Below, one piece after another: positions 1 through 64,000 of a stretch of DNA of 64,000 nucleotides (position 1 is the first letter of the stretch; each line of letters opens with the position of its first letter). The notes below the pieces were generated by a model. The model was not told the origin of the DNA. It saw only the letters and a list, made by a program, of their open reading frames with translations, and ran no database searches. The position numbers were made by a program, and so were the translations under genes. The DNA is from an uncultured virus (IMG/VR IMGVR_UViG_3300011114_001057) (taxonomy: Duplodnaviria > Heunggongvirae > Uroviricota > Caudoviricetes), in the IMG/VR virus record IMGVR_UViG_3300011114_001057; one strand, written 5' to 3'.

Positions 1-38
1 CCCTTAGATCCTTCCCTAGCAGGTATGATTATTTTCAT
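1..38 (-). CDS. Acylneuraminate/CMP-sugar cytidylyltransferase (NeuA/KdsB family), N-terminal fragment running off the window
   Basis: Not in the ORF track. ATG at 38-36 overlaps the upstream TGA (ATGA) and translates MKIIIPAREGSKG, the IIPARxGSKG signature of CMP-NeuAc/CMP-KDO synthetases. Confidence 0.7.
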   Translation of the reverse strand, partial: MKIIIPAREGSK

Positions 39-649
39 ATTTCATTAAATTTTTCTAGAGAAATCTTTGGAATCTCTAACTTACTAATTTCACTTAAATT
101 GTAGAGAGAAGTTCCTCTTTTAGCTAGTTCAGTCACCATTACTTGATATGCTGAATTTAAACGCCTTAAATAATTTGCTTTGATTAGTGGATGCGAACCG
201 TCTTTATGATTGTAGAAATGACCTTCTGTAAAATCTACCCCAATTAACCCTATATGCTTGGCTCCCATCTTATATGCAAGCCCAACTGCAACGTATGGAG
301 AATTTAAAAAATGATCGATTTTAGAATTGCTATCAAGGCTACGAAGTTCCTTAGAACCCAAGTCAAAGTATACTAGTCTTGGGTGTCTCCATCCTTTTAC
401 ACAAGTAAATAGGAATTTAGTTTTAGATTCTTGTATTAACTCTTTGCGTCTACCGTAAAACCTTCCTGGATGATCAGTTACAAGTAAATAGGTGGGATCA
501 AACATTGCAGGTACATCATTTACTCCAATAGTTATGTATTTGTCATAAGAGTTTTTTAGTTTTTCAAGAGAGGTGCCGCAACCACAGACGATAATTTTTT
601 CGCCATCATGTATCTTCATGAACTCTTTAACACTTTTAACTAGTCCCAC
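35..649 (-). CDS. Maf/DUF115-like glycosyltransferase (sialyltransferase-like fold)
   Basis: Motifs IIVCGCGTSL..TIGVND and AVGLAYKMGAKHIGLIGVDF. GTG at 649 is the likely start, since the track start at 718 overlaps dnaJ and its promoter. Confidence 0.6.
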   Translation of the reverse strand: MGLVKSVKEFMKIHDGEKIIVCGCGTSLEKLKNSYDKYITIGVNDVPAMFDPTYLLVTDHPGRFYGRRKELIQESKTKFLFTCVKGWRHPRLVYFDLGSKELRSLDSNSKIDHFLNSPYVAVGLAYKMGAKHIGLIGVDFTEGHFYNHKDGSHPLIKANYLRRLNSAYQVMVTELAKRGTSLYNLSEISKLEIPKISLEKFNEI

Positions 650-651
650 GT

Positions 652-679
652 AAAACTTTTCTTTCTTATACAATATAAT
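652..679 (+). promoter_or_regulatory. Early/middle-type promoter AAAACT-N14-AATATAAT upstream of dnaJ
   Basis: Matches the recurrent motif found upstream of about 11 transcription units. Confidence 0.6.
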
Positions 680-709
680 ATAGAATAGTTTAGAAAAAAA
701 TCCAATAAA

Positions 710-1681
710 ATGGATCATTATGCGACGTTGGGTTTGAAGCGTACAGCCTCACTTGACGAGATAAAGAAGGCATATCGCCAACTTGCAAAGAAATGGCACC
801 CGGACAAGAACGGAGGAAGTTTAGAGGCTGAAGATAATTTCAAAAAAATATCTGACTCCTATACTATACTCTCTGACCCAATCAAGAAGAAGCAGCACGA
901 TGATCGATCGAGCCAGTCCTTTAAACACGGATTTGATGACTTCGTTAATGGCTTTTCAGGCACACAATTTAACGATTGGCAAAAAAGAAACGGTGATAGA
1001 AATAAAAAGCAACAAGGAAGAACTGCTGGAACTTATCGAACACCTGAATATTTGGACATAACTATAGAGTCATATGTAACTCTTCGTGACGCATTTATTG
1101 GAAAAAAGATCGAGTTAGAATTTAGTCGTAAAAAAATACACTATAATAGTGCAACTGACTACTTTTTAGAGAATGAAGAGAAAACTATAGCTTTTGATTT
1201 TGACTTGACTAAGATGACTACTGCAATAAAAGAAGATGCAGGTAAATACACAACAACTGTTCGACTTTCTAAGCTAGGAAATGAAGACTTACAAAAAATA
1301 ACTAATTTTTGGGGAGAAGTGGAGTCTATTCCTATGTGCGGTGATGCTTTAATAAAGATATGGTTAGTATTAGAGCCAAATATCTCAATCGAGGATAAGA
1401 ATATCATACACCGAATAGAGGCACCTTTTGTTTCTGCCATAATTGATAACAAGAAGATAAAGGTAGAGGGAGTAAACGGTAAGAAGTATGAAGCTAGCCT
1501 AAATTACCCTAAAAACCTAAGTAAGATAGAATTCTCAGTCAAAAACGAAGGACTTGCTTTATCTAAAACAGAAAGGGGTAAGTATATAGTAAAAATAGAT
1601 ATAATTACGCCCTCGTTTGAAGAAATGACAGATGAGATAAAATCTGAAATAAAAAATCTATTGAAACCTGCAAAAGAATAA
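710..1681 (+). CDS. dnaJ: DnaJ-family co-chaperone (J-domain plus C-terminal domain, no zinc finger)
   Basis: N-terminal DHYATLG..EIKKAYRQLAKKWHPDKN J-domain with HPD motif. Confidence 0.85.
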   Translation: MDHYATLGLKRTASLDEIKKAYRQLAKKWHPDKNGGSLEAEDNFKKISDSYTILSDPIKKKQHDDRSSQSFKHGFDDFVNGFSGTQFNDWQKRNGDRNKKQQGRTAGTYRTPEYLDITIESYVTLRDAFIGKKIELEFSRKKIHYNSATDYFLENEEKTIAFDFDLTKMTTAIKEDAGKYTTTVRLSKLGNEDLQKITNFWGEVESIPMCGDALIKIWLVLEPNISIEDKNIIHRIEAPFVSAIIDNKKIKVEGVNGKKYEASLNYPKNLSKIEFSVKNEGLALSKTERGKYIVKIDIITPSFEEMTDEIKSEIKNLLKPAKE

Positions 1682-1707
1682 AACTAAGAAAAACTGACAA
1701 TAACTTT

Positions 1708-1716
1708 AATAAATAA
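1708..1716 (+). promoter_or_regulatory. Late promoter box AATAAATAA
   Basis: T4 TATAAATA-like box just upstream of the prohead protease; recurs before other structural genes. Confidence 0.55.
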
Positions 1717-1733
1717 TAAAAAATTTTTAGGTC

Positions 1734-3722
1734 TTGTCAAACTTGAATTCAAAGAACAATGATTGGCTACTTATAGTAGAAAACATTGGACAAAAATTGC
1801 AGGTACAGAACGCTTCACCAGGTTCAACTATTCTTGAAGGAGTCTGTGCAATCTTTGGCCAGATGAATAATAACCGTAGAGTTTATGAAAAGGATGAATA
1901 TCTTCCTCACTTAACCTACTTAAAAGAAAAGATCACTAAAAGGCAACTAGTTGGTGAACTTGATCATCCACAAAATTTTGAAGTTTCACTAAAGAGCGCT
2001 TCTCATATAATTGAGGCACTAGAGTATGACGGAGGAAGTCGTGTTAATATTAGACTTAGAATCCTAGAAAACACGCCAAATGGTCGAATCGCTAAGGCGT
2101 TAATCGATGGTGGTGTTCAACTGTCAGTTTCTTCTAGAGCTGCAGGTCAAGTAAACGAAGGTGGTAAAGTTCATTTACAAAGAATATTCACATATGACCT
2201 AGTTGGTGAACCTGGATTTACAGAAGCAGTGCTTAACTCTACTAAGTCTGGAGTAAACGAATCTTTTAAACATAACTTCTCAATGATGACTGAAAGTTAT
2301 AATTCCTTGAAGAGTAGTTCAATAATAAGTGCAAATCATTTAGTAGATATCTCAGAAAGTTTAAACTTTGCGAATAATTACAAAGTATATAAGATAAATA
2401 ATTTAGAAAATGGCTCAGGGGCATCGTTCCAGGAAGCGATTAAGACACAAAAAAATAATAACAATATGTCTAATTTTGTAACAAAAGAACAAATGAATCA
2501 ATATTCAGAAGTTCTTAAATCACAATTTGGTGGACTTAAGCAGGAGTTGAAGAAACACAAGTCTATCCTTGAATCTACTAATTTAAACCAATCTGATTCT
2601 CAGTTAGTGGGATTCGTAAATTATTTGGCTGAACAATTAGAAGGTGTTGTAAACTACGCTGACTATATGTCAAATAAATTAAACGAGTCTATTCGTTATA
2701 CTGAGCACGTTGCTGAGACTACAAACAATAGCATTGAGTATTCTAGCTACCTTGGAGAAAAACTTAATCAATCGGTTAATTATCAAGATTACATCTCTGA
2801 GAAGTTAAATGAAAATATCAATTATTCTGAATACTTAAAAGAAAACTTAAATAGTTCTATTAAGACTTTAAATAGCTCTGTTAAATACCAAAACTATTTA
2901 GCTGAGGAATTAGATAAAGGATTACAGTACACTGAATATATTGCAGAAGGAGCAAATCGAGGAATTGAATTTGCTGAATACCTTTCAGAAAACATCAATG
3001 CAAACCGAGCGTACTCTCAATATGTTGCTGAAAAACTTGATCAAAATATTGGTTATTCCGAATATATTGCTGAATCTCTAAACGGAGGAACAGTAGTTGG
3101 AGGAAGAAACATACTTGGTGGAGTTGCTGGACTAAACGAGTCTACTTCAATTGATAACTTAATCAATAAGGTTGATGCAGTTATTACTGAAGTTAACAGT
3201 TCTTCAGCTAAAGCAGTTCTTGAAAGCAAATATCCTTTCTTAAAGGTAATGGATGATAGTAACAAGAAGTCTTTTCATAAATTAGATACTGATAGCAAAC
3301 AAGCAATTGTTGAAGCTCTTAACGGTTCATTATGGTTTAACGAAAATGATGTATTAGGAATTATGGAAGCTGTTCTTAATCATAAAAACGAAAATGTTCC
3401 AAATTATGTTAGATTTATGCCAGCTGATTATAAGTCGTTATGGTCTAACATGAATGAGAGTGAAAAGAATAGAATTTATGCTAAAGCTCAGCTATATCAA
3501 GTAAACACTCCTTATCAAGCTAAAGCATTCTGGGACGAAATGGACCTAAGAGGCGTACAATACAGAATTGAAGAAAACAAACAAAATAATAAAATGCAAC
3601 AACTCAACGAAAGCCAAAGTACAGAAGGTATGATGCCTGTTAATCAGGTAGTTGAGATGCAGAGAGGTTACTCTCAAACTTACCTAGAAAATCTACAGAG
3701 ATCTTTAGATCTTCGAAAGTAA
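1734..3722 (+). CDS. gp21: Prohead core protease (gp21-like) fused in frame to a coiled-coil scaffold/core protein
   Basis: NxNRRVY, GELDHP, ILENTPNG, VSSRAAG and TYDLVGEPGF motifs; C-terminal part has 14-aa helical repeats; TTG start; lies directly upstream of the major capsid gene. Confidence 0.85.
   Translation: MSNLNSKNNDWLLIVENIGQKLQVQNASPGSTILEGVCAIFGQMNNNRRVYEKDEYLPHLTYLKEKITKRQLVGELDHPQNFEVSLKSASHIIEALEYDGGSRVNIRLRILENTPNGRIAKALIDGGVQLSVSSRAAGQVNEGGKVHLQRIFTYDLVGEPGFTEAVLNSTKSGVNESFKHNFSMMTESYNSLKSSSIISANHLVDISESLNFANNYKVYKINNLENGSGASFQEAIKTQKNNNNMSNFVTKEQMNQYSEVLKSQFGGLKQELKKHKSILESTNLNQSDSQLVGFVNYLAEQLEGVVNYADYMSNKLNESIRYTEHVAETTNNSIEYSSYLGEKLNQSVNYQDYISEKLNENINYSEYLKENLNSSIKTLNSSVKYQNYLAEELDKGLQYTEYIAEGANRGIEFAEYLSENINANRAYSQYVAEKLDQNIGYSEYIAESLNGGTVVGGRNILGGVAGLNESTSIDNLINKVDAVITEVNSSSAKAVLESKYPFLKVMDDSNKKSFHKLDTDSKQAIVEALNGSLWFNENDVLGIMEAVLNHKNENVPNYVRFMPADYKSLWSNMNESEKNRIYAKAQLYQVNTPYQAKAFWDEMDLRGVQYRIEENKQNNKMQQLNESQSTEGMMPVNQVVEMQRGYSQTYLENLQRSLDLRK
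2393..2401 (+). promoter_or_regulatory. Internal late promoter box GATAAATAA inside the protease ORF
   Basis: Exact consensus about 65 nt upstream of an in-frame ATG (2466) with an A-rich leader. Confidence 0.55.
2466..3722 (+). CDS. Putative nested scaffolding protein (in-frame internal start, 418 aa)
   Basis: aaaaaataataacaatATG leader resembles other starts in this genome; begins after the protease domain ends. Confidence 0.55.
   Translation: MSNFVTKEQMNQYSEVLKSQFGGLKQELKKHKSILESTNLNQSDSQLVGFVNYLAEQLEGVVNYADYMSNKLNESIRYTEHVAETTNNSIEYSSYLGEKLNQSVNYQDYISEKLNENINYSEYLKENLNSSIKTLNSSVKYQNYLAEELDKGLQYTEYIAEGANRGIEFAEYLSENINANRAYSQYVAEKLDQNIGYSEYIAESLNGGTVVGGRNILGGVAGLNESTSIDNLINKVDAVITEVNSSSAKAVLESKYPFLKVMDDSNKKSFHKLDTDSKQAIVEALNGSLWFNENDVLGIMEAVLNHKNENVPNYVRFMPADYKSLWSNMNESEKNRIYAKAQLYQVNTPYQAKAFWDEMDLRGVQYRIEENKQNNKMQQLNESQSTEGMMPVNQVVEMQRGYSQTYLENLQRSLDLRK
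2630..3080 (+). repeat. About ten 14-aa coding repeats (E.LN..I.Y.EY[LIV]A) in the scaffold region
   Basis: e.g. NKLNESIRYTEHVA, EKLNQSVNYQDYIS, EKLNENINYSEYLK, EKLDQNIGYSEYIA. Confidence 0.8.
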
Positions 3723-3746
3723 AAACTAAAAAAAACATTTTAACAA

Positions 3747-5384
3747 ATGGCACGTACAAAAATTTTTAAACGTTCAAGCGATAATCGCTTGGTAAACACC
3801 TGGAAGCCTATTTTAGAAGGATATGGTGCTGACGTTGCGAAGACTCCATGGTTAGCTGAGTACGCTCACAACCACGCGATCTTTGACAACGCGACTCCAT
3901 TATTCGAACAAACTGCTCCTGGCGTGTTCTTACAAACTCCTGGATCTCTTGGTGGATTCATGGGAAATCCAGTAGCACCTACCGCAGGACAAACTCCTTT
4001 CGGTGGTGGTGTTAAGAACTCTTACTCTGACTCTGGTTCAGGAGACAAGTTCCCATCTTTATTGCCTGTAGCAATTCAGGTTGCTGCTAAAACTATTGGT
4101 TTCGACCTAGTTCCTGTAATCCCTATGGATTCTCCAGTTGGATTCCTTCCATATTTGGATTACTTATATGCAGGTGGTAGAACTGGTGCTGGTGATTTTG
4201 ATCCTTACTTAGTTAAGATCGAAGGAGCTTATGCAAATGACTTCACAAATGCTGTTGCTGGTGATGCTATCACAATTAGTGGTACTGGTGCTGGTGACTT
4301 TGCTTTGGATTTCGTAGGTTACTCTCGTGTAGACGGTCAGTTGATCGCTAAGGTAGTATCAGATGCTGGTACAAACACTCTTGCTACTTCACTTGTAGGT
4401 AACACAGCTACAATCAACGGTGATCCTTCAGGAAATATAACTGGAGTTTCTCTAGTTTCTGCACTAGAAAACCATATTTCTGGTTTCACTTCAGTATCTG
4501 ATGCTGATTATTCAGCTACTGCATTTACTGGTTCATACCTTCCTGCGACAGGAGATGTTCCTAACGGAATGACTCGTGAAGCTGGTGAAAACTCTAAGTT
4601 CCGTCAAATGGGTCTAAGAATGTTCACTAAGTTTGTTGAAGCTAAAACTGATCAAGTTTCTATCTCTGCAACTGTTGAGCAGATTCAAGACTTAAATCGA
4701 GTATGGAACTACGACGTTGTTTCTATGTTAGAAAACGTTGCAGTAAACGACTTAGCTCAATCTATTAATAAGCAATTGGTTGACCGAGTATTCCAATTAG
4801 CAGCAGTTCACAACACTGAGATCGACTTAGTTGAAGGTGCTGGTGTTACAACTCTTGATCTTTCTACAGGTACAGGAGGTTTCGAAAACGTTTCTACATT
4901 ACAACGTAGATTAGTTACTAAAGTTCTTGAACTTGCTAACTTAATCTATCACAGAGGACGTTTTGGAGCTGGAACATTCATGGTAACTAACGGACGCCTT
5001 GCTTCTGCATTGGCAGACGTTGCTGGTTATTCAATCGCGCAAGTTCCAACTGATATGACTGGTGTTGCTGGAAATCTTTACCCTGCTGGTAAAGTTTACG
5101 GTGTACAAGTTTATGTTGACCCTAACTTATCTTGGGGAGATACACGACTTGCAATCGGTCGTAAAGGTGCTGACGAAGAGCCTGGAGTTAAATTTATGCC
5201 GTACATCATGGCTGAATCTCTTCAGACTATCGCAGAAGGTACATTCTCTCCAAAAATCGGTATGAAATCTCGTTACGCGATTACGGAAGCTGGATGGCAT
5301 CCTGAAACACAGTATGTTAACATGGATATCCAAGGTGATATCGCAGTTCTTACTGGTGGTGTTGCACCTGCAAACTTTAGCTAG
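3747..5384 (+). CDS. gp23: Major capsid protein (T4 gp23-like)
   Basis: DLVPVIPMDSPVG, EQIQDL, GVKFMPYI and FSPKIGMKSRYA motifs; strong codon bias; followed by a terminator. Confidence 0.92.
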   Translation: MARTKIFKRSSDNRLVNTWKPILEGYGADVAKTPWLAEYAHNHAIFDNATPLFEQTAPGVFLQTPGSLGGFMGNPVAPTAGQTPFGGGVKNSYSDSGSGDKFPSLLPVAIQVAAKTIGFDLVPVIPMDSPVGFLPYLDYLYAGGRTGAGDFDPYLVKIEGAYANDFTNAVAGDAITISGTGAGDFALDFVGYSRVDGQLIAKVVSDAGTNTLATSLVGNTATINGDPSGNITGVSLVSALENHISGFTSVSDADYSATAFTGSYLPATGDVPNGMTREAGENSKFRQMGLRMFTKFVEAKTDQVSISATVEQIQDLNRVWNYDVVSMLENVAVNDLAQSINKQLVDRVFQLAAVHNTEIDLVEGAGVTTLDLSTGTGGFENVSTLQRRLVTKVLELANLIYHRGRFGAGTFMVTNGRLASALADVAGYSIAQVPTDMTGVAGNLYPAGKVYGVQVYVDPNLSWGDTRLAIGRKGADEEPGVKFMPYIMAESLQTIAEGTFSPKIGMKSRYAITEAGWHPETQYVNMDIQGDIAVLTGGVAPANFS

Positions 5385-5400
5385 TATTAAACTAACTATA

Positions 5401-5433
5401 AAGAAAAAAGGAACCTTCGGGTTCCTTTTTCTT
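5401..5433 (+). terminator. Rho-independent terminator after the capsid gene (possibly bidirectional)
   Basis: aaaaaggaacc-TTCG-ggttccttttt stem with a UUCG loop and U-tract. Confidence 0.9.
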
Positions 5434-5472
5434 GTTTATAAGGGACTGTATTAAACTTAACTTAACTAAATT

Positions 5473-5805
5473 ATGATAGAAGACATAAAAATAATTCACC
5501 TAAAGAGTAACGCACAACAGCTTGAGACCTGGATTGCTATGTTAAATGGCGAAATCATAGGTCATATCTATATGGAAAGAGAAGAGAACAATAAAATAAA
5601 ATTTCTAGACGCTTGGGTGCACGAAGAACATCGACTAAAAGGTGTATTTAGAAGACTATGGGATACTCGCTGGGAATACGTTAAGAGTAAATATGAAGGA
5701 TTTGTAGTGTATGCATGGTGTAAACCAGCATCTTTGACTCTTCTTTTAGAAAAAGGTTTTATCGCAGGCGAAACATGTACCTACGTTGAAAAATTAATTA
5801 ATTAA
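5473..5805 (+). CDS. GNAT-family acetyltransferase
   Basis: AWVHEEHRLKGVFRRL acetyl-CoA loop and LLEKGF. Confidence 0.7.
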   Translation: MIEDIKIIHLKSNAQQLETWIAMLNGEIIGHIYMEREENNKIKFLDAWVHEEHRLKGVFRRLWDTRWEYVKSKYEGFVVYAWCKPASLTLLLEKGFIAGETCTYVEKLIN

Positions 5806-5810
5806 TCTTA

Positions 5811-6176
5811 TTATTGTAGGGTCAGTAAATACTTTAACTTATTAACTGTAGCTAACATCTCGTCACGAATGTTTAGTAAGTCAGTATCTTTATTACTATC
5901 TAATTGATTATTAAAAGAGTATAAGAAATCACAAATTACGGTCAAGAATTCATCTTGATCCATCTCTCCAATGTTTACTAAGTTAATAGTATCATCCTTT
6001 TCTATGATTATTCTTCCATGCTTACCCATATATACTTCAACGAATGTGTCAATTAAGTCATCTAATTCGTCATATGCTTCACCAAATGCTTGATGTTTAG
6101 CGTAAGATTGAGTCTGCCAGTGTAATACTTTTAACTGGTTTAAGATTCCCAATAAGGCAGATGAAAAATTTGCCAT
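5811..6176 (-). CDS. Ferritin/Dps-like four-helix protein (DUF5856-like)
   Basis: LHWQTQSYAKHQAFGEAYDELDDLIDTFVE..NIRDEML..KLKYLLTL. Confidence 0.7.
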   Translation of the reverse strand: MANFSSALLGILNQLKVLHWQTQSYAKHQAFGEAYDELDDLIDTFVEVYMGKHGRIIIEKDDTINLVNIGEMDQDEFLTVICDFLYSFNNQLDSNKDTDLLNIRDEMLATVNKLKYLLTLQ

Positions 6177-6178
6177 AG

Positions 6179-6349
6179 TTATACAGCTTTGTTCTTTTCA
6201 ATAATTGACCAAACAGTACCAGTAAGGGTAATAACACCTCCAATTACCTCGCCTAGAGTAGATTCATCGATTATTCCTTTCATTACTAGTATACCACCTA
6301 TAAATGTTAAACTGTGTCTAATTATTCCTATGATTTGTTGCTTATTCAT
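6179..6349 (-). CDS. Small two-TM membrane protein, putative holin (56 aa)
   Basis: Below the track cut-off. MNKQQIIGIIRHSLTFIGGILVMKGIIDESTLGEVIGGVITLTGTVWSIIEKNKAV; late box GATAAATAA at 6366-6374 upstream. Confidence 0.6.
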   Translation of the reverse strand: MNKQQIIGIIRHSLTFIGGILVMKGIIDESTLGEVIGGVITLTGTVWSIIEKNKAV

Positions 6350-6365
6350 CTTTTAATTGTTTTAT

Positions 6366-6374
6366 TTATTTATC
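6366..6374 (-). promoter_or_regulatory. Late promoter box GATAAATAA
   Basis: Consensus match upstream of the holin-like and Dps-like genes. Confidence 0.55.
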
Positions 6375-6391
6375 TCTTTATTTGTTATTTA

Positions 6392-7333
6392 TTATCTACT
6401 AAAGCCAATCGATTTTTCTCCAGTCTTCTTTACTCTAGGCTTTATCTTCATTCCTTGCATTAGGGAAAAGGCATCTTCGAAATTCTTATCTAGTAAAAAT
6501 ACTGAGATAATGAGTTCTTTTATGTGAGAAAGAGACATATCTTCTGTTTTATTGACCCAATCGAGTAGATCAATGTCATTTACTTTATCTTCTAGTTTTG
6601 CCCTTATATAGGCCTCCCTGATCTCAGGATTAGGCATATTTACTTGGTACCTACGGTCAAATCTAGATGGACGATTTGAAATGCGCTCTTCTAGTTTTTC
6701 AGGATAGTTAGTTGTTGCAATATAGACTACGTTCTCGATTTGCTTTACACCATCTAGAATGTTTAGTAATTGACCTGTTGCGTATTTACCTTCACCGGCA
6801 ATTGCTTCTAAGTCTTCTAAGATTACAACAATTGGTCGCTTAGGTTCAATGCTTCTAAACTTAGGTATAAACTCAATAAAGCTGTCTATTGAGTCTTCGT
6901 CTTTAATGTTAATAACAATACCGTTTAGGTCTATTATTTGTTCAATACATAACTGAATTATTCCCGATTTGCCGCAGCCCGGTTCACCATATAATAATAT
7001 ACCTCGCTTATGAACAAATCTATACTTTAAATAAAGTTTTCGATTATCCCAAAATTTTTGAATATCAGAAAGTATTTCCTGAATCTCAAGGGAAGGTAGC
7101 TTATAGAGTTCGTCAGTAGTAAACGGTAGATTCTTTAGAGTATTTTGGCCAATTTCACGATTATAGTATATTTCATAAAAACCTGAAGGCACTTCATTTA
7201 TTATTGCATGTGCTGGACAATACTCTCTATTTGGTAAAGGTCGCCAGCATGAAACGGTCTGGTCGATGCTTTCTCTTTTTAATTCATCAGAATTTTCCAT
7301 TTCCATAAGTTCTTTTAAAAGTTTACCTTTCAT
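6392..7333 (-). CDS. AAA+ ATPase
   Basis: RGILLYGEPGCGKS Walker A, VVILEDLE Walker B, LLNILDG, ATTNYPE and RPSRFDR. Confidence 0.9.
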   Translation of the reverse strand: MKGKLLKELMEMENSDELKRESIDQTVSCWRPLPNREYCPAHAIINEVPSGFYEIYYNREIGQNTLKNLPFTTDELYKLPSLEIQEILSDIQKFWDNRKLYLKYRFVHKRGILLYGEPGCGKSGIIQLCIEQIIDLNGIVINIKDEDSIDSFIEFIPKFRSIEPKRPIVVILEDLEAIAGEGKYATGQLLNILDGVKQIENVVYIATTNYPEKLEERISNRPSRFDRRYQVNMPNPEIREAYIRAKLEDKVNDIDLLDWVNKTEDMSLSHIKELIISVFLLDKNFEDAFSLMQGMKIKPRVKKTGEKSIGFSR

Positions 7334-7338
7334 ATTTT

Positions 7339-7632
7339 TTAATTCTTAGATCTTTTTCTTCTTCTTTCTACAGTAACCATATCGCTTTCAGTTAGTCTAG
7401 AATAAAACTCATGATATGGAGTTAAGTCATCAACTAGGGCAACTACTACCTTCTTTCCATTGTAATAAGGGTCCAGTTTCCAGGAGTGGTATATGTTTCT
7501 ACCTAGTTCATCGTTTTTTATATAAGCAGTATCCCTTGATGGATTTGAAACAACTAGATCATTGCTAACGAAGGCTTTTTGTGAAAATAAAGCGTTTGAG
7601 AATACTAAAAATAAAGGTAATACGGTTTTCAT
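7339..7632 (-). CDS. Hypothetical secreted protein
   Basis: Signal-peptide-like MKTVLPLFLVFSNALFS-Q. Confidence 0.55.
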   Translation of the reverse strand: MKTVLPLFLVFSNALFSQKAFVSNDLVVSNPSRDTAYIKNDELGRNIYHSWKLDPYYNGKKVVVALVDDLTPYHEFYSRLTESDMVTVERRRKRSKN

Positions 7633-7907
7633 ATTTCGATAATTAGGGTGTTTATTGTTTTTTCATTGTTTATAAATTCTATAGTATAGCGACCAGCTAG
7701 TGGAACTTCCATGTTTAATCGAGTCTCATCTAGAGTAAGAATCATTATTTTCTGATTATTTGGAAAGGTTATTACTACTGCGTCTGCATTAAGGTTTGAC
7801 CACTCGATATTCGCTAGATTATTGTCTACTGAATAGGTTACGTCGCTTTTGCAAGTTTGGGAAAATGCGCTTACATTTATTAGTAAGAAAAAGATTAATG
7901 ATTTCAT
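7629..7907 (-). CDS. Hypothetical secreted beta-sandwich protein
   Basis: Likely start MKSLIFFLLINVSAFS-Q (ATGA overlap with the upstream gene); C-terminus GRYTIEFI..TINTLIIEI. Confidence 0.55.
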   Translation of the reverse strand: MKSLIFFLLINVSAFSQTCKSDVTYSVDNNLANIEWSNLNADAVVITFPNNQKIMILTLDETRLNMEVPLAGRYTIEFINNEKTINTLIIEI

Positions 7908-8134
7908 ATGATTACTTCTGAGTATTTTTTCCATTCTATTTTATTGTCATCTGCTCTAAAGGCAAGGATAATATTTGAACTATCGTCTTTAGCTATACCG
8001 ATAAAGCCATAGCCTTCGCATATCTGCGGAATATAGTAGCCTGCATTTAAAGTATTAGCTATTTCTAATACGTCAAAGTCTGGTGTAAATCCATGTTTAG
8101 TAGACTCACAATATTGTTTTGAAAATTCTGACAT
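7904..8134 (-). CDS. Hypothetical protein
   Basis: ORF with an A-rich leader, first gene downstream of the promoter at 8155-8183. Confidence 0.6.
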   Translation of the reverse strand: MSEFSKQYCESTKHGFTPDFDVLEIANTLNAGYYIPQICEGYGFIGIAKDDSSNIILAFRADDNKIEWKKYSEVII

Positions 8135-8154
8135 TTTTTATGTTTTTAATAATG

Positions 8155-8183
8155 ATTATACTTGATTAAGAGGTAAAAGTTTT
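8155..8183 (-). promoter_or_regulatory. Early/middle-type promoter AAAACT-N15-AGTATAAT
   Basis: Perfect consensus match. Confidence 0.65.
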
Positions 8184-9530
8184 ACTTAACGCCTTTTTTA
8201 GCTCTAAAAGATCACTTTTATACATATCGATGGGTTCTATTTTTTTAATATCTGTGAGCTCAAGTTGCCTATTTTCTACTTGAGAAAGCAATTCTTGGAA
8301 CTTCTCAAAAGTAAGAGTATGAATTGGCATATTTAACAGATATGAGTATGAGTCATCAACTTCATCAAAATCAGCAGTCTTAAGATATAGTAAAATTTGA
8401 CTTTTAGGAACATTGTTTACCAGTAGCTCTTCATCTATTATTGCTTTAATGAAACGTGCTCGGTTTGAAAGAAATAATAGTTCTGATTCAAGCCTATTGA
8501 TAATATATCTTTTTCTCTTTAAATAGTAAGTAAGCCTAAAATCTACAAAATATTCTATTATCTCTTTAGCTGATGTAAAGATCTTAAGTTTGCCGTTTTC
8601 ATCCAAGACAGTGAAGTTTTCAGTCTGTCTCTCCTCCATTTTAATGAGTCTTTCTAGCTTAGCTGAGTCTTTTATAGTCTTTAAATCCTCTCTTCTAAAC
8701 TTTAAAGTATAGTCGATATTAGATTTACAGTTATTTTCGTATGCTGCAATATTACGCTTATCTTCTATGTTAATTAGGTGCTGATCGAATTTTTCATAGG
8801 TAACAGATGGAGGAAGTTCTAAGATTCTAACGGTTGATGTGTTTTTTATCTCATATTTACCTCTAAACGTCCAAGAAAGGTGTGATTCTGGATTTTGGAT
8901 ACACTCTCCATTAAACTCTAAATACCATGGTGTAGGGTCCTGAAAAGTGCAACCATTAAGTTTTTTTAGGCAAGCATCAACAAGTGTTAATGGATTGCGG
9001 TTTAATATATTTGTAGCAAAACCTACTGCAATTCCACTACCACCATTTAGGAGAACAGTAGGTATTATTGGAAGAAAGTAGTTAGGTTCTATCTCGTTGC
9101 CTTCTTCGTATCTTGACTCAAGTAGTTCAAAATCTTTATATAGCAGTCTAAAGTTTTGGTGTAATTTTGTTGAAATATATCTAGGTGCACCTGCCTCAGG
9201 TGACCTTAATGAACCAAATTGACCTATTGAATCTAGTACAGGCATTGAGTTTTTAAACTTTTGTGCCATTGTCACTATTGCGCCGTTTAGGGAGCCATCA
9301 CCATGATGATAATGGGCATCTGAGGCAACTTTTCCAGCTAATTGAAATATCTTCAATGGTTTTTCTGAGCCGTTCCTCCAGACCTTATTTGCAACGAAAA
9401 TTATCTTACGTTGAGTAGGTTTAAATCCGTCTATTACAGAAGGTATAGCTCTTTCTTCAACTACATACTTAGCGTAGTCTCTATAGTCGCTATCTAAATA
9501 GTCAGTAACTGTCTTTACTTCTGGCCGCAT
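8166..9530 (-). CDS. gp52: Type II DNA topoisomerase, GyrA/ParC-like subunit (gp52)
   Basis: RAIPSVIDGFKPTQRK, YHHGDGSL, AGAPRYI (catalytic Tyr) and NGGSGIAVGFAT. Confidence 0.93.
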   Translation of the reverse strand: MRPEVKTVTDYLDSDYRDYAKYVVEERAIPSVIDGFKPTQRKIIFVANKVWRNGSEKPLKIFQLAGKVASDAHYHHGDGSLNGAIVTMAQKFKNSMPVLDSIGQFGSLRSPEAGAPRYISTKLHQNFRLLYKDFELLESRYEEGNEIEPNYFLPIIPTVLLNGGSGIAVGFATNILNRNPLTLVDACLKKLNGCTFQDPTPWYLEFNGECIQNPESHLSWTFRGKYEIKNTSTVRILELPPSVTYEKFDQHLINIEDKRNIAAYENNCKSNIDYTLKFRREDLKTIKDSAKLERLIKMEERQTENFTVLDENGKLKIFTSAKEIIEYFVDFRLTYYLKRKRYIINRLESELLFLSNRARFIKAIIDEELLVNNVPKSQILLYLKTADFDEVDDSYSYLLNMPIHTLTFEKFQELLSQVENRQLELTDIKKIEPIDMYKSDLLELKKALSKTFTS

Positions 9531-9574
9531 TTAAAATAATTTTTTATAGGTTGTGTTATAAGATAATAATATAC

Positions 9575-9691
9575 TCATTTATCTTTTTTAAAATATTTAA
9601 TTGAATCTACTAAAAGTGCAACACTTAAGACTGTTAATACAAGCCAGAGAGCTAATATGACTGTTGCTGCAATAAATTTAATAACTAGCAT
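9575..9691 (-). CDS. Small single-TM protein (38 aa)
   Basis: MLVIKFIAATVILALWLVLTVLSVALLVDSIKYFKKDK; promoter-like motif at 9731-9759 upstream. Confidence 0.45.
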   Translation of the reverse strand: MLVIKFIAATVILALWLVLTVLSVALLVDSIKYFKKDK

Positions 9692-9744
9692 ATTCCTTGT
9701 AATTTTTAAAAATCGTTTTTACTTTTTTTACTAGTACTCTTGGG

Positions 9745-9855
9745 TTACAAAAAAGTTCTAATTAATAGGTAAGAAGAGCCAATTATACTTAAGATAATTA
9801 CTAACCAAATAAATATAAACTTTGGTGCACGCTGATGTTCGTTATAATACTTCAT
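9745..9855 (-). CDS. Small single-TM protein (36 aa)
   Basis: MKYYNEHQRAPKFIFIWLVIILSIIGSSYLLIRTFL; start overlaps the end of the topoisomerase large subunit. Confidence 0.4.
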   Translation of the reverse strand: MKYYNEHQRAPKFIFIWLVIILSIIGSSYLLIRTFL

Positions 9856-11680
9856 TTGTAGCTAATATTCGTTCTTTTCTAGGTTTAGAATCACCGCCAA
9901 ACCATGCTTCTAGTGACTCTTTATACAATTTATCGTTCTTAAGTTGAATTAAATAGGGATTTTTTATGATTTCTTCATATTCGTCGTCTTCTAAGGCAGC
10001 AAGTCCTTTTTTATACTCTATCTCCCAAGAATTAAGATTGTTTTTAGTACACCACTTATCAAATTCATGATTTGTGTAAAAATTTATCTTCTTATTTGCT
10101 TTTTTAGCAACTACTAATGGAGTCATTACTTTGTAGATGCGGCCTTGGTCAAATAGTTCGGGCCAGTACCTATCAAAGAAGTTAATTAATAGAGAAGCGA
10201 TTGAATTTCCATCAGGATCAGCATCAGTGTAGATATAGACTCGACCATACCTTAAATTTCTAGGTTCTTCGCCTAATTTAAGTCCTAGGGAAGCCATTAG
10301 CTGAATAGCTTCATCGTTTTTTATTATTTCAGAGCTTTTCATCTCGCTTACGTTGATAAATTTACCTTTTAGTGGAAATGCACCGACTGTTTGTGTGTCA
10401 CGAAACTTACGAACCGCAGATAGCGCAGACAAGCCTTCATATATTCCTAAAACACATACACCGCGATCACCTTTACGTTGTGCATCGATTAACTTGGGAA
10501 TTTTAGTCTTATCCAGGTCTTTATTTAGCTTTCTAAGTTCTGCTCTCTCTTGAGCAAGTGCTTTTTTCTCGATCCAGTCTAATACAGATTCAATTATCTC
10601 TGACTTAAAGACTAGTTTTGCAATTTTATCAGTCACATCATGTCGTGTACCAAAATCTTTGATCTCAGTAATCAGCTTTTCCTTGGTTTGTGAGCTAAAA
10701 AATGAATTTACGACAGTTGAATCGATAAAAACGTATATATGATTTCTGATATCACTAGGCTTTACGTCAACTCTATGCTTCTTCTTAATCATTTCTCTTA
10801 GCTGTGCAATGAGCTGATTAGTGATGTATTCAACGTGTGTTCCACCGTCTTTAGTATGTACTGAATTAACAAAACTTACGTTTTGAAAGCCGTTTTCAGA
10901 CTTTGCAAAACATATCTTCCAATCTCGAGTCTCTTCAAAGAAATATTCTTGCGTGTATAGCTTAACATAATCTTCAAATGTCTTAAAATGATAGGTTTCT
11001 CCATTAAAAGTTATTGATAATTTAGGATTGGTTGCAGCAATGTCTATTGCTCTTTTTTGTAGGGCGCTTACTGTTGAATCATCGATTCTTTCCATACCAA
11101 ATCTCTTTAAATCTGGAAAAAACGTGATTCGAGTAAAGCCTCTTTTTGCAGGTTTAATAGTTGGCTTGCCTGCTTTTTTCATATTATCCGAATATTCTTG
11201 ATAATATGATTTTTTTCCATCACATGTCTCAATTATGAATTGAGTTGAAAAAATATTTGTTAAGGTTGCACCTACTCCATGAAGACCAGCACTAGTTCTG
11301 TTCTCAAAATCATTAAAATTTGAACCCGCTCGAAGATTTGAAAATATCATCTGTGGAATCCATTCCTTATGTTCTTTATGCTGTACTACTGGGATACCTC
11401 CATTATCAAAAATTAAAATCTTTCCAGTCGATTGATTTATTTGAACTTCAATCTTATTTAATTTTGGATTACGTTTATGCTCATCTGCTGAATTTGATAT
11501 AATCTCATCAAATATCTTGATAAATGCTGGTGAAACACATAGCTCTTCATGTTGAAATTTACCTTCTGACAAGATGGTAAAATTTTCAGTCTGTTGAGAG
11601 GTGGTTCCAATCCACATACCTGGACGAAGTAAACAATGTTCTATATCAGTTAGCTTTTGATATTTTTGTTCTATTTTCAT
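9842..11680 (-). CDS. gp39: Type II DNA topoisomerase ATPase/TOPRIM subunit (unsplit gp39+gp60)
   Basis: EHCLLRPGMWIG, FDEIISNSADE, GLHGVGA, EGLSA, PLKGK, TDADPDG and YKKGL motifs. Confidence 0.93.
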   Translation of the reverse strand: MKIEQKYQKLTDIEHCLLRPGMWIGTTSQQTENFTILSEGKFQHEELCVSPAFIKIFDEIISNSADEHKRNPKLNKIEVQINQSTGKILIFDNGGIPVVQHKEHKEWIPQMIFSNLRAGSNFNDFENRTSAGLHGVGATLTNIFSTQFIIETCDGKKSYYQEYSDNMKKAGKPTIKPAKRGFTRITFFPDLKRFGMERIDDSTVSALQKRAIDIAATNPKLSITFNGETYHFKTFEDYVKLYTQEYFFEETRDWKICFAKSENGFQNVSFVNSVHTKDGGTHVEYITNQLIAQLREMIKKKHRVDVKPSDIRNHIYVFIDSTVVNSFFSSQTKEKLITEIKDFGTRHDVTDKIAKLVFKSEIIESVLDWIEKKALAQERAELRKLNKDLDKTKIPKLIDAQRKGDRGVCVLGIYEGLSALSAVRKFRDTQTVGAFPLKGKFINVSEMKSSEIIKNDEAIQLMASLGLKLGEEPRNLRYGRVYIYTDADPDGNSIASLLINFFDRYWPELFDQGRIYKVMTPLVVAKKANKKINFYTNHEFDKWCTKNNLNSWEIEYKKGLAALEDDEYEEIIKNPYLIQLKNDKLYKESLEAWFGGDSKPRKERILATNEVL

Positions 11681-11685
11681 AATTC

Positions 11686-12837
11686 TTATTTTATTAAAAA
11701 ATCTATAATAGTTTCATATGATGGTTTAGAATCACTCCAAATACAGAGAACATCATATCCATTGGCTCTTGCATGATTTTCTTTATATTGATCTATTTTT
11801 AACTTATCGTAAGCTGAAATATTTAAAAAAGTACATTTCCATGAATCAAATTTTTCTTTCTCCCAAAATGGATTAGGATGAAACGATGTACCATGATATT
11901 CAATTATTTTCTTTATTTTAGGAATACAAAAATCATAAAAGAATACAGATTTTATTGAATCGTTATATATGAAATATTCATGTGATCCTTTAATTCCCCA
12001 AAAAATATCAGACTGGCTAAAACCATGTATTCTTAATTGTTTGTATATCGGTATAAAAAATTTCAAAGATTCTTTTGAGGTATGAGTCGGAGCTTTTGAT
12101 GTAGTATATTTCTTGTATTTAATTGGCCCTTCACTTTTGCCAAATTTTTCTATATAATACTCAATAGAACTGCCATATACAACTTTATTGAGATATGACG
12201 TATACTTAACTTGCCCGTCTTCTTCTCCATATCGATTGATGAATGAGGAAAGAGACGTTTTGTCTTGTTTTTTACTGAGTATTAGATTAGCTTCTTCTGA
12301 TGAATACCCCTTCTTTATCCAATAATTAAGTTGTGTCCATGTACGATCAGAATATTTTTCTGGAGAAGTTTTATTCTTATCTGAAAATTTATTTCCATTT
12401 TCTCTTTGATATTCACTGATTTTAATAATGGCTTCATCCTTTGAAAAACCTCGGTTTACCCAATACTCAATATTCATTTTTCTATGCGACTTTATTTTAA
12501 AGTCAGCCTCTTCATTTGTATAAAATGAATCAGTTAATGGATTTATCTTAGTTAACCAATGATTAGTAGTCATAGGTGAAGATAAATTAGTTTTATTTCG
12601 TGGATTAGAATTAGTTAATTCAGATATTTGATCTCTTGGCCATCCCCTAGATAACCAATATCTTTTTGTAAATTTACCTACTGCAATTATTTTATGTTCT
12701 TCTTTAAATGAATTTATTGCAGAATATAACATATATTTTTTACATGGATATAAAGAGGAAAGTGATGCCATCAATTTAGTCTTTAGCGAAGTATGAAGAT
12801 TTGGAAGTCGAGCATCAATTAAAGTTAAAAGTTCCAT
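11686..12837 (-). mobile_element. Free-standing putative homing endonuclease (repeated YW..RG helices plus a C-terminal Vsr/PD-(D/E)xK-like domain)
   Basis: YWLSRGW/YWVNRGFSKDEA/YWIKKGYSSEEA and RYGEEDG/KFGKSEG repeats; FYDFCIPKIKKIIEYHGTSFH..GYDVLCIW; own late box at 12855-12863. Confidence 0.6.
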
Positions 12838-12876
12838 GGTACTAATGGTTTATTTTATTTATCCGTTCGTACCTAA

Positions 12877-14472
12877 TCATTTTATTTCTTTGTTTAATTT
12901 TTTTATTTTTAGCGCATCTAAAAAGTATTGAGGCACACTGTTATTTTCAAGTATCTGATCAAAACATTCGTCTAGGATATAAGTCTCTGCCCAATCATCG
13001 TCATTTCTTATTGATCTACCATAAGCTTGAAGAAGATCTACTAGGGACTTCCAATTATACCATTCTTTACGAGTCTCAAGTCTTTTTTTAATCTTAGTAC
13101 TAAGTAAATTAGGAAAAGGTACTTTTAATATTACTTGAAACCGGGAAAGATCGTCTTTTAGATCTATTCCATTAATCATAGAAGGTGAAACTAGAACGGT
13201 TGAATTTTGGGACATTAGATGTTTTTCTAGAGAGGCTTCCCTAGTTGAAGAATCATGAAAGATCAATCGTGAATCTTTAATTGAAGACTTTATCCAATTA
13301 CTAAACTCATAGTTTGAAGTATGAATTATACCCTTTACTTCATGATTTTTTTCAAGAATTTTGCCTAGGATAGGAACGGCTCTACTAAAGGTATCTTTCT
13401 TATTATAGTATGACATCTTACCAAATTTTAGGTAGATGATCGGTCGTTTTTCAGCATCGAATGGACAAGGTAAAGACAAGTAGCTCATCTGTTCTTCGTC
13501 TACTCCCATAATAAAGGAGAAAAGTTTCTGATCAAGAATGGTGCCTGACATCATAATCACATGATCGTATTCTCTCCAGAATAGGTCATTAAGGTAAATG
13601 TTTCCCCAAATAGGTTCTACTAAGATCCTAATTTTACCAAACTGGTCTAGGTCCTTTTCAAAAATCCAATTGCTTTTGTAATTTTCCTTGTCTTTAACAA
13701 ATCTATTAAACTTACAGAGAGTCTTATCGACATGATCGGCTTTACGTAAGAGCTCTACTTTTTTCTTTTTGGTTCGCGCTTCTTTTGACTCACCTATGAG
13801 TTCTTCGAATTTTTGATCTAGTAGAGTAATTATTACTGAACTTGTATATTCAGATAGTGCAGTAAGTGATGAGATCTCGGAAAGATCCTTTTCCATCCAA
13901 TCTCTCCATATATCTAGTGCTTTTATAGATCTTTCAGAATATACAGATGAGATAAAGTCACAAAAAGTATCCTCAAAAGAGTGAGACTCGTCTATAATTA
14001 GAAGCTTTGATTTTCTCTCAATTAACATATCTGGAGAATACATTGAATATGCAGTTATTAGGTGAAAATTAGTAAGACTTAACGGACTACGTAAAAACTT
14101 AGATTGTGCTAATTTATATGGGCACGGATGACAGTTAGTTCCACCTGCTGTGTTTAAAACTGCTGCTTCTCCACAGTTCATGTTTTGTCTTCTACAGAAA
14201 TAATTAGTCTTGCCCTTTAGATTTGCCATAAACGGAAAATCTTTAATATACTGCTCTTGTAAAAGCTTAGAATTAGTTAATATATCAACCTTTGCCTTTT
14301 TTGAAAAACTACTACGATACCATTCAGCTATCATAACTGATGCGTATGACTTACCTACACCAGTTGGTGCCTCAATCATGATGAATTTTTTACCTAAGTT
14401 TATTGAGCTCTTAACAAACTCTAACATCTCAGTCTGTTGAGGTCTTGGTGAAAAATTAAGGTCTATTTCCAT
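12877..14472 (-). CDS. DinG/XPD-family SF2 helicase with a Cys cluster (probable Fe-S)
   Basis: PRPQQ Q-motif, EAPTGVGKS, KGKTNYFC..C..C.PCPY, IIDESH, MSGT, GIDLKDD and QAYGRSIR. Confidence 0.85.
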   Translation of the reverse strand: MEIDLNFSPRPQQTEMLEFVKSSINLGKKFIMIEAPTGVGKSYASVMIAEWYRSSFSKKAKVDILTNSKLLQEQYIKDFPFMANLKGKTNYFCRRQNMNCGEAAVLNTAGGTNCHPCPYKLAQSKFLRSPLSLTNFHLITAYSMYSPDMLIERKSKLLIIDESHSFEDTFCDFISSVYSERSIKALDIWRDWMEKDLSEISSLTALSEYTSSVIITLLDQKFEELIGESKEARTKKKKVELLRKADHVDKTLCKFNRFVKDKENYKSNWIFEKDLDQFGKIRILVEPIWGNIYLNDLFWREYDHVIMMSGTILDQKLFSFIMGVDEEQMSYLSLPCPFDAEKRPIIYLKFGKMSYYNKKDTFSRAVPILGKILEKNHEVKGIIHTSNYEFSNWIKSSIKDSRLIFHDSSTREASLEKHLMSQNSTVLVSPSMINGIDLKDDLSRFQVILKVPFPNLLSTKIKKRLETRKEWYNWKSLVDLLQAYGRSIRNDDDWAETYILDECFDQILENNSVPQYFLDALKIKKLNKEIK

Positions 14473-14561
14473 CTATTTAATTTAAGTTATGTTGAAATGG
14501 GTTTCTATATCAACATTTGAAAGGCGTATCTTTTGCGGTATTAAGGTAATTTTAATTCTTA

Positions 14562-15374
14562 TTATAAAACTAAGACAGTTGCTTCTGGTTTTAATTGACT
14601 CTGGTGATACCAGATAGTTCTGCCAGTACCGTCTACTTGTTTTTGAGACTTTCCATAGCATTGAATCCAACCCTCAAAACTAAATCTAGGTATCTTAAAT
14701 GGGCTCTCCCAGTCTTTTAACTGACCTCCACCTAATTGGTAGGCTTCTAATGGGATTCTTTTACATAATTCAGTAATCAATGGATTACTAGATAGGGCCT
14801 TCCTGGCTTCCTCAAATGGATCTTGAGAGGCACGATATAGTATCTCTGCCCTAAGATAATTACCTATCCCGTTAAAAAACCTTTGATCTAATAATAACTC
14901 ACAGATTGGTTTTGAAAAGACCGAACGACTGATGTTGTTATTGATGTTTTCAAGAAAACTTTCGTGTTCCTCGACTGGACATGGGCCACGACTCTGTGAC
15001 CAGTCCTTAACGACCTTCCATTTAGCAAAACGGCGAACGTCTACTAGACATAATGAGTCGAGCGCGACTGATCTAAAGATCATATGTACGTGATTAGGCA
15101 TTGCTTCGCCATTTTTGACATACACCCAGTGACCTGACATTCCCATTGAGCAGCTTATTTTCATAAATATCTCTTGGCCTTGAATGATTGATAGCATAAG
15201 CTCCTTACCTTTTGCATCGGCTTGGATACTAAATATCTGTAAATCACTAGGCATAGTTATCCCAAGTCCTCTATCCCAAGCACTCTCAGAAAATAAAAAA
15301 CTAGTAAAATTATTGGTTTCACAGACATCGTTTATATAGTCTGACATGATTCTTATTTCGGCTAATTCTGGCAT
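14562..15374 (-). CDS. nei: Fpg/Nei DNA glycosylase, NEIL1-like (no zinc finger)
   Basis: N-terminal MPE, KGKEL, GMSG, DVRRF and H2TH LLDQRFFNGIGNYLRAEILY; C-terminal GRTIWY without CxxC. Confidence 0.88.
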   Translation of the reverse strand: MPELAEIRIMSDYINDVCETNNFTSFLFSESAWDRGLGITMPSDLQIFSIQADAKGKELMLSIIQGQEIFMKISCSMGMSGHWVYVKNGEAMPNHVHMIFRSVALDSLCLVDVRRFAKWKVVKDWSQSRGPCPVEEHESFLENINNNISRSVFSKPICELLLDQRFFNGIGNYLRAEILYRASQDPFEEARKALSSNPLITELCKRIPLEAYQLGGGQLKDWESPFKIPRFSFEGWIQCYGKSQKQVDGTGRTIWYHQSQLKPEATVLVL

Positions 15375-15451
15375 ATATCAATAATACTAAAACTTGAGAT
15401 ACTTAAAAACTTAAAATATCTTGGGATTTAATAAAAAATACTGGTGTAAAA

Positions 15452-15460
15452 GATAAATAA
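15452..15460 (+). promoter_or_regulatory. Late promoter box GATAAATAA
   Basis: Consensus match at the start of a plus-strand virion gene cluster. Confidence 0.6.
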
Positions 15461-15478
15461 TAAAAAAATTAACACACA

Positions 15479-15703
15479 ATGGCGAATCCAGTTATGAATT
15501 ACAATCAGTTCATGTCAGCTTTTAAAAAGGCAGAATCTGGCTATAGAGGAAAAGCAAACATTTTAGCTAACGACCGATCTGGCTCAGCAAAAGTTAATCA
15601 AGGATTAACACAAGGTCCAGTAAAAGGTAAAGGTACTCCTCAAATAGGTAAGTACACTAGTCAGTACATGACAACTGCTAGAAACAAGAATATCATAAAG
15701 TAA
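15479..15703 (+). CDS. Small basic hypothetical protein (probably late/virion)
   Basis: ORF directly after a late box; MANPVMNYNQFM N-terminus. Confidence 0.6.
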   Translation: MANPVMNYNQFMSAFKKAESGYRGKANILANDRSGSAKVNQGLTQGPVKGKGTPQIGKYTSQYMTTARNKNIIK

Positions 15704-15720
15704 ATAAATCTTAAAATAAG

Positions 15721-15984
15721 ATGAAAAGAGCAATCGAAAGATTTGAAAGGTATTCACTATTAGAAAAGAAGGGAGATCTTAAAAAGTTGGTCGGAAAGGA
15801 CGAAGATGAGGAATTGTCAGTCAATGATGCTAAGAGATTAGGTTCTAAGATTGCAAACATGGAAGGTGAAGAGAAGAAGAAATACGTAGGTATTATCAAC
15901 TTCTTAGGTGCCTCATGTAACATCTATAATGAAATCTGGAAAAACTATAGACGTACCCGAGACAGAAAAGAGAAAAATGCATAA
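15721..15984 (+). CDS. Hypothetical protein (probably head-internal)
   Basis: MKRAIERFERYSLLE N-terminus ending in LxE. Confidence 0.6.
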   Translation: MKRAIERFERYSLLEKKGDLKKLVGKDEDEELSVNDAKRLGSKIANMEGEEKKKYVGIINFLGASCNIYNEIWKNYRRTRDRKEKNA

Positions 15985-17233
15985 TTTATTTGAAGGAGCT
16001 GATGATGCTGCGATAAAAGATGGTGGTTTTGTTTTTCAAGCAATCTTAAGCTATGACATGAGATGGTCGATAGTTGAAGGAGAAGCTAAATACGATCAGC
16101 GTTGGGTTGAGGGAAAACTTCACCAAGTAGATATTTATCCAGACTTAAAGTTTATGGAGGGTCACGCAACCTTAAATTACGTTATCCTTAGCGAAGTAAA
16201 CCTTTTTAAACGTAAACTCGACCTAGCTACAGAATACATAAAAATGGCATTCTCTAAGGCATATGCCGACGAGATGAACGGCATTGTAGCAACACAGCCA
16301 GATCAAACGAATGGACCGATAACTGGTGGAATACCTGATGTTGTTGATCCTGACCCCGATGATTTAGCTAATATCGACTTTACTGACGCCCTAAACAAGA
16401 CTAATCAACAGACAGCCGCACAGGTTGGAAACAGTGGAGAAATAAGTGGAACCACTACTTCTGGAGAATTAGGAAAGGGTCAAGCACAACTAGGTGAAAA
16501 TATCAATGAATCAAACTTGCCTGCAACGACGACTGCTGCTGGTCTACCTGCAACGACTACTGATGCTAGTCTACCTGCAGCTACTGACGAACCTGAAAGA
16601 AAGGAGAGTGAGCCAGTTAAGGTAGAGACTACTCCACCTGCTACTAAAATTCCACTAACAGTTGAACAGAAAAAGGCAATAAACGACAAGTACTTCAAGA
16701 ATACTAATATCAAGATAACATTCAAAGCAGATAGAATTGTACTTAGAGAGATATCAACAAGTAGTGTAGAGAGCAGCACACCTACCTGTACTCTAAAACT
16801 TTCTACAGGAATGGTTGATACACTAGACGGACAGTCTATAAATTCTTGGGATAACTTTAAAGTCTACGCAAGCGGCGGGTTATTTGATGGAATGACTATT
16901 GATAATAAAACAGAGCCGCCTATATCTAAAGCAACAATGTACGATCCGGTAGATAACTTAAGTGAATTAATATTCATGACTCTATTACCTTCATTACTTT
17001 TAGAATTTTCAGGAGATTCAGTAAAGATAGATACTTACAGTAATAGGTCTGCACAAGTAGGATTTAAGGCAAATATAGACTTTGACGGAATTTTTAAAGA
17101 GCAAGAGGCATCACCAATAATTGCTCCTGAAGAGGGAGAATCGACTGAAGAAGAGGTGGAAGACGATACGGAAGATGAAGAACCTACGACTGAACTAGCA
17201 AAACCACCTAGCGAAAGTGGAGAAGCTAAATAA
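15977..17233 (+). CDS. Hypothetical acidic protein with low-complexity linkers (probably virion)
   Basis: Likely start ATG 15977 (MHNLFE) overlapping the previous stop; LPATTT repeats; acidic tail. Confidence 0.65.
   Translation: MHNLFEGADDAAIKDGGFVFQAILSYDMRWSIVEGEAKYDQRWVEGKLHQVDIYPDLKFMEGHATLNYVILSEVNLFKRKLDLATEYIKMAFSKAYADEMNGIVATQPDQTNGPITGGIPDVVDPDPDDLANIDFTDALNKTNQQTAAQVGNSGEISGTTTSGELGKGQAQLGENINESNLPATTTAAGLPATTTDASLPAATDEPERKESEPVKVETTPPATKIPLTVEQKKAINDKYFKNTNIKITFKADRIVLREISTSSVESSTPTCTLKLSTGMVDTLDGQSINSWDNFKVYASGGLFDGMTIDNKTEPPISKATMYDPVDNLSELIFMTLLPSLLLEFSGDSVKIDTYSNRSAQVGFKANIDFDGIFKEQEASPIIAPEEGESTEEEVEDDTEDEEPTTELAKPPSESGEAK
16517..16588 (+). repeat. 27-nt coding tandem repeat (LPATTTAAG/LPATTTDAS/LPAATD)
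   Basis: About 2.7 copies seen directly. Confidence 0.75.
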
Positions 17234-17248
17234 TTTACTAGAAGAAAG

Positions 17249-17257
17249 AATAAATAA
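17249..17257 (+). promoter_or_regulatory. Late promoter box AATAAATAA
   Basis: Upstream of the tail tube gene. Confidence 0.55.
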
Positions 17258-17276
17258 CTAAAATAATCGATACAAA

Positions 17277-17852
17277 ATGGCAGGTTTACCATATTGGACA
17301 AACTCAACAGCTGCAGTTAAATACTACGAACCTATTTATTTAAACCAGTTCGAGGTAATAATAACTCCCCCAGCTGTAATTGGAGGGCCTAATGTTTCTC
17401 TACTCGTTGAACATGTTACAAAAATAGGCGGGCTGCCTGAACTACAGTCACCAGGTACTCTAATTGAACAAAAATACAAGTTCGCTACTAGAAGTTATGC
17501 TGGTCCTACACCTGACAAGACGACAGTTGACTTAGCCATCGATTTTACTGTGAACTTAAATGAAGAAAATGATGCATACGTATATAATATACTAAGGGCA
17601 TGGAATGATGTCGTATACAATCCACAAACTGGAGCACAAGGCCTTAAGAGAAGTTACGTTGGAGAGATTGCAGTAGTCATCTTTAATAAGGCTGGCGAGA
17701 TATTTAGAGAATTTAAGTTTCCATCAGTTATCCCTAACGGTAAACTGACTGAGATGGCGCTAGACTATGGTTCTACTGAAATATATAAGTTAAGTATGAC
17801 TTATCGAGCTGACCACTTTATAGAGAGTAGAATTGGACAAATTAACGTATAA
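17277..17852 (+). CDS. gp19: Tail tube protein (gp19-like)
   Basis: EPIYLNQFEV, ILRAWNDVVYNPQTG.QGLK.SYVG and LDYGS..IYKLSMTYRAD. Confidence 0.75.
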   Translation: MAGLPYWTNSTAAVKYYEPIYLNQFEVIITPPAVIGGPNVSLLVEHVTKIGGLPELQSPGTLIEQKYKFATRSYAGPTPDKTTVDLAIDFTVNLNEENDAYVYNILRAWNDVVYNPQTGAQGLKRSYVGEIAVVIFNKAGEIFREFKFPSVIPNGKLTEMALDYGSTEIYKLSMTYRADHFIESRIGQINV

Positions 17853-17856
17853 TAAG

Positions 17857-18627
17857 ATGGAGATGTTTAACGCGCATAGACGAGATCTATTAGGATTTAA
17901 TGACTATATGGATCTTAAAAAACCAGGATTCGGTGGACCTGCTTCTGCAATTCAAGCAAGAGATGCAAAAGGTAAGTTAATTAACAAGAGCCCTAAGCTT
18001 TCTCAATATCGTAGAGTAGTTGAACGTGATCCTACATTTTCACATAAGGTATATGACTCTACATACAAAGCAATGACACATGACTTGGTATACAAACAAG
18101 AAGGTAAAAAACCTTTTACTTATCCAGATCCTTATTTTACAGCATATCCTACAGTTGAAGTAGGTGAACTTGATGAAAACACTAAAGTAGTTTCTTTCAA
18201 TACTTTTATAAACGAAGGGTACGATGATATTTCAAATGTAACTGCTAATCTTAGAAGTTATGAAGGTGGTTCAGATGAATATGGAATGAATCCTGACGAC
18301 TATAAGTCTAGTTGTTGTAGTTCGTCTATTGATGAAGACGCTTACTGTTCTAACTGCGGTAAAGACGATTCAAGAGAATACGGAATGCACTGTGGAATGA
18401 ATCCTGACCAATATGGAATGAATCCTGAAGAATGCGGAATGAATCCAGACGGTTATACGTCTAGTTGTTGTAATTCACCTATTGATGAATATAATTGTTG
18501 TTCTAGCTGCGGTAAAGAGGAGTTAGATGAAATGGGAATGAGTCCTGAATTTTCAGATGATCCAGATAATCCATTAGGTTTAAGTAAAGAGGAGATGGAT
18601 AAATTCCTTGCTGACTTAGATTCTTAA
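17857..18627 (+). CDS. Hypothetical late protein with Cys-rich duplicated modules
   Basis: Likely ATG at 17857; internal SFNTFINE; GMNP repeats and two SSCC..C..CGK modules. Confidence 0.65.
   Translation: MEMFNAHRRDLLGFNDYMDLKKPGFGGPASAIQARDAKGKLINKSPKLSQYRRVVERDPTFSHKVYDSTYKAMTHDLVYKQEGKKPFTYPDPYFTAYPTVEVGELDENTKVVSFNTFINEGYDDISNVTANLRSYEGGSDEYGMNPDDYKSSCCSSSIDEDAYCSNCGKDDSREYGMHCGMNPDQYGMNPEECGMNPDGYTSSCCNSPIDEYNCCSSCGKEELDEMGMSPEFSDDPDNPLGLSKEEMDKFLADLDS
18277..18549 (+). repeat. Coding repeats: (Y/C)GMNP(D/E) units and a duplicated SSCC-x-IDE-x-CSxCGK block
   Basis: ggaatgaatcc occurs four times; tctagttgttgta occurs twice. Confidence 0.8.
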
Positions 18628-18646
18628 TATTAACAGTAGTAATAAA

Positions 18647-19084
18647 CTATACTATCGACTCTTCTGTAAGTATTTTCATCTTAGCTGGATCTAATATTTC
18701 TAGCTTAGGATTATTAATTAACTCAAAGTCTTCTTCTATTTCTTTTGATGGAATCATGAAATAGCTAAATTCTAAATCGAAATATTCTTCATTAATAAAA
18801 TCTATTGAATTTAGAACTGTGCTTATAGATAAATTAGTGTTTAGATAAATTATTCTAGTATATTTCTTGTTCTTTACTTTGATTGCTTTATCTAGTAGCT
18901 TTTTAACTTCGTAATTTAGCAAAAAAGATTGAACTTTATTTGGCATTAAAAATCGAGTGTTAAATTTGTCTCTAACTATTTTAGTGACATTTAGAAGATA
19001 ATCAGACTTACTTTTTTTGTTAAAAGCTCCTATGAAACTCTTGTATTCTCTAACGAATATAACATCAATTTTTCTATTTTCCAT
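18647..19084 (-). CDS. Hypothetical protein
   Basis: ORF in an operon with dCMP deaminase. Confidence 0.6.
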   Translation of the reverse strand: MENRKIDVIFVREYKSFIGAFNKKSKSDYLLNVTKIVRDKFNTRFLMPNKVQSFLLNYEVKKLLDKAIKVKNKKYTRIIYLNTNLSISTVLNSIDFINEEYFDLEFSYFMIPSKEIEEDFELINNPKLEILDPAKMKILTEESIV

Positions 19085-19086
19085 TT

Positions 19087-19506
19087 TTAAATTCCCAAGT
19101 GGATGACATCAATATTTGCCTCCCTTAATATTTTTACACCAGAAATGTCTCTGTATTCTTCCTTGTATATGACTCTTTTTATTCCTGATTGAATTATCAG
19201 TTTTGAACAGTCTTTACATGGAGAATAAGTTACATATAAGGTTGAACCTTCTGTATTTTGAGTTGATTTTGCTACCTTTAACATAGCATTAGCCTCAGCA
19301 TGTAAAACATACCAATTAGTGTTACCGTTAGCGTCTTCACAGTCGTTTGCAAAGCCTTTAGGTGTCCCATTAAAGCCATCTGAAATTATAGTACCATCCT
19401 TGACGATAAGTGCACCTACTTTCTTGCGTTTACAGCAAGACAGAGTAGACCACACAGTTGCCATTTCAAGGTATGTCAAGTGATATTTTAGATCCTTTTG
19501 ATTCAT
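19087..19506 (-). CDS. dCMP deaminase
   Basis: KKVGALIVK, GFNGTP, HAEANA and SPCKDC Zn motifs. Confidence 0.92.
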   Translation of the reverse strand: MNQKDLKYHLTYLEMATVWSTLSCCKRKKVGALIVKDGTIISDGFNGTPKGFANDCEDANGNTNWYVLHAEANAMLKVAKSTQNTEGSTLYVTYSPCKDCSKLIIQSGIKRVIYKEEYRDISGVKILREANIDVIHLGI

Positions 19507-19696
19507 TCTTTTTGTTTAATGGTTTATTAAGTAAAGGCCCAACTATAATTAAATTAAGTATTAATTGAATAGCTAACCATTGTATATATGTTATATCCAC
19601 TTTGAATATAGTATTCAAACCAGTCCAAATGTATACATACGTACAGAGTAGTGCAGTTATAAAGAAAGCAGCAACCTTTGTGATAAATTGTCTCAT
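19466..19696 (-). CDS. Small two-TM membrane protein
   Basis: Two hydrophobic segments; ATGA overlap with the upstream gene. Confidence 0.5.
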   Translation of the reverse strand: MRQFITKVAAFFITALLCTYVYIWTGLNTIFKVDITYIQWLAIQLILNLIIVGPLLNKPLNKKNESKGSKISLDIP

Positions 19697-20583
19697 GAGT
19701 TTAAGTTATAGTTTAAGTTATTTTTTATCCAGTTCATTAGTTCATCTCCCATTCTTTCAGAAACATCATTTTGAGTAGAGAATAGCCTATTAAATAATGG
19801 AGATGGCTTTCCTTGAACAGAAATCAATTCTTCTCTTACTTTAGGAATGTTTAATGGAGCAAATGGTTCTCTTATCATTCTTTCTACGAGGCCAAAGTGT
19901 CTCTGATATAAGTGAAAAGAGTTTGCAATGTGAGTATAGGTACCTAGTTCTAAATCCTTAAAGTCTTCTCCGCCATGTAGTACTAGATGAAACAGCATTT
20001 GAGATTGTAGGGTAGCAAAGAATGCAATATCTGTAGGAAGACCTAAAATAACGTCATTACTTCTCATACTTACTGTAAAATTCAATTTATTGTTACGTAT
20101 TTGAAATATTCCATACATTGTACAAACAAAGTCCTTGTTTCCTTCACGTTGATGAGTGGGTAAATTAAAATGTAGAACTGCTTGGCGGCTATCTTTATCC
20201 TTTTTTAAGGATTCAAATGCCCAGTTATATTGAGTAAACTGATGTTCGTTAGTATTTGTAAAGAGCAGGTGACCATATGAAGAGTTTACTGTCCCGTCTT
20301 CATTTTGGATGGATTCCCAAAACTTAGCAAACTTTGCAATATATTCAACATCGTTTCTTCCCATAAAGTACCAAAGAAGTTCAGCTGCAATATATTTCCA
20401 TTGAGAAGAACGAACTGAATTTTGATAAAGACAAGAAAGAGGATTGGTGATGACTAGAGCAACATCACAATTTTCTTTGATTTTCATATCCCTAGGTTGA
20501 GTAAAATACTCAGGGCACATTAGTAGATCAGAAAGACTCTCCTTGTAGGCACCAGCAAATGTTTCAGATTTGTATGTTAACAT
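19693..20583 (-). CDS. Thymidylate synthase-superfamily enzyme, dCMP hydroxymethylase (gp42)-like
   Basis: AELLWY, DSRQAV, DFVCT (catalytic Cys), MRSNDVILGLPTD (Asp at the Asn177 position) and GTYTHIANSFHLY. Confidence 0.8.
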   Translation of the reverse strand: MLTYKSETFAGAYKESLSDLLMCPEYFTQPRDMKIKENCDVALVITNPLSCLYQNSVRSSQWKYIAAELLWYFMGRNDVEYIAKFAKFWESIQNEDGTVNSSYGHLLFTNTNEHQFTQYNWAFESLKKDKDSRQAVLHFNLPTHQREGNKDFVCTMYGIFQIRNNKLNFTVSMRSNDVILGLPTDIAFFATLQSQMLFHLVLHGGEDFKDLELGTYTHIANSFHLYQRHFGLVERMIREPFAPLNIPKVREELISVQGKPSPLFNRLFSTQNDVSERMGDELMNWIKNNLNYNLNS

Positions 20584-20591
20584 ATAATTAT

Positions 20592-20620
20592 ATTATATTA
20601 ATAAAAAGCAAAAAGGTTTT
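20592..20620 (-). promoter_or_regulatory. Early/middle-type promoter AAAACC-N15-AATATAAT
   Basis: Consensus match immediately upstream of the TS-like gene. Confidence 0.6.
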
Positions 20621-20628
20621 AAATAAAA

Positions 20629-22299
20629 TTAGATCTTTACTATTTCCATGTCTGAAAAGTGATCTACTTGATTGACTATTATTCTATAATCAAAGAACTC
20701 TTCAGGCAAGGCTTCATGCGAAACGACAAAGATTGTCATATTATACTTTATAGCATACTCCTTCAAGACGGAGATCGCTTTATACACATTATTTTTATCT
20801 AATGAACTAAATATTTCATCTAGAAACATGACATTCATTTGGCTATGTTTCATCTTAATGATCTCAATGAATGCTAATAATACTATTAAATTCATCTTTT
20901 TACGCTGTCCGCTAGAAAGGCTTTCAGGTGAGATATCTAAGCCTAAATAAGTTATATGTGGATCAAATTCGTTGTCAAACTCAAAGGAAAACTTAAATTC
21001 AAGTTTTTCAGATATTTCATGAATCCTAGCATTAAGAGTAGGTATGATCTTATCAATCATTGACTTCTTTATCCCAGAATCAGAAAGAAGGTCATCTAAG
21101 TTTAAATATAGTATCTTTTTATCAGTAAAAGAGGAAAGATTTGTATTATCGTCTTCGATCTGTCTCTTGGTGTTTTCAATAATTTGAGAAATAGATTCTG
21201 AAGAATCGTCGGAGTCGTCCTTCTTTTGAGATTCAGCAAGTGATTTTTTAAGTGAGGTGAGGTCAGCTAAAATTGAATACTTTTTGGAATCAAATTCTCC
21301 CTTTTCCAATAAAAGATCAGTTACTTGTGAGTTCAAGTCAGACGCACTCTTCTGTTTTTCAGGAAGTTGTTCTCTTAGTTCTTCTAGCTTTTCTTCGATT
21401 TTTGACTTTACGTCTAGTGATGATTCTGACTGTAGGTCGTTTAGGCAGTGTGGACACCTATTTTTAGAATAGACATCTAGTTTTGATGAAAGATCCCTGA
21501 TCCCATTTTTTATCTTGTTAACGTCCTCATCTGCTACTCTAGATTTTTGGCTAATTAGATCAGTCTTGGTTTTAAATTCAGAAAGAAGAATGGTATGATC
21601 GTCTGCTTCTTGCTGTTTTTCTAAAATCCTAGAGGTTAAGTCGTCTTCAATCTTTTGTTTTTTAACAGTTAGTTTTTCTTTTAGCTCACTTAACTGATTT
21701 ATGTATGTTTCTAAATTAGACCTGTTTCTAGAAATAGCAAGTTCTAATAGGTCAGATTCACTTTTAATTTCACGTAAAGATTCTTTAACTTTGGCTCTCA
21801 TGTCAGAGAGAATATCTATTCCAAATATTCTATCCACTATCTTACGCTTATCGTCCTTTGTTAGGTTAACAAATGACTTAAAATCATCAAATGAAAGGCT
21901 AATCGTGTTACAAAAAACGCTAAATGGAATCTTAGATAGTTCTTCCTCAATAAATTCATCAACTTTTCTTTTATCTGGTAGATTGAAAACACTACCATTT
22001 ATCTTAATGTTACTAAAATTAGGATCTATTCCTCTATCTAGCTCTATTTGCTCGCCTAAAGTAGTTTCAAACTTAATGTTTGTGTATGCATTCTTGTTTA
22101 TCCAATTAGGTATGTCTTTCATCTTACGAATGGCAGACCTGCCGTAAATGGAAACAGTTAAAGCCTCCTTAATCGAAGACTTACCAGCTCCATTTTCGCC
22201 CTCAACCAGTATTAACTTAGGACCATCAGTAAATTTGAAAGTCTGTAGTTTGTTTCCATAAGATAGTATGTTTTTATAAGAAAACTCTAATAGCTTCAT
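20629..22299 (-). CDS. gp46: SbcC/Rad50-like recombination ATPase (gp46)
   Basis: GENGAGKS, coiled coil with CPHC hook, LSSGQ and FLDEIFSSLD. Confidence 0.92.
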   Translation of the reverse strand: MKLLEFSYKNILSYGNKLQTFKFTDGPKLILVEGENGAGKSSIKEALTVSIYGRSAIRKMKDIPNWINKNAYTNIKFETTLGEQIELDRGIDPNFSNIKINGSVFNLPDKRKVDEFIEEELSKIPFSVFCNTISLSFDDFKSFVNLTKDDKRKIVDRIFGIDILSDMRAKVKESLREIKSESDLLELAISRNRSNLETYINQLSELKEKLTVKKQKIEDDLTSRILEKQQEADDHTILLSEFKTKTDLISQKSRVADEDVNKIKNGIRDLSSKLDVYSKNRCPHCLNDLQSESSLDVKSKIEEKLEELREQLPEKQKSASDLNSQVTDLLLEKGEFDSKKYSILADLTSLKKSLAESQKKDDSDDSSESISQIIENTKRQIEDDNTNLSSFTDKKILYLNLDDLLSDSGIKKSMIDKIIPTLNARIHEISEKLEFKFSFEFDNEFDPHITYLGLDISPESLSSGQRKKMNLIVLLAFIEIIKMKHSQMNVMFLDEIFSSLDKNNVYKAISVLKEYAIKYNMTIFVVSHEALPEEFFDYRIIVNQVDHFSDMEIVKI

Positions 22300-23408
22300 T
22301 GGTCGTAATGTTTAGTGTTTCTAAGAGAATCATATATCTCTTTAAATTTATTAGTTATTTGTGAATTTTGATATTCTGGGAAGTTCATCTCAATTAGTCT
22401 TTCCTCTAATATACTAAAAATGTTGTATTCATAGGTAGAATCAAGTTCAACTTGACTTCTAGATTTTATCTGTTCCAATGAATATGATGAAAACTCTAGT
22501 CGACGATGCCCTAGGTTCTTTATTAATTCAGTAAACCTAGATATTGAGAATCTTTGTGAAAGACTTGCCTCCATTGTGACGTCAACAAAATTATTATTGA
22601 ATATCTTAGCTAATTCAGTTAAATTTAGGTCAAGCAGTTCGGTCACATCAAACTTTAGATGTTTTGGTGAAAGTGTATTAGGAACGAATTTTTCTTTTAT
22701 TTTTGTGTTAGAAAGATCTAGTACATAAAAGCCTTTTTCGTTGCCCCTATCCCCACGGTCCATTTCAAATGGAGTTCCAACATAAAGAACATTACCGTTT
22801 TCCTGACGTATGTGAATGTGTCCTGAGTAGATTCTCTTGAATCCTTTAATATCTTCTTGTTCTAGTCCATGTTCAAGCTTAGTTGCTTTATTTAGGCTAA
22901 AACCTTTAAAGTCAGTGTGGCAAAATACATAGTCAGATGAAGAGTTTTTAGCTATCACGTCTTTTAGAGCATCTAGATTTTCTATCCAAGGCAACATTAA
23001 AAAATTATGATTACCCATCTTTAATTGAGCTGGTTTATCAAATATATGAAAGTTTTCAAAAATTCTATCAAATCCCTCTAGTGAATGAGTATCTGTTCTG
23101 TCTTTGTAGTACACATCATGATTTCCAAGTATGACATAAACTCCTTTCTTAAACTTTTTAGCGAATGTCTCAGCAATCTTTATGGAAAGCTTATAGATTC
23201 GAGTATTAGTAGATTCCCTTACGTGATTCCAGTCTCCAACTTGAACTAAGATATCGGTTGCTGGATCAAAGCCTTCTTCGTCTACTTGCTTAAGGAAAAA
23301 GTTTACTAAATAGTCTTGTTGTATTTCTGACCATTCTAATGAGTTGTTTCTTAAACCTAAATGTAGATCTCCGAGTACAAATATTTTCCTAACTTTTTCT
23401 AATATCAT
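22296..23408 (-). CDS. gp47: SbcD/Mre11-like nuclease (gp47)
   Basis: GDLHLG, GDW, GNHD and SGHIH metallophosphoesterase motifs; adjacent to gp46. Confidence 0.92.
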   Translation of the reverse strand: MILEKVRKIFVLGDLHLGLRNNSLEWSEIQQDYLVNFFLKQVDEEGFDPATDILVQVGDWNHVRESTNTRIYKLSIKIAETFAKKFKKGVYVILGNHDVYYKDRTDTHSLEGFDRIFENFHIFDKPAQLKMGNHNFLMLPWIENLDALKDVIAKNSSSDYVFCHTDFKGFSLNKATKLEHGLEQEDIKGFKRIYSGHIHIRQENGNVLYVGTPFEMDRGDRGNEKGFYVLDLSNTKIKEKFVPNTLSPKHLKFDVTELLDLNLTELAKIFNNNFVDVTMEASLSQRFSISRFTELIKNLGHRRLEFSSYSLEQIKSRSQVELDSTYEYNIFSILEERLIEMNFPEYQNSQITNKFKEIYDSLRNTKHYDQ

Positions 23409-23632
23409 AGTTGATTAGCTAACTGGTCCAGGTCTATTACTCTAATTATGCTTTTAAGTTTAGCTAAGGCTTCATCTAATTCAGTAGGGGTAGCAAATGA
23501 ATACGTTTGAGTCGTATCACCGGCTGATACTATCAAGTCGGTACCTGGTGAGCCAGCTTCCTCTATGCTGTATACATTATCTAGGTTCAAGTATATAGAA
23601 CCAGTCGAGTGAGTTAGCTTGATAAAAGTCAT
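23405..23632 (-). CDS. Hypothetical protein
   Basis: Tightly packed ORF in the replication operon. Confidence 0.6.
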   Translation of the reverse strand: MTFIKLTHSTGSIYLNLDNVYSIEEAGSPGTDLIVSAGDTTQTYSFATPTELDEALAKLKSIIRVIDLDQLANQL

Positions 23633-23633
23633 A

Positions 23634-24188
23634 TTAGTGTATCTTTTTTTTTTGCATTTTGCCGTCTAAGAAATTGTATTTTTTATCTAGTTCAATTAAC
23701 AATAATTCTTGAGCGTCAGTGTCTAGGGAATCAAATATCTTCTTGTAATCAAAACCTGAAAAAGAAGAAATTGCTTCTAAGACATAAATTGGGCTATAGA
23801 AGCTAGTTGTGCCTTTTGATTTGTCTAAAGAATTATGAATCTTATTAAAGATAACACTTATTTCTTCCTTAGCAAACTTATTTTTAAAAGTTAGTGATTC
23901 ATCCATTTTATAAAAAACTTTATTATTTAAAAAGTCGTCGCTTTTTATAAAATCAAATATTCCATCTAAAATAAACTTAGCTTCTAAATTTTCTTCATAT
24001 TCATAGACGTCTTTTAAGTAAGAGTCAGAATAGTCAGCTACTACTGATATTTTTTTAGAAAACTCATATTCTTCGGTGTCCTTTAGACCTTCACCAGTAT
24101 TATACCGATTGTTAAATATTTTATCTTCTTTGTGTACTAACTCTTCTGAGTCGTTTAAGTTTTCGTTTGTGTCTTCATCATTTAACAT
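23634..24188 (-). CDS. Hypothetical protein
   Basis: Tightly packed ORF in the replication operon. Confidence 0.65.
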   Translation of the reverse strand: MLNDEDTNENLNDSEELVHKEDKIFNNRYNTGEGLKDTEEYEFSKKISVVADYSDSYLKDVYEYEENLEAKFILDGIFDFIKSDDFLNNKVFYKMDESLTFKNKFAKEEISVIFNKIHNSLDKSKGTTSFYSPIYVLEAISSFSGFDYKKIFDSLDTDAQELLLIELDKKYNFLDGKMQKKKIH

Positions 24189-24203
24189 TAAAATTAATTA
24201 TTT

Positions 24204-25691
24204 TTATATTGATGCAAAAAGAGAGTCATAGTCTTCTTCTAAGTTAACAACTGTGCTGTTTTGCTCTTCTATTTTTTTATCTATTTCTTGATATTCGGTG
24301 CGAAGTTCATCTGCCATTCTAGTTACTTCTTCATCGTCGCTATAGAACTCGCTGTTTATTCCAGACTCTTCAGTGAGTCTAAAAAAGTCCTTTTGCATAC
24401 TAAAAAACTTATAGCTTTCTTCATACCCATTATCTCGATTAGCTATCACCTTTATCTTCATTCTGCTTTCTAATGGACTTCTCATTAGTCCAAAAAGAGA
24501 ATCTACTGTGTGTATTAGACCAAATGATTCAGCAACTGACTCCATACCTAAATCAAAGTTATCTACGTCCTCTCTTCGTATTTGAGTTGCGCTAATAATA
24601 CACCATTCATTTCTCATTGCTACACCTCTAAGCTCTTCAGAAATAGCCTTTATCTTTTCATAAAGTCCATTTTGATCCTTAATTGGTCTAAGTAAGTTTA
24701 GGTAGTCAACGACTATTACTTTAAACTTCTTGTTCATCTTCTGTTCAAGACGTAAGAAATAGTTTTCTATATCAATAGCAGTAGCTCCACCGGTTGGAAA
24801 CTCCTTAACTATTAATTCACCAATCGTTCTACCACTGTCTTTAAGTGCCTGAATTTTATTTTGAATTAGCTTAGTTGCGTTTTCATCTGTAATTTTAGCA
24901 TAGTCTTCACCGGGTATATTTAGGATATTTGAACCTATTCTTTTCATGTATGCACGATCAGCAAGCTCAACGGTTACTAAACCAGTCACGTTTCCAGTTA
25001 AAAATGAGCGAGCTGCAATATTACCTAGGACCATTGACTTACCTACTTTAGGTCGACCTTGGAAAACTACTAATGCTTTTGAATTCCAGCCGCCTCCTTG
25101 GACTTTATCTAAAAAACTAAAGCCAGTTGGGCTTCCGCTTTTAGAAATTTGAATGTGAGAATCAGGATTAAAAAAATTAAGACCAGTGTCTCCACTTGAA
25201 AAATTGATCGCTAATTTATTACTAATATCGTTTCTTACTTTTTGTGAAATTTGATCAATATTATCTGGATCAATGGCAGTAGTCTTTAAATATGTGAAAA
25301 GATCAGCAACAGTTAAGTTAAGGTTTCTAAGAAGTATAAAGGATCTTACGTACTTATAGAGATAATCATAATTATACTCACTTAATGAAAATGCATACAA
25401 GTCTTCAAATTCTGCTTCTGAAACTGAATAGTTAAGTAATTCTAAGTAAGTTCTTAATTCTTTTGGATTTGGTATCTTTTCATATTCTTTAAAAAACTTA
25501 AGAGCAGCTTTAAAAGATTCTTGACGTGTATCATCGTTAAAATAACTAGGCCTAAGCATCGGCATTAGTTCTTCTTTTCTTAGCGAATCGTGACTACTTG
25601 GCTTAATATCATTAACATCATTTCTGGTGTTAAGTACAAAGTTCCAAACCATTTTCTCTAACGAGTCAATATTTTCAGTGAAATCAATCAT
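24204..25691 (-). CDS. gp41: Replicative DnaB-like helicase (gp41)
   Basis: GRPKVGKS, IVKEFPTG, IVVDYLNLL, SATQ and AESFGL. Confidence 0.9.
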   Translation of the reverse strand: MIDFTENIDSLEKMVWNFVLNTRNDVNDIKPSSHDSLRKEELMPMLRPSYFNDDTRQESFKAALKFFKEYEKIPNPKELRTYLELLNYSVSEAEFEDLYAFSLSEYNYDYLYKYVRSFILLRNLNLTVADLFTYLKTTAIDPDNIDQISQKVRNDISNKLAINFSSGDTGLNFFNPDSHIQISKSGSPTGFSFLDKVQGGGWNSKALVVFQGRPKVGKSMVLGNIAARSFLTGNVTGLVTVELADRAYMKRIGSNILNIPGEDYAKITDENATKLIQNKIQALKDSGRTIGELIVKEFPTGGATAIDIENYFLRLEQKMNKKFKVIVVDYLNLLRPIKDQNGLYEKIKAISEELRGVAMRNEWCIISATQIRREDVDNFDLGMESVAESFGLIHTVDSLFGLMRSPLESRMKIKVIANRDNGYEESYKFFSMQKDFFRLTEESGINSEFYSDDEEVTRMADELRTEYQEIDKKIEEQNSTVVNLEEDYDSLFASI

Positions 25692-26031
25692 TTATTTGAT
25701 AAAAGTGTTTTAGTGCGTTTTTTGTAAAAAATATAGACTCTCCTTTTGATATTAATAATTCGTCCTTTAATAAAGTCTTTAGATATTGAACTATCTCTTC
25801 CTTAAAAGTTTCATCTTTAATTCTGTCACCAAACACGTACTTTAGTGATTTAGAAGAAAATTTAAAAGAACCCATGTCAAGCTCCTTTGCTTTAGTTGCA
25901 TATACTCTAATCAAATACTGAGATATCTCAAATATAGGATAATATTTATCTCTCATAGAATCTTCTCCATGTAAACCAAGATAATATTTTATAGGTAGGT
26001 CTTCTCTAAGCAGCATCGTCGTCATCTTCAT
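25684..26031 (-). CDS. Hypothetical protein (start may be 26016)
   Basis: ORF bridging uvsX and the helicase, overlapping both. Confidence 0.55.
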   Translation of the reverse strand: MKMTTMLLREDLPIKYYLGLHGEDSMRDKYYPIFEISQYLIRVYATKAKELDMGSFKFSSKSLKYVFGDRIKDETFKEEIVQYLKTLLKDELLISKGESIFFTKNALKHFYQIND

Positions 26032-27208
26032 CAGTAAGATTTAATAACTCATCGTTCTCTAGAAGATCGATCTCAGCTTGAGTTTCTGGGAATTTAAAAG
26101 TTGGTTTGATTACTTTTGCATCAAGTTCTTTTAAAACATCAGCAGTGAATAATTTACCAGTAAAGAAATCCTTTAATAGAACTAGATCACCACTATGTCT
26201 AAGCACGTAGCTTTTACCTAGCTTCTTAGGTAAAAAATAAAATTTCTCTCCACCTACCTCAAACTCAGAACAAATAGACTGCTCGTCCGCCTTTAGTTTT
26301 GAATATTCTTTTTCAGTTAATTTATTTCCTCTACCTGCTCCACAATTTTCCCAACTTACAAACTGTTCTAGTCCAACATATTGATTCATTCCTTTATGGA
26401 ACGAAATGTGGAACTCTATATCAATAGGTTTGGCAAGACGGTTCTTTCTGGTTTTAGATCGAACTATAATTCCAGTTGTGGTCTTGGCTTCGTCTCTTAA
26501 AGTACCTTTACTTAACATAAGAATGATTGATGCAGAGAATTCTGGACCTCCACCACCAGACATACCTTTTGGTGTGTACTGATCCATTGAAGCATATGTG
26601 TGATTGGTAAAGATGAAAGGAACTTTTAGGTTAGAAAGATCTAAAGTAAAAGACTTAAACATTGCTCTTAATTCTTTAGAACGTAGTCCCATGTCTGCTG
26701 CATTCTTGCCTGCATCCATGTCTCTCTTACTCTTATCAGTATCTAACATGCCTACTGAATCTACTACGATCGCTGCTTTCAGACCAGTAGTCTCTTTCAT
26801 AGTATCAATAAAGTCATTTATGAAGAACTTAACTTCGCTAATTAGACCTATTCGTAAATATTTTAATTTTTCAAGATCTACCCCAAACTTTTCATAGTCA
26901 GAGCGATCGATTGCTCCCTCAGTATCTATATAAAAGACAAAGTAATCTTTCTTTTGTAGTTCCCTAACTGCATTTAAGCATAGAAAAGTTTTACCTGATC
27001 CTGAATCTCCAGCAATACCGATACTTCTAGTGTTTGGGTACCCTCCAAATAATGAACCCGATAGCTGAGCATTAAGTAAGTAGTTTCCAGTTGGGATATA
27101 TTCGTCGATATCTGAAAAACCCATTAGGGTAACTTTAGACTTTACTTTTTTCTCTAATATGTCATTGAATTTGTTAAACGCTGAAATCGCGTCTTTTGAA
27201 CTTGCCAT
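26006..27208 (-). CDS. uvsX: RecA-like recombinase (UvsX)
   Basis: IPTGNYLLNAQLSG, GDSGSGKT, YIDTEGA, VVDSVG, DMGLRSK, TNHTY and SGGGG. Confidence 0.9.
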   Translation of the reverse strand: MASSKDAISAFNKFNDILEKKVKSKVTLMGFSDIDEYIPTGNYLLNAQLSGSLFGGYPNTRSIGIAGDSGSGKTFLCLNAVRELQKKDYFVFYIDTEGAIDRSDYEKFGVDLEKLKYLRIGLISEVKFFINDFIDTMKETTGLKAAIVVDSVGMLDTDKSKRDMDAGKNAADMGLRSKELRAMFKSFTLDLSNLKVPFIFTNHTYASMDQYTPKGMSGGGGPEFSASIILMLSKGTLRDEAKTTTGIIVRSKTRKNRLAKPIDIEFHISFHKGMNQYVGLEQFVSWENCGAGRGNKLTEKEYSKLKADEQSICSEFEVGGEKFYFLPKKLGKSYVLRHSGDLVLLKDFFTGKLFTADVLKELDAKVIKPTFKFPETQAEIDLLENDELLNLTDEDDDDAA

Positions 27209-27221
27209 AGTTTTTTATTTT

Positions 27222-27250
27222 CTTTTACTATAGAAACTATAAATAGTTCT
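27222..27250 (-). promoter_or_regulatory. Early/middle-type promoter AGAACT-N15-AGTAAAAG
   Basis: Variant of the recurrent motif upstream of uvsX. Confidence 0.45.
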
Positions 27251-27797
27251 ATTCTGAGATATAAGAAAGAAGTAAAAGAGTGCAGGCAAGTACTAATGAA
27301 TCAGTGATTTCACCGTTCATTACTCTACTTAATCTAGTCTTGTCTAGTGAGTGTTTATTTGTAGAATTAGAAAGAGTAAAACCAGTAGGGTCTTCTGAAT
27401 ATGGGTTTAAATTGACTGCGTAGGCATGATAAGTCTTTTGAAATGGAGCTCCGTGTTGTACTTTACCTATGTAATAGATATCGTTGGACTCTACTTTCTT
27501 TAATCCTAATTCAACTTCCATACAAGAGATTAGGGAGTCATGATAAGTATCAAACTCGTCAGGAACAAGGGTTTTAGTGATACACTTTTTATTTGGTGAG
27601 TCCAAAATATGATCGTAAAATCCATGAAGATATATGTTTTTAATTTGGCCGCTCTCATTTGTATCAAATGGAATTATACAAATTGAATCACTTTGAGCAA
27701 CGACTCTTCTAAAATCTCCAGCCTCTCCTTTAAAGCTTACGACTTTGTACTTATCGTCTACATAATCTTCTTTTCTTACTACGTGTTCTTTATTCAT
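27249..27797 (-). CDS. Degenerate Nudix-fold protein
   Basis: SICIIPFD, LISCMEVELGL in place of the REL.EE.G box, IYYIGKV and GEITDS. Confidence 0.45.
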   Translation of the reverse strand: MNKEHVVRKEDYVDDKYKVVSFKGEAGDFRRVVAQSDSICIIPFDTNESGQIKNIYLHGFYDHILDSPNKKCITKTLVPDEFDTYHDSLISCMEVELGLKKVESNDIYYIGKVQHGAPFQKTYHAYAVNLNPYSEDPTGFTLSNSTNKHSLDKTRLSRVMNGEITDSLVLACTLLLLSYISE

Positions 27798-28398
27798 GAA
27801 TTTCGGTAAAATTTATACCGCTTGGTTTAGTTTGTTTTTCTTCAAAAAGCTTAGCGATAGATGCTTTGACTACTGTTTTATTTATCACTCTAAAAACATA
27901 GTCGGTGAGTTCGTCCATAAATTTATTTTTATCTTTAGCATTTGAATAAAGCATAGCTAAAAAATTCTGATCAGGAAGCTTAACACTAACACCTAAACTT
28001 ATTTCACGGTCTTCTGAGTCAAACATTTCAAACATACTAGCAACCTGCTGATTCGGTTGAGCCTGATTGCCATTTTGAGTAAACGATTGAGTATTATTAG
28101 GAGAAGTAGGTTGAACTATAGGTTTATTTACTGGTCGGGCAGGACCAGCAATAGATTCTACTTCAGCTCTAGTCAAAGGTTGCATGTCTTCAGTCAACAT
28201 AAAAAGAGAAGAATTTAGGTGCTCAGTATCTATTGAAGAGCCATCATCAAAGATAGCAAAAAAACGATTACCTTTAGGTTCTATTTTTTTACAGTTAACT
28301 ACTTTTCCAAGTAGTTCAGGTCGAGGTGTTTTTATCCATTGGAACTTTTGACCACCAAAGTTCTCCATTAACTGAATGAGTCTTTCTTCGTTAAACAT
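27790..28398 (-). CDS. Hypothetical protein
   Basis: Likely start MFNEERL at 28398 after an A-rich leader; the track start overlaps the upstream gene. Confidence 0.6.
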   Translation of the reverse strand: MFNEERLIQLMENFGGQKFQWIKTPRPELLGKVVNCKKIEPKGNRFFAIFDDGSSIDTEHLNSSLFMLTEDMQPLTRAEVESIAGPARPVNKPIVQPTSPNNTQSFTQNGNQAQPNQQVASMFEMFDSEDREISLGVSVKLPDQNFLAMLYSNAKDKNKFMDELTDYVFRVINKTVVKASIAKLFEEKQTKPSGINFTEIHE

Positions 28399-28417
28399 AA
28401 TATTGTTATTATTTTTT

Positions 28418-28708
28418 TTATTGCTCAAATAATTCTTCCATCGTAGAAGCATTTTTACTCTTTTCAATAGCTTTTTGAAAATCATCTTCAATAAATTTTT
28501 CTTGAGTTCCATCAGTTATTTTTGTTAAACCAAATGTAGAAAATGGGCGAGTGATACTTGGTGTTGATAATACTTCTGCTGCTCTAGCTTCGCTTTTTAA
28601 ACCTTCTATCTTCTTTCTAATGTCCTTTATGTGTTGAACAGAGGGTTTGTTTTTGCAGGCATCAAGAAGGCCTTCTAACCAATTTGTAAATCTTTCATGT
28701 GAATTCAT
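28418..28708 (-). CDS. Hypothetical protein
   Basis: ERFTNWLEGLLDA N-terminus; packed in the operon. Confidence 0.6.
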   Translation of the reverse strand: MNSHERFTNWLEGLLDACKNKPSVQHIKDIRKKIEGLKSEARAAEVLSTPSITRPFSTFGLTKITDGTQEKFIEDDFQKAIEKSKNASTMEELFEQ

Positions 28709-28716
28709 AATATATT

Positions 28717-30144
28717 TTATTTTTTTAAATTTTTAATGTTTTTTATCTCACCTTGAGTTTTTATTCGCTCGTTGTACAACTTAGTTAATATAGATCGAGC
28801 AACAGAATCAGTTTTTCCGCTGAATGCTGTGTTATTTTTAGTGTGTATATCTTTTTCATCAAGTTTTATTTCGTCTAACTTTCCAATATATGTATCTGGA
28901 GATATATTGAACTGTATCTGTATGTTAGGATACATTGATGAAAAATCGTAACATGCAATTGCACCATAATACCCTGGAACAGGGTCCTTTACGTATGCAC
29001 CCTCATATGTAGCATTAACGTCATTTGTTTCTCCCCAAGGAAGCTTCATCATTTTTAAGTTCTTGTTTAGGAACTCTCGACACATAAGGACCTCAGCTAT
29101 GTAAACTGGACTAAATACTTTGTTGATTTCTACTTGTGCAACATTTGCCATTGAAAAAGCAACGTCTAAAATAGAGAGCTTGTCCTCTATCAACTTAACT
29201 AAGATAACGTCGATTACATTGTACATAGTAAACAAATAAACATCTTTTTGAAATTCTATAAAGGAGTCATACTTATGTTTAAGTTTAGCAGTTCCTAAAA
29301 CTAGTCCTGAAATATAATCTAGTTTATAGTTTTCAATTACTTTGTAAGGTTTAAGTTTTTCAAAGACTTGCATGTAATCTAAAACACCTAGGTGAGTAGG
29401 AACCTTTACTTTTGAAAAAGTAGTTTTAGTTGGCATGTTTTGTACTGGATCAATATTGATATTTTTTGCTCTATTCATCAAATATTTCCAGTCAAATTCA
29501 GTAACATTCCAGCCTGTAACAAAAGAAAGGTGAGGCATTACTTTGTGAAAAAAGAATTCCATCAGCTCTTTTTCAGTAGTAAAAAACTTATATTTGATTT
29601 TGAAGTCTTGTTCAAATAGACTAGCATCTTCAGGTTTAAGAGGTACTGTCTTTTTAAAATATTCATTAACTTCTTTTTCCATTCTATCTATTTGACTTTG
29701 CTCTAATCCATCAGGTTGATCTTCAGCAGTTAACATAGATAGTATATAAGTTACATTGTCTTCATTACAAAAAGATATTAGCCCGACTGGCATTTTAGCT
29801 TTTTCTGGTTCTGGAAAGGAGTCATCTATCAACTTAATCTCAATATCAAGATAGGTCTTCTTAGGATAGTTATCAAAATTATAAATGAGCTCAGTTTCTT
29901 CAGGTGTAAACTTTTCTTTGATTAGCTCCTGTATTCTAAATTGATTGACCCACTGCCCTTGCGTTGAGCTCTTCTTTATGTACTTGCCATTCCAATTTCT
30001 AGTAGTAGTTGGCGAAGTTGATTCTACCCAATTAAATACTTCATGGTCAACTAACCGCTTTTTAATAAAATCGATCTTTCCTTTATCATTATAATAAGAG
30101 ATCATTAATTGGTTGTCGTGAGTTACTTCAGAACCTACTATCAT
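28717..30144 (-). CDS. gp43A: Family-B DNA polymerase, N-terminal subunit (3'-5' exonuclease plus motif A); split polymerase
   Basis: YLDIEI, GWNVTEFDWKYL, YNVIDV, YEGAYVKDP and YDFSSMYPNI; ends in the fingers without motifs B and C. Confidence 0.85.
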   Translation of the reverse strand: MIVGSEVTHDNQLMISYYNDKGKIDFIKKRLVDHEVFNWVESTSPTTTRNWNGKYIKKSSTQGQWVNQFRIQELIKEKFTPEETELIYNFDNYPKKTYLDIEIKLIDDSFPEPEKAKMPVGLISFCNEDNVTYILSMLTAEDQPDGLEQSQIDRMEKEVNEYFKKTVPLKPEDASLFEQDFKIKYKFFTTEKELMEFFFHKVMPHLSFVTGWNVTEFDWKYLMNRAKNINIDPVQNMPTKTTFSKVKVPTHLGVLDYMQVFEKLKPYKVIENYKLDYISGLVLGTAKLKHKYDSFIEFQKDVYLFTMYNVIDVILVKLIEDKLSILDVAFSMANVAQVEINKVFSPVYIAEVLMCREFLNKNLKMMKLPWGETNDVNATYEGAYVKDPVPGYYGAIACYDFSSMYPNIQIQFNISPDTYIGKLDEIKLDEKDIHTKNNTAFSGKTDSVARSILTKLYNERIKTQGEIKNIKNLKK

Positions 30145-30356
30145 ACTTTTGGTTTAAACATTTCATTAACGTGTCCACAACTAGAGCAAACAATTACTGG
30201 TATAGGAACTATCGAGTCTTGATCAGAGCCAGTCATAAATCTAGAAACTTTTTTAATCATTAATTTTTCTTCAAACGTAGTACATTTGCACTCATCACAT
30301 TCTAGATAAGGGACCTCAGCAAGGTTTACGTTTAATTTTTGTTTTTCGTTTTCCAT
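30141..30356 (-). CDS. Small zinc-ribbon protein
   Basis: CDECKC..CSSCGH. Confidence 0.65.
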   Translation of the reverse strand: MENEKQKLNVNLAEVPYLECDECKCTTFEEKLMIKKVSRFMTGSDQDSIVPIPVIVCSSCGHVNEMFKPKV

Positions 30357-30368
30357 TTTTTTAATTTT

Positions 30369-30836
30369 TTAATAGCCTCGAGCTTGACGATCTATGTTTT
30401 CTTTATTTTTTGCCATGTACATGTTATACATTTCTTGCGGTGTCATCCCAATTGAGATAGCCATATTCATGAAAAAGTGTAGAATGTCTATTATTTCAAA
30501 TTTACACTCAAGTTGATCACGTCCAGTTAGATCAGAAAATTTTAAGTTATCATACGTATGATAGTCTTTTTTCCAATACTTCCAAACTGCATTGCCGCTG
30601 CCATCTTCTATTCCGCCTAGTGCATCAGTTGCTTCATGAATCTCATCCAATAATGCATGAGTGTTTGAGTGCCAAAAATGCATAACTTCCCTAAGTGACA
30701 TTTTAGAAAAATCGTGACCGTAAACATTGGTTTGAGTGTCCCTTTGAAGATTTAAGATATCACCTAAGGTATCACTACTTTTAGTGTAAAGATCGATGAT
30801 CTCAAGACTAGCACATTGATTATCAGTATTTGCCAT
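30369..30836 (-). CDS. All-alpha dUTPase/dCTPase (T4 gp56-like)
   Basis: LDEIHEATD, WKYWKK, KFEIIDILHFF and YMAKNKENIDRQARGY. Confidence 0.82.
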   Translation of the reverse strand: MANTDNQCASLEIIDLYTKSSDTLGDILNLQRDTQTNVYGHDFSKMSLREVMHFWHSNTHALLDEIHEATDALGGIEDGSGNAVWKYWKKDYHTYDNLKFSDLTGRDQLECKFEIIDILHFFMNMAISIGMTPQEMYNMYMAKNKENIDRQARGY

Positions 30837-30853
30837 TTTATAATATTTGATAT

Positions 30854-30881
30854 ATTATACTGCTAAATAGATTAAGGATCT
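30854..30881 (-). promoter_or_regulatory. Early/middle-type promoter AGATCC-N14-AGTATAAT
   Basis: Variant -35 with a perfect extended -10, at the head of the replication operon. Confidence 0.5.
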
Positions 30882-30922
30882 AGTAAATTTATCGCTTTTT
30901 AGAATTTAGCTATGCCTAGATA

Positions 30923-30931
30923 GATAAATAA
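30923..30931 (+). promoter_or_regulatory. Late promoter box GATAAATAA
   Basis: Upstream of the tail sheath gene. Confidence 0.6.
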
Positions 30932-30951
30932 TTAAAAATATTTTAAAAGAA

Positions 30952-33951
30952 ATGGCAGAACCAAGAGTAAACTTAAACAATTATAAGTCTAGTGGTGTCT
31001 ATACCATTGAGATAGACGCTAGTGAGAACGTAGTATTGCCTCTTACTACTGGTAGATTAGTGGTTGGATCTAGTAAAGTAGGGCCTTTCAACACAGTTGT
31101 GTTAATTAATGATATTCGAACACTAAGAGCAGTATTTGGAGATATTGACCCTAAATTAGAAAAAGCAGGAAGCTTCTTCCATAGAACAATTGAGGTTGCT
31201 CTTAGAGAAGGACCTGTTTTTGCATTGAATGTAATACCTTTAGACGCTGAGCCAGATCCATTACTTAACTCTGACCAGTCTTATTATACTACTTTTAATA
31301 CTGAATCGACTACTAATAACAATAATTCTTTACCTGACCAATGGCCAGCTGTTGATTTCTTTAATAGACGAAGATTATGGTTTGCTAGCCCTGACGAATT
31401 AAACAAAGTTAAAAACCTTTCCCTAGGAGATGATTATATTAACAATCCTGGAGGATTCGGTAATACTACTGCTACTTCAAACAAACTATTATCTTTTGTT
31501 AATTTAGGAAACTCTAACTCTACTATATGGACTAGACGAGCAAGCATAACAGGTTATGATATTACTGCAAAAGAGTGGTATTCAACAATAGGTGGAGGAA
31601 ATTCTATTGAGTTTCCTAATTTTGTTCACCCTGATGATTTTATTTCAGACTATTTTGTTGAGGTGATTGTTATTAATGGAGATTGGTCAAACTACTTGAG
31701 ATTATCTAAAGATCCAATATACAGTCAGTTCTTTACTGAAGCTGGTCTTAGATCAGACAAATCAGCTGACTTCTTCGCATTAAGAGAAATAAAAGTAATT
31801 AGCAGAACAATTGGTTCTTTGATCCCAGGATTTAGAGATCAGTCTGGAAACACAGTTGCAATAGAAGATTTAATGAATAGAGTTTTTGCCAGCACAGGTA
31901 TACTTTGTGCACTTGATTCAGAAAAACTTGAGCTAATTAACTTAGAGTCTAACTCGTTTATTGATTCTGATGTTGAAACACATAGAATAGACTTAATTGG
32001 TCATGGTTTTGATGAATTGGATTCACAAAATACTCATACTGCAGATGATGGTGGATATGATGTAGTTGGTTCACCGTTAACTTTAGCGGATGCTACACCT
32101 TTACTTGATGTATTAAGTTACACTAGACCAGCTGACTATAATTTAATATTTACTATAAACAATAATCCAAGTGTAAATACTTTGAACGAAGTTGACTTCT
32201 TAGCTGGATATAGCGATTCTCCAGGAGCAACACCAGTTGCACTAGGCGACACTTATTTAGTTAGTCCTGCAAGCGGAGACGACTATCTTGCAGCTATTGA
32301 GGGTAGTAAATTATACCAAGCATACACTAAAGGATTCCTAAGAAAGGGAGATACTATGGTGGATGGAACTAATACTTATTACATAAAAACAACTGATAAT
32401 TTAATTAGTGGAGGATTTAATTATGTAAAGATAGCAACGTATCAAGATATAACATTATTGAATCAAGTTAATACTAACTATTACACCGGTCCAAATTCAG
32501 AAGATTATGTTAAGATAATACTAGATAACGGCGAAGACTTTAAGAACACATTTGACTTAACTGACACTAGCTTCTTTACTAGCTATGATTCACAACAGCC
32601 TAACAAGATAGTTTTAGGTATTAATACTTTAAATACTGTTAATAAAGCTAAAATAAATGAATTTATCAAGGTAAACAATTTTATTAAAGCTAAAGTGGTT
32701 GGATCAGTAAGACCTCGCTTATTAAAAATAATATCAGTGTCGTCAGTTGAGGAGTTAAGCCCATATACTTTAACTTATACAGTTACAACAATGGCACCTA
32801 CAGTAGACGATGTTATCGGTCTTGATGTAGACAATCTTGAATTAAAGGTATATAAAGGCATCTATAATTTTGTCACTGAATTAAAGGGTCAAAACTTAGG
32901 TTCTTTTAAAATAAGAGATGCTAGTTTACCTAATGGTACATCAGACAGACAATCAAATATATTGAGCTACTTGTTTGACTACACGTCTATTCCAGAAGCA
33001 CTTGCAAATGGTGAACTAATTGACTTTAGATATGTAGTTGACTCATACGAAGGTGAGATATCAAGTAACTCTAAATATTATTTAGCTAAAATAGCGGCTA
33101 TGCACGGACAAGCAATGGCTTTGTTAAATGCACCATCTATTAGACAGTTTGAAAAATCAGTTAATCCTAGTTTTATCAATCCTACAAATAAATTGGTTTC
33201 TTCAGAGCACATCTCAACAGGTGGTAACTTATCTTTAAATCCAGAATTTACATTTAAGTTTGCAGAAGAAGATATTAATGGAATTCCACTTTCGTCTTAT
33301 TCTAATTATACATTCCCTAACTTGATTGTTAGAAGCGGTTCACGAAACATATCTGTTCCACCGGCTGCTTATATTTCTAACTTGTACGTAAAAAAATTCA
33401 AGAACGGAACTCCGTTTTTAATTGTAGCTGGAGGAAAGCGTGGAGCTATTAACGATCCTGAATTAGTTGGAATTGAATATGACTTAACTGATTCTGACCG
33501 AGATTATTTAGAGCCTGCTGGTTTTAATTTAATTGTAAAGAGAAGAGGATTTGGAACTATTTTATTTTCAAACAATACTGCTTATCAAAGAATCAACTCT
33601 GCACTTAATAATGCTCACGTTAGAGACAACTTGTCTACTATTGAAAGAGATATTGAGAGAATTTTGTTCAACTTCTTATTTGACTTTAACGATGAAATTA
33701 CACGATTAAGAGTTAGAACAATTGTTGAAAACTATCTCGACTCAGTAATAAACGCTAGAGGTATCAGTACATATGAAGTAATATTTGATAACTCAAACAA
33801 TACAAATGAAGTTATTTCAGCGAATTCAGCAGTACTAGACATAAGAGTAGACTTCCCTAGAGGAATTCAAAAGTTCATTAATCGTATTACTATAACTAGA
33901 GTAGGAGGAACGTTAAGCTCAGATGCAACTGGATTTATCCCAAGCTTCTAA
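30952..33951 (+). CDS. gp18: Contractile tail sheath protein (gp18-like)
   Basis: SSGVYTIEID, VGSSKVGPFNT, VPPAAY, SALNNAHVR and FDFNDEITR..DNSNNT. Confidence 0.9.
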   Translation: MAEPRVNLNNYKSSGVYTIEIDASENVVLPLTTGRLVVGSSKVGPFNTVVLINDIRTLRAVFGDIDPKLEKAGSFFHRTIEVALREGPVFALNVIPLDAEPDPLLNSDQSYYTTFNTESTTNNNNSLPDQWPAVDFFNRRRLWFASPDELNKVKNLSLGDDYINNPGGFGNTTATSNKLLSFVNLGNSNSTIWTRRASITGYDITAKEWYSTIGGGNSIEFPNFVHPDDFISDYFVEVIVINGDWSNYLRLSKDPIYSQFFTEAGLRSDKSADFFALREIKVISRTIGSLIPGFRDQSGNTVAIEDLMNRVFASTGILCALDSEKLELINLESNSFIDSDVETHRIDLIGHGFDELDSQNTHTADDGGYDVVGSPLTLADATPLLDVLSYTRPADYNLIFTINNNPSVNTLNEVDFLAGYSDSPGATPVALGDTYLVSPASGDDYLAAIEGSKLYQAYTKGFLRKGDTMVDGTNTYYIKTTDNLISGGFNYVKIATYQDITLLNQVNTNYYTGPNSEDYVKIILDNGEDFKNTFDLTDTSFFTSYDSQQPNKIVLGINTLNTVNKAKINEFIKVNNFIKAKVVGSVRPRLLKIISVSSVEELSPYTLTYTVTTMAPTVDDVIGLDVDNLELKVYKGIYNFVTELKGQNLGSFKIRDASLPNGTSDRQSNILSYLFDYTSIPEALANGELIDFRYVVDSYEGEISSNSKYYLAKIAAMHGQAMALLNAPSIRQFEKSVNPSFINPTNKLVSSEHISTGGNLSLNPEFTFKFAEEDINGIPLSSYSNYTFPNLIVRSGSRNISVPPAAYISNLYVKKFKNGTPFLIVAGGKRGAINDPELVGIEYDLTDSDRDYLEPAGFNLIVKRRGFGTILFSNNTAYQRINSALNNAHVRDNLSTIERDIERILFNFLFDFNDEITRLRVRTIVENYLDSVINARGISTYEVIFDNSNNTNEVISANSAVLDIRVDFPRGIQKFINRITITRVGGTLSSDATGFIPSF

Positions 33952-33968
33952 AAATTATTTAAGAGAGT

Positions 33969-34784
33969 ATGTTATTAAAAGTAGGAAGCACAGGCGAAGA
34001 TGTCGTAAAATTACAGAAAAAGCTAGGGGTCGAACCAGTAGGTACGTTTGGTCCAAAGACTGAAGCTGCAGTTAAAGAGTGGCAACAAGCAAACGGATTG
34101 AAGGCGGATGGTCTAGTCGGAGATACTACTTGGAAAAAAATGTTTGGTGAAGCAACTGTATCAGTAACACCAGCCTCTAGTGGTTCACTCAACCTAGATA
34201 AACTTAAGGGGCATATTCCTGACGCAGTGCTAGCCCAAATACCTGAGATAGTTAAGAAGTTTAACTGTAACACAAATTTAAGACTGGCTCATTTCTTAGC
34301 TCAATGCGGACATGAATCTGGTGGATTTAAAGCAGTTTCTGAGAACCTAAACTATAGCGCAAAAGGTTTGCTTGGTACATTCCCTAAGTATTTTAATTCA
34401 ACTACTGCTTCTCAATATGAAAGAAAGCCTGAGATGATTGCATCTAAAGTATATGGTGGAAGAATGGGAAATGGAGCAGAGTCAACTAAGGAAGGTTATA
34501 AATTTAGAGGACGAGGTTATATTCAATTAACTGGTAAATCAAACTATACAAATTTTAGCAAGTTTATTGGAGAAGATACTGTAGGTAATCCTGATCTAGT
34601 TGCTAATAAGTATCCGTTAGCTTCAGCTGCATTCTTTTTTGATTCAAATAAACTATGGTCAATTTGCGATAAGGGCTCTGATGATGCAACAGTTACAGCA
34701 GTAACTAAAAGAGTAAATGGTGGAACTCTTGGATTAGCAGATAGAATCTCTCACTTTAAAGAATATTATAGTTATTTAAGATAA
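33969..34784 (+). CDS. Endolysin: peptidoglycan-binding domain plus GH19 chitinase/lysozyme
   Basis: GEDVVKLQKKL..FGPKTEAAVKEWQQANGLKADGLVG; AHFLAQCGHESGGF, FRGRGYIQLTGKSNY and VTKRVNGG. Confidence 0.92.
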   Translation: MLLKVGSTGEDVVKLQKKLGVEPVGTFGPKTEAAVKEWQQANGLKADGLVGDTTWKKMFGEATVSVTPASSGSLNLDKLKGHIPDAVLAQIPEIVKKFNCNTNLRLAHFLAQCGHESGGFKAVSENLNYSAKGLLGTFPKYFNSTTASQYERKPEMIASKVYGGRMGNGAESTKEGYKFRGRGYIQLTGKSNYTNFSKFIGEDTVGNPDLVANKYPLASAAFFFDSNKLWSICDKGSDDATVTAVTKRVNGGTLGLADRISHFKEYYSYLR

Positions 34785-34785
34785 C

Positions 34786-35064
34786 TTATTTTTCTTCTAT
34801 TAGTGTAGTCTCTAAAAATTTATCATTCTGATCTTGTAGATACTGTATTCTTTGTAATAGTATATCTTTATCTTCTTTGCTTGTCTGTTTCATATAAGCG
34901 TCTTGTTCTTCGCATTGTTTTTGCCAAAAACTAACACGCTCTTCCATCATACGATGTTGATAGTAAATAACACCTAACATAAGAATAATTACAAAAGATT
35001 GTTCTTTAAGTTTAGCTAAAAAAGTATCGGTGAATCCTGAAGACATGGTGGTTTTATCAGACAT
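34786..35064 (-). CDS. Hypothetical single-TM coiled-coil protein
   Basis: FVIILMLGVIYY hydrophobic segment followed by a charged helix. Confidence 0.55.
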   Translation of the reverse strand: MSDKTTMSSGFTDTFLAKLKEQSFVIILMLGVIYYQHRMMEERVSFWQKQCEEQDAYMKQTSKEDKDILLQRIQYLQDQNDKFLETTLIEEK

Positions 35065-35067
35065 TTT

Positions 35068-35367
35068 TTATTCAAACTCTTCAAGAGAGATATCATCAGG
35101 GCTATCTAGAATACAAATAAGCTCATTTGCCATAATCATATAGTGTTTTTCACCTTTATAGTAAAGTTCCATCCCGGCATATCTGTTGAATAGAACTAGA
35201 TCGCCTGATTTAACTAACATAGGGTTATTTGTTGATCCGTCTCCACAAGCAACGATAGTTCCAACGTTTGGCTTCTTAACTGCTTTTTCAGGAAGTAGGA
35301 TTCCGTGAGTTGTAGATGTCTCTTTATCTCTAGGTTTTACTAAAATTCTTTCGTATAGAGGTTTCAT
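35068..35367 (-). CDS. groES: Co-chaperonin GroES
   Basis: MKPLYERILVKP..TTHGILLPE..GTIVACGDG..VKSGDLVLF.RYAG. Confidence 0.92.
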   Translation of the reverse strand: MKPLYERILVKPRDKETSTTHGILLPEKAVKKPNVGTIVACGDGSTNNPMLVKSGDLVLFNRYAGMELYYKGEKHYMIMANELICILDSPDDISLEEFE

Positions 35368-36500
35368 ATGGTTGATAATTTATTTTTTAAATTTGTAAAT
35401 TCTTTATAATTAAAAGTAGTAGTTGAGTATGAAGCAAAGAACTCTTCTAGTGAGTTTCTGATTTCATCTGGGAATACTTTAGTAGAAAGACGAGTTAGTC
35501 TAATATTGAAAATTAAGTGTTCCCTGATTTCATCTAATTTATTTATGTCTGTTGCTTTGGTTATTAATTGAATTTGATTTGTAGTTTCATTAATAAACTC
35601 AGTATTAAGTGAATCTAAACTAGACATAATAGAGTCTCCAAACTTTTCTGATAGGTTTAAAATAATTTTTTGAGACCTAGACGGAGTAAGATTAGTTATT
35701 CTTGGGATATTATCTGACTTGTCACCTAAAAAAACTTTAGTTAAGACCTCGTCAATTAGGTCTACTTTATGCTCAACATAATCCTTGTTTTTAAGGTTAG
35801 CTATTACTTTTTCTATACTTGATCCACTGATATTGTCCATGCTTAAAGAAAAGAAGTTATCTTCCTCTGTTTCAGCAGACTGTGGAACTAGCTGTGCTGG
35901 GATAAAGAGCCTCTTGTGTTTTGCCATTTGTTTAGGAACAATTAAAAGAACGTTTTTATGAGGTATGCCAGTCAACTGTTTTAGGTCTTGATCTACTGAA
36001 TAAATCAGTACATCTTTATTTGTTACTTCACAGAGGTATGCAATTATATCATCTCCCTCAGTTCCTTTAAATCTATATTGATTAATTCCACAATGATCAA
36101 CGAGATGTTGCATTATAACTTGTTGAAAATAATCAAAGAATAGGTATTGAAATTCATCGTATTTTCGAGTACCTTTGTATTTAAACTCTTGGGGAGCTGA
36201 TGTAGTTTTAAAATCAGAACCCTTAAAGAAATTATCAGTGTACTCTTTTCTCCAACTTTTAGAATCAAAAACTATGTGTACTTCATCTGGAGGAGTAGAG
36301 GTAGCTGATATTAAAGAATTAAGATAGGTGAAACAGAAGTTTCTAAATGAAATTCTTACTTTATCTTTTAACTTAAACCCGTCTTCTAATAGGTCCTCAA
36401 CATAATAAACTTCGCTTATTAACTTGTCTCTTAAAGTAACTGATTTAGTCACACTTATTGCAACATTAATAAATGCATTACCGTCTATTATTAGATTCAT
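35364..36500 (-). CDS. rnh: 5'-3' exonuclease / T4 RNase H-like flap nuclease
   Basis: LIIDGN, VFDSKSWRKE, YKGTR, EGDDIIA, SVDQDLKQL and GDKSDNIP. Confidence 0.88.
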   Translation of the reverse strand: MNLIIDGNAFINVAISVTKSVTLRDKLISEVYYVEDLLEDGFKLKDKVRISFRNFCFTYLNSLISATSTPPDEVHIVFDSKSWRKEYTDNFFKGSDFKTTSAPQEFKYKGTRKYDEFQYLFFDYFQQVIMQHLVDHCGINQYRFKGTEGDDIIAYLCEVTNKDVLIYSVDQDLKQLTGIPHKNVLLIVPKQMAKHKRLFIPAQLVPQSAETEEDNFFSLSMDNISGSSIEKVIANLKNKDYVEHKVDLIDEVLTKVFLGDKSDNIPRITNLTPSRSQKIILNLSEKFGDSIMSSLDSLNTEFINETTNQIQLITKATDINKLDEIREHLIFNIRLTRLSTKVFPDEIRNSLEEFFASYSTTTFNYKEFTNLKNKLSTI

Positions 36501-36501
36501 C

Positions 36502-36789
36502 TTAGTCTTCTGATTTTTTCTCTTGGTCTGACGAACTTTTACGTAGGGTTCTAATTGCAGCAGCTAGTGTCTCTGCTTCAAGTAGACCATATGATCCTCT
36601 CTTTTGTGCAAAATTAGCAGAAGCTACTAAAACATATACGGCTTGGTCTGGAGTAAGGTTATGAATAAATTTTTCATAAGCAGCATCATCTTTGTAACCG
36701 ATTATTCCAAATAATACGTTATTTGGATCATGCTGCTCGGTCTGAGCAGCATGATCTGTTTTTTCAATTTCTATATTTGTCTCTTCCAT
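36502..36789 (-). CDS. Hypothetical protein
   Basis: Packed ORF between gp32 and rnh. Confidence 0.6.
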   Translation of the reverse strand: MEETNIEIEKTDHAAQTEQHDPNNVLFGIIGYKDDAAYEKFIHNLTPDQAVYVLVASANFAQKRGSYGLLEAETLAAAIRTLRKSSSDQEKKSED

Positions 36790-36791
36790 GA

Positions 36792-37823
36792 TTATAGATT
36801 TTTAAATAATGAGTCGTATTCGTCATCTTCTGAACCACTAGCATTATCAAAAATTGAGGTTTGCGCAGTAGGCGTAGGTTCACTAGAGAAAACTAATTTC
36901 TCTGAAGAATCAGCAGTTGGGTTAGAAGGAGCTGGTGTATTTACATGTGTATTACTAGATAATTTACTTCTTACTAAGTCATTCATCTTAGTGTCTTTAC
37001 TTCTTTCTAGAACCATGTTAAGGATCTCCCTTTGTGGAATAGCTGCAACAAGTGCTTCAGCTACTCTATTAAAGTCTTCTTCTTTCCATTCTTGGTGATA
37101 GTATTCATCTAGTGTTGGACTGTGCTTTGTTAAGAACTCAGTAACTAATTTAACTGATTTTTCGTTATTCTCAACAACTACTTGTTTATCTCCTATTTTA
37201 AAAACTAATGGAGTTATTTCGTCCATAAACTTACACTTACTCCAGTCTCTAAATTCTTTAGTCTTTTTACCAACAACACAAAAGAAGTCTTTACCTTCTA
37301 ATAGGTGATATGGATTTACTTTTTTAGATAGTGACATTCCATCGACTTCTTCAGGATTAACTGCTTGATCAATTAGCATATCAATTTGATTTCTAAATTT
37401 GAATATTTTAAGATGACCTTCAAGTTCAGGTCGCTGTGGATCTTTTTTAATGTAAACAATAGAATGGTGAGTGTACCATCTAGAAAAACGAGAATCAATG
37501 TCTTTAATTAAATCGGGTTCTTCTTTTCTTAGTGATCTTAAAACTGATTCAAGAGTCCATAGGATCGACGGTTGGCCAACATTTGATGGACAATCGATAA
37601 TCACTGACTCTTTAGTTAGTGGGTTCCAAAATTTAGCGGAGTACTTTGTGTACTTGCTCTTAGTTTTGTCTAATAAGTAAGGCACGAATCTGAAAACTGA
37701 CTTATACGAACCATTATGTGCGTTCGGGTCTGGGTCATAAACTTTTTCGTCTACTTTTCTACTGTTCGAGGATGCTTTTTGCTTAGAAAAAGTGTCTTCT
37801 GGTAAATCAAAGAAATCTGTCAT
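36792..37823 (-). CDS. gp32: Single-stranded DNA-binding protein (gp32-like)
   Basis: VFRFVP, IKKDPQRPELEG.LKIFKF, NPYHLLEGKDF, WSKCKF; acidic tail EDDEYDSLFKNL. Confidence 0.85.
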   Translation of the reverse strand: MTDFFDLPEDTFSKQKASSNSRKVDEKVYDPDPNAHNGSYKSVFRFVPYLLDKTKSKYTKYSAKFWNPLTKESVIIDCPSNVGQPSILWTLESVLRSLRKEEPDLIKDIDSRFSRWYTHHSIVYIKKDPQRPELEGHLKIFKFRNQIDMLIDQAVNPEEVDGMSLSKKVNPYHLLEGKDFFCVVGKKTKEFRDWSKCKFMDEITPLVFKIGDKQVVVENNEKSVKLVTEFLTKHSPTLDEYYHQEWKEEDFNRVAEALVAAIPQREILNMVLERSKDTKMNDLVRSKLSSNTHVNTPAPSNPTADSSEKLVFSSEPTPTAQTSIFDNASGSEDDEYDSLFKNL

Positions 37824-37850
37824 AGTAATTTTTTTATGTTTATTTTTATA

Positions 37851-37878
37851 ATTATACTTAGTTTAAGTTAATAGTTTT
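37851..37878 (-). promoter_or_regulatory. Early/middle-type promoter AAAACT-N14-AGTATAAT
   Basis: Perfect consensus upstream of gp32. Confidence 0.65.
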
Positions 37879-37889
37879 ACATAACATAC

Positions 37890-37916
37890 AAAAAATGCCT
37901 CAAAAGAGGCATTTTT
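37890..37916. terminator. Bidirectional-type rho-independent terminator
   Basis: aaaaatgcctc-aaaa-gaggcattttt perfect 11-bp stem. Confidence 0.85.
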
Positions 37917-37936
37917 ACTAAAATAAAAAAATTAGA

Positions 37937-38209
37937 TTAAGCAGGTGTCTTGGTTGAGTCTACTAATTGTTGACGTAAACCTTTAGCTCCTTCTTGGATC
38001 TTAGTCATTTCAGACTTAATTGCTGGATGCTTGATCGCTTTGCGAACATCTTGCATTTTTTTCTTAAGTCGATTACCTGCGCTTCTAACACCTTTTACGT
38101 AAAACTTTTGAGCATCTTCCTCAGCGGATTCGATGATCTCAAGAATTGGCGAAAAGATTGTTGTTTGTGCGTTGATAATATCAGCTTTTAATTTTTCAAA
38201 ATCATTCAT
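37937..38209 (-). CDS. Hc1/histone H1-like small basic protein (Bacteroidota type)
   Basis: EEDAQKFYVKGVRSAGNRLKKKMQDV..AKGLRQ resembles the D..KF..KGN.AAG.R.RK.MQ pattern. Confidence 0.65.
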   Translation of the reverse strand: MNDFEKLKADIINAQTTIFSPILEIIESAEEDAQKFYVKGVRSAGNRLKKKMQDVRKAIKHPAIKSEMTKIQEGAKGLRQQLVDSTKTPA

Positions 38210-38228
38210 AATACTTTATTTTTAATAT

Positions 38229-38256
38229 ATCTTACTATGATAAAGAAGATAGTTTT
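38229..38256 (-). promoter_or_regulatory. Early/middle-type promoter AAAACT-N14-AGTAAGAT
   Basis: Motif match upstream of the H1-like gene. Confidence 0.55.
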
Positions 38257-39007
38257 AAATAGAATTGATTATATCATCAACTTTTAATGAAAATTTTGCA
38301 TTTGGATAGAGATCTATTGCTTTTTTTACCCAAGAAACGATAGTTTTATCAAATTCAGCTCTACTTATATAGTCAGACTTAACAAAAGGCTGTAAATAAT
38401 CGTAAAACAATTCATCTAATGGTCTGTCTTCTTCTTGTGAACGCGTGTACATGCCGACTATATTAGACTCCATCTCTTCAGGTAGAATAAAATATTTACT
38501 GCTTTTTTTAGAAGCTTTTCTCTCTTCTTTGGAAGAAACATGAACATTATGCTGATCTCTATTTATACCGGTCTGGTCTAAATGGTTGGTTTCATGAGCA
38601 AGTGCATCAATTAATTTATAGTAAAGTTTAGAATAGCATATAGGTTCAGTATTAGGATTGATAATTATATGAATTTCTATTTTAGGTATCAACATGTTCG
38701 TACTGTTTAGCTTCATGTTAGCATCCAACATATAACCATTTTCTTCAAAATTTAGTTCTTCCCAAGGAAGACTACTAAAGTGCGAGTCGTGTTTAGGGTT
38801 AGAGTTATCATCTCTTCTAACATAAAGAGTTAGATCAAACATAAAAGGTTTGGTGAACTCCATTCCGCTAAAAACTGTGTATTCTCTACTTTTAGACTTT
38901 TTAGAATCACGTATCTTATTTATTAACTGATGGGCAGTTGACTTAATAAATTGCAGTTCAGCGTCTTCGCTTTCATTAATAAACTCTATGAATGACATTA
39001 CTTTCAT
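38255..39007 (-). CDS. Putative head-internal protein with an HExxH zincin-like motif
   Basis: N-terminus MKVMSFIEFINE; LAHETNHLDQ..YFILPEEMES. Confidence 0.6.
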   Translation of the reverse strand: MKVMSFIEFINESEDAELQFIKSTAHQLINKIRDSKKSKSREYTVFSGMEFTKPFMFDLTLYVRRDDNSNPKHDSHFSSLPWEELNFEENGYMLDANMKLNSTNMLIPKIEIHIIINPNTEPICYSKLYYKLIDALAHETNHLDQTGINRDQHNVHVSSKEERKASKKSSKYFILPEEMESNIVGMYTRSQEEDRPLDELFYDYLQPFVKSDYISRAEFDKTIVSWVKKAIDLYPNAKFSLKVDDIINSI

Positions 39008-39495
39008 TTTTTGAACCTAACAAAAGTAACATTGATTGCATTAGTAGTAGGTTCACCGTCTTGTGTAAATACTACTTCTATTGGAGTATCCTTCTTTCCA
39101 AAAACATCAGTAGTTACTGCATTTTTTAATTTTTCTATGAAGGTCATGTCTGAATCAGAGATATTTGAACGACTACCTTTTACTATGTTTATTAGGTTTT
39201 TTTTCTTTATTTCAAGATCAGGATCAGTGTGTTTTTGTTTGTCAGTAGAAGTAACATTTGATTTTACCCAAGTATCTAGGTCAACTTCAGTAGTAGAAAA
39301 AGTTGCGTATTCGATAACTACACTTCCGTCTGGGTATTTTCTACGACGTATACCTTCATCACTACTGTCTCCAATAAACGTAAATAAGTATCTCTTAGCT
39401 GGAGCAGGCAGAGCGCCCGGCGCACCTGTGTCTCCAGGCATAGCTGGAATTTCTTGTTCTAATAAATATCGTGTATAATTCTTTAAGTACTTCAT
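39004..39495 (-). CDS. Putative head-internal protein
   Basis: N-terminus MKYLKNYTRYLLE; late operon. Confidence 0.55.
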   Translation of the reverse strand: MKYLKNYTRYLLEQEIPAMPGDTGAPGALPAPAKRYLFTFIGDSSDEGIRRRKYPDGSVVIEYATFSTTEVDLDTWVKSNVTSTDKQKHTDPDLEIKKKNLINIVKGSRSNISDSDMTFIEKLKNAVTTDVFGKKDTPIEVVFTQDGEPTTNAINVTFVRFKK

Positions 39496-39743
39496 TTCTT
39501 GCTAGCAAAATTGCCGTAATTTTTGAACATGTTTCGATTGATCATTTTAGGTTTAGCTTCTTCATATTTAGAATTTACCATAAGACCTATTATTACACTA
39601 TCGTTTTTTTCTATAGTTTTATATCTGATTCCTCTATATAAGAACTCATCATCATCTTTTAACCTATCGAATTCCTTATCCATTTGTTTAACGAATTCTG
39701 GATCTCTATTTTCAAATATAAATTCGCTAAAACTAGGAATCAT
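39492..39743 (-). CDS. Putative head-internal protein
   Basis: N-terminus MIPSFSEFIFE; late box GATAAATAA at 39759-39767. Confidence 0.55.
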   Translation of the reverse strand: MIPSFSEFIFENRDPEFVKQMDKEFDRLKDDDEFLYRGIRYKTIEKNDSVIIGLMVNSKYEEAKPKMINRNMFKNYGNFASKK

Positions 39744-39758
39744 GATAAATGGTTTTTA

Positions 39759-39767
39759 TTATTTATC
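39759..39767 (-). promoter_or_regulatory. Late promoter box GATAAATAA
   Basis: Consensus match upstream of a three-gene cluster. Confidence 0.55.
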
Positions 39768-39838
39768 TAAAGAAGATATAGAATATACTCTATTTAGGAA
39801 GCCATCTCAACTATTCGCATGAAGTATGAGTTGAATGA

Positions 39839-41644
39839 TTAACCGTCGCAAGATAAACAGTCAATGGTAGCACGAGCAGCAATGTCTCCTCTAAGTACTG
39901 ATTCTGTTCTCATGTAATATAAGGTCTTAACTCCTAAGTTATATGCTTCAAGATGAACTTGATTGATAAATTTAGGCTCAGCTTCAGTTGGAAAAGCCAA
40001 GTTTAAGGAAACTGCTTGATCAATATATTGCTGTCTGATTCCGGCTTGTCTTACTAATTCAAGTTGATTGATCTCCTTAAAGGTAAGATATACATTTTTA
40101 AGTTGAATATAATTATCTTGTTCAATAGGAGCAAGTTTTGCTCGTTTAGAAGAAGTTATTGGATTTGATGTTTCTCCAAGTTTAACCCAATAGTTATCTA
40201 AGAAGTCTAGTCCTTGAACAGAGCCCCCGTCTTGTAATATCTGATTCCAAGTATCATCAGTATTATATCCAAGTTTTTCTAAAACCTTTTCTAAAGTAGG
40301 GTTTTTACGAATAAAAGTTCCTTTAGCAGTCTGCTCGGTAAAAACGTTTGCTGCCCAAGGCTCAATGCCAGCAGAAACATTACCTGCAAGCTTTGAATTG
40401 GAAACAGTTGGTGCAATTGCTCGTAAATGAGTGTTCCTCATTCCTGTACCAGCGCACCATAACGGCTCTCCTAATTCTCTTGCCATATCTCTAGAAGCCT
40501 GTTCACTCTCAATTTTTAATTGCGAAAATATCTTTCTTGTCTCAAACTGAGCTGATAATGAGTCAAATGGGATATTTTTGTTTTGTAGATATGTATGCCA
40601 TCCCAAAACTCCTAAACCTAATGCTCTACCTTTTTGAGCAGATCTGACTGCATTATCAAATCCTCTCATGTATTTTGCTCTTTGAATAAACTCATCAAGG
40701 ACTCCATCTAGAAACCAAGTAGCTGTGTAAATAAGGTCAGAATCTTTCCACTCCTCATATCTTGCAAGGTTTAGGGAGGAAAGACAGCAGACGAATGAGT
40801 GATTTTCATCAGTATGTAGGGTGATTTCGCTGCAGATATTTGTCATGTATACTTTAAGTCCATTCTTCTTGTATGCTTCTGGGTTCTGTCGGTTTATATT
40901 ACCTTTATACATGATATAAGGTTCTCCAGTAGACTTTCTTTTCTTAAGGACTGCAGTCCAGCGTCGTCGGGCTTCTTTGTCACCTTGATCCAATCTATTC
41001 ATGAAATCGTCAGAAACTACGACACATTGGTGAAGGCTTAAACACTGACGATTCATGTCTCCTCTAGGCTCTCTGATCTCTAGCCAGTCCCAAAAGTCTC
41101 CATGTTCAATATCAATATTAACTGATGCAGCTCCTCTTCTGACTGAGCCTTGGTTTGTAGCAAGAACAGCCGAATCATATATCTTGCAGAATGGAACTAC
41201 TCCATCTGATGTTCCATTTTGTGAAATTACTGTACCTGCAGGTCTGATTTGATTTACTCCTATTCCTACTCCTCCGCCGTGTTTAGCAAGAAGCATCATT
41301 TCTAGATTTTTACTACCTATATCTACTATTGAGTCAGCAACGTCTATTCCAAAACATGAAATAGGTAGACCCCGTTCAGTGCCAGTGTTTGAGAAAACGG
41401 GTGTTGCTAAGTTTAACCAACCTTTCCACATATAATCAAAAAACTTTGAAGCTAATTCTGGTTTTTTAAGTCGCTTAGCTACAGTAGTAGCAACTCGCCA
41501 ATAAGCGTCCTTTGGAGTCTCACCTTCAAGTAAATATCCTCTAGAAACGGTTTTGACGTAAACTTCAGTATTTGCCCAAACTGGGAAGTGTACACCTATT
41601 TCCCATCCTAAATGTTCTCCTTGATTAATCTCTGTGTCTTCCAT
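39839..41644 (-). CDS. nrdA: Class I ribonucleotide reductase alpha subunit (no ATP cone)
   Basis: LPISCF, GGGVG, QGSVRRGA, TNICSEI, VCCLSSLN, AIAPTVS, KTLYY and C-terminal CLSCDG. Confidence 0.95.
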   Translation of the reverse strand: MEDTEINQGEHLGWEIGVHFPVWANTEVYVKTVSRGYLLEGETPKDAYWRVATTVAKRLKKPELASKFFDYMWKGWLNLATPVFSNTGTERGLPISCFGIDVADSIVDIGSKNLEMMLLAKHGGGVGIGVNQIRPAGTVISQNGTSDGVVPFCKIYDSAVLATNQGSVRRGAASVNIDIEHGDFWDWLEIREPRGDMNRQCLSLHQCVVVSDDFMNRLDQGDKEARRRWTAVLKKRKSTGEPYIMYKGNINRQNPEAYKKNGLKVYMTNICSEITLHTDENHSFVCCLSSLNLARYEEWKDSDLIYTATWFLDGVLDEFIQRAKYMRGFDNAVRSAQKGRALGLGVLGWHTYLQNKNIPFDSLSAQFETRKIFSQLKIESEQASRDMARELGEPLWCAGTGMRNTHLRAIAPTVSNSKLAGNVSAGIEPWAANVFTEQTAKGTFIRKNPTLEKVLEKLGYNTDDTWNQILQDGGSVQGLDFLDNYWVKLGETSNPITSSKRAKLAPIEQDNYIQLKNVYLTFKEINQLELVRQAGIRQQYIDQAVSLNLAFPTEAEPKFINQVHLEAYNLGVKTLYYMRTESVLRGDIAARATIDCLSCDG

Positions 41645-41665
41645 TTTATTTTCTTTAATTTGATT

Positions 41666-42673
41666 TTAACTAAATAATGAGTCCTCGTCCCAGTTTTCGT
41701 TTTCTCCTGCTTTTGCATAATCAGTGGATCTAATTGCAAAGAAATCAGTATGGGTATGTCCGCCAGTAAGATGATAAAACCAGTCTAAGCTAGAGGCTGC
41801 TGCCTCATCATAATCAAATATTGATTCATATCCTAATTCTACTAGTTTTTCATTTGCTCTCTTCTTGATAAACTCTTTTAAATCATTTGCTGTAAGATTC
41901 TCAAGGTCTCCCATTTCGAACATTTTATCAATAAATTTAAGTTCCATTTCTACTATTAAAGCAGCTGCTTCTTCTACTTGAACTCTAACACTACTTCCTA
42001 ATTCTGGAAAATCTTCGCACATATGTCTAAAGAGTTGGCAACCCATCTTTGAGTGTAAAGATTCATCTCTAACTGACCATTTCATCTGTTGACCTACACC
42101 TTTAAGTAAGTTTCTCATTTGAAAAGAATAAAGAACTGCAAATGATGAATATAGTGATACTCCCTCAGCAAATGCTGAAAATATAGCTAGTGATCGCGCA
42201 ACGTCCTTACGTGCCTCAGTTGAAGTTGCAAGATCATCATGAGTGTAATCATTAGTTGTTTTTACTAGGAATTCAAATTTTTCAGCAATAGTAGGCTCAT
42301 GTAAGAAAGCTTTAAAGTCTTCAAGGCCGAGAGTCTCATTAAGATATGAGTATGCAGTTGCATGGATTGTTTCTTGTGAACCAAACATCATTGCCATTTG
42401 TCTTATTTCATGTTTAGGAAACCACTTGGTAACTAGACCAGTCCAGTAATCTGAGACTGCACATTCAGTTTGAGCAAAACCCAATAGAATATTCCCAACT
42501 AGGTTTTTTTCAGCTATTGTTAATTTTTCATGCCAATCTTTAACATCTCCTTGCATGGAGATCTCCGTATGTAACCAAAAAGCTTGTGCTTGTTTTAACC
42601 AGCCTTCAGTATAGTATACTGGGTATTCAAAAGGCTTATACTCAATTCTTTCTTGGAACATTTTTGATGACAT
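41666..42673 (-). CDS. nrdB: Class I ribonucleotide reductase beta subunit
   Basis: KPFEYP, FWLHTE, QETIHATAY, EGVSLYSSF, RDESLH and DFFAIRSTDY. Confidence 0.95.
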   Translation of the reverse strand: MSSKMFQERIEYKPFEYPVYYTEGWLKQAQAFWLHTEISMQGDVKDWHEKLTIAEKNLVGNILLGFAQTECAVSDYWTGLVTKWFPKHEIRQMAMMFGSQETIHATAYSYLNETLGLEDFKAFLHEPTIAEKFEFLVKTTNDYTHDDLATSTEARKDVARSLAIFSAFAEGVSLYSSFAVLYSFQMRNLLKGVGQQMKWSVRDESLHSKMGCQLFRHMCEDFPELGSSVRVQVEEAAALIVEMELKFIDKMFEMGDLENLTANDLKEFIKKRANEKLVELGYESIFDYDEAAASSLDWFYHLTGGHTHTDFFAIRSTDYAKAGENENWDEDSLFS

Positions 42674-42822
42674 AGTTATTATTTTTTTTAGACAGCACAG
42701 CTTTACTATTAGTTATGCTAATTGTTGTATTTTTTTATAAGAATTAATTGTTAGATTGATAACTAAATTAAATTCTAAGTTATTTATTTGAGCTAAATTG
42801 GAGATGGTCGTAAGTTTAAAAA

Positions 42823-43998
42823 TTACTGAACAAACTCTTCGGTAAACTCAAATTTTAGGTTCTTGCTGATTGGATCAACTTTTGAAACCTTAACATATGG
42901 ATAAAGATTGATGTTCTTTTCAAGATCTGTACGCTTCAGTGTAACTTCAAAGTTTTCACCATCTACCTCTATTGATATTGAATTGTTTTTAGAATCAACA
43001 GTATACACAAAACTTCTATTTTCAGTTCTGTCTCTTAATTTTTGCCAAGCTAATTTTTCAGAGTTAGTGTTTTCAGGAGAAAGCGTAAATACAATTCTAT
43101 ACTGACCTTTTTTAGATGTTATGTCTTTAATATACACGTCTAATTTATCACCAGTTTTAAAGGATGATTTTATTTTTCCATAATCACTAAATTCAGAACT
43201 ATGAACTAGACCTGTGAAGTATTCGTCTATTTCAACAAAGATTCCAAAATCATAAGGCTTACTAGTTAATATTCCAGAATATGGAATATTGAAGTGTAGG
43301 TTCTCAATCATAATAGGCATTGAGCTTGTTATGTATTTTTTATGAGAGAGAATAAATAAATCGTTTGATTGATCGTAGTTATCTACCATAACAAATAAAG
43401 TTTTACCTAGCATGTCATTAAAGTTATAGACAACATTTGCTGCAGCATGCGAGCCTGGGATAAAGCATTCAACTTCGTTATTGTACAAGGCAAGATACCC
43501 TCCTTTTATTAATTTAATGATAGTTACTTCAAACCACGTATTGTTTTTAAGATGATCAAACAAGTCATACTTATAAGAAACGGCAAGCGCTTTTTTCTCA
43601 GAACCAAAATTTTCACCGTGTGTATTTGTTTTATATAGCGAAACATAAAAAGTAGGATCTTCGCTTTTGATTAGCTCTTCAACTGATCCTGAGTATTCCC
43701 TAAACGGAATAAGAACAGTTGTACCTGAATTTATGTCTTCTGCATAGATCATACTATCTTTATTGGAAATCTGCTTAGCCGAAACTCGATAAATTGAATC
43801 AGTAACTAAATCTTTAGCTGAAGTGTCTTCGTTTTTTTGATAGTTGCGCATAGCATCATATAACTCTTGAGCATAAGACTCTTGACAGTATATTTTGACA
43901 CCTTTTTTACGATCTTCATCATTTAATTTTATGCTAGTATTGTACTTACCGGTGTTTTCAAACACGTCTTGTTCCAACTCAATCGCCTGTTCTATCAT
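42823..43998 (-). CDS. rpsA: Ribosomal protein S1-like multi-S1-domain protein
   Basis: IKGGYLA..ECFIPGSH..FILSHK and DFGIFVEID..TGLVHSSE..GDKLDVYI..RIVFTL S1 repeats. Confidence 0.75.
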   Translation of the reverse strand: MIEQAIELEQDVFENTGKYNTSIKLNDEDRKKGVKIYCQESYAQELYDAMRNYQKNEDTSAKDLVTDSIYRVSAKQISNKDSMIYAEDINSGTTVLIPFREYSGSVEELIKSEDPTFYVSLYKTNTHGENFGSEKKALAVSYKYDLFDHLKNNTWFEVTIIKLIKGGYLALYNNEVECFIPGSHAAANVVYNFNDMLGKTLFVMVDNYDQSNDLFILSHKKYITSSMPIMIENLHFNIPYSGILTSKPYDFGIFVEIDEYFTGLVHSSEFSDYGKIKSSFKTGDKLDVYIKDITSKKGQYRIVFTLSPENTNSEKLAWQKLRDRTENRSFVYTVDSKNNSISIEVDGENFEVTLKRTDLEKNINLYPYVKVSKVDPISKNLKFEFTEEFVQ

Positions 43999-44015
43999 CT
44001 TATTGTATTTTAAAT

Positions 44016-44044
44016 TTTATACATTAATATTTAACTTAAGTTTT
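44016..44044 (-). promoter_or_regulatory. Early/middle-type promoter AAAACT-N15-TGTATAAA
   Basis: Motif variant upstream of the S1-like gene. Confidence 0.45.
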
Positions 44045-44053
44045 AGTTAAATA

Positions 44054-46461
<2,408 letters not shown>

Positions 46462-46467
46462 TAGTTG

Positions 46468-47199
46468 TTATGCTTGATATGCATAATCTTTTACTATGGA
46501 AAGTCCAGAAAGTTTTAATAAAATATTAGTAGTAGTCATGACATCACGTTCACAATACTTGGTGATCTTTTCTATTTCACCTTTCCAAAAGTAAGAATTG
46601 ACTTCTGACCCTTGAATTTCTTCTTTTGGAGAGTCTAAGCCAATTGATGTTGCTAATAGATCAAGTGAAGTAAATCCTTCTTGCCATGCACCGAAACTCC
46701 AAACTTCAGATGTATCGATAAACGGCATCTCCCAAGGTTTAAGGTTGTGGATTAGCAGGCCTTTAGGTAAAGAATAACCATTAATTAAGAGTCTTTTACA
46801 CATCATAGGTACGTCAAATCTCTTAATGTTATGTCCGACAAACTTTAAGTTAAAGAACTTTTCAAAGACTTTGTGAATTCCTTCTAGTACTTCTATTTCC
46901 GAATCACTAGAATAGCTCTTAACTATTAAAGAGGGTCCTTCTTCTGTCCAACTGAGTCTTGCAAAAGTAGCACAGACTATTCTAGCAAATTCAGGAGTAA
47001 GTGCAGCCTTTTCTACGTATAGTTCCTCGTCGGTTAAGTATTTGTTTTCTTCAAAACGTGATCGTAAGTAATCGCATCGTTTAGACCAGAGTTCAGCTTT
47101 CTTCTTGTTTGCAAGAAGCAGCAAGTCTAGTGATTCATATTCTGCAGCAGTTTCAAGATCAAAGAATACTGCTTTTATTAGTTCGGATTGGCTATACAT
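46468..47199 (-). CDS. PolB-like stand-alone 3'-5' exonuclease
   Basis: FFDLET, GHNIKRFDVP, KPWE, DTSEVWSFG and YCERDV. Confidence 0.82.
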   Translation of the reverse strand: MYSQSELIKAVFFDLETAAEYESLDLLLLANKKKAELWSKRCDYLRSRFEENKYLTDEELYVEKAALTPEFARIVCATFARLSWTEEGPSLIVKSYSSDSEIEVLEGIHKVFEKFFNLKFVGHNIKRFDVPMMCKRLLINGYSLPKGLLIHNLKPWEMPFIDTSEVWSFGAWQEGFTSLDLLATSIGLDSPKEEIQGSEVNSYFWKGEIEKITKYCERDVMTTTNILLKLSGLSIVKDYAYQA

Positions 47200-47206
47200 A
47201 TTATTT

Positions 47207-48169
47207 TTATACTAGATTTAGATTTTCAGTTTCCTCAAAAGAAAATGGAATAGGTGCATCAAGCAGCTCAGTGCTTTCTCGATAGCGAAGAATGGATAGA
47301 TCTTTAGCTTTGGCTTCGATTTCAATATCGACAGTTAGACCATAGCTTGGAATCTTTTCATAGATATAATCAGAATGTGAACGATTGATGACTGATGAAT
47401 CTTCATAAAGAGCCTTTGAACTTGAATAGTGCTGTAGGGGAGTAAAACCCTGCCAAGTAGAAGCGGCTAGATGAGCTGCCTCGCTTGCAGTAAGATCCCC
47501 TGTACAAAACCGGTGATGTAGGTGATCAAAAGTAACAGGACAGCCGACTACACGATAGACTCCATGATAGAGATCCTTGACTGAAAACTGTGATTCCTTA
47601 TCATCGTTTTCCACAACAAGTCTCGCTTGCGTGTGGGGGGAAAGACGAGAGAAGTTTTCGCAAAACCTAGCGAGTGCAGATTCCTTGTCACCATATGAAC
47701 CACCGATATGAATGTTGATAGGTGAACGATAATCTCTAGGCAGACCCATTAGATTCATAATATTTGAGTGCTGATCTAGATCATATATTGTCTTTTCAAC
47801 AATACTATCGGTTGGTGAAGCCAGAACATCGAATTGACCAGGATGAAAAGATATACGCATGTTGTTTTCATCTACGTATTTTCCAACCTTTGCGGCCACT
47901 GCTGCTATCTCATAAAAATCAGGTAAGTCACTGATTAAGTACTCACTCATCCAAGGAAAAAGATCAGAAGACATACGATATACCCAAATATCGTTTTGTT
48001 TATTCCACTCTAGTATCTTTAATAGATCACGCAGGTTGGCTAAGGCAAGTTGACTTGCGTAGGCAATTCCTTTTTCTTGCCAAGTTTTTTTTATCATTCC
48101 TCGATTGGTTGTTATTCCCTCGTCCTTGAGAGAAAGATTAATACAGCAATATCCTAGTCGTACACTCAT
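47207..48169 (-). CDS. uvsE: UV-damage endonuclease (UvsE/UVDE)
   Basis: RLGYCCIN, YRMSSDLFP, RISFHPGQF, LVVENDD, FDHLHH, HSDY and IEAKAK. Confidence 0.92.
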   Translation of the reverse strand: MSVRLGYCCINLSLKDEGITTNRGMIKKTWQEKGIAYASQLALANLRDLLKILEWNKQNDIWVYRMSSDLFPWMSEYLISDLPDFYEIAAVAAKVGKYVDENNMRISFHPGQFDVLASPTDSIVEKTIYDLDQHSNIMNLMGLPRDYRSPINIHIGGSYGDKESALARFCENFSRLSPHTQARLVVENDDKESQFSVKDLYHGVYRVVGCPVTFDHLHHRFCTGDLTASEAAHLAASTWQGFTPLQHYSSSKALYEDSSVINRSHSDYIYEKIPSYGLTVDIEIEAKAKDLSILRYRESTELLDAPIPFSFEETENLNLV

Positions 48170-48207
48170 ATTGCTATAGTACTAATAATTATGTAAAATT
48201 AAAAATC

Positions 48208-48321
48208 GATGGGCCCCCGTGCGCGAGTAGCTACTAAAGTATCTATATAGTAATTATTAAAATAAAGACTATAGTATCTATTTACTATTATAGTACTACT
48301 AGTGTATACCCGCCCGCCATC
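48208..48321 (-). ncRNA. Candidate ~110-nt hairpin ncRNA or replication origin with GC-rich ends and an AT-rich core
   Basis: Long imperfect inverted repeat directly downstream of a consensus promoter (48324-48352); no ORF; located at the strand switch. Confidence 0.45.
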
Positions 48322-48323
48322 CC

Positions 48324-48352
48324 ATTATACTGGAAAAAAGCTCAGAGGTTTT
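48324..48352 (-). promoter_or_regulatory. Early/middle-type promoter AAAACC-N15-AGTATAAT
   Basis: Perfect consensus pointing into the hairpin element. Confidence 0.65.
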
Positions 48353-48373
48353 GAATAAATATATTTTAGGTAT

Positions 48374-48402
48374 AAAACTTTTCCAAAAATACTTAGTACA
48401 AG
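48374..48402 (+). promoter_or_regulatory. Divergent early/middle-type promoter AAAACT-N15-AGTACAAG
   Basis: Motif variant upstream of the resolvase and sigma genes. Confidence 0.5.
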
Positions 48403-48429
48403 AACTTATCTAAAAACATCAATTGATGA

Positions 48430-49089
48430 ATGACTATAGTCAGTATTGACTTCTCTATACTTTATCCAGGAATCTGTATATCGAAAGATTTTAAAGAATT
48501 TAAGTGGATATCAATAGTCAACACTAGAATCACAAAAAAAGAGAGGGAAAATCTAGACTGTTTAGTAGAACTCTATCCCAACCTATCAATATCTTACACT
48601 AGTAGCAAAAGAAAAACTGAAGCAGAATATCATCTGACTGAAAGAACCAAGTTAATTAATTATCAAGAGCTAATAGATCTTATAATTAAGGAAATCTTAG
48701 AAAAAACAGACGATGATAATATAATCTGTGCAATAGAAGGAATTTCGTATGGATCAAAAGGAAATTCTCTAGTTGATATCTCACAATCTACAGGTATACT
48801 AAAAATAAAATTGATTGAAGAAGTGTTGAATAATCAACATGAAAGACTCTTTGTGTTTAGTCCTAGCGAACTTAAAAACGCAATAGGAGCTAAAGGTAAT
48901 GCTGGAAAACTAGACATATTTGAAAAGTTTAAAGTGGATCCAATACTTGAGTCTGTAAAAGATTCTGATTTGTTTAAAGCAGTTAATTCACAAAAGTGGA
49001 TAATAAAAGGTGATAAAATAACTTCACCAATAATTGACATGATAGACTCTTACCTAGGCGTAGTTAAGATATATCAGTCATCAAAATAA
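48430..49089 (+). CDS. RuvC-like Holliday junction resolvase
   Basis: VSIDFSILYPGIC, AIEGISYGS, FSPSELK..GAKGNAGK and DMIDSY. Confidence 0.7.
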   Translation: MTIVSIDFSILYPGICISKDFKEFKWISIVNTRITKKERENLDCLVELYPNLSISYTSSKRKTEAEYHLTERTKLINYQELIDLIIKEILEKTDDDNIICAIEGISYGSKGNSLVDISQSTGILKIKLIEEVLNNQHERLFVFSPSELKNAIGAKGNAGKLDIFEKFKVDPILESVKDSDLFKAVNSQKWIIKGDKITSPIIDMIDSYLGVVKIYQSSK

Positions 49090-49101
49090 TTTAAAAAGAA
49101 A

Positions 49102-49500
49102 ATGGCTAGAAAAAAGAAAGGTGACGTACACTACATTAACAACAAGGAGTTTACTCAAGACATTATTGAGTGTAAGAAAACTGGAGAGCTCTCAAAATAT
49201 TCAATAAACTGTTTTATTAGTCTAGCGAATAGAGCAGTAGATCGACTCTATTTCAGGGATTATCGAGATAGAGAAGACTGTATTCAATCTGCAATTATTG
49301 ACTGTTTAAAGTATTGGAAGAGCTTTGACGAGACTCGAAGTGTTATGCCTAATGCTTTTTCATATTTTACACAGGTATGCAAAAACGGATACGCTAAAGA
49401 GTGGAAAAAGATTCATAAGAAGACAGGTCTTGATCCTGAAGATACTTTAGAATTTATATCACTAAACATGAATGGCGAAAATTCAGTATACAGCATATAA
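49102..49500 (+). CDS. gp55: Late-transcription sigma factor (T4 gp55-like, compact)
   Basis: HYINNKEF, REDCIQSAIIDCLKYWKSFD and NAFSYFTQVCKN. Confidence 0.8.
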   Translation: MARKKKGDVHYINNKEFTQDIIECKKTGELSKYSINCFISLANRAVDRLYFRDYRDREDCIQSAIIDCLKYWKSFDETRSVMPNAFSYFTQVCKNGYAKEWKKIHKKTGLDPEDTLEFISLNMNGENSVYSI

Positions 49501-49512
49501 CTCGTATTACTG

Positions 49513-49521
49513 GATAAATAA
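49513..49521 (+). promoter_or_regulatory. Late promoter box GATAAATAA
   Basis: Upstream of the large structural gene cluster. Confidence 0.6.
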
Positions 49522-49542
49522 TCTAGATAAAATAGAATTAAA

Positions 49543-52500
49543 ATGAATGTTCAAAACTTACAGTTTTTTGATAAGCTTGGAAACAACCTTAACTTAGAGT
49601 TTGATAGCGATCTATCAGCTTGGGTTGGAACTATTTACTTTACACAGGTATCAATAAGCGTTTTTGATAATCAAAACCTATTTTTACTTGAAAAAGTAGG
49701 TAATAACTATAAGTTTCCAACAATAACTGCTAATTCTTTTTTTAAATTTAGTTGGGAGGAAGATGTAAACAAAACAGAGCTTTTTTTATATGATGTAGTT
49801 GAAGATATCACCCTAAATGAAAATTTTATATCAACAATTCAATATAAAACAATTTCTCATTCAGATTTTAACACTAATTCAAATTTACCACTAGATTATC
49901 GATTCCCAATGCAAGTAAATATTGCATTTAACCCAAGTAATGAGCAGGTTTATGAAAGAACGCTATTAATTCACTATAATAGCACACTAATCGCAAAAAT
50001 AGGCTTCTATGGTGAAGGCGAGGATGAAGAAGAGCGTTTTAATGTGTGGTTGCAAAACTTTGGAATAAAATTTTTAAGAGAGGACGCAAATATCCTTAAA
50101 GATTATGATATTAAGGAAGCAAATCCAAATTTAGAGTCATTAAATCAAATTCGCAAGGAACTTTTAGTAAATCGTGAAGAAATTTATCCGTATATTGGTA
50201 CATACAAAGGATTAATCAACTTTGTTAACATTTTAGGTTATAAAGACGTACTTAAAGTGAAGGAATATTGGCAAAATGTCAATACTAACTCCTCTTATTT
50301 TAATACTTTAAACCTGGTCGACATTACTGACTACTTAGATGATGGAAAAATAGATACACTAGACCTAGTTGACGCAAATAGCTCAATAATAGCAGGTCGA
50401 CAGTTTAAAAAGACTGAATTCTTAGCACTGGTTTATGAATTTACTAGAGAGACTGGTGAATATGACGATGATGGGATACCTCTAACTGAAGAAACAACCA
50501 GCTTTACAGTAAACGAAGTATTCTACAAGCTGAATGCGTTAAATAAGAAGCTAAAAAATGAATTTTTACCTATAAATGTTAAAATAAAAGATATAATTGG
50601 TGAATTTCTATATTTTCAAAAGATAACTATTAACTATTGGACAGATTCCACCATAATTTATGATTACTCACTTAATGAGTCAGTTGAAGTTTTAATGTAT
50701 CCTGATATAAAGAGCTCAAACCTACTTATTAGGGACCTTTCTCCTCTGTATAGAAAGAAACTAGCATCGGGTATAGACTTTGGAGTAGTAAGACTAAATG
50801 ATTCTAGTCAAGACCCATATGAAAATTCCCAAAGATGGACCAGGGACCAGATTCCAGGTATATCTGATTACATAAAAAGCTTCTATACTGAAATTAGAGA
50901 TCAACGCTACCCTGACCTTAACAGTAGATTAAGTTGGGAGTATGGCGATGATCCTGAGAAAAAAATAGGTGCACCTATTGTGCTATCTTTAGGGCTAGCT
51001 AAGTTCACTGTTTTTGATCTTAGGGGAGTTAAGTTAAGTGACCTTAGTTCAACTTATGCAGGCGTTGATCCATACTGGACCTTTGAAAACATTGATTATA
51101 GAAACTTTTATGAAATTAATTGGAAGATCACAAAAAATGCACCTAATCCATATAATTTTGAATACCGAGGTAAAGTAGTCGACCTACATACACTTCCTCA
51201 TTTTTTACCCACAAACGGAGAATACCGAATAACTATCGAGTTATACGATTTTTGCGGAAATATCAGCGTATTTTCAAAGTTAATTATGGTCTCTGAAAAA
51301 CTTACCCCTGAGATAGTAGGTTTCACTAGACTCGAAGATAAGTTTGATTATAGAATTAGCAACCTATCAAATATTCAGCTGCAAGACTTTGGCTCAAATC
51401 CTCTCTATTTTCCTAGAGTAAACGTTTTAGATTTTGAAGAAATATCTACTCACGTAAATATCTACAAAAACCTACTCGACTGGAACTCTTTCTATAAAAA
51501 TAGGTATGGTATGGGCCAAAATCTATATGATGTTGATATTTATGATGAAGATACTGATTCCTATGTTGCATATACTGATCCATTACAAAGCAATCCTAAT
51601 AAAAGATATTGGGGACTAGGCGAAGGCGACATTCCTATTAAAATTAAAGACTTAAGAGATATGCAACTTAAGAGTCTATATTGGATGAGATTAAGTGATT
51701 TAGTTTATCTAGAAGACTTTAATGCAGGCTTTATAATTTCTAAACCTGCACCAGGAAAGATAATTAAATTTTCGTTATTTTCAGAATATACGATTCCTAA
51801 TTATTCTACATTAACTGAACTTGCTCAAATACTCACAGATAGCGATCATCCAGGAGTTAGACTTTTTGACTATACTGCAGTTAAGACTACGATTCATGCA
51901 AGTGCAAAGTATTTAAGTAGGGAGATGTATCATATATTATTTTCGCCAGGTGCAGGTAGTCCTGGACTCAGTCCTTCCCCAAGTGCAGGCAGTCCTGGTA
52001 AATTAAATGCTGGTCTAGATAACTACACCTTCTTCTTACCTAAAAAAGTACACTCAACTCGAACAATAGACTTTTTAAAGTCAATATCTCCAGTATTTGA
52101 TATAGAGACACTATTTCTTCTAGCCAAAACCAGTGATGTTTTGAATGGAAATGTGCAAGACCCTCAATTTTGGGTAGAAGAGAAGTATTGGAAGTTTGAA
52201 AATGATTTACAAAAAGGCCACTTGCCTACTGCAATCGACCAGAATGCGTTTAACCTTACTAGTATAAAGATATTTAAAGATTCATTTGTACTTCCTGAAA
52301 ACGGAATAGTCTTTTTTGTTATAAACAACATTGATGGTAAAAACGAGTTTATTTGGACTTTACGAGATGAGCCAAATAATAAAACAATAATAAAAGTAAG
52401 ATCAGTTCCATTCTTTGTTTGGAAGTTTAAAGATATAGGAACCTACACGTTATCAGTAGATGTTATTGATTCAAACAAAACAATTTACAAAAACTCAGTA

Positions 52501-52593
52501 AAAAATATAATAAGGGTTCTAGATAAAACCAATTATATGATTAATACTGAAACTAGGCTAAATCTTAGGAAAAACAAGTTAATAAATAACTAG
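49543..52593 (+). CDS. Large structural protein, probable baseplate wedge component
   Basis: IYPYIGTYKGLINFVNILGY..KVKEYW baseplate-like motif; Ig/PKD-like C-terminus (GTYTLSVDV); late promoter. Confidence 0.55.
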   Translation: MNVQNLQFFDKLGNNLNLEFDSDLSAWVGTIYFTQVSISVFDNQNLFLLEKVGNNYKFPTITANSFFKFSWEEDVNKTELFLYDVVEDITLNENFISTIQYKTISHSDFNTNSNLPLDYRFPMQVNIAFNPSNEQVYERTLLIHYNSTLIAKIGFYGEGEDEEERFNVWLQNFGIKFLREDANILKDYDIKEANPNLESLNQIRKELLVNREEIYPYIGTYKGLINFVNILGYKDVLKVKEYWQNVNTNSSYFNTLNLVDITDYLDDGKIDTLDLVDANSSIIAGRQFKKTEFLALVYEFTRETGEYDDDGIPLTEETTSFTVNEVFYKLNALNKKLKNEFLPINVKIKDIIGEFLYFQKITINYWTDSTIIYDYSLNESVEVLMYPDIKSSNLLIRDLSPLYRKKLASGIDFGVVRLNDSSQDPYENSQRWTRDQIPGISDYIKSFYTEIRDQRYPDLNSRLSWEYGDDPEKKIGAPIVLSLGLAKFTVFDLRGVKLSDLSSTYAGVDPYWTFENIDYRNFYEINWKITKNAPNPYNFEYRGKVVDLHTLPHFLPTNGEYRITIELYDFCGNISVFSKLIMVSEKLTPEIVGFTRLEDKFDYRISNLSNIQLQDFGSNPLYFPRVNVLDFEEISTHVNIYKNLLDWNSFYKNRYGMGQNLYDVDIYDEDTDSYVAYTDPLQSNPNKRYWGLGEGDIPIKIKDLRDMQLKSLYWMRLSDLVYLEDFNAGFIISKPAPGKIIKFSLFSEYTIPNYSTLTELAQILTDSDHPGVRLFDYTAVKTTIHASAKYLSREMYHILFSPGAGSPGLSPSPSAGSPGKLNAGLDNYTFFLPKKVHSTRTIDFLKSISPVFDIETLFLLAKTSDVLNGNVQDPQFWVEEKYWKFENDLQKGHLPTAIDQNAFNLTSIKIFKDSFVLPENGIVFFVINNIDGKNEFIWTLRDEPNNKTIIKVRSVPFFVWKFKDIGTYTLSVDVIDSNKTIYKNSVKNIIRVLDKTNYMINTETRLNLRKNKLINN

Positions 52594-52603
52594 ATTAAAA
52601 TTT

Positions 52604-52612
52604 AATAAATAA
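52604..52612 (+). promoter_or_regulatory. Late promoter box AATAAATAA
   Basis: Intergenic, upstream of 52632. Confidence 0.5.
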
Positions 52613-52631
52613 CTAAAAATAATAAAAAACA

Positions 52632-53597
52632 ATGGCTTTTACACCAGTTTCTATCCCAATTCAAGAAATACTTTTAAGTGATTTTGTTACTGATATCGCA
52701 AGCATAAGTAACACCAACGATCTTCTTCTTAAAGATAAGATAGAGGACTTAATCAATGTTCTAGAGATTGACTTAAATACAATTTCAATAGGGACTGATA
52801 GTCCAATAAATTATGTTAAAGCAGGCACTGTGATTGCACAGGGTAATGGTTTTATTTTTCAAACAAATGCACCAGTACAAGTAATTTCAAAAATAGAGAA
52901 AAACGTTAGTAACGAATCTGTATTTACAATCGATAGAATTGATGCTAATCTTTCAATCGACACTGATATTTTTACTGTAAATGACATCACAGTAAACACA
53001 GCATTAACATCAGACGGCGAAGCAGTATTTAATGCGAGTCTACAACTAAACAGCCAATTTATTGAATCTAAAGAATCTGTAACGTTAGACTTAATTAAAA
53101 CTAGTTCAACGGATGGCTCGGCTAGACTCACACTTACGAGTACTTCTAGAAAAAATATATTTGTTACTCTTAAAGCTACATCTGCTCCTACTCTTAATCC
53201 AATATATGATGGAACTAGCGCAATTGTTGCAGGAATAACTAACTTAGCTATATACGTTGATTTCGATGCAGCCAATCCGCCAGCGCCAAACTCAAGCTTT
53301 ACTATTTACATAGTTGACGTAATTGAAGGAATTACATCAACTTCAATTGTTACAGCAGTCACATTAGCAGCTATTCCGGTTGTAATCAGCGGAGGCTTTA
53401 ATTTAAACGTAGGACCTACTTCTCCAATTTCATTACACGACTCAACAAGTTCAGTAGGAGTAAATCCAGCAAGTTCTTTACCTAGTAACACTCAAATTGT
53501 ACAATATAGAAATAACGCATCTTTGCTTTACATAATTGACCAAACGTCAAACGACCGCTTAATTGTTACTAGCCTAGTTGGAATGGAATTGTTCTAA
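52632..53597 (+). CDS. Structural protein (tail/baseplate-associated, beta-rich)
   Basis: Thr/Ser/Ile-rich ORF in the late cluster. Confidence 0.55.
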   Translation: MAFTPVSIPIQEILLSDFVTDIASISNTNDLLLKDKIEDLINVLEIDLNTISIGTDSPINYVKAGTVIAQGNGFIFQTNAPVQVISKIEKNVSNESVFTIDRIDANLSIDTDIFTVNDITVNTALTSDGEAVFNASLQLNSQFIESKESVTLDLIKTSSTDGSARLTLTSTSRKNIFVTLKATSAPTLNPIYDGTSAIVAGITNLAIYVDFDAANPPAPNSSFTIYIVDVIEGITSTSIVTAVTLAAIPVVISGGFNLNVGPTSPISLHDSTSSVGVNPASSLPSNTQIVQYRNNASLLYIIDQTSNDRLIVTSLVGMELF

Positions 53598-53616
53598 TAA
53601 AAAATTTTTAAAATAA

Positions 53617-55719
53617 ATGGCAGTAGCTCCTTTAATAAAGCCGATACAAGATAAGAAGGGTATTTTTTACAGCTTCCAAAGCGCATTAGAAGACATAAAC
53701 ATTACTCTAAGTAATAGTGAAAATGCAGTTAGATTTTCTAAGTTTGCTCTATTAAGGATTCCTGAAATAGGCGAACCTGATACTCTACTTACTGACAATA
53801 AAATACAGTTTGTGGCTCCTGGTGAGACTCCTTTATCTGAAGGTTTAAATCCAGACAATAATATTAACATTGCAGAAAGCTTTCAAAATTATGCTTTAAA
53901 CTTTGAATCATTACTTTTAAATAGGACTCAATATAAGAAGAATGAAAAATTAACAGTTTCTGAAAGAGTCTTCTTCAAATGGCTAAAGGAAATAGGCGCA
54001 ATTCGATATCAAGACGCAAACTCATTAGAGAAGAACATAAACCTGCTTGGTACTGAAAAAAGATTTGTTGAAAAGACTGAAGTTAATTCAACATATAATC
54101 GAGTAGTAAAATATGTAGGCGATATTGATGTAGTAAACTCATTGAAATCAAACCAAAATTCATATACTGAAGTTTACATTCACGTTCCAACTAATGTTGG
54201 AACAACTCCATATGTTCTATTTAAGTCAGTTTCTGATGCTAACTACTTTCCAAACATGACAGTGTCTAATATAGATGCTGATCCTATTAATATAGAATAT
54301 CTAGTAGGTCGTAAATATAATGAAACTCACCCATTTGGTCTATCACTTAAAGCCTTTTATGATCTCGACGATCAAAGTGTTCTTACTCAAATAAAAAACA
54401 ATATTGGCGATGCTTATGTTACTGGAAACTGGTTTAATCAAACCGTTAATAATTCATACTATACTGATAATTACAACAGTACAGGTAACTTTGATGTTGC
54501 CACCGATCAGTTTATAACAAAACAGAAAGGTTTAATAAACGCTGAGTATGTTAGAAATACACTAGATGGTGTCTCGATCGACTTTGATCTAGCTAACTAT
54601 AAACTAGCATCTGAAAATTCCCAAATAAAAGTATTTTCTCAATTTAATGACTATGTTGCAAATAGAGACTTTGAATTTAATGCTGTGTTGGTTTATTATG
54701 ATACATACGATCCAAACAACTTAGATTCAAACGGCTCACCTATTGATTTTAAAACCAATCTATATGGTGTACTTTTTCTAGATAGGATTCAACAAGACGG
54801 CTTAGAGTTTAAAATACCAGTAATTTCTAAGTACAAGCCAGACCCATTAAATAAAGTGAATGGAAACTCATTTTCATTTAAAGTTAACTTAAAACTTGAC
54901 ACTTCAATTGAAGACACTAAAACTGAGAAATCAATAAATGATTATTCAACCTTTTCACTAGAATTATTTACTGATGTTTTAACTGAGTTTAAGAACTTAC
55001 AAGTCAAATATAATGATCAGCTTTTAAAAATACAACAACTTTCACAAGACATAGAATCTTTAAAGGGTCTTCTTTTAAATACTGAAGATAGTACTGAACT
55101 AGGGGTTAGAGTTAAAACACTAGAGACTTCGCTAACTGAGAATCAAGCAATATTTAGTAAAACTGGTGAATTAGTTAAAATGATAACTAATACTAACACT
55201 AAAATTGATTCAATAATTAATGGAGAAGCGAATGTTGTTATTTCATATGATATAAATGCAGTTAGGGGAGGAGACGGTATAGGTGTAGACAGAAGAATCA
55301 TGAATAGACTTACTATAAACAATGTAAACCAATCATATAACTTAACCGCTGATTCTATTCGTAATTTATTTAACTCAAATGTAATTAAATTAACAAAGTT
55401 TACAAACTATATTTCGCACTCAAATAATGCAATTCCAATAACATTAATTAAAGACCTTTCAATTTATATAGATGATTCTTCCGTTAATTGGTTAAACGGT
55501 CAAGTACTAAGATTAGTTTTCGAAGATCAGCTAATACCAACAGTATTTGACGTTAAGTTATACACAGATAAATTAAATTTACTAGGCTTTGGAGAATACG
55601 GAGTACAGATCGCAATTTTTAATGACCTTGATTTTACACCTTCAGGAAACACACCAATTTTTGATATCATGTGCTTAGACCTAAACACATTAAGTTTTAA
55701 AGTAGATAAAATAAGATAA
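53617..55719 (+). CDS. Structural protein (baseplate/tail-associated) with a coiled coil
   Basis: Late cluster; FSKFALLRIP, SFQNYALNFE, VSERVFFKWL and DFEFNAVLVYYD. Confidence 0.55.
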   Translation: MAVAPLIKPIQDKKGIFYSFQSALEDINITLSNSENAVRFSKFALLRIPEIGEPDTLLTDNKIQFVAPGETPLSEGLNPDNNINIAESFQNYALNFESLLLNRTQYKKNEKLTVSERVFFKWLKEIGAIRYQDANSLEKNINLLGTEKRFVEKTEVNSTYNRVVKYVGDIDVVNSLKSNQNSYTEVYIHVPTNVGTTPYVLFKSVSDANYFPNMTVSNIDADPINIEYLVGRKYNETHPFGLSLKAFYDLDDQSVLTQIKNNIGDAYVTGNWFNQTVNNSYYTDNYNSTGNFDVATDQFITKQKGLINAEYVRNTLDGVSIDFDLANYKLASENSQIKVFSQFNDYVANRDFEFNAVLVYYDTYDPNNLDSNGSPIDFKTNLYGVLFLDRIQQDGLEFKIPVISKYKPDPLNKVNGNSFSFKVNLKLDTSIEDTKTEKSINDYSTFSLELFTDVLTEFKNLQVKYNDQLLKIQQLSQDIESLKGLLLNTEDSTELGVRVKTLETSLTENQAIFSKTGELVKMITNTNTKIDSIINGEANVVISYDINAVRGGDGIGVDRRIMNRLTINNVNQSYNLTADSIRNLFNSNVIKLTKFTNYISHSNNAIPITLIKDLSIYIDDSSVNWLNGQVLRLVFEDQLIPTVFDVKLYTDKLNLLGFGEYGVQIAIFNDLDFTPSGNTPIFDIMCLDLNTLSFKVDKIR

Positions 55720-55725
55720 AAACAG

Positions 55726-58700
55726 ATGGCTGAAAATAAACACACAATATCCGACGTATTAAAAAGGTTAGTTGTTGATATTGGAAACATGAACTCCTTT
55801 CTTTTTAGTTTGAGAGACGTACTCGAATCACAATCAGAAAACGTTTCAATCGATCAAAAAAAAGAAGACGGTACTACTGTTAACATAAGCGTGCCTTCTT
55901 TTGGCTATTTAAAGGGTAAAGTTGATGAAATAAACACAAACTTAAACACCTTACTCTCTGTAAATAACAATGTTATTGGTTTAAAATCAGCAAATGGTGA
56001 TGTTAGAAAGTTTGAACTAAAGAGGACTTCTCAATTAATTAATGAACTTGAATCCTTTAGTAATACAAATATCACAATACCTACTAGCTTCAAAGTAAAA
56101 AATAACTGGTTTTTTGAATCTTTCCTGAATCCATTACTCTACGTAAGCTTAGATGTATCTGCTCTATTAACAAATGATATCGACCGTTTTTCAGTAAAGA
56201 GAATTATACTTAATTCAGCTGATGACTCAGCAAACGACTATTTTGATGCAAACTACAAAGGTCAAAGCGATATCGACTTAACAACCTTAAAAAAAGAATT
56301 AAATGATAATTCTTTTGATTATTTCGAAGACGATAATGTAGTTGAACTAGAAATACCTGTAAATCGTTATCGTGGATCGTTCGATGTTTTAAACATTATT
56401 GAAGAGACAATAAACCAAACTCTTACTAGCGGTACCACTGTTACAGTAAATCGATTAAGATATAAACTAAACTCTTTAACTTTTACTGATGTTTTATCTG
56501 ATATTTCCAATAGTAAAACAATTGCGGTTGGTGATACTTTAATAACTATGAATGATTCTGAGTACAAAGTAACTTCAATAAACACAACAGAGTCAGAAGT
56601 AGTTTTAGAGAGAACTTTTGGACTTGAAGCTATTTCAATTGGTGCAAACGCGCTTAAAATTAAACCTAATCCATACCGTGTTCCAGAACTTGCAGTAAAT
56701 GTTGGATTTAATGAAAGAGAAATAATCTTCATTAGACCTATTAGTAAAGCACAAAATTTAACAGTTGACAATTTCTCAAATGGTGTTGCTGTCTTTACTA
56801 ATGAATTAACTATTCCACTACAAGATGAAAGCACAACAACATTAGCTAGCTATTATAACAATTTTGTTTCAGATTTTGGTTTAATACTTTTAAATTTAGC
56901 TAAAGAAAAAACAATTCCTTCTATTCTTGGTGCAATACCTGACGCGCCAATATTAGACAGTAAGAACTTTACTGTATTTCAAATAGATCAACATATTCAA
57001 GACGATAAAGGTGTAGCTGACTTGACTAATAACATAAAAGAAAAGGCGGGTATACAGAATGAAGTAGATGAAATTAATAAAAAAATAGACATAATCAAAT
57101 CAAAGATAGTTAGTGTCGCTAAAACCCCTAAAGAATCTATTGCATTAAAGAAACAATTAACAGATGTTCAAAAAGAAAGAGATGATAAATCTGCCGCTCT
57201 TTCAACCCTAGTTAATAACATAAGTTTACAGCTTTCCACTAACCCACAATTTACTACACCCAAGACTTATAGAATCAGAGGATTTTGGCAAATACCTCTA
57301 CCTAAATCTAGCCAATATGGTGAGCAACAAGTAGTTCAGTTTAAATATCGATATAGATATTTAAGTGCTTCTGGAAATCAACCTAATGCTCAACAGCAAT
57401 CTTTTTTAGACGTTGACGGTTCTACTAAGCAGGCAACTTTTTCTTCATGGACAGAAGTTTTAACTACTCCTAGAAAAAGAGAGTTAAATGAAAGTACTGG
57501 ACTTTATAAATGGGCTGATGAGATTGTAACTGATGCAAACACTGTAAATTCAAATCAATTAGACATCCCAATTAGAAAAGGAGAAATAGTTGAAGTTCAA
57601 ATTAAGTCTATCTCTGAGGCAGGTTGGCCAACTAACCCAACTGAGTCAGAATGGTCAGAAATAATACAAATACCTTTTCCAGAAAACATACAGTCTCAAG
57701 AAGATGCTACCGTTACTTCACAAAAAGCTTTTGCTGAAAAAGCAAAGATCGATTTTCAAAAATCACTTTCTTCAGTAGGCCTAGACACTCATTTAGCTAG
57801 TCAATTTAACCAAAATAATAGGTTCTTTTCTCACACAGCTGAGGATATTGCTAGTGGCTTCTATACTGCTGAAGGTAATGTAGTAGATCTATACGAAAAG
57901 CTTAAAGCAGTACAGGTTTCTTTAGACTCTATTCAAAAATCAATTGCTACTGATTTAGGTGCAATTAAAGTATTAGTATTAGATTCAGATGGAAATAAAT
58001 TAGAAGTAGCAAACGGTGACAGTATAAACCTTTTTGCTGGTTATTATAAAGATCTAATTAAAGATACTACAAGTGGAACCGTAATCTATAACGAAGGAGA
58101 AATAGTAACAAAACAATATGCTATCTCAATTCAAAATACTTCTGCTACTAGTTTAGAATTAATTTCATTATTATTTGGAGGCTTAGATCAAACTGCTAAC
58201 TCTTCTGATCCTATAGCAAACCCCGACCAAGACTATCATGTAAATCGTAGATTTGATATAGTTCCAATTGGGGTAAACTCAAATCCTACACCAATAATTG
58301 GAAACAGTAAACAGCTTGCAAGTAAACAGTCTGCTCAAGTTAGAAGTCAATTTGCTTATGCTAGAGTAAGAAATTACGGTCTTTCTGAGGAAATATACGC
58401 ACCAACTAACCCAAGTACAAGTTATTTATTAGCCAGCAGCTATGCAACAGCTAGTGCGACTTCTTATAGAGGTCAGACGATTGGAACTACTCTAGTTCCA
58501 TATAATTGGGGACATTATCTTCCGTTTAATCCTAACTTTGCTGCACCAGGTACAGCAACTAATGTTAATGTTTGGAATGGAACTACTAACGCGGCTGGTA
58601 TACCTTCTGCTAATGGTTATCTTACTGAATTTTGTATATCTAAGTTCCATCCAGAACTAACAACCTATGGAATTAACTTTAACTCAGTATATTCAACCAC

Positions 58701-59319
58701 AAACATTACAAATAAATTTAGACCTAGTTTTGCAGCAACTGTTCCACCTACCGTTAATGTTGACGCACCACAAACATATCTACCATTTTCTCATGCTCTA
58801 CATATGGAAACCTCTAATTCTGAAATAACTAATGCATTTGGTGTAGAGTATTACAAACAGGCTGCTAGAATCGATCCAGCAGTACCTACAAGTAATACTA
58901 CTCGCGACGATTCACACTATCCAATTAAGTTAGGATTTATTCCAAACGATAAATATTTAATCGGTAAATACACATGTGGCTCTTATCTTTACCTTTTTCC
59001 AACAACTTACGAGTCAATTTCAGTAGAAGGAAACTTTCCAGCTAGATCAACTAAATCAGTTAAGAGCGGAGCTGAAAATGCTTTAAATATTCCAGTAATA
59101 TTCCAATTTAGATGTTCAGACACGCTAGGCTTCGTCGGTGGGTACAGAACATCTGGGAATTTAACAAATATTCAATACACTAAGAAAATAGGAATAGACA
59201 TCATCTTAAAAGATGGTCAACCTTTTTCTTTTGATTTACAGGCAAGTGCCCAATATACCAAAGAAACATCTATTGATTCACCGATCGTTCAAGGAAACGG
59301 TATCACAGTCGGTTTCTAA
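55726..59319 (+). CDS. Large structural protein (baseplate/tail-associated)
   Basis: 1197-aa ORF in the late cluster with a coiled coil and YRIRGFW/FN3-like segments. Confidence 0.55.
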   Translation: MAENKHTISDVLKRLVVDIGNMNSFLFSLRDVLESQSENVSIDQKKEDGTTVNISVPSFGYLKGKVDEINTNLNTLLSVNNNVIGLKSANGDVRKFELKRTSQLINELESFSNTNITIPTSFKVKNNWFFESFLNPLLYVSLDVSALLTNDIDRFSVKRIILNSADDSANDYFDANYKGQSDIDLTTLKKELNDNSFDYFEDDNVVELEIPVNRYRGSFDVLNIIEETINQTLTSGTTVTVNRLRYKLNSLTFTDVLSDISNSKTIAVGDTLITMNDSEYKVTSINTTESEVVLERTFGLEAISIGANALKIKPNPYRVPELAVNVGFNEREIIFIRPISKAQNLTVDNFSNGVAVFTNELTIPLQDESTTTLASYYNNFVSDFGLILLNLAKEKTIPSILGAIPDAPILDSKNFTVFQIDQHIQDDKGVADLTNNIKEKAGIQNEVDEINKKIDIIKSKIVSVAKTPKESIALKKQLTDVQKERDDKSAALSTLVNNISLQLSTNPQFTTPKTYRIRGFWQIPLPKSSQYGEQQVVQFKYRYRYLSASGNQPNAQQQSFLDVDGSTKQATFSSWTEVLTTPRKRELNESTGLYKWADEIVTDANTVNSNQLDIPIRKGEIVEVQIKSISEAGWPTNPTESEWSEIIQIPFPENIQSQEDATVTSQKAFAEKAKIDFQKSLSSVGLDTHLASQFNQNNRFFSHTAEDIASGFYTAEGNVVDLYEKLKAVQVSLDSIQKSIATDLGAIKVLVLDSDGNKLEVANGDSINLFAGYYKDLIKDTTSGTVIYNEGEIVTKQYAISIQNTSATSLELISLLFGGLDQTANSSDPIANPDQDYHVNRRFDIVPIGVNSNPTPIIGNSKQLASKQSAQVRSQFAYARVRNYGLSEEIYAPTNPSTSYLLASSYATASATSYRGQTIGTTLVPYNWGHYLPFNPNFAAPGTATNVNVWNGTTNAAGIPSANGYLTEFCISKFHPELTTYGINFNSVYSTTNITNKFRPSFAATVPPTVNVDAPQTYLPFSHALHMETSNSEITNAFGVEYYKQAARIDPAVPTSNTTRDDSHYPIKLGFIPNDKYLIGKYTCGSYLYLFPTTYESISVEGNFPARSTKSVKSGAENALNIPVIFQFRCSDTLGFVGGYRTSGNLTNIQYTKKIGIDIILKDGQPFSFDLQASAQYTKETSIDSPIVQGNGITVGF

Positions 59320-59338
59320 AATACTTTTATAGAATAAT

Positions 59339-62300
59339 ATGCAAGAATTACAGTATACTAAGGTTTTAAAGAATGACTCTAGTTTTCAACTAGTTAGGAC
59401 CAATCCCAAGCTTACTGGTAATGTTAAGATTTCTATAAATGAGAGCGGCGACATGTATCTTAATGCTATTAAAGCAAACCCAGAGCTTTCAAATGACGAC
59501 TATTCAAAGTTCCCAATCGATCCAACTAGAACTCACCCAGCTAACTTATTTCATTTCTTTAAGGCTGGCAAAACACCTGAGGAAATAATTTTTGACCTTA
59601 AAGAAAAAACAGATCCATATAAGACCTCTAAAAACTTTAAGGATCAATATGATTTTTCTAATTATTTTAGTGGAGCCAAATATCTTGTTTCAAATAAGTA
59701 TGATGAAAAGCTTAGTTATTTTGCTCCAATCTACTTAAAAAATGAGATTCCTAACTATTTTGTTATTTTTAAAATAGAGGACCCATTAAACAAACCAGCC
59801 AACGAGATTAAAGCAGCATATGAAGCTGGCGATGATCGTGGTGAATACCTAGTTGATTTCTTTAAAAAGTCAACCATAATTAAGACATTTGATCTTAGAC
59901 CAGAAACAACAGTCGGCAAATACATTAGAGATTACGTAAAAGACATAAACTTTCCAATGAGCCCATTAACCGTTTCTTTTGAAGAGGATGAGTTTACTAG
60001 TTGGAATGGAATACTCATAAATAATGGAGTCTTTGGAAGTAAGAGCGAATACTTATATGAATTTTATAAAAACTCATATCCTTTAAAGTTTTTTGAAGAA
60101 AACATAACAAACGGTTATTCAAGAAACGGTGTAATTTTTCCAAATATTTTAAATTTAGAGTTTATATTTAATGATGACTCTTCAAACAAGTATGATTTTA
60201 ATAGATACTTAGGGATGTATGTAAATACGTTAGAGCTAACTTCTATTGAACTTGATTTGGCTCGCACATATGCTGAGAGAGCAATTTGGGAAAACACGCC
60301 AGTACCCAAGAAGAAATATTTAGAGACTGATGAAGTTGTCCTATTACAAGAAAATCAAGACGGCGTACAGTTTACATATAAAGAAGCAGCCTTAAACTTA
60401 TCTGAGTTTAATGAAAGTCTTGTAAGTCAATATGATATTTATTTTAATTATTTACAAGATAAAGATGGTGGTATACACCTAGTTAAGAGTGATAATCAAT
60501 ACCTAGTCGATTATTCTGAAGAGAGATTAGCAAATTTAAGTTTTTCTAGTATTACAGGTAAAACTACAGTTACTCTTGAATCTCATGAGTATGCTACTGG
60601 TAATTTAGTAAAAGTCAACTGCTCTGCTGACTCTGCATACACTGGAGAATATTTAGTAACTGTGATTGATCCTGATACTTTTACTTATAGTATGGCTGGT
60701 CCGGTTGCAATTAATCCAGTAAACGGGCTAGTCAAAATAGAAAAAGGTACAGGCAAACTTCGTCTCTCCGATAAAAAGATAGACATGGGCCTCTTCTTCG
60801 GTCAAAGTAGAAACCTTTTTTTACAAGATGAAGGCTTTGCTACTAGTGTTGCTGGACACTCATATCTTACTATACAGATATTAAATAACTTTTCTAATCT
60901 TGATGAGTTTAGGATATATCACCCTACTGGTACTCACCAAGATGTGTATGGTAACTATGAACTAGTAACTGCAACATCTAATTATTCACTTGTCCCAGAT
61001 TCAGGCGACTATTATGCATATAATGACTATGATGGAATCGCTGGAAATGATGTTTTTTACTTTAACTCTACTGGTTACTTATCTGAAGTTAATCAAGCAT
61101 TAGCTGGTTGTATAAACAATATTAGAAATGCACCATTCAGAGCATACGTATATGAGGACTACCTTTTTATAAAACTTAACATACCTGGAGATTTTGATTC
61201 TACTCACAAGGTTAAATTTAACTCTCCATCTAATAACTATTCCTCATTATTAATAAATGAGTCAACTGACCTAAACAACCAAATCATCTATTTTAGAGGA
61301 GGTTCACCTGAAACAGGCAATAGATTGATTATAGACGCAGGTCACCTGCAAAAAATTGAAAATAACATAGATTCTATATTAGTTAAGAGCTCAGACAGCT
61401 GGTCAAAAGTAAGAAAGGTTTCAAACTACATAGATTTAATAAACGAAAATAATTTAGCCTCACCTGCACTAACCAGTAAATCAATTGATGAATACTCAAA
61501 AAAGATTGCACTAGTTTTAGAAGAGAATGAAATACCAACAGTTCGCTACACTCAATTTACTATGCGACCTAAGTTTAAACCCAAGTTTGGACTAATTTCA
61601 ATGTTCCCAATCAAAGATCTTGACTTTGACTTCTATGCAAGTGACTATGCTAACTTTCCTGAAATAGACTTATACAATTATTATTTTATACCGGAAGGGC
61701 GTGAACTAATGACTTCTACTAATAAATATGAAGTAGTTGGAGCTGGTGTTATTGAGGTTGAAGGTAATCAATATTCTGCAGGAACAGCAATAACTGTCGC
61801 TGGAGCAACAGCTGCATATTCAATAATTTCAGGAAATCCGCTAGTCACTTATTATTCTGATTACACAACAGTCGGTGAGAGCAAATCAACTCCAATAAAT
61901 GATGAAAACTCCGAATTAAAAGATTTTCAAGGGTTCTCAATACTAAAGGATCCAAACACTATTTTTCAACAGAGTTTAACTCCAGAATATCAACTGAGGG
62001 ATAAATTCATAAATGGTATTACCCAGACCGAATACGATTACTATAAAGAAAACGATTCACTTGACTTTGCAGTAAAGTCAAAGATTTTACCCTATATAAC
62101 CAAGTGGGGAATGCGTGAAGGTACTGACTCTAGAGATAACAAATACCGGTTAAACACAGAATTAATATTTGGAAGAAATAACTTTTCACCGGACCATCAA
62201 GACAAGACTCAAAATCCACTTAATTTTACCCATGAATGGTTCTATATAGAATCAATGTTTAACTATATAAGCGATCCTGAAACAATAAAGAAGAACTATT

Positions 62301-64000
62301 CTTATTTTGATAGTCCGTTAGATGAGGCTGCTCTTTTATCTGATCCTGACTATTTTATTAACTATTTTACATATACACCTACTTATGGAAACATTGAATA
62401 TGGACAATCACAAATTCGTTATTCTAATGTAATTAAAAACAAGGCAGGTGGGTATGAGACCTTCTTTAAAGGTTTTAAACTAGACTTTAAAAACTACTCT
62501 GACCCTAATTTTTTAGGAGAAGATGGAAAACCTAAACCTTCAGCTTCTACTAAGTTTGAAGGTTATCGTTTTTCATGTATACTAAAAGCAGTAGAGGAAG
62601 ACATTCATGATAAGTCTCAACCGCCAGTCAAATACCGAGTGATTGAACATAGCGATTACAAATTTATTATAGTTATAATTGAACTTGCAATCGGCTCTAT
62701 TAATCAAATAGACGATTATTGGAAAACAGTGTTAGTATCAGAGCCGATTACTCAAATTGACACCACTAACTTTATTGACCCAGTTTATTCTACTCTATTT
62801 AGTGGACTTGACCTACCTTTTGAAACAGTCGACGGAGACTATCGTGTTAGTTTTAATAATGAATCAGTTTCTAATATAAACTACGCTTTTCTGTATTCTA
62901 TAAAAAATAAGAAATTCAATAATTTATTAGATAGGTTTTCAACAGTTAAATTTAATAAGAATTTATCTTTTCAATTAAGCGGCCCTTCTGGAATTAACGC
63001 AAGCGCTGGTACAATATTAGGTTTTGCTAATTCAAGTACCCCTAATTATTCTGAGGGACTTAACACCGATTATACTACACCAAGGGAAGAGACCTTTATT
63101 ACAATAAAGGATCTTAATACTGGACTTAATTATTTTTTGACTACTATGTCGGGCTTTACTCCAGTCATTCAAAACCCAATAACTGGTGCATTTACTGATT
63201 TTTTAACATATGATAATACGAATAACATAGGACTAGTCGTAAATATAACAACTGCTCCATACTATTCTTTCTATACTATGTTACCATCTGGTAGTAATCT
63301 AATAGTCGACCAGAATTATGCATTCAAAGTCTTAGCTGGTGGTAATAAATATTTTGAAAAAATATTTCAAAAGATATCCTTTGCTAGCTTTAAAGAATAC
63401 TTGAATTCTTTTAACCCAATGATCGAGTACTCTTCTTATTCATTAGACTCAAGTGGATCCTCAATATTAGCAAGTGACCCTGGTTTTTATCTTGAAGTAG
63501 TAGATAGGGATTCAATAACTAAGATAAATCAGCTAATCTATAAACCGACTAGCTCGATACCTACGCAGTTTTCAAGCCAACCTGTAATAGGTTATGAATA
63601 TGAACAAGCTAAACTACCTGTTGGTTATTCTGTAAACCGATATAGAGGAGAATACGAACCAGTGTTTAATGAAATACTTTCATGTAATTCCAAGTTTAGC
63701 TTTAAGAAAAACGATATATCTGAAATAAAATTAGCTAATATTAATATTAATTCAAAAGTAGATAGTAATTTAACTATCAAAAACTTTAATCACATAAAAA
63801 TATCAGACATAAACATATTAGAATTAGAATCAGATTCAAGCTATGTGGCTAAATATGCTCTAATTAATGAAATCGCCGTTAACCACGCCGAGTATTTTTT
63901 ACTTAGGGGCAATTGGGACTGGGGCTTCCATTACAGATACTCTAATAAATCTACGTTCTTACCTGTGTCTGGGGCTCTTAGGGTTGAAGAAGATAATTCA
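59339..64000 (+). CDS. Very large structural protein, truncated by the window end (about 1554 codons visible)
   Basis: Not in the ORF track because it has no stop in the window. ATG at 59339: MQELQYTKVLKNDSSFQLVRTNPKLTGNVK; the frame appears open where sampled by eye. Confidence 0.75.
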   Translation, partial: MQELQYTKVLKNDSSFQLVRTNPKLTGNVKISINESGDMYLNAIKANPELSNDDYSKFPIDPTRTHPANLFHFFKAGKTPEEIIFDLKEKTDPYKTSKNFKDQYDFSNYFSGAKYLVSNKYDEKLSYFAPIYLKNEIPNYFVIFKIEDPLNKPANEIKAAYEAGDDRGEYLVDFFKKSTIIKTFDLRPETTVGKYIRDYVKDINFPMSPLTVSFEEDEFTSWNGILINNGVFGSKSEYLYEFYKNSYPLKFFEENITNGYSRNGVIFPNILNLEFIFNDDSSNKYDFNRYLGMYVNTLELTSIELDLARTYAERAIWENTPVPKKKYLETDEVVLLQENQDGVQFTYKEAALNLSEFNESLVSQYDIYFNYLQDKDGGIHLVKSDNQYLVDYSEERLANLSFSSITGKTTVTLESHEYATGNLVKVNCSADSAYTGEYLVTVIDPDTFTYSMAGPVAINPVNGLVKIEKGTGKLRLSDKKIDMGLFFGQSRNLFLQDEGFATSVAGHSYLTIQILNNFSNLDEFRIYHPTGTHQDVYGNYELVTATSNYSLVPDSGDYYAYNDYDGIAGNDVFYFNSTGYLSEVNQALAGCINNIRNAPFRAYVYEDYLFIKLNIPGDFDSTHKVKFNSPSNNYSSLLINESTDLNNQIIYFRGGSPETGNRLIIDAGHLQKIENNIDSILVKSSDSWSKVRKVSNYIDLINENNLASPALTSKSIDEYSKKIALVLEENEIPTVRYTQFTMRPKFKPKFGLISMFPIKDLDFDFYASDYANFPEIDLYNYYFIPEGRELMTSTNKYEVVGAGVIEVEGNQYSAGTAITVAGATAAYSIISGNPLVTYYSDYTTVGESKSTPINDENSELKDFQGFSILKDPNTIFQQSLTPEYQLRDKFINGITQTEYDYYKENDSLDFAVKSKILPYITKWGMREGTDSRDNKYRLNTELIFGRNNFSPDHQDKTQNPLNFTHEWFYIESMFNYISDPETIKKNYSYFDSPLDEAALLSDPDYFINYFTYTPTYGNIEYGQSQIRYSNVIKNKAGGYETFFKGFKLDFKNYSDPNFLGEDGKPKPSASTKFEGYRFSCILKAVEEDIHDKSQPPVKYRVIEHSDYKFIIVIIELAIGSINQIDDYWKTVLVSEPITQIDTTNFIDPVYSTLFSGLDLPFETVDGDYRVSFNNESVSNINYAFLYSIKNKKFNNLLDRFSTVKFNKNLSFQLSGPSGINASAGTILGFANSSTPNYSEGLNTDYTTPREETFITIKDLNTGLNYFLTTMSGFTPVIQNPITGAFTDFLTYDNTNNIGLVVNITTAPYYSFYTMLPSGSNLIVDQNYAFKVLAGGNKYFEKIFQKISFASFKEYLNSFNPMIEYSSYSLDSSGSSILASDPGFYLEVVDRDSITKINQLIYKPTSSIPTQFSSQPVIGYEYEQAKLPVGYSVNRYRGEYEPVFNEILSCNSKFSFKKNDISEIKLANININSKVDSNLTIKNFNHIKISDINILELESDSSYVAKYALINEIAVNHAEYFLLRGNWDWGFHYRYSNKSTFLPVSGALRVEEDNS

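Follow-up and report, generated by a model that had tools for sequence, protein, structure and literature searches.

A gene on the minus strand of the window (the whole 64,000-nucleotide stretch of DNA analysed here) is predicted to encode a working bifunctional NEIL1-type glycosylase/AP lyase, made up of the catalytic core only, that would clear oxidised bases from phage DNA and belongs to a sister clan of eukaryotic NEIL1. We put the probability of this reading at roughly 80%. The gene (14562..15374) was assigned as a NEIL1-type (zincless-finger) Fpg/Nei DNA glycosylase/AP lyase of 270 aa from its ORF, phmmer, AF2/Foldseek and dN/dS. The protein belongs to a large and mainly phage-borne family, the closest one to eukaryotic NEIL1.

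Sequence and fold of the glycosylase

The 270-aa ORF is intact and begins with MPELAEIR. It carries RGPC, KPICELLLDQRFFNGIGNYLRAEILYR, PFEEAR, ELCKRIPLEAYQLGG, WIQCYG and GRTIWY, the last followed by 14 residues, so that every motif listed in the initial annotation is present; the human NEIL1 motifs given there were also seen in the alignment to PDB human NEIL1 chains. The same annotation had described a protein with no zinc finger, and a Cys4 finger is indeed impossible since the final 40 residues contain a single Cys. The gene is under purifying selection, with dN/dS of 0.11, 0.10 and 0.08 against three relatives, and tblastn found no second glycosylase copy within the window. Its GC content (0.389, compared with 0.334 for the window) was not telling as a signal of recent acquisition, and a promoter/terminator scan around the gene was uninformative, with five promoter-like sites against a shuffle mean of 5.0.

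We compared the window protein with the Fpg/Nei subfamilies using phmmer. Human NEIL1 matched at E=1.7e-49 (172 bits), well outside what chance would give, followed by Lactococcus lactis Fpg (3.6e-7), mimivirus Nei1 (3a45; 4.9e-7) and E. coli Nei (4e-3), with NEIL2 (9e-3) and NEIL3 (0.23) lower down. The NCBIfam models for bacterial Fpg both failed (TIGR00577, 68.4 bits against a cut-off of 203.3; NF002211, 61.7 against 212), as did the bacterial Nei model NF007763 (44.1 bits against 252). Against a mammalian NEIL1, several phage proteins scored 164–186 bits, choanoflagellate NEIL1 161–171 and amoebozoan NEIL1 132–137, and the phage enzyme resembles mammalian NEIL1 to roughly the same degree as choanoflagellate NEIL1 does. 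The E-values, the NCBIfam failures and these bit scores agree with the earlier proposal that NEIL1 is far nearer to this protein than bacterial Fpg/Nei are. The window protein is of the NEIL1 type in the broad sense, closer to it in sequence and fold than to the other Fpg/Nei subfamilies.

The domain architecture follows that of NEIL1. An N-terminal beta-sandwich catalytic domain (residues 1–119; 15018..15374, minus strand), assigned by alignment and by Pfam Fapy_DNA_glyco (34.1 bits, passing the cut-off of 25.5), holds Pro2, Glu3, Lys57, Met79, Arg114 and Phe116, which align with human P2, E3, K54, M81, R118 and F120. Across 40 relatives at 32–50% identity, M1, P2, E3, K57 and M79 were invariant, and R114 and F116 were at least 90% conserved. 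We take human Met81, Arg118 and Phe120 to be the void-filling residues of NEIL1, and by alignment the window protein keeps them as M79, R114 and F116. A helix-two-turn-helix motif (H2TH), residues 143–193 (14796..14948, minus strand), includes DQRFFNGIGNYLRAEILYR and was placed from Pfam, the human NEIL1 alignment and the model. Its Pfam H2TH score lies under the cut-off (E=4.2e-7, 30.3 bits against 34.7); residues 155–181 match the H2TH stretch of human NEIL1 almost exactly, and the AF2 model has helices at 137–196 that cover the motif. The H2TH motif is present and is predicted to bind DNA.

The zincless finger (residues 233–256; 14607..14678, minus strand), placed from Pfam, alignment and model, is a beta-hairpin with Tyr240, Arg252 and Trp255. 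These three residues align with human Y263, R277 and W280 and are invariant in the 40 relatives, and the finger strands occupy 244–247 and 253–256 in the model. Pfam Neil1-DNA_bind (PF09292) matched residues 233–256 at E=1.9e-4 and 21.6 bits, under its cut-off of 25; many relatives carry a precomputed Neil1-DNA_bind domain. We counted the retained equivalents of P2, E3, K54, M81, R118, F120, Y263, R277 and W280 in favour of a working NEIL1-type enzyme. The AlphaFold (AF2) model reached a pLDDT of 92.3 and a pTM of 0.89, and a Foldseek search of the PDB returned, among the matches listed (30 rows), human NEIL1 throughout (E=3e-26 to 3e-21, TM 0.74–0.85).

Eukaryotic NEIL1 structures (1TDH, 5ITT, 5ITX, the 6LW* series and 8FTJ) share ~36–39% identity with the phage protein over the entire catalytic core. 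They also share its fold (TM 0.81–0.85, full chains), N-terminal Pro-Glu, catalytic Lys, Met/Arg/Phe wedge, near-identical H2TH stretch and zincless finger with conserved Arg and Trp. The phage protein departs from them in its lesion-recognition loop, its sister-clan placement and its encoding by a phage, and it lacks both the ~20-residue insert after human residue 199 and the ~100-residue disordered C-terminal tail of human NEIL1, a tail that binds replication proteins. Eukaryote-clade rows in our trees were mostly 350–790 aa long, with basic tails. In the lesion-recognition loop, where the alignment is uncertain, the phage consensus GGGQLKDW stands opposite human GGK/RGYGSE, placing Gly217 at human K/R242 and Lys220 at human Tyr244. 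As this loop is unlike that of human NEIL1, the substrate range may differ.

Other Fpg/Nei enzymes are more remote. Mimivirus Nei1 (MvNei1; 3A42, 3A45, 3A46, 3VK7, 4NRW) and the giant-virus Fpg-like proteins are likewise virus-encoded, but MvNei1 matches the window protein (~32 bits) no better than bacterial Fpg does, and giant-virus Fpg models in BFVD share 15–20% identity with it. A published phylogeny describes MvNei1 as having a zincless finger and places it outside metazoan NEIL1 (PMC3188539). Bacterial Fpg (MutM) and Nei (endonuclease VIII) share the superfamily, the N-terminal Pro-Glu chemistry and the H2TH motif, but have the Cys4 zinc finger that is absent from the window protein, which also scores far under their NCBIfam cut-offs. 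Two further members of the superfamily encoded by cultured phages, the Fpg of Bacillus phage Nachito and gp292 of Bacillus phage G, show 21–25% identity; unlike the window protein, Nachito Fpg falls with the canonical Fpg outgroup.

Family spread and relation to eukaryotic NEIL1

Relatives of the window protein are abundant: they form 1801 protein clusters, and the 53 loci found in IMG/VR represent three or more different phage contexts. Data banks already label such proteins 'endonuclease VIII-like 1' or 'Nei Formamidopyrimidine-DNA glycosylase [uncultured Caudovirales phage]'; the window protein is therefore one more member of a labelled family and no first sighting. Among 50,697 cultured or deposited phage records, tblastn found no close relative and five weak matches at 25–27% identity. 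A full-text search, with subscription journals outside its coverage, returned no article describing a phage enzyme of the NEIL1 type and one mention of a Pithovirus Fpg transcript.

The idea of a phage-only family was ruled out by chromosomal copies in Candidatus Poribacteria and Neomarinimicrobiota MAGs. These genes have the same short build (259–281 aa), the MPE start and a place in the same non-eukaryote clan, but lie in cellular neighbourhoods (sulfatases, RlmL, PhoH, UbiE, rhodopsin) and not in the phage module. In the tree they group as a subclade of their own (97/95), surrounded by rows from phages and metagenomes. A genome scan gave 11 full-length matches at 34–42% identity, counting two phage-like contigs; 13 archaeal matches were left out, the H2TH stretch alone having matched. 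Bacterial spread is patchy, with strong matches in 5 of the 151 genomes sampled from the phylum of the Poribacteria/Neomarinimicrobiota entry. In five bacterial MAGs the NEIL1-like gene was the sole PF01149 match, so that an enzyme of this type can cover Fpg/Nei-class repair in general. The MAG matches L059 and L060 look like mis-binned phage contigs; in L060 the glycosylase gene is flanked by UvdE and a PolB-exo2-type exonuclease.

We then placed the family in a careful tree built under a mixture model with 10 canonical Fpg/Nei outgroup rows (NEIL2, NEIL3, MvNei1 and plant/fungal Fpg left out). The NEIL1 superclade separated from the 10 canonical rows at 100/99, so the window protein does not group inside bacterial Nei/Fpg, the outcome that would have spoken against its NEIL1 affinity. 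A eukaryote clan spanning mammals, choanoflagellates, amoebozoans and a euglenid was recovered at 98/84, with the window protein outside it. All phage, metagenome and bacterial forms, the window protein included, made up a non-eukaryote clan at 96/64, the SH-aLRT being only 64; it appeared in 95% of 200 bootstrap trees. Composition heterogeneity was flagged in nine rows of the tree. The short 'MG' rows are mostly unlabelled metagenome proteins. Tool-given names cover 11 eukaryote-labelled rows across the trees; the careful tree contains 16 eukaryote-labelled rows, of which 10 are named in this way. The remaining eukaryote labels come from clade, length and tails.

A rival arrangement would have eukaryotic NEIL1 arise inside the phage radiation, by transfer from a phage to an early eukaryote, leaving the phage forms paraphyletic. 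FastTree and a quick free IQ-TREE run did put the eukaryote clan among the short forms, several phage proteins score as high against mammalian NEIL1 as choanoflagellate proteins and above amoebozoan ones, and deep branches with short stems are numerous in the phage clan. Against this, the mixture-model tree with its 10 outgroups keeps the non-eukaryotes as one clan in 95% of bootstraps, a tree holding the non-eukaryote forms together stands 44 lnL above the quick free tree (p-AU 0.88), and a distant outgroup easily attracts fast-evolving viral rows. The AU test and then the careful tree led us to drop the nested topology, and we consider such an origin unlikely, at about the odds of a one-in-five guess. 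The initial annotation had suggested that jumbo phages may be the source or a sister group of metazoan NEIL1. The sister relationship is supported, with the whole of eukaryotic NEIL1 as the partner and not a metazoan group alone; the phage-donor part is not supported, the nesting being lost in better trees. The trees support the phage-rich clan, which includes chromosomal genes of a few bacteria, as the sister group of eukaryotic NEIL1.

Genome neighbourhood and proposed function

Phage markers in the window comprise a gp23 capsid protein, an S77 prohead protease, UvsX, DnaB, a split PolB and RNR; no tRNA genes were found in it. The capsid relatives are huge uncultured phages, and the record of a syntenic relative measures 176 kb at 70% estimated completeness. 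The glycosylase gene is part of a module for replication and repair in a large, T4-like phage of the gp23 type, for which 'jumbo' status is plausible. Directly downstream on the same strand lies a conserved neighbour, a DinG/XPD-type helicase (12877..14472, minus strand; Pfam Helicase_C_2 and ResIII, phrog_2488 DNA helicase at 3.8e-96, weak NCBIfam YoaA/DinG matches). In 20 of the 21 loci of the window lineage this helicase gene comes after that of the glycosylase; the 21st locus stops 244 bases past the glycosylase gene. Type II topoisomerase subunits (8166..11680, minus strand; Pfam DNA_topoisoIV, DNA_gyraseB and Toprim) belong to the same leftward replication cluster and are syntenic in related loci, and the synteny of glycosylase, helicase and topoisomerase II holds in 20/21 lineage loci down to 51% identity. 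A second repair block (45700..48169, minus strand) consists of a UvdE UV-damage endonuclease (47207–48169; Pfam UvdE 3.7e-54, TIGR00629 195.6 bits, over the cut-off) and two nucleases, a PolB-exo2-type 3'-5' exonuclease (46468–47199; Pfam DNA_pol_B_exo2) and a PD-(D/E)XK nuclease (45700–46461; Pfam PDDEXK_1).

We infer the chemistry, substrates and replication link of the phage enzyme, the mechanism by homology with the solved human NEIL1. After removal of Met1 by the host, the free amine of Pro2 would attack C1' of a flipped-out oxidised base, assisted by Glu3 and Lys57, with Met79, Arg114 and Phe116 filling the gap in the helix; the phosphate backbone would be held by the H2TH motif together with the zincless-finger residue Arg252. 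The Schiff base would be resolved by beta,delta-elimination to leave a one-nucleotide gap. Candidate lesions are those of NEIL1, namely thymine glycol, 5-hydroxyuracil, hydantoins and Fapy lesions. Most likely the enzyme would rid phage DNA of oxidised bases, acting when the DNA is replicated or ahead of that, with the DinG-type helicase, topoisomerase II, a 5'-3' exonuclease, UvsX and SbcCD as putative partners, and would complement UvdE, which deals with UV damage.

A more specialised role was suggested by a ThyA-family enzyme (19693..20583, minus strand) 4.3 kb from the glycosylase gene. The window also encodes a dCMP deaminase (19087..19506, minus strand; phrog_174 2.4e-52, Pfam dCMP_cyt_deam_1). 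The best PDB match of the ThyA-family protein is 1b49, T4 dCMP hydroxymethylase (gp42), at E=1.6e-21, compared with 1e-11 to 1e-13 for thymidylate synthases. Its Cys154 aligns with the catalytic C148 of gp42 and its Asp185 with gp42 D179, a position that we take to set cytosine versus uracil specificity, and it is probably a dCMP C5-modifying enzyme. The glycosylase could then be adapted to a genome whose cytosine is C5-modified. It would remove decay products, such as the 5-hydroxymethyluracil formed when 5-hydroxymethylcytosine is deaminated or forms oxidised further, and spare the normal modified base. Besides the nearby gp42-like gene and the lesion loop unlike that of human NEIL1, homologues with the same Asp occur in four of the five other glycosylase-carrying phage records, a count confined to such records; these include a complete 256-kb genome, and the fifth record is 8% complete. 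On the other side, the window ORFs scanned contained no MBD4-type partner or glucosyltransferase, the same gene type sits in ordinary chromosomal contexts of Poribacteria and Neomarinimicrobiota, and the fetched flanks of 25 of the 53 IMG/VR loci held no ThyA-like match. The nearby gp42-like enzyme lends circumstantial support to an action of the glycosylase on modified pyrimidines, and we regard full specialisation for modified cytosine as improbable. A role in degrading the host chromosome, or in cutting at abasic or altered bases left by defence deaminases or glycosylases, has general points in its favour (phages encode many enzymes that counter host defence, and DNA can be nicked by an AP lyase), but is very improbable given that the gene lies in a conserved replication/repair module and no variable island, is under strong purifying selection with the NEIL1 catalytic residues kept, and has bacterial chromosomal homologues that are the sole Fpg/Nei-type genes of their genomes.

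Implications for the origin and study of NEIL1

Among human repair enzymes, NEIL1 has been much studied. A published Fpg/Nei phylogeny shows it as a 'metazoan' clade whose stem is long and which lacks close relatives outside eukaryotes (PMC3188539), and a review proposes an origin of H2TH glycosylases from the mitochondrial symbiont (PMC8307549). A very large, conserved sister family, present in phages from the environment and in a few bacteria from the sea, and with some members at about 36–39% identity to mammalian NEIL1, alters this published picture, and the origin of NEIL1 becomes a testable question. One bold answer, which we hold to be a long shot, is that the phage clan with its few bacterial genes is the long-missing lineage of the prokaryote world that gave eukaryotes NEIL1 before amoebozoans, animals and euglenids split, and that in phages it maybe evolved alongside genomes with C5-modified cytosine. 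If true, repair genes of large phages would be the origin of an enzyme central to base excision in animals, and the phage link to C5-modified cytosine would foreshadow the reported processing of oxidised methylcytosine derivatives by NEIL1. The family also supplies compact, tail-less and readily expressed natural variants for studies of structure and specificity. For the phages themselves, the gene content suggests that large aquatic phages bring their own base-excision step for oxidative damage next to UvdE.

The glycosylase reading frame and its likeness to NEIL1

We read window 14562..15374 (-) as a 270-aa ORF that starts MPELAEIR and carries RGPC, KPICELLLDQRFFNGIGNYLRAEILYR, PFEEAR, ELCKRIPLEAYQLGG, WIQCYG and GRTIWY, so all the motifs listed in the initial annotation are present. 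The zinc finger was correctly said to be absent, because a single Cys lies within the final 40 residues and a Cys4 finger is impossible, and the human NEIL1 strings given there can be seen where HMMER aligns the protein with human NEIL1 chains of the PDB. The further claim, that the protein is far closer to NEIL1 than to bacterial Fpg/Nei, agreed with phmmer, NCBIfam and blastp scores and with a tree split (100/99). Against all PDB sequences, phmmer matched the protein to human NEIL1 at E 1.7e-49 (172 bits), followed by L. lactis Fpg (3.6e-7) and mimivirus Nei1 (4.9e-7), then more weakly by E. coli Nei (4e-3), NEIL2 (9e-3) and NEIL3 (0.23). The NCBIfam bacterial equivalogs were not reached (fpg, 68 bits vs 203; Nei, 44 vs 252). 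The N-terminal Pfam domain Fapy_DNA_glyco scored over its cut-off, H2TH and Neil1-DNA_bind scored under theirs, and the only PHROGs match was phrog_21295, a family without a name (E 2.3e-15). By blastp against mammalian NEIL1, the window protein (167 bits, 36.4% identity) equalled choanoflagellate NEIL1s (161–171 bits) and exceeded three amoebozoan NEIL1s (132–137), with canonical Fpg/Nei at 28–47.

An AlphaFold2 model, with an alignment of 40 relatives as input, reached a mean pLDDT of 92.3 and a pTM of 0.89. In a Foldseek search of the PDB, all 30 matches listed were human NEIL1 (E 3e-26 to 3e-21, 35–39% identity); the best matches among predicted viral structures, Bacillus phage G gp292 and giant-virus Fpg proteins, shared only 15–21% identity. 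HMMER aligned window P2, E3, K57, M79 and R114 with human P2, E3, K54, M81 and R118, and F116, Y240, R252 and W255 with F120, Y263, R277 and W280, human residues whose roles we take to be those of the NEIL1 structural literature. Across the 40 relatives (32–50% identity), M1, P2, E3, E6, K57, G78, M79, G81, Q164, G171, Y173, Y240, R252 and W255 are invariant, and D112, R114 and F116 are conserved in at least 90%. The model predicts a beta-hairpin (244–247 and 253–256) as the zincless finger. Human NEIL1 differs in having about 20 residues past position 199 without counterpart in the window protein, a long C-terminal tail that the window protein lacks, and a lesion-recognition loop of GGK/RGYGSE rather than GGGQLKDW. 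In comparisons with relatives at 96, 88 and 78% identity, dN/dS came to 0.11, 0.10 and 0.08, as for a live gene under purifying selection; no second copy of the gene was found in the window.

Judged by its sequence, the gene encodes the core of a predicted bifunctional glycosylase/AP lyase of NEIL1 type. By analogy with solved human NEIL1, whose key residues it shares, Pro2 would form the Schiff base with Glu3 and Lys57 assisting, the Met/Arg/Phe residues would act as the wedge, the H2TH and the finger Arg252 would sit on the DNA backbone, and the lyase chemistry would be beta,delta-elimination.

The phage carrier and the putative role of the enzyme

Among the gene products of the window are a gp23-type major capsid protein, an S77 prohead protease and a lysin, together with a DnaJ-type co-chaperone (710-1681, +; DnaJ and DnaJ_C domains), a GroEL-type chaperonin (44054-45703, -; Cpn60_TCP1, E 1.3e-69) and an AAA ATPase. 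Its replication genes comprise both topoisomerase II subunits, a DinG-type helicase, DnaB and a family-B polymerase, whose 475-aa ORF (28717-30144, -) takes in the exonuclease domain but no more than the beginning of the polymerase domain, which suggests a split gene as in some T4-like phages. UvsX/RecA, SbcCD-like proteins, a 5'-3' exonuclease and UvdE are also encoded; no tRNA was found in the window. The capsid protein is best matched by a 462-kb uncultured phage (38.6%) and Lak phages (32–35%). A syntenic relative has a contig of 176 kb at an estimated 70% completeness, and the genome of another glycosylase-carrying phage is complete (256 kb, with terminal repeats), so the window phage may reasonably be regarded as large and plausibly jumbo. 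Very large ORFs lie in series at 49543-64000 (+) (1016, 321, 700, 1197 and >1553 aa). Pfam assigns none of them to a family at E <= 1e-5, and three have 32–43% matches adjoining the NEIL1-like gene of another locus (L051); the likeliest products are structural or tail-fibre proteins.

The glycosylase most likely clears phage DNA of its oxidised bases around replication, a role that fits its fixed place beside the DinG-type helicase and topoisomerase II. It also fits a second repair block elsewhere in the window (45700-48169, -), in which the UvdE UV-damage endonuclease, a PolB-exo2-type 3'-5' exonuclease and a PD-(D/E)XK nuclease lie in series. On one phage-like contig (L060, 5077-7492), a NEIL1-like gene stands directly between UvdE and a PolB-exo2-type exonuclease.

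Alternatively, the enzyme might be tuned to decay products of C5-modified cytosine. The ThyA-family gene at 19693-20583 (-), called thymidylate synthase by family scans, is closest to T4 dCMP hydroxymethylase, gp42 (E 1.6e-21), then to CMP hydroxymethylase, and matches thymidylate synthases only at 1e-11 to 1e-13. The catalytic Cys is kept, and Asp185 stands opposite gp42 Asp179, a position that decides between cytosine and uracil. Since this gp42-like enzyme carries the Asp and a dCMP deaminase gene adjoins it (19087-19506, -), the phage DNA may be built with C5-modified cytosine. Four of the five other glycosylase-carrying phage records (the fifth is only 8% complete) encode a homologue that keeps this Asp; bacterial chromosomal copies of the NEIL1-like gene argue instead for a general repair role.

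Relatives in viruses, bacteria and archaea

When 5.8 billion proteins were searched, 2047 candidates came up, and 1801 clusters among them scored E <= 1e-5. The top 120 of these 1801 were 189–297 aa long and 48–99% identical, and many bore the JGI name 'endonuclease VIII-like 1'; an NCBI cluster member on a 249-kb contig is named 'Nei Formamidopyrimidine-DNA glycosylase [uncultured Caudovirales phage]'. The family is thus one labelled in data banks before now; in full-text literature outside subscription journals, no description of a phage enzyme of NEIL1 type came to light. Among 50%-identity representatives, searched exhaustively, the number of clusters was 152 at E <= 1e-30 and rose to 414 at <= 1e-10 and to 1387 at <= 1e-3. 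Look-alike clusters in the ESM Atlas had a viral share of 63–100%, mainly Uroviricota.

Of the 60 candidate stretches in IMG/VR, 53 code for a relative, and their contexts are of three kinds (21 + 25 + 7). The window gene order is common to 21 loci, with the helicase after the glycosylase in 20; the remaining locus stops 244 bases past the glycosylase gene. A second lineage (25 loci, L026-L050) has glycosylase, PolB, RNR small subunit and RNR large subunit in order. The window also encodes both RNR subunits (39839-42673, -), which are 76–80% (small) and 70–75% (large) identical to those of this lineage, apart from one exceptional locus (30 and 39%). PolB identity is only 32–33% and NEIL1-like identity only 40–46%, and this disparity hints that RNR genes were exchanged between phage lineages or with a shared host. 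The remaining seven loci lie in other contexts. The neighbours sampled in the other contexts are phage genes, namely those for a sigma factor, NTP pyrophosphohydrolase, split PolB, major head protein, maturation protease, portal and tRNA nucleotidyltransferase.

One scan of 185,579 species genomes, for which [ND]QxxFNG[IV]GN was the sole pattern, gave 86 stretches, 24 of which hold a relative. Eleven of these relatives are full-length (34–42% identity): seven on Candidatus Poribacteria contigs and one each from an unnamed bacterium, Neomarinimicrobiota, a Flavobacteriaceae MAG and a Saprospirales MAG. The Poribacteria genes occupy two conserved cellular neighbourhoods, one with sulfatases, RlmL, L,D-transpeptidase and an oxidoreductase, the other with PhoH, SAM hydroxide adenosyltransferase, CorC and a PD-(D/E)XK nuclease; one Poribacteria MAG has NEIL1-like copies of both kinds. 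In five bacterial MAGs the NEIL1-like genes are the sole PF01149 (Fapy_DNA_glyco) matches. The distribution in bacteria is patchy: among the 151 genomes of the phylum that were sampled, 5 gave strong matches (E about 1e-87 to 1e-91) and 12 gave weak matches alone, to proteins of ~290 aa that look like canonical Fpg/Nei. The Neomarinimicrobiota gene adjoins UbiE, an outer-membrane protein and rhodopsin. With UvdE, a 5'-3' exonuclease and an S77 protease aboard, the Saprospirales contig looks like mis-binned phage, as the Flavobacteriaceae contig probably is too. The other 13 relatives are archaeal (L070-L082, Thermoplasmata and other MAG contigs) and matched over the H2TH stretch alone (residues about 103-217, 31–63% identity). 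A passage of one review describes Archaea as without H2TH glycosylases (PMC8307549).

Relationship to eukaryotic NEIL1

Longer representatives of the family (350–790 aa, with basic tails) include mammalian NEIL1 (E 7e-184 to human chains), the amoebozoans Mastigella, Endostelium and Planoprotostelium, the euglenid Ploeotia, a Craspedida choanoflagellate and the choanoflagellate Mylnosiga, the animals Sycon (sponge), Porites (coral) and Branchiostoma, and an MMETSP transcript. NEIL1 is therefore not confined to animals. Several of the records named here are transcriptome assemblies, in which some contamination is possible.

FastTree (146 rows, three outgroups) placed the eukaryote clade among the short forms with weak support, and a quick IQ-TREE run (LG+C20 PMSF, 93 rows) recovered a bacterial clan and a eukaryote clan, the latter starred, and did not resolve the backbone. 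In an AU test, a tree in which the 60 non-eukaryote rows were all kept as one group beat the quick free tree by 44 log-likelihood units (p-AU 0.88). For a careful tree (67 rows x 263 columns), seven canonical Fpg/Nei outgroups were added, making ten. The window protein fell outside these ten, within a NEIL1 superclade separated from them at 100/99, and grouped with relatives from loci L006, L011 and L021 at 100/98. The 16 eukaryote rows formed one clan (98/84), in which animals (100/98), two choanoflagellates (99/96) and two amoebozoans (97/94) group by kind, as fits vertical descent. The 41 phage, metagenome and bacterial rows formed another (96/64, in 95% of 200 bootstrap trees), with the five bacterial rows as a subclade (97/95); here the SH-aLRT is 64, nine rows drew composition warnings, the outgroup is distant, NEIL2/3, MvNei1 and plant and fungal Fpg are left out, and many metagenome rows are unlabelled. 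Of the proposal that jumbo phages could be a sister group of metazoan NEIL1, the sister relation is supported for the eukaryotic NEIL1 clan; the partner is not metazoan alone, as it includes amoebozoans, a euglenid and choanoflagellates.

In a published Fpg/Nei phylogeny, NEIL1 is a metazoan clade on a long stem with MvNei1 outside (PMC3188539), and the review on H2TH glycosylases proposes that these have a mitochondrial origin (PMC8307549). At the level of the family, the point is a sister clan of eukaryotic NEIL1 that is made mostly of phage genes.

Follow-up and report, generated by a model that had tools for sequence, protein, structure and literature searches.

A predicted T4 gp42-type dCMP hydroxymethylase encoded next to a dCMP deaminase in an uncultured myovirus

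The window, by which we mean the whole 64-kb stretch of DNA that was analyzed, represents about a quarter of the roughly 250-kb genome of an uncultured myovirus. The genome is 67% A+T and carries T4-type replication genes, and the capsid protein of the phage is nearest to those of Lak megaphages. Within the window lies a same-strand run of genes (Table 1) that includes one for a 296-aa protein related to thymidylate synthase (TS) and one for a dCMP deaminase. The gp46/gp47-like genes are located directly upstream of the TS homologue on the same strand, an order that is kept in most related loci, and the deaminase gene begins 186 nt downstream of it, with a small membrane ORF (orf76) in between. 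A scan of positions 18400–23700 for promoters and terminators yielded sites no commoner than in shuffled sequences.

Table 1. Features of the window that bear on nucleotide metabolism and the genes around them
Feature	Coordinates	Strand	Basis
Conserved 145-aa protein (orf145), last gene of the run	18647..19084	(-)	Gene order; P-loop-kinase-like fold
dCMP deaminase, zinc-dependent small phage type, 139 aa	19087..19506	(-)	PF00383 82.8 bits; phrog_174 E 2.4e-52
76-aa hydrophobic ORF (orf76), overlapping both the TS homologue and the deaminase gene	19466..19696	(-)	ORF list
TS-fold enzyme, predicted T4 gp42-type dCMP hydroxymethylase	19693..20583	(-)	PF00303, residue signature, PDB/fold matches
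T4 gp46/gp47-like (SbcC/SbcD) nuclease genes	20629..23408	(-)	Pfam SMC_N / SbcC_Walker_B / Rad50 hook + Metallophos
T4 gp56 homologue, predicted dCTPase/dUTPase (all-alpha NTP pyrophosphatase)	30369..30836	(-)	32% identity, E 5e-27
Class I ribonucleotide reductase, large and small subunits	39839..42673	(-)	phrog_84 E 9.5e-156; phrog_86 E 1.5e-74

The TS homologue matches PF00303 in Pfam (85.4 bits, E 4.8e-24). Its residues 151–185 read DFVCT...MRSNDVILGLPTD, and its key residues are Glu68, Ser101-x-Tyr103, Arg133, Asp151, Cys154, Ser175, Asp177, and Asp185. When the protein was aligned by HMMER to 1b49, the dCMP hydroxymethylase (gp42) of T4 (E 1.6e-21), Asp179 and Cys148 of the T4 enzyme were matched by the Asp of the LPTD motif and the Cys of DFVCT, respectively. 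In a MAFFT alignment with E. coli ThyA the same two residues, Asp185 and Cys154, fell on Asn177 and Cys146, respectively. Replacement of Asn177 by Asp confers specificity for dCMP (PMC8670742; PMC13326640). A sequence-only reading of the window had proposed a TS homologue in which Asp takes the place of ThyA Asn177, encoded in an operon with a dCMP deaminase, and the alignments, the Pfam matches, and the ORFs bear this out.

At ThyA positions 143, 146, 147, 169, and 177 the window enzyme has DCTDD, as does T4 gp42. The corresponding residues are NCPDD in the dCMP methylase of Xanthomonas phage Xp12, ECTND in the RB69 5-hydroxy-dCMP (5hodCMP) synthase, DCNDN in the SP-10 dUMP hydroxymethylase, and LCHDN in both E. 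coli ThyA and the second TS of a relative. The published signature of hydroxymethylation consists of an acidic residue (Asp or Glu) three positions ahead of the catalytic Cys (T4 Asp145) and a Ser-x-Tyr motif (T4 Ser94/Tyr96), and the substitution D145N abolishes hydroxymethylation by the T4 enzyme (PMC6400193). The TS homologue has both elements, as Asp151 and Ser101-Ser102-Tyr103. The Asp at ThyA position 169 (Asp177 in the enzyme's own numbering) is likewise retained, in the sequence RSND, where RB69 has RSQN. In this respect the window enzyme differs from the flavin-dependent 5hodCMP synthases RB69 gp48 and DLP3 gp80, for which D169N is diagnostic, although it resembles them in having Asp at 177 and an acidic side chain at 143 (PMC13326640).

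In a sequence search of the PDB, T4 gp42 was the best match, followed by MilA (E 1.2e-15) and by TSs (E 2.7e-13 and weaker). An AF2 model of the TS homologue (pLDDT 97.3) matched TS-family folds; Foldseek placed MilA at the top (E 8.7e-21, TMq 0.75), and the T4 enzyme gave a TMt of 0.74–0.77. The window enzyme shares with T4 gp42 (PDB 1B49, 1B5D, 6A9A) the TS fold, the catalytic Cys, and equivalents of Asp179, Asp145, Ser94-x-Tyr96, Glu60, and Asp171, but the two are only about 27–30% identical, and the window enzyme has a C-terminal extension of about 55 residues that T4 gp42 lacks. MilA, the CMP 5-hydroxymethylase of mildiomycin biosynthesis (PDB 5JNH, 5B6D), is, as judged from the model, the best full-length structural match, the C-terminal part included, and it too has Asp at positions 143 and 177 (PMC13326640). 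In the PDB-search alignment, however, Arg133 and Ser175 of the window enzyme occupy the columns of MilA Lys133 and Ala176, the residues that favor ribonucleotides, and the substitutions K133R and A176S move MilA toward dCMP (PMC6400193). Moreover, MilA is encoded in an antibiotic cluster, whereas the window gene belongs to a phage replication module.

A quick maximum-likelihood search, which gave a tree with long branches, placed the window clade (support 99) as sister (93) to the clade containing T4 gp42 and placed the Xp12 enzyme with ThyA (98). By sequence, the TS homologue has every published hallmark of gp42 and groups with gp42 rather than with the Xp12 methylase or ThyA, the rules that link residues to products in homologues with Asp at ThyA position 177 being drawn from few characterized enzymes. 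It is most improbable that we are dealing with an ordinary dUMP thymidylate synthase in a phage with unmodified DNA. The fold is indeed that of TS, and relatives are labeled "thymidylate synthase" in databases, but Asn177 and Leu143 of ThyA are both replaced by Asp and His147 by Thr, the scores against the NCBIfam ThyA equivalog fall far under every cut-off (at best 70 versus 327 bits), and some relatives have a true ThyA (LCHDN) in addition. Going by these residues, the database label is wrong as to function.

At least 290 stretches in IMG/VR and 559 in metagenomes code for close relatives of the TS homologue, and the lineage is a widespread one of large aquatic phages whose hosts are probably Bacteroidota. 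No match was obtained by megablast of 20 kb of the window against 50,697 phage records or by a search of metagenome contigs for an exact 40-mer from the window; a protein-seeded scan yielded same-species metagenome contigs of up to 18.8 kb. The main text of PMC12619734, on "moraphages," has no mention of thymidylate, deaminase, or hydroxymethyl. All 80 related loci from IMG/VR have DCTDD and N-S-x-Y-G in the TS homologue, and in 79 of them a deaminase gene lies 180–436 nt downstream, the contig of the eightieth ending there. Because the residues are kept in every one of these loci and the deaminase in all but that one, the pairing of the two genes is not due to chance. Residues E68, S101, Y103, R133, D151, C154, R174, S175, D177, and D185 are invariant in the 68 members that were aligned, and DCTDD is present in 134 of 140 representatives (200 aa or longer, among the best 150).

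The deaminase has the zinc motifs HAE and PCKDC (PCxxC), and its best match in the PDB was 4p9c, a 138-aa phage dCMP deaminase (E 3.1e-40), ahead of T4 Cd (1vq2, E 1.4e-24) and 7fh4 (E 1.5e-17). A conserved Tyr in the 4p9c deaminase is said to clash with a 5-methyl group. In T4, cd sits elsewhere in the genome, whereas the window deaminase is operonic with the TS homologue. A TS gene followed directly by a deaminase gene is the arrangement in Xp12 (MT664984), whose TS homologue also has Asp at position 177, and a route involving deamination of methyl-dC or hm-dC has already been published for Xp12-type phages. Applied to the window, such a route would have the TS homologue convert dCMP to 5-methyl-dCMP for a genome containing 5mC, and the deaminase would turn 5-methyl-dC into dT nucleotides, so that a separate thymidylate synthase would not be needed. 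The preprint in which this route is proposed reports that five of seven tested deaminase-linked TS homologues made 5mdCMP (10.1101/2024.12.05.627091), and we found neither ThyA nor ThyX in the window or in its longest close relative (70% complete). Nevertheless, we regard this possibility as very unlikely. Position 143 is Asp in the window enzyme, as in hydroxymethylases, where Xp12 has the Asn that in T4 gp42 is incompatible with hydroxymethylation; the tree, quick and long-branched as it is, sets the Xp12 enzyme apart from the window clade; the two deaminases are only 29% identical; and five relatives retain a separate ThyA or ThyX. The Xp12 operon also contains a gene for DHFR, which was found in none of five long relatives, and neither the window nor the 80 related loci nor two long relatives gave a tblastn match to the Xp12 DHFR. 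A hydroxymethylase yields tetrahydrofolate and does not require DHFR (PMC6400193).

The sequence-only reading had also remarked that the window holds no canonical thyA or thyX. PHROG and Pfam scans of its ORFs agree, and in six-frame tblastn searches, for which E. coli ThyA and a canonical TS and a ThyX from relatives served as queries, the only significant match was at 19780–20418. Nor was either enzyme found in the flanking contigs, which add to this partial view of a genome of roughly 250 kb: on the left, about 2.5 kb from the same species, and on the right, a contig that is 94% identical. Both are missing as well from a more distant relative that is 92% complete. On the other hand, a separate canonical ThyA or ThyX is present in five of 25 related records with such a TS homologue: ThyA in three (280–290 bits) and ThyX in two. 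One of the latter is the 462-kb LR756500.1, in which no deaminase homologue was found within 12 kb on either side of the TS homologue. In relatives with a ThyA or ThyX of their own, dTMP is evidently still produced. T4 has gp42 and cd together with td, its separate thymidylate synthase gene. The presence of ThyA or ThyX beside the hydroxymethylase module in relatives thus reproduces the T4 layout, and this counts against an alternative route to T or hmU.

One such route would start from 5hm-dCMP. If the deaminase acted on 5hm-dC nucleotides, 5-hydroxymethyl-dU would replace some or all of the T, and the constancy with which the deaminase accompanies the TS homologue would suit this scheme. Deaminases encoded next to TS genes with Asp at position 177 often favor 5mC or 5hmC: 34 of 56 active ones preferred 5mC, 5hmdU was formed in vivo with seven of 90 screened TS-adjacent deaminases, and 5hmdCTP is a substrate of mSCD-B5 (10.1101/2024.12.05.627091). 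Such selectivity is polyphyletic according to the same preprint, and homology to an ordinary dCMP deaminase therefore does not fix the substrate. All seven of the 5hmdU-producing deaminases, however, were linked to methyl-type TS homologues in that preprint. Among solved structures, the window deaminase is best matched by 4p9c and T4 Cd, both dCMP deaminases of phages. In addition, the partner of T4 gp42 is an ordinary dCMP deaminase, which argues in the same direction as the ThyA or ThyX of the relatives, and we consider replacement of T by 5-hydroxymethyl-dU quite unlikely. The sequence-only reading had offered a choice between modified cytosine and an alternative route to T or hmU. The first part stands and is narrowed to 5hmC by the hallmarks of gp42. 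The second is not supported, since the predicted product is a hydroxymethyl rather than a methyl nucleotide, the deaminase is near 4p9c and 1vq2 and far from that of Xp12, and relatives have ThyA or ThyX.

A gp56-like pyrophosphatase had been noted at 30369 as well, and we could confirm this assignment: the alignment covers 167 columns (gp56 residues 5–171), and the protein also matches phrog_173 (E 1.6e-21) and PF08761 dUTPase_2 (23.3 bits). The window's phage resembles T4 in two ways: it encodes a dCMP deaminase as well as a gp56 homologue, and its gp42-like gene is placed among T4-type replication genes, by gp46/gp47. It differs from T4 in that tblastn (E up to 0.1) with T4 gp1, the alpha- and beta-glucosyltransferases, and the RB69 kinase found none of them, whether in the window, in the 80 related loci, or in the two long relatives, and in that phage td or thyX is present in some relatives only. 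Pfam and PHROG scans of the other ORFs of the two long relatives likewise found neither a dNMP kinase nor a DNA glucosyltransferase, and a Walker A scan of the window ORFs returned known ATPases only. No enzyme can therefore be assigned to the conversion of hm-dCMP to hm-dCDP. The trio of TS, dCMP deaminase, and all-alpha NTP pyrophosphatase (PRA-PH) has a counterpart in the MetaGPA study (PMC8670742) and the preprint (10.1101/2024.12.05.627091), where on cytosine-modified metavirome contigs a TS gene lay within 3 kb of 104 of 149 deaminases; the modification state was measured there, whereas the window is known from its sequence.

The homology, the residue signatures, the gene order kept among relatives, the fold of the model, and the separate ThyA or ThyX of relatives are best explained by T4-style synthesis of 5hmC DNA, with the deaminase as a source of dUMP for a thymidylate synthase of phage or host, and we assign this reading a probability of about 70%. 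Under it we infer the product of the TS homologue, the substrate of the deaminase, the entry of 5hmC into DNA, and a kinase that phosphorylates hm-dCMP. Ribonucleotide reductase would be the upstream source of dNDPs. The gp56 homologue would convert dCTP and dCDP to dCMP, so that unmodified C does not enter the DNA and both branches are fed. In one branch, Cys154 of the TS homologue would attack C6 of dCMP, the cytosine being read and protonated by Asp185, and one carbon would come from methylene-tetrahydrofolate. Asp151, with Ser101 and Tyr103, would then place a water molecule such that the exocyclic methylene is hydrated, giving 5-hydroxymethyl-dCMP and tetrahydrofolate. Meanwhile, the deaminase would convert part of the dCMP to dUMP, from which a phage or host thymidylate synthase would make dTMP for the A+T-rich genome.

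The mechanism itself is not new, and the locus probably does not represent a new route to thymidine. With what is predicted to be the T4 enzyme set for cytosine replacement, the window's phage would be one more case of a known anti-restriction strategy, and the T4 toolkit would be extended to large aquatic phages of a widespread lineage. Such phages may have DNA that is resistant to restriction enzymes, to CRISPR tools, and to some library preparations. The hydroxymethylase, the deaminase, the small membrane protein, and the kinase-fold protein would also make a clean gene set in which to seek the missing hm-dCMP kinase step.

Finally, we note the two small genes of the run. Searches of Pfam and PHROG with orf76 gave nothing, and some of the 80 related loci gave a tblastn match to a diverged counterpart; orf76 was considered as an analogue of T4 Imm and rejected, the two not being similar. 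The orf145 gene follows the deaminase gene directly in 77 of the 80 loci, and the best 120 of its 633 listed relatives had no Pfam domain and no informative name. Its AF2 model (pLDDT 77.6) is kinase-like, with VIA-align Z scores of 9.2 against a fungal RNA kinase and 8.8 against T4 polynucleotide kinase, but the sequence has no match to Walker A (G-x4-GK[ST]). As a candidate for the missing dNMP kinase orf145 was discarded, since strand 1 is linked to helix 1 by a loop of two residues, with no conserved Gly or Lys-Ser/Thr. A large cluster of sugar-nucleotide and glycosyltransferase genes starts at the left edge of the window (ORF 35–718) and extends into same-species and related contigs. It is conceivable, though doubtful, that 5hmC is a first step to which this neighboring cluster could add an unusual sugar, with orf145, a kinase-fold protein lacking Walker A, as a new partner in the handling of modified nucleotides.

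The sequence-only reading had drawn attention to a thymidylate-synthase (TS) homologue with aspartate at the position of ThyA Asn177, lying beside a dCMP deaminase; the alignment and the gene run (20583-19087) show that this arrangement is real. Judged by its sequence, the homologue is a predicted dCMP hydroxymethylase of the T4 gp42 type with counterparts of gp56 (dCTPase/dUTPase) and Cd (dCMP deaminase), and the cytosine of the phage DNA would most likely be modified, as 5hmC.

Features of the window discussed in the text
Feature	Span	Strand	Remark
gp47-like and gp46-like nuclease subunits	23408-20629	minus	start of tight gene run
TS homologue, 296 aa	20583-19693	minus	PF00303
orf76, hydrophobic, 76 aa	19696-19466	minus	overlaps both neighbours
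dCMP deaminase, 139 aa	19506-19087	minus	PF00383
orf145, 145 aa	19084-18647	minus	family not recognised; end of gene run
T4 gp56 homologue, 155 aa	30369-30836	minus	full-length homology, 32% identity, E 5e-27
Hc1, GNAT and chaperone genes (four spans, in that order)	37937-38209, 5473-5805, 44054-45703, 710-1681	minus, plus, minus, plus	
Family-B DNA polymerase, apparently split	28717-30144, 46468-47199	minus, minus	polymerase part; separate PolB-type 3'-5' exonuclease
Fpg/Nei-type DNA glycosylase	14562-15374	minus	
UvdE UV-damage endonuclease	47207-48169	minus	
Glycan-cluster ORF	35-718	minus	weak MptE-like and sialyltransferase-like matches

The homologue matched PF00303 with 85 bits and fell far under all NCBIfam equivalog cut-offs for ThyA. 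Its top match in a sequence search of the PDB was T4 dCMP hydroxymethylase (dCH; 1b49, E 1.6e-21), followed by the CMP hydroxymethylase MilA (E 1.2e-15) and then by thymidylate synthases (2.7e-13 and weaker). An alignment with enzymes whose products are known, taken from annotated records, allowed comparison at positions 143/146/147/169/177 of E. coli ThyA. The window enzyme, whose residues 151-185 are the motif DFVCT...MRSNDVILGLPTD flagged at the outset, reads D-C-T-D-D, as does T4 gp42; the others read N-C-P-D-D (Xp12 dCMP methylase), E-C-T-N-D (RB69 gp48, a 5-hydroxy-dCMP synthase), D-C-N-D-N (SP-10 dUMP hydroxymethylase) and L-C-H-D-N (E. coli ThyA). Asn177Asp is reported to change the substrate to dCMP (PMC8670742; PMC13326640), Asp or Glu three residues N-terminal of the Cys together with Ser-x-Tyr to signal hydroxymethylation (PMC6400193), and D169N to mark the flavin-dependent 5-hydroxy-dCMP synthases (PMC13326640); D145N is described as inactivating T4 dCH (PMC6400193). 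The window enzyme has Asp177 and the hydroxymethylation signature, and retains Asp169. Moreover, MilA has Lys133 and Ala176 where the window enzyme has Arg133 and Ser175, and since K133R and A176S reportedly push MilA toward dCMP (PMC6400193), the expected substrate is a deoxynucleotide.

These features are widely shared in the family. Residues E68, S101, Y103, R133, D151, C154, R174, S175, D177 and D185 were invariant across 68 aligned members, and DCTDD with N-S-x-Y-G was found in all 80 related IMG/VR loci. Among the best 150 representatives from a search of 1.84 billion proteins, 140 were of at least 200 aa, and 134 of these carried DCTDD, the other six reading DCADD (2), DCTDN (2), DCCDD (1) and DCSDD (1). 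In a quick maximum-likelihood tree of 43 rows (every fourth representative plus eight references), the window clade (SH-aLRT 99) was sister (93) to the clade with T4 gp42, and the Xp12 enzyme grouped with ThyA (98); because the careful search is unfinished and several reference branches are long, the tree is supporting evidence only. An AlphaFold2 model (pLDDT 97.3) had MilA as its top Foldseek match (E 8.7e-21, TMq 0.75); the match spans about 300 columns and thus includes the C-terminal extension, which is absent from T4 gp42. T4 dCH gave TMt values of 0.74-0.77.

The deaminase has as its closest solved relative a 138-aa dCMP deaminase (4p9c, E 3.1e-40), presumably from cyanophage S-TIM5. 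T4 Cd (1vq2, 1.4e-24) and 7fh4 (1.5e-17) came next. The last is given as the PBCV-1 dCMP/dCTP deaminase in a preprint (10.1101/2024.12.05.627091) that bears on the other branch of the sequence-only reading, an alternative route to dT or hmU. Such deamination is an already published mechanism: the preprint proposes, as earlier Xp12 work had, that deamination of 5-methyl-dCTP supplies dTTP, and it reports a TS gene no more than 3 kb away from 104 of 149 deaminases encoded on cytosine-modified contigs, as well as 5m-dCMP synthesis by 5 of the 7 partner TS enzymes tested. Of the 56 deaminases of these pairs that were active, 34 preferred 5mC, a polyphyletic trait. For the window, this branch is unlikely. 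That the enzyme makes 5-methyl-dCMP, from which the deaminase then supplies dT nucleotides, is improbable given the hydroxymethyl-type signature, the tree placement, the lack of DHFR in all five long relatives, the distance of the deaminase from that of Xp12 (29% identity) and the separate ThyA or ThyX of relatives. We also consider it improbable that the adjacent deaminase acts on hm-dC nucleotides.

As claimed from the sequence, scans of the 64-kb window found no canonical thyA or thyX, nor any further thymidylate synthase. We searched 32 related records for PF00303 and 29 for ThyX (PF02511). A low-scoring homologue of the window's kind (67-92 bits) was present in 25 records, three of which additionally had a canonical ThyA (280-290 bits; G001, 81% complete, whose copy reads LCHDN, G003 and G029) and two a ThyX (G012 and the 462-kb uncultured phage LR756500.1). 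In LR756500.1 the ThyX match is broken into two parts, separated by about 1 kb but contained in a single 577-aa open frame (L125/L126, about 276.5-278.2 kb); this points to an insertion, for instance of an intein. Neither canonical ThyA nor ThyX was found in G002 (70% complete; its TS shares 69% identity with that of the window) or G018 (92% complete). The latter, a more distant 246-kb record, has a short 217-aa gp42-like homologue with DCTDD in a different neighbourhood (L169, about 39.8-43.3 kb), with a P-loop kinase-like ORF, a metallophosphatase and a trimeric-dUTPase-like ORF as neighbours; here the same pathway is packaged differently. Taken together, the lineage thus follows the layout of T4 (gp42 + cd + td), in which a true dTMP synthase is an accessory that can be dispensed with. 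T4 td mutants use the host thymidylate synthase, and phages without their own dTMP synthase can do likewise.

The window differs from T4 in placing the TS homologue in an operon with the deaminase and two small conserved ORFs. In 79 of 80 loci the TS gene is followed, after a gap of 180-436 nt, by the deaminase gene (the contig of the 80th ends there), and orf145 came next in 77. The protein orf145 is strongly conserved (mean column identity 59%, 33 sequences), and none of the best 120 of its 633 relatives has a Pfam domain or informative name. Its predicted fold is P-loop-kinase-like (AF2 pLDDT 77.6), matching a fungal RNA kinase (Z 9.2) and T4 polynucleotide kinase (Z 8.8), but we do not call it the kinase because it lacks a Walker A loop. 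In the gap, orf76, a two-helix hydrophobic ORF without similarity to T4 Imm, diverges fast (29-67% identity where detectable); the gap itself is always retained.

Also unlike T4, the lineage has no recognisable gp1-like dNMP kinase or T4 glucosyltransferase, nor an RB69-type kinase, in the window, the 80 loci, G001 or G002. Pfam scans of 126 G002 ORFs and 140 of 147 G001 ORFs without a window counterpart, and a PHROG scan of 87 further G002 ORFs and six window ORFs, revealed none. The ORF at the window's left edge is the margin of a large glycan cluster, which may decorate DNA, virion proteins or the host surface. Beyond the window the cluster extends into a contig of the same species and into an 84%-identical relative (L128:10681-12808, L129:10681-20681), with genes for a CMP-sugar cytidylyltransferase-like protein, several GT2, a rhamnosyltransferase-like protein, WbqC, epimerase/dehydratase, hexapeptide acyltransferase, DegT aminotransferase and UDP-glucose dehydrogenase. 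A comparable cluster, of 16 genes, is present in G001 and absent from G002.

The window has a GC content of about 33%, and its remaining genes form a module of T4-type replication and structural functions with topoisomerase II, gp41-like helicase, UvsX, RNR and a gp55-like sigma factor. No phage record searched matched the window at the DNA level; the capsid proteins nearest to its own are those of LR756500.1 (38.6% identity) and of the Prevotella Lak megaphages. Judging by CheckV estimates for related IMG/VR contigs, the genome should be about 250 kb long, and the window would cover about one quarter of it. The TS homologue occurs in a new, abundant aquatic phage lineage, with relatives of it in at least 290 IMG/VR and at least 559 metagenome stretches, and 1021 related proteins (E up to 1e-10). 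In a recent paper that describes large aquatic phages of Bacteroidota, the 'moraphages' (PMC12619734), the main text does not mention thymidylate, deaminase or hydroxymethyl. The window also encodes an Hc1 histone H1-like protein, a small GNAT acetyltransferase and the chaperones GroEL, GroES and DnaJ. Besides its split polymerase, another DNA_pol_B fragment lies elsewhere in G002 (L105:12896-14332). Finally, the phage DNA is probably cytosine-modified, and among the repair genes of such a phage the Fpg/Nei glycosylase and UvdE are unusual.
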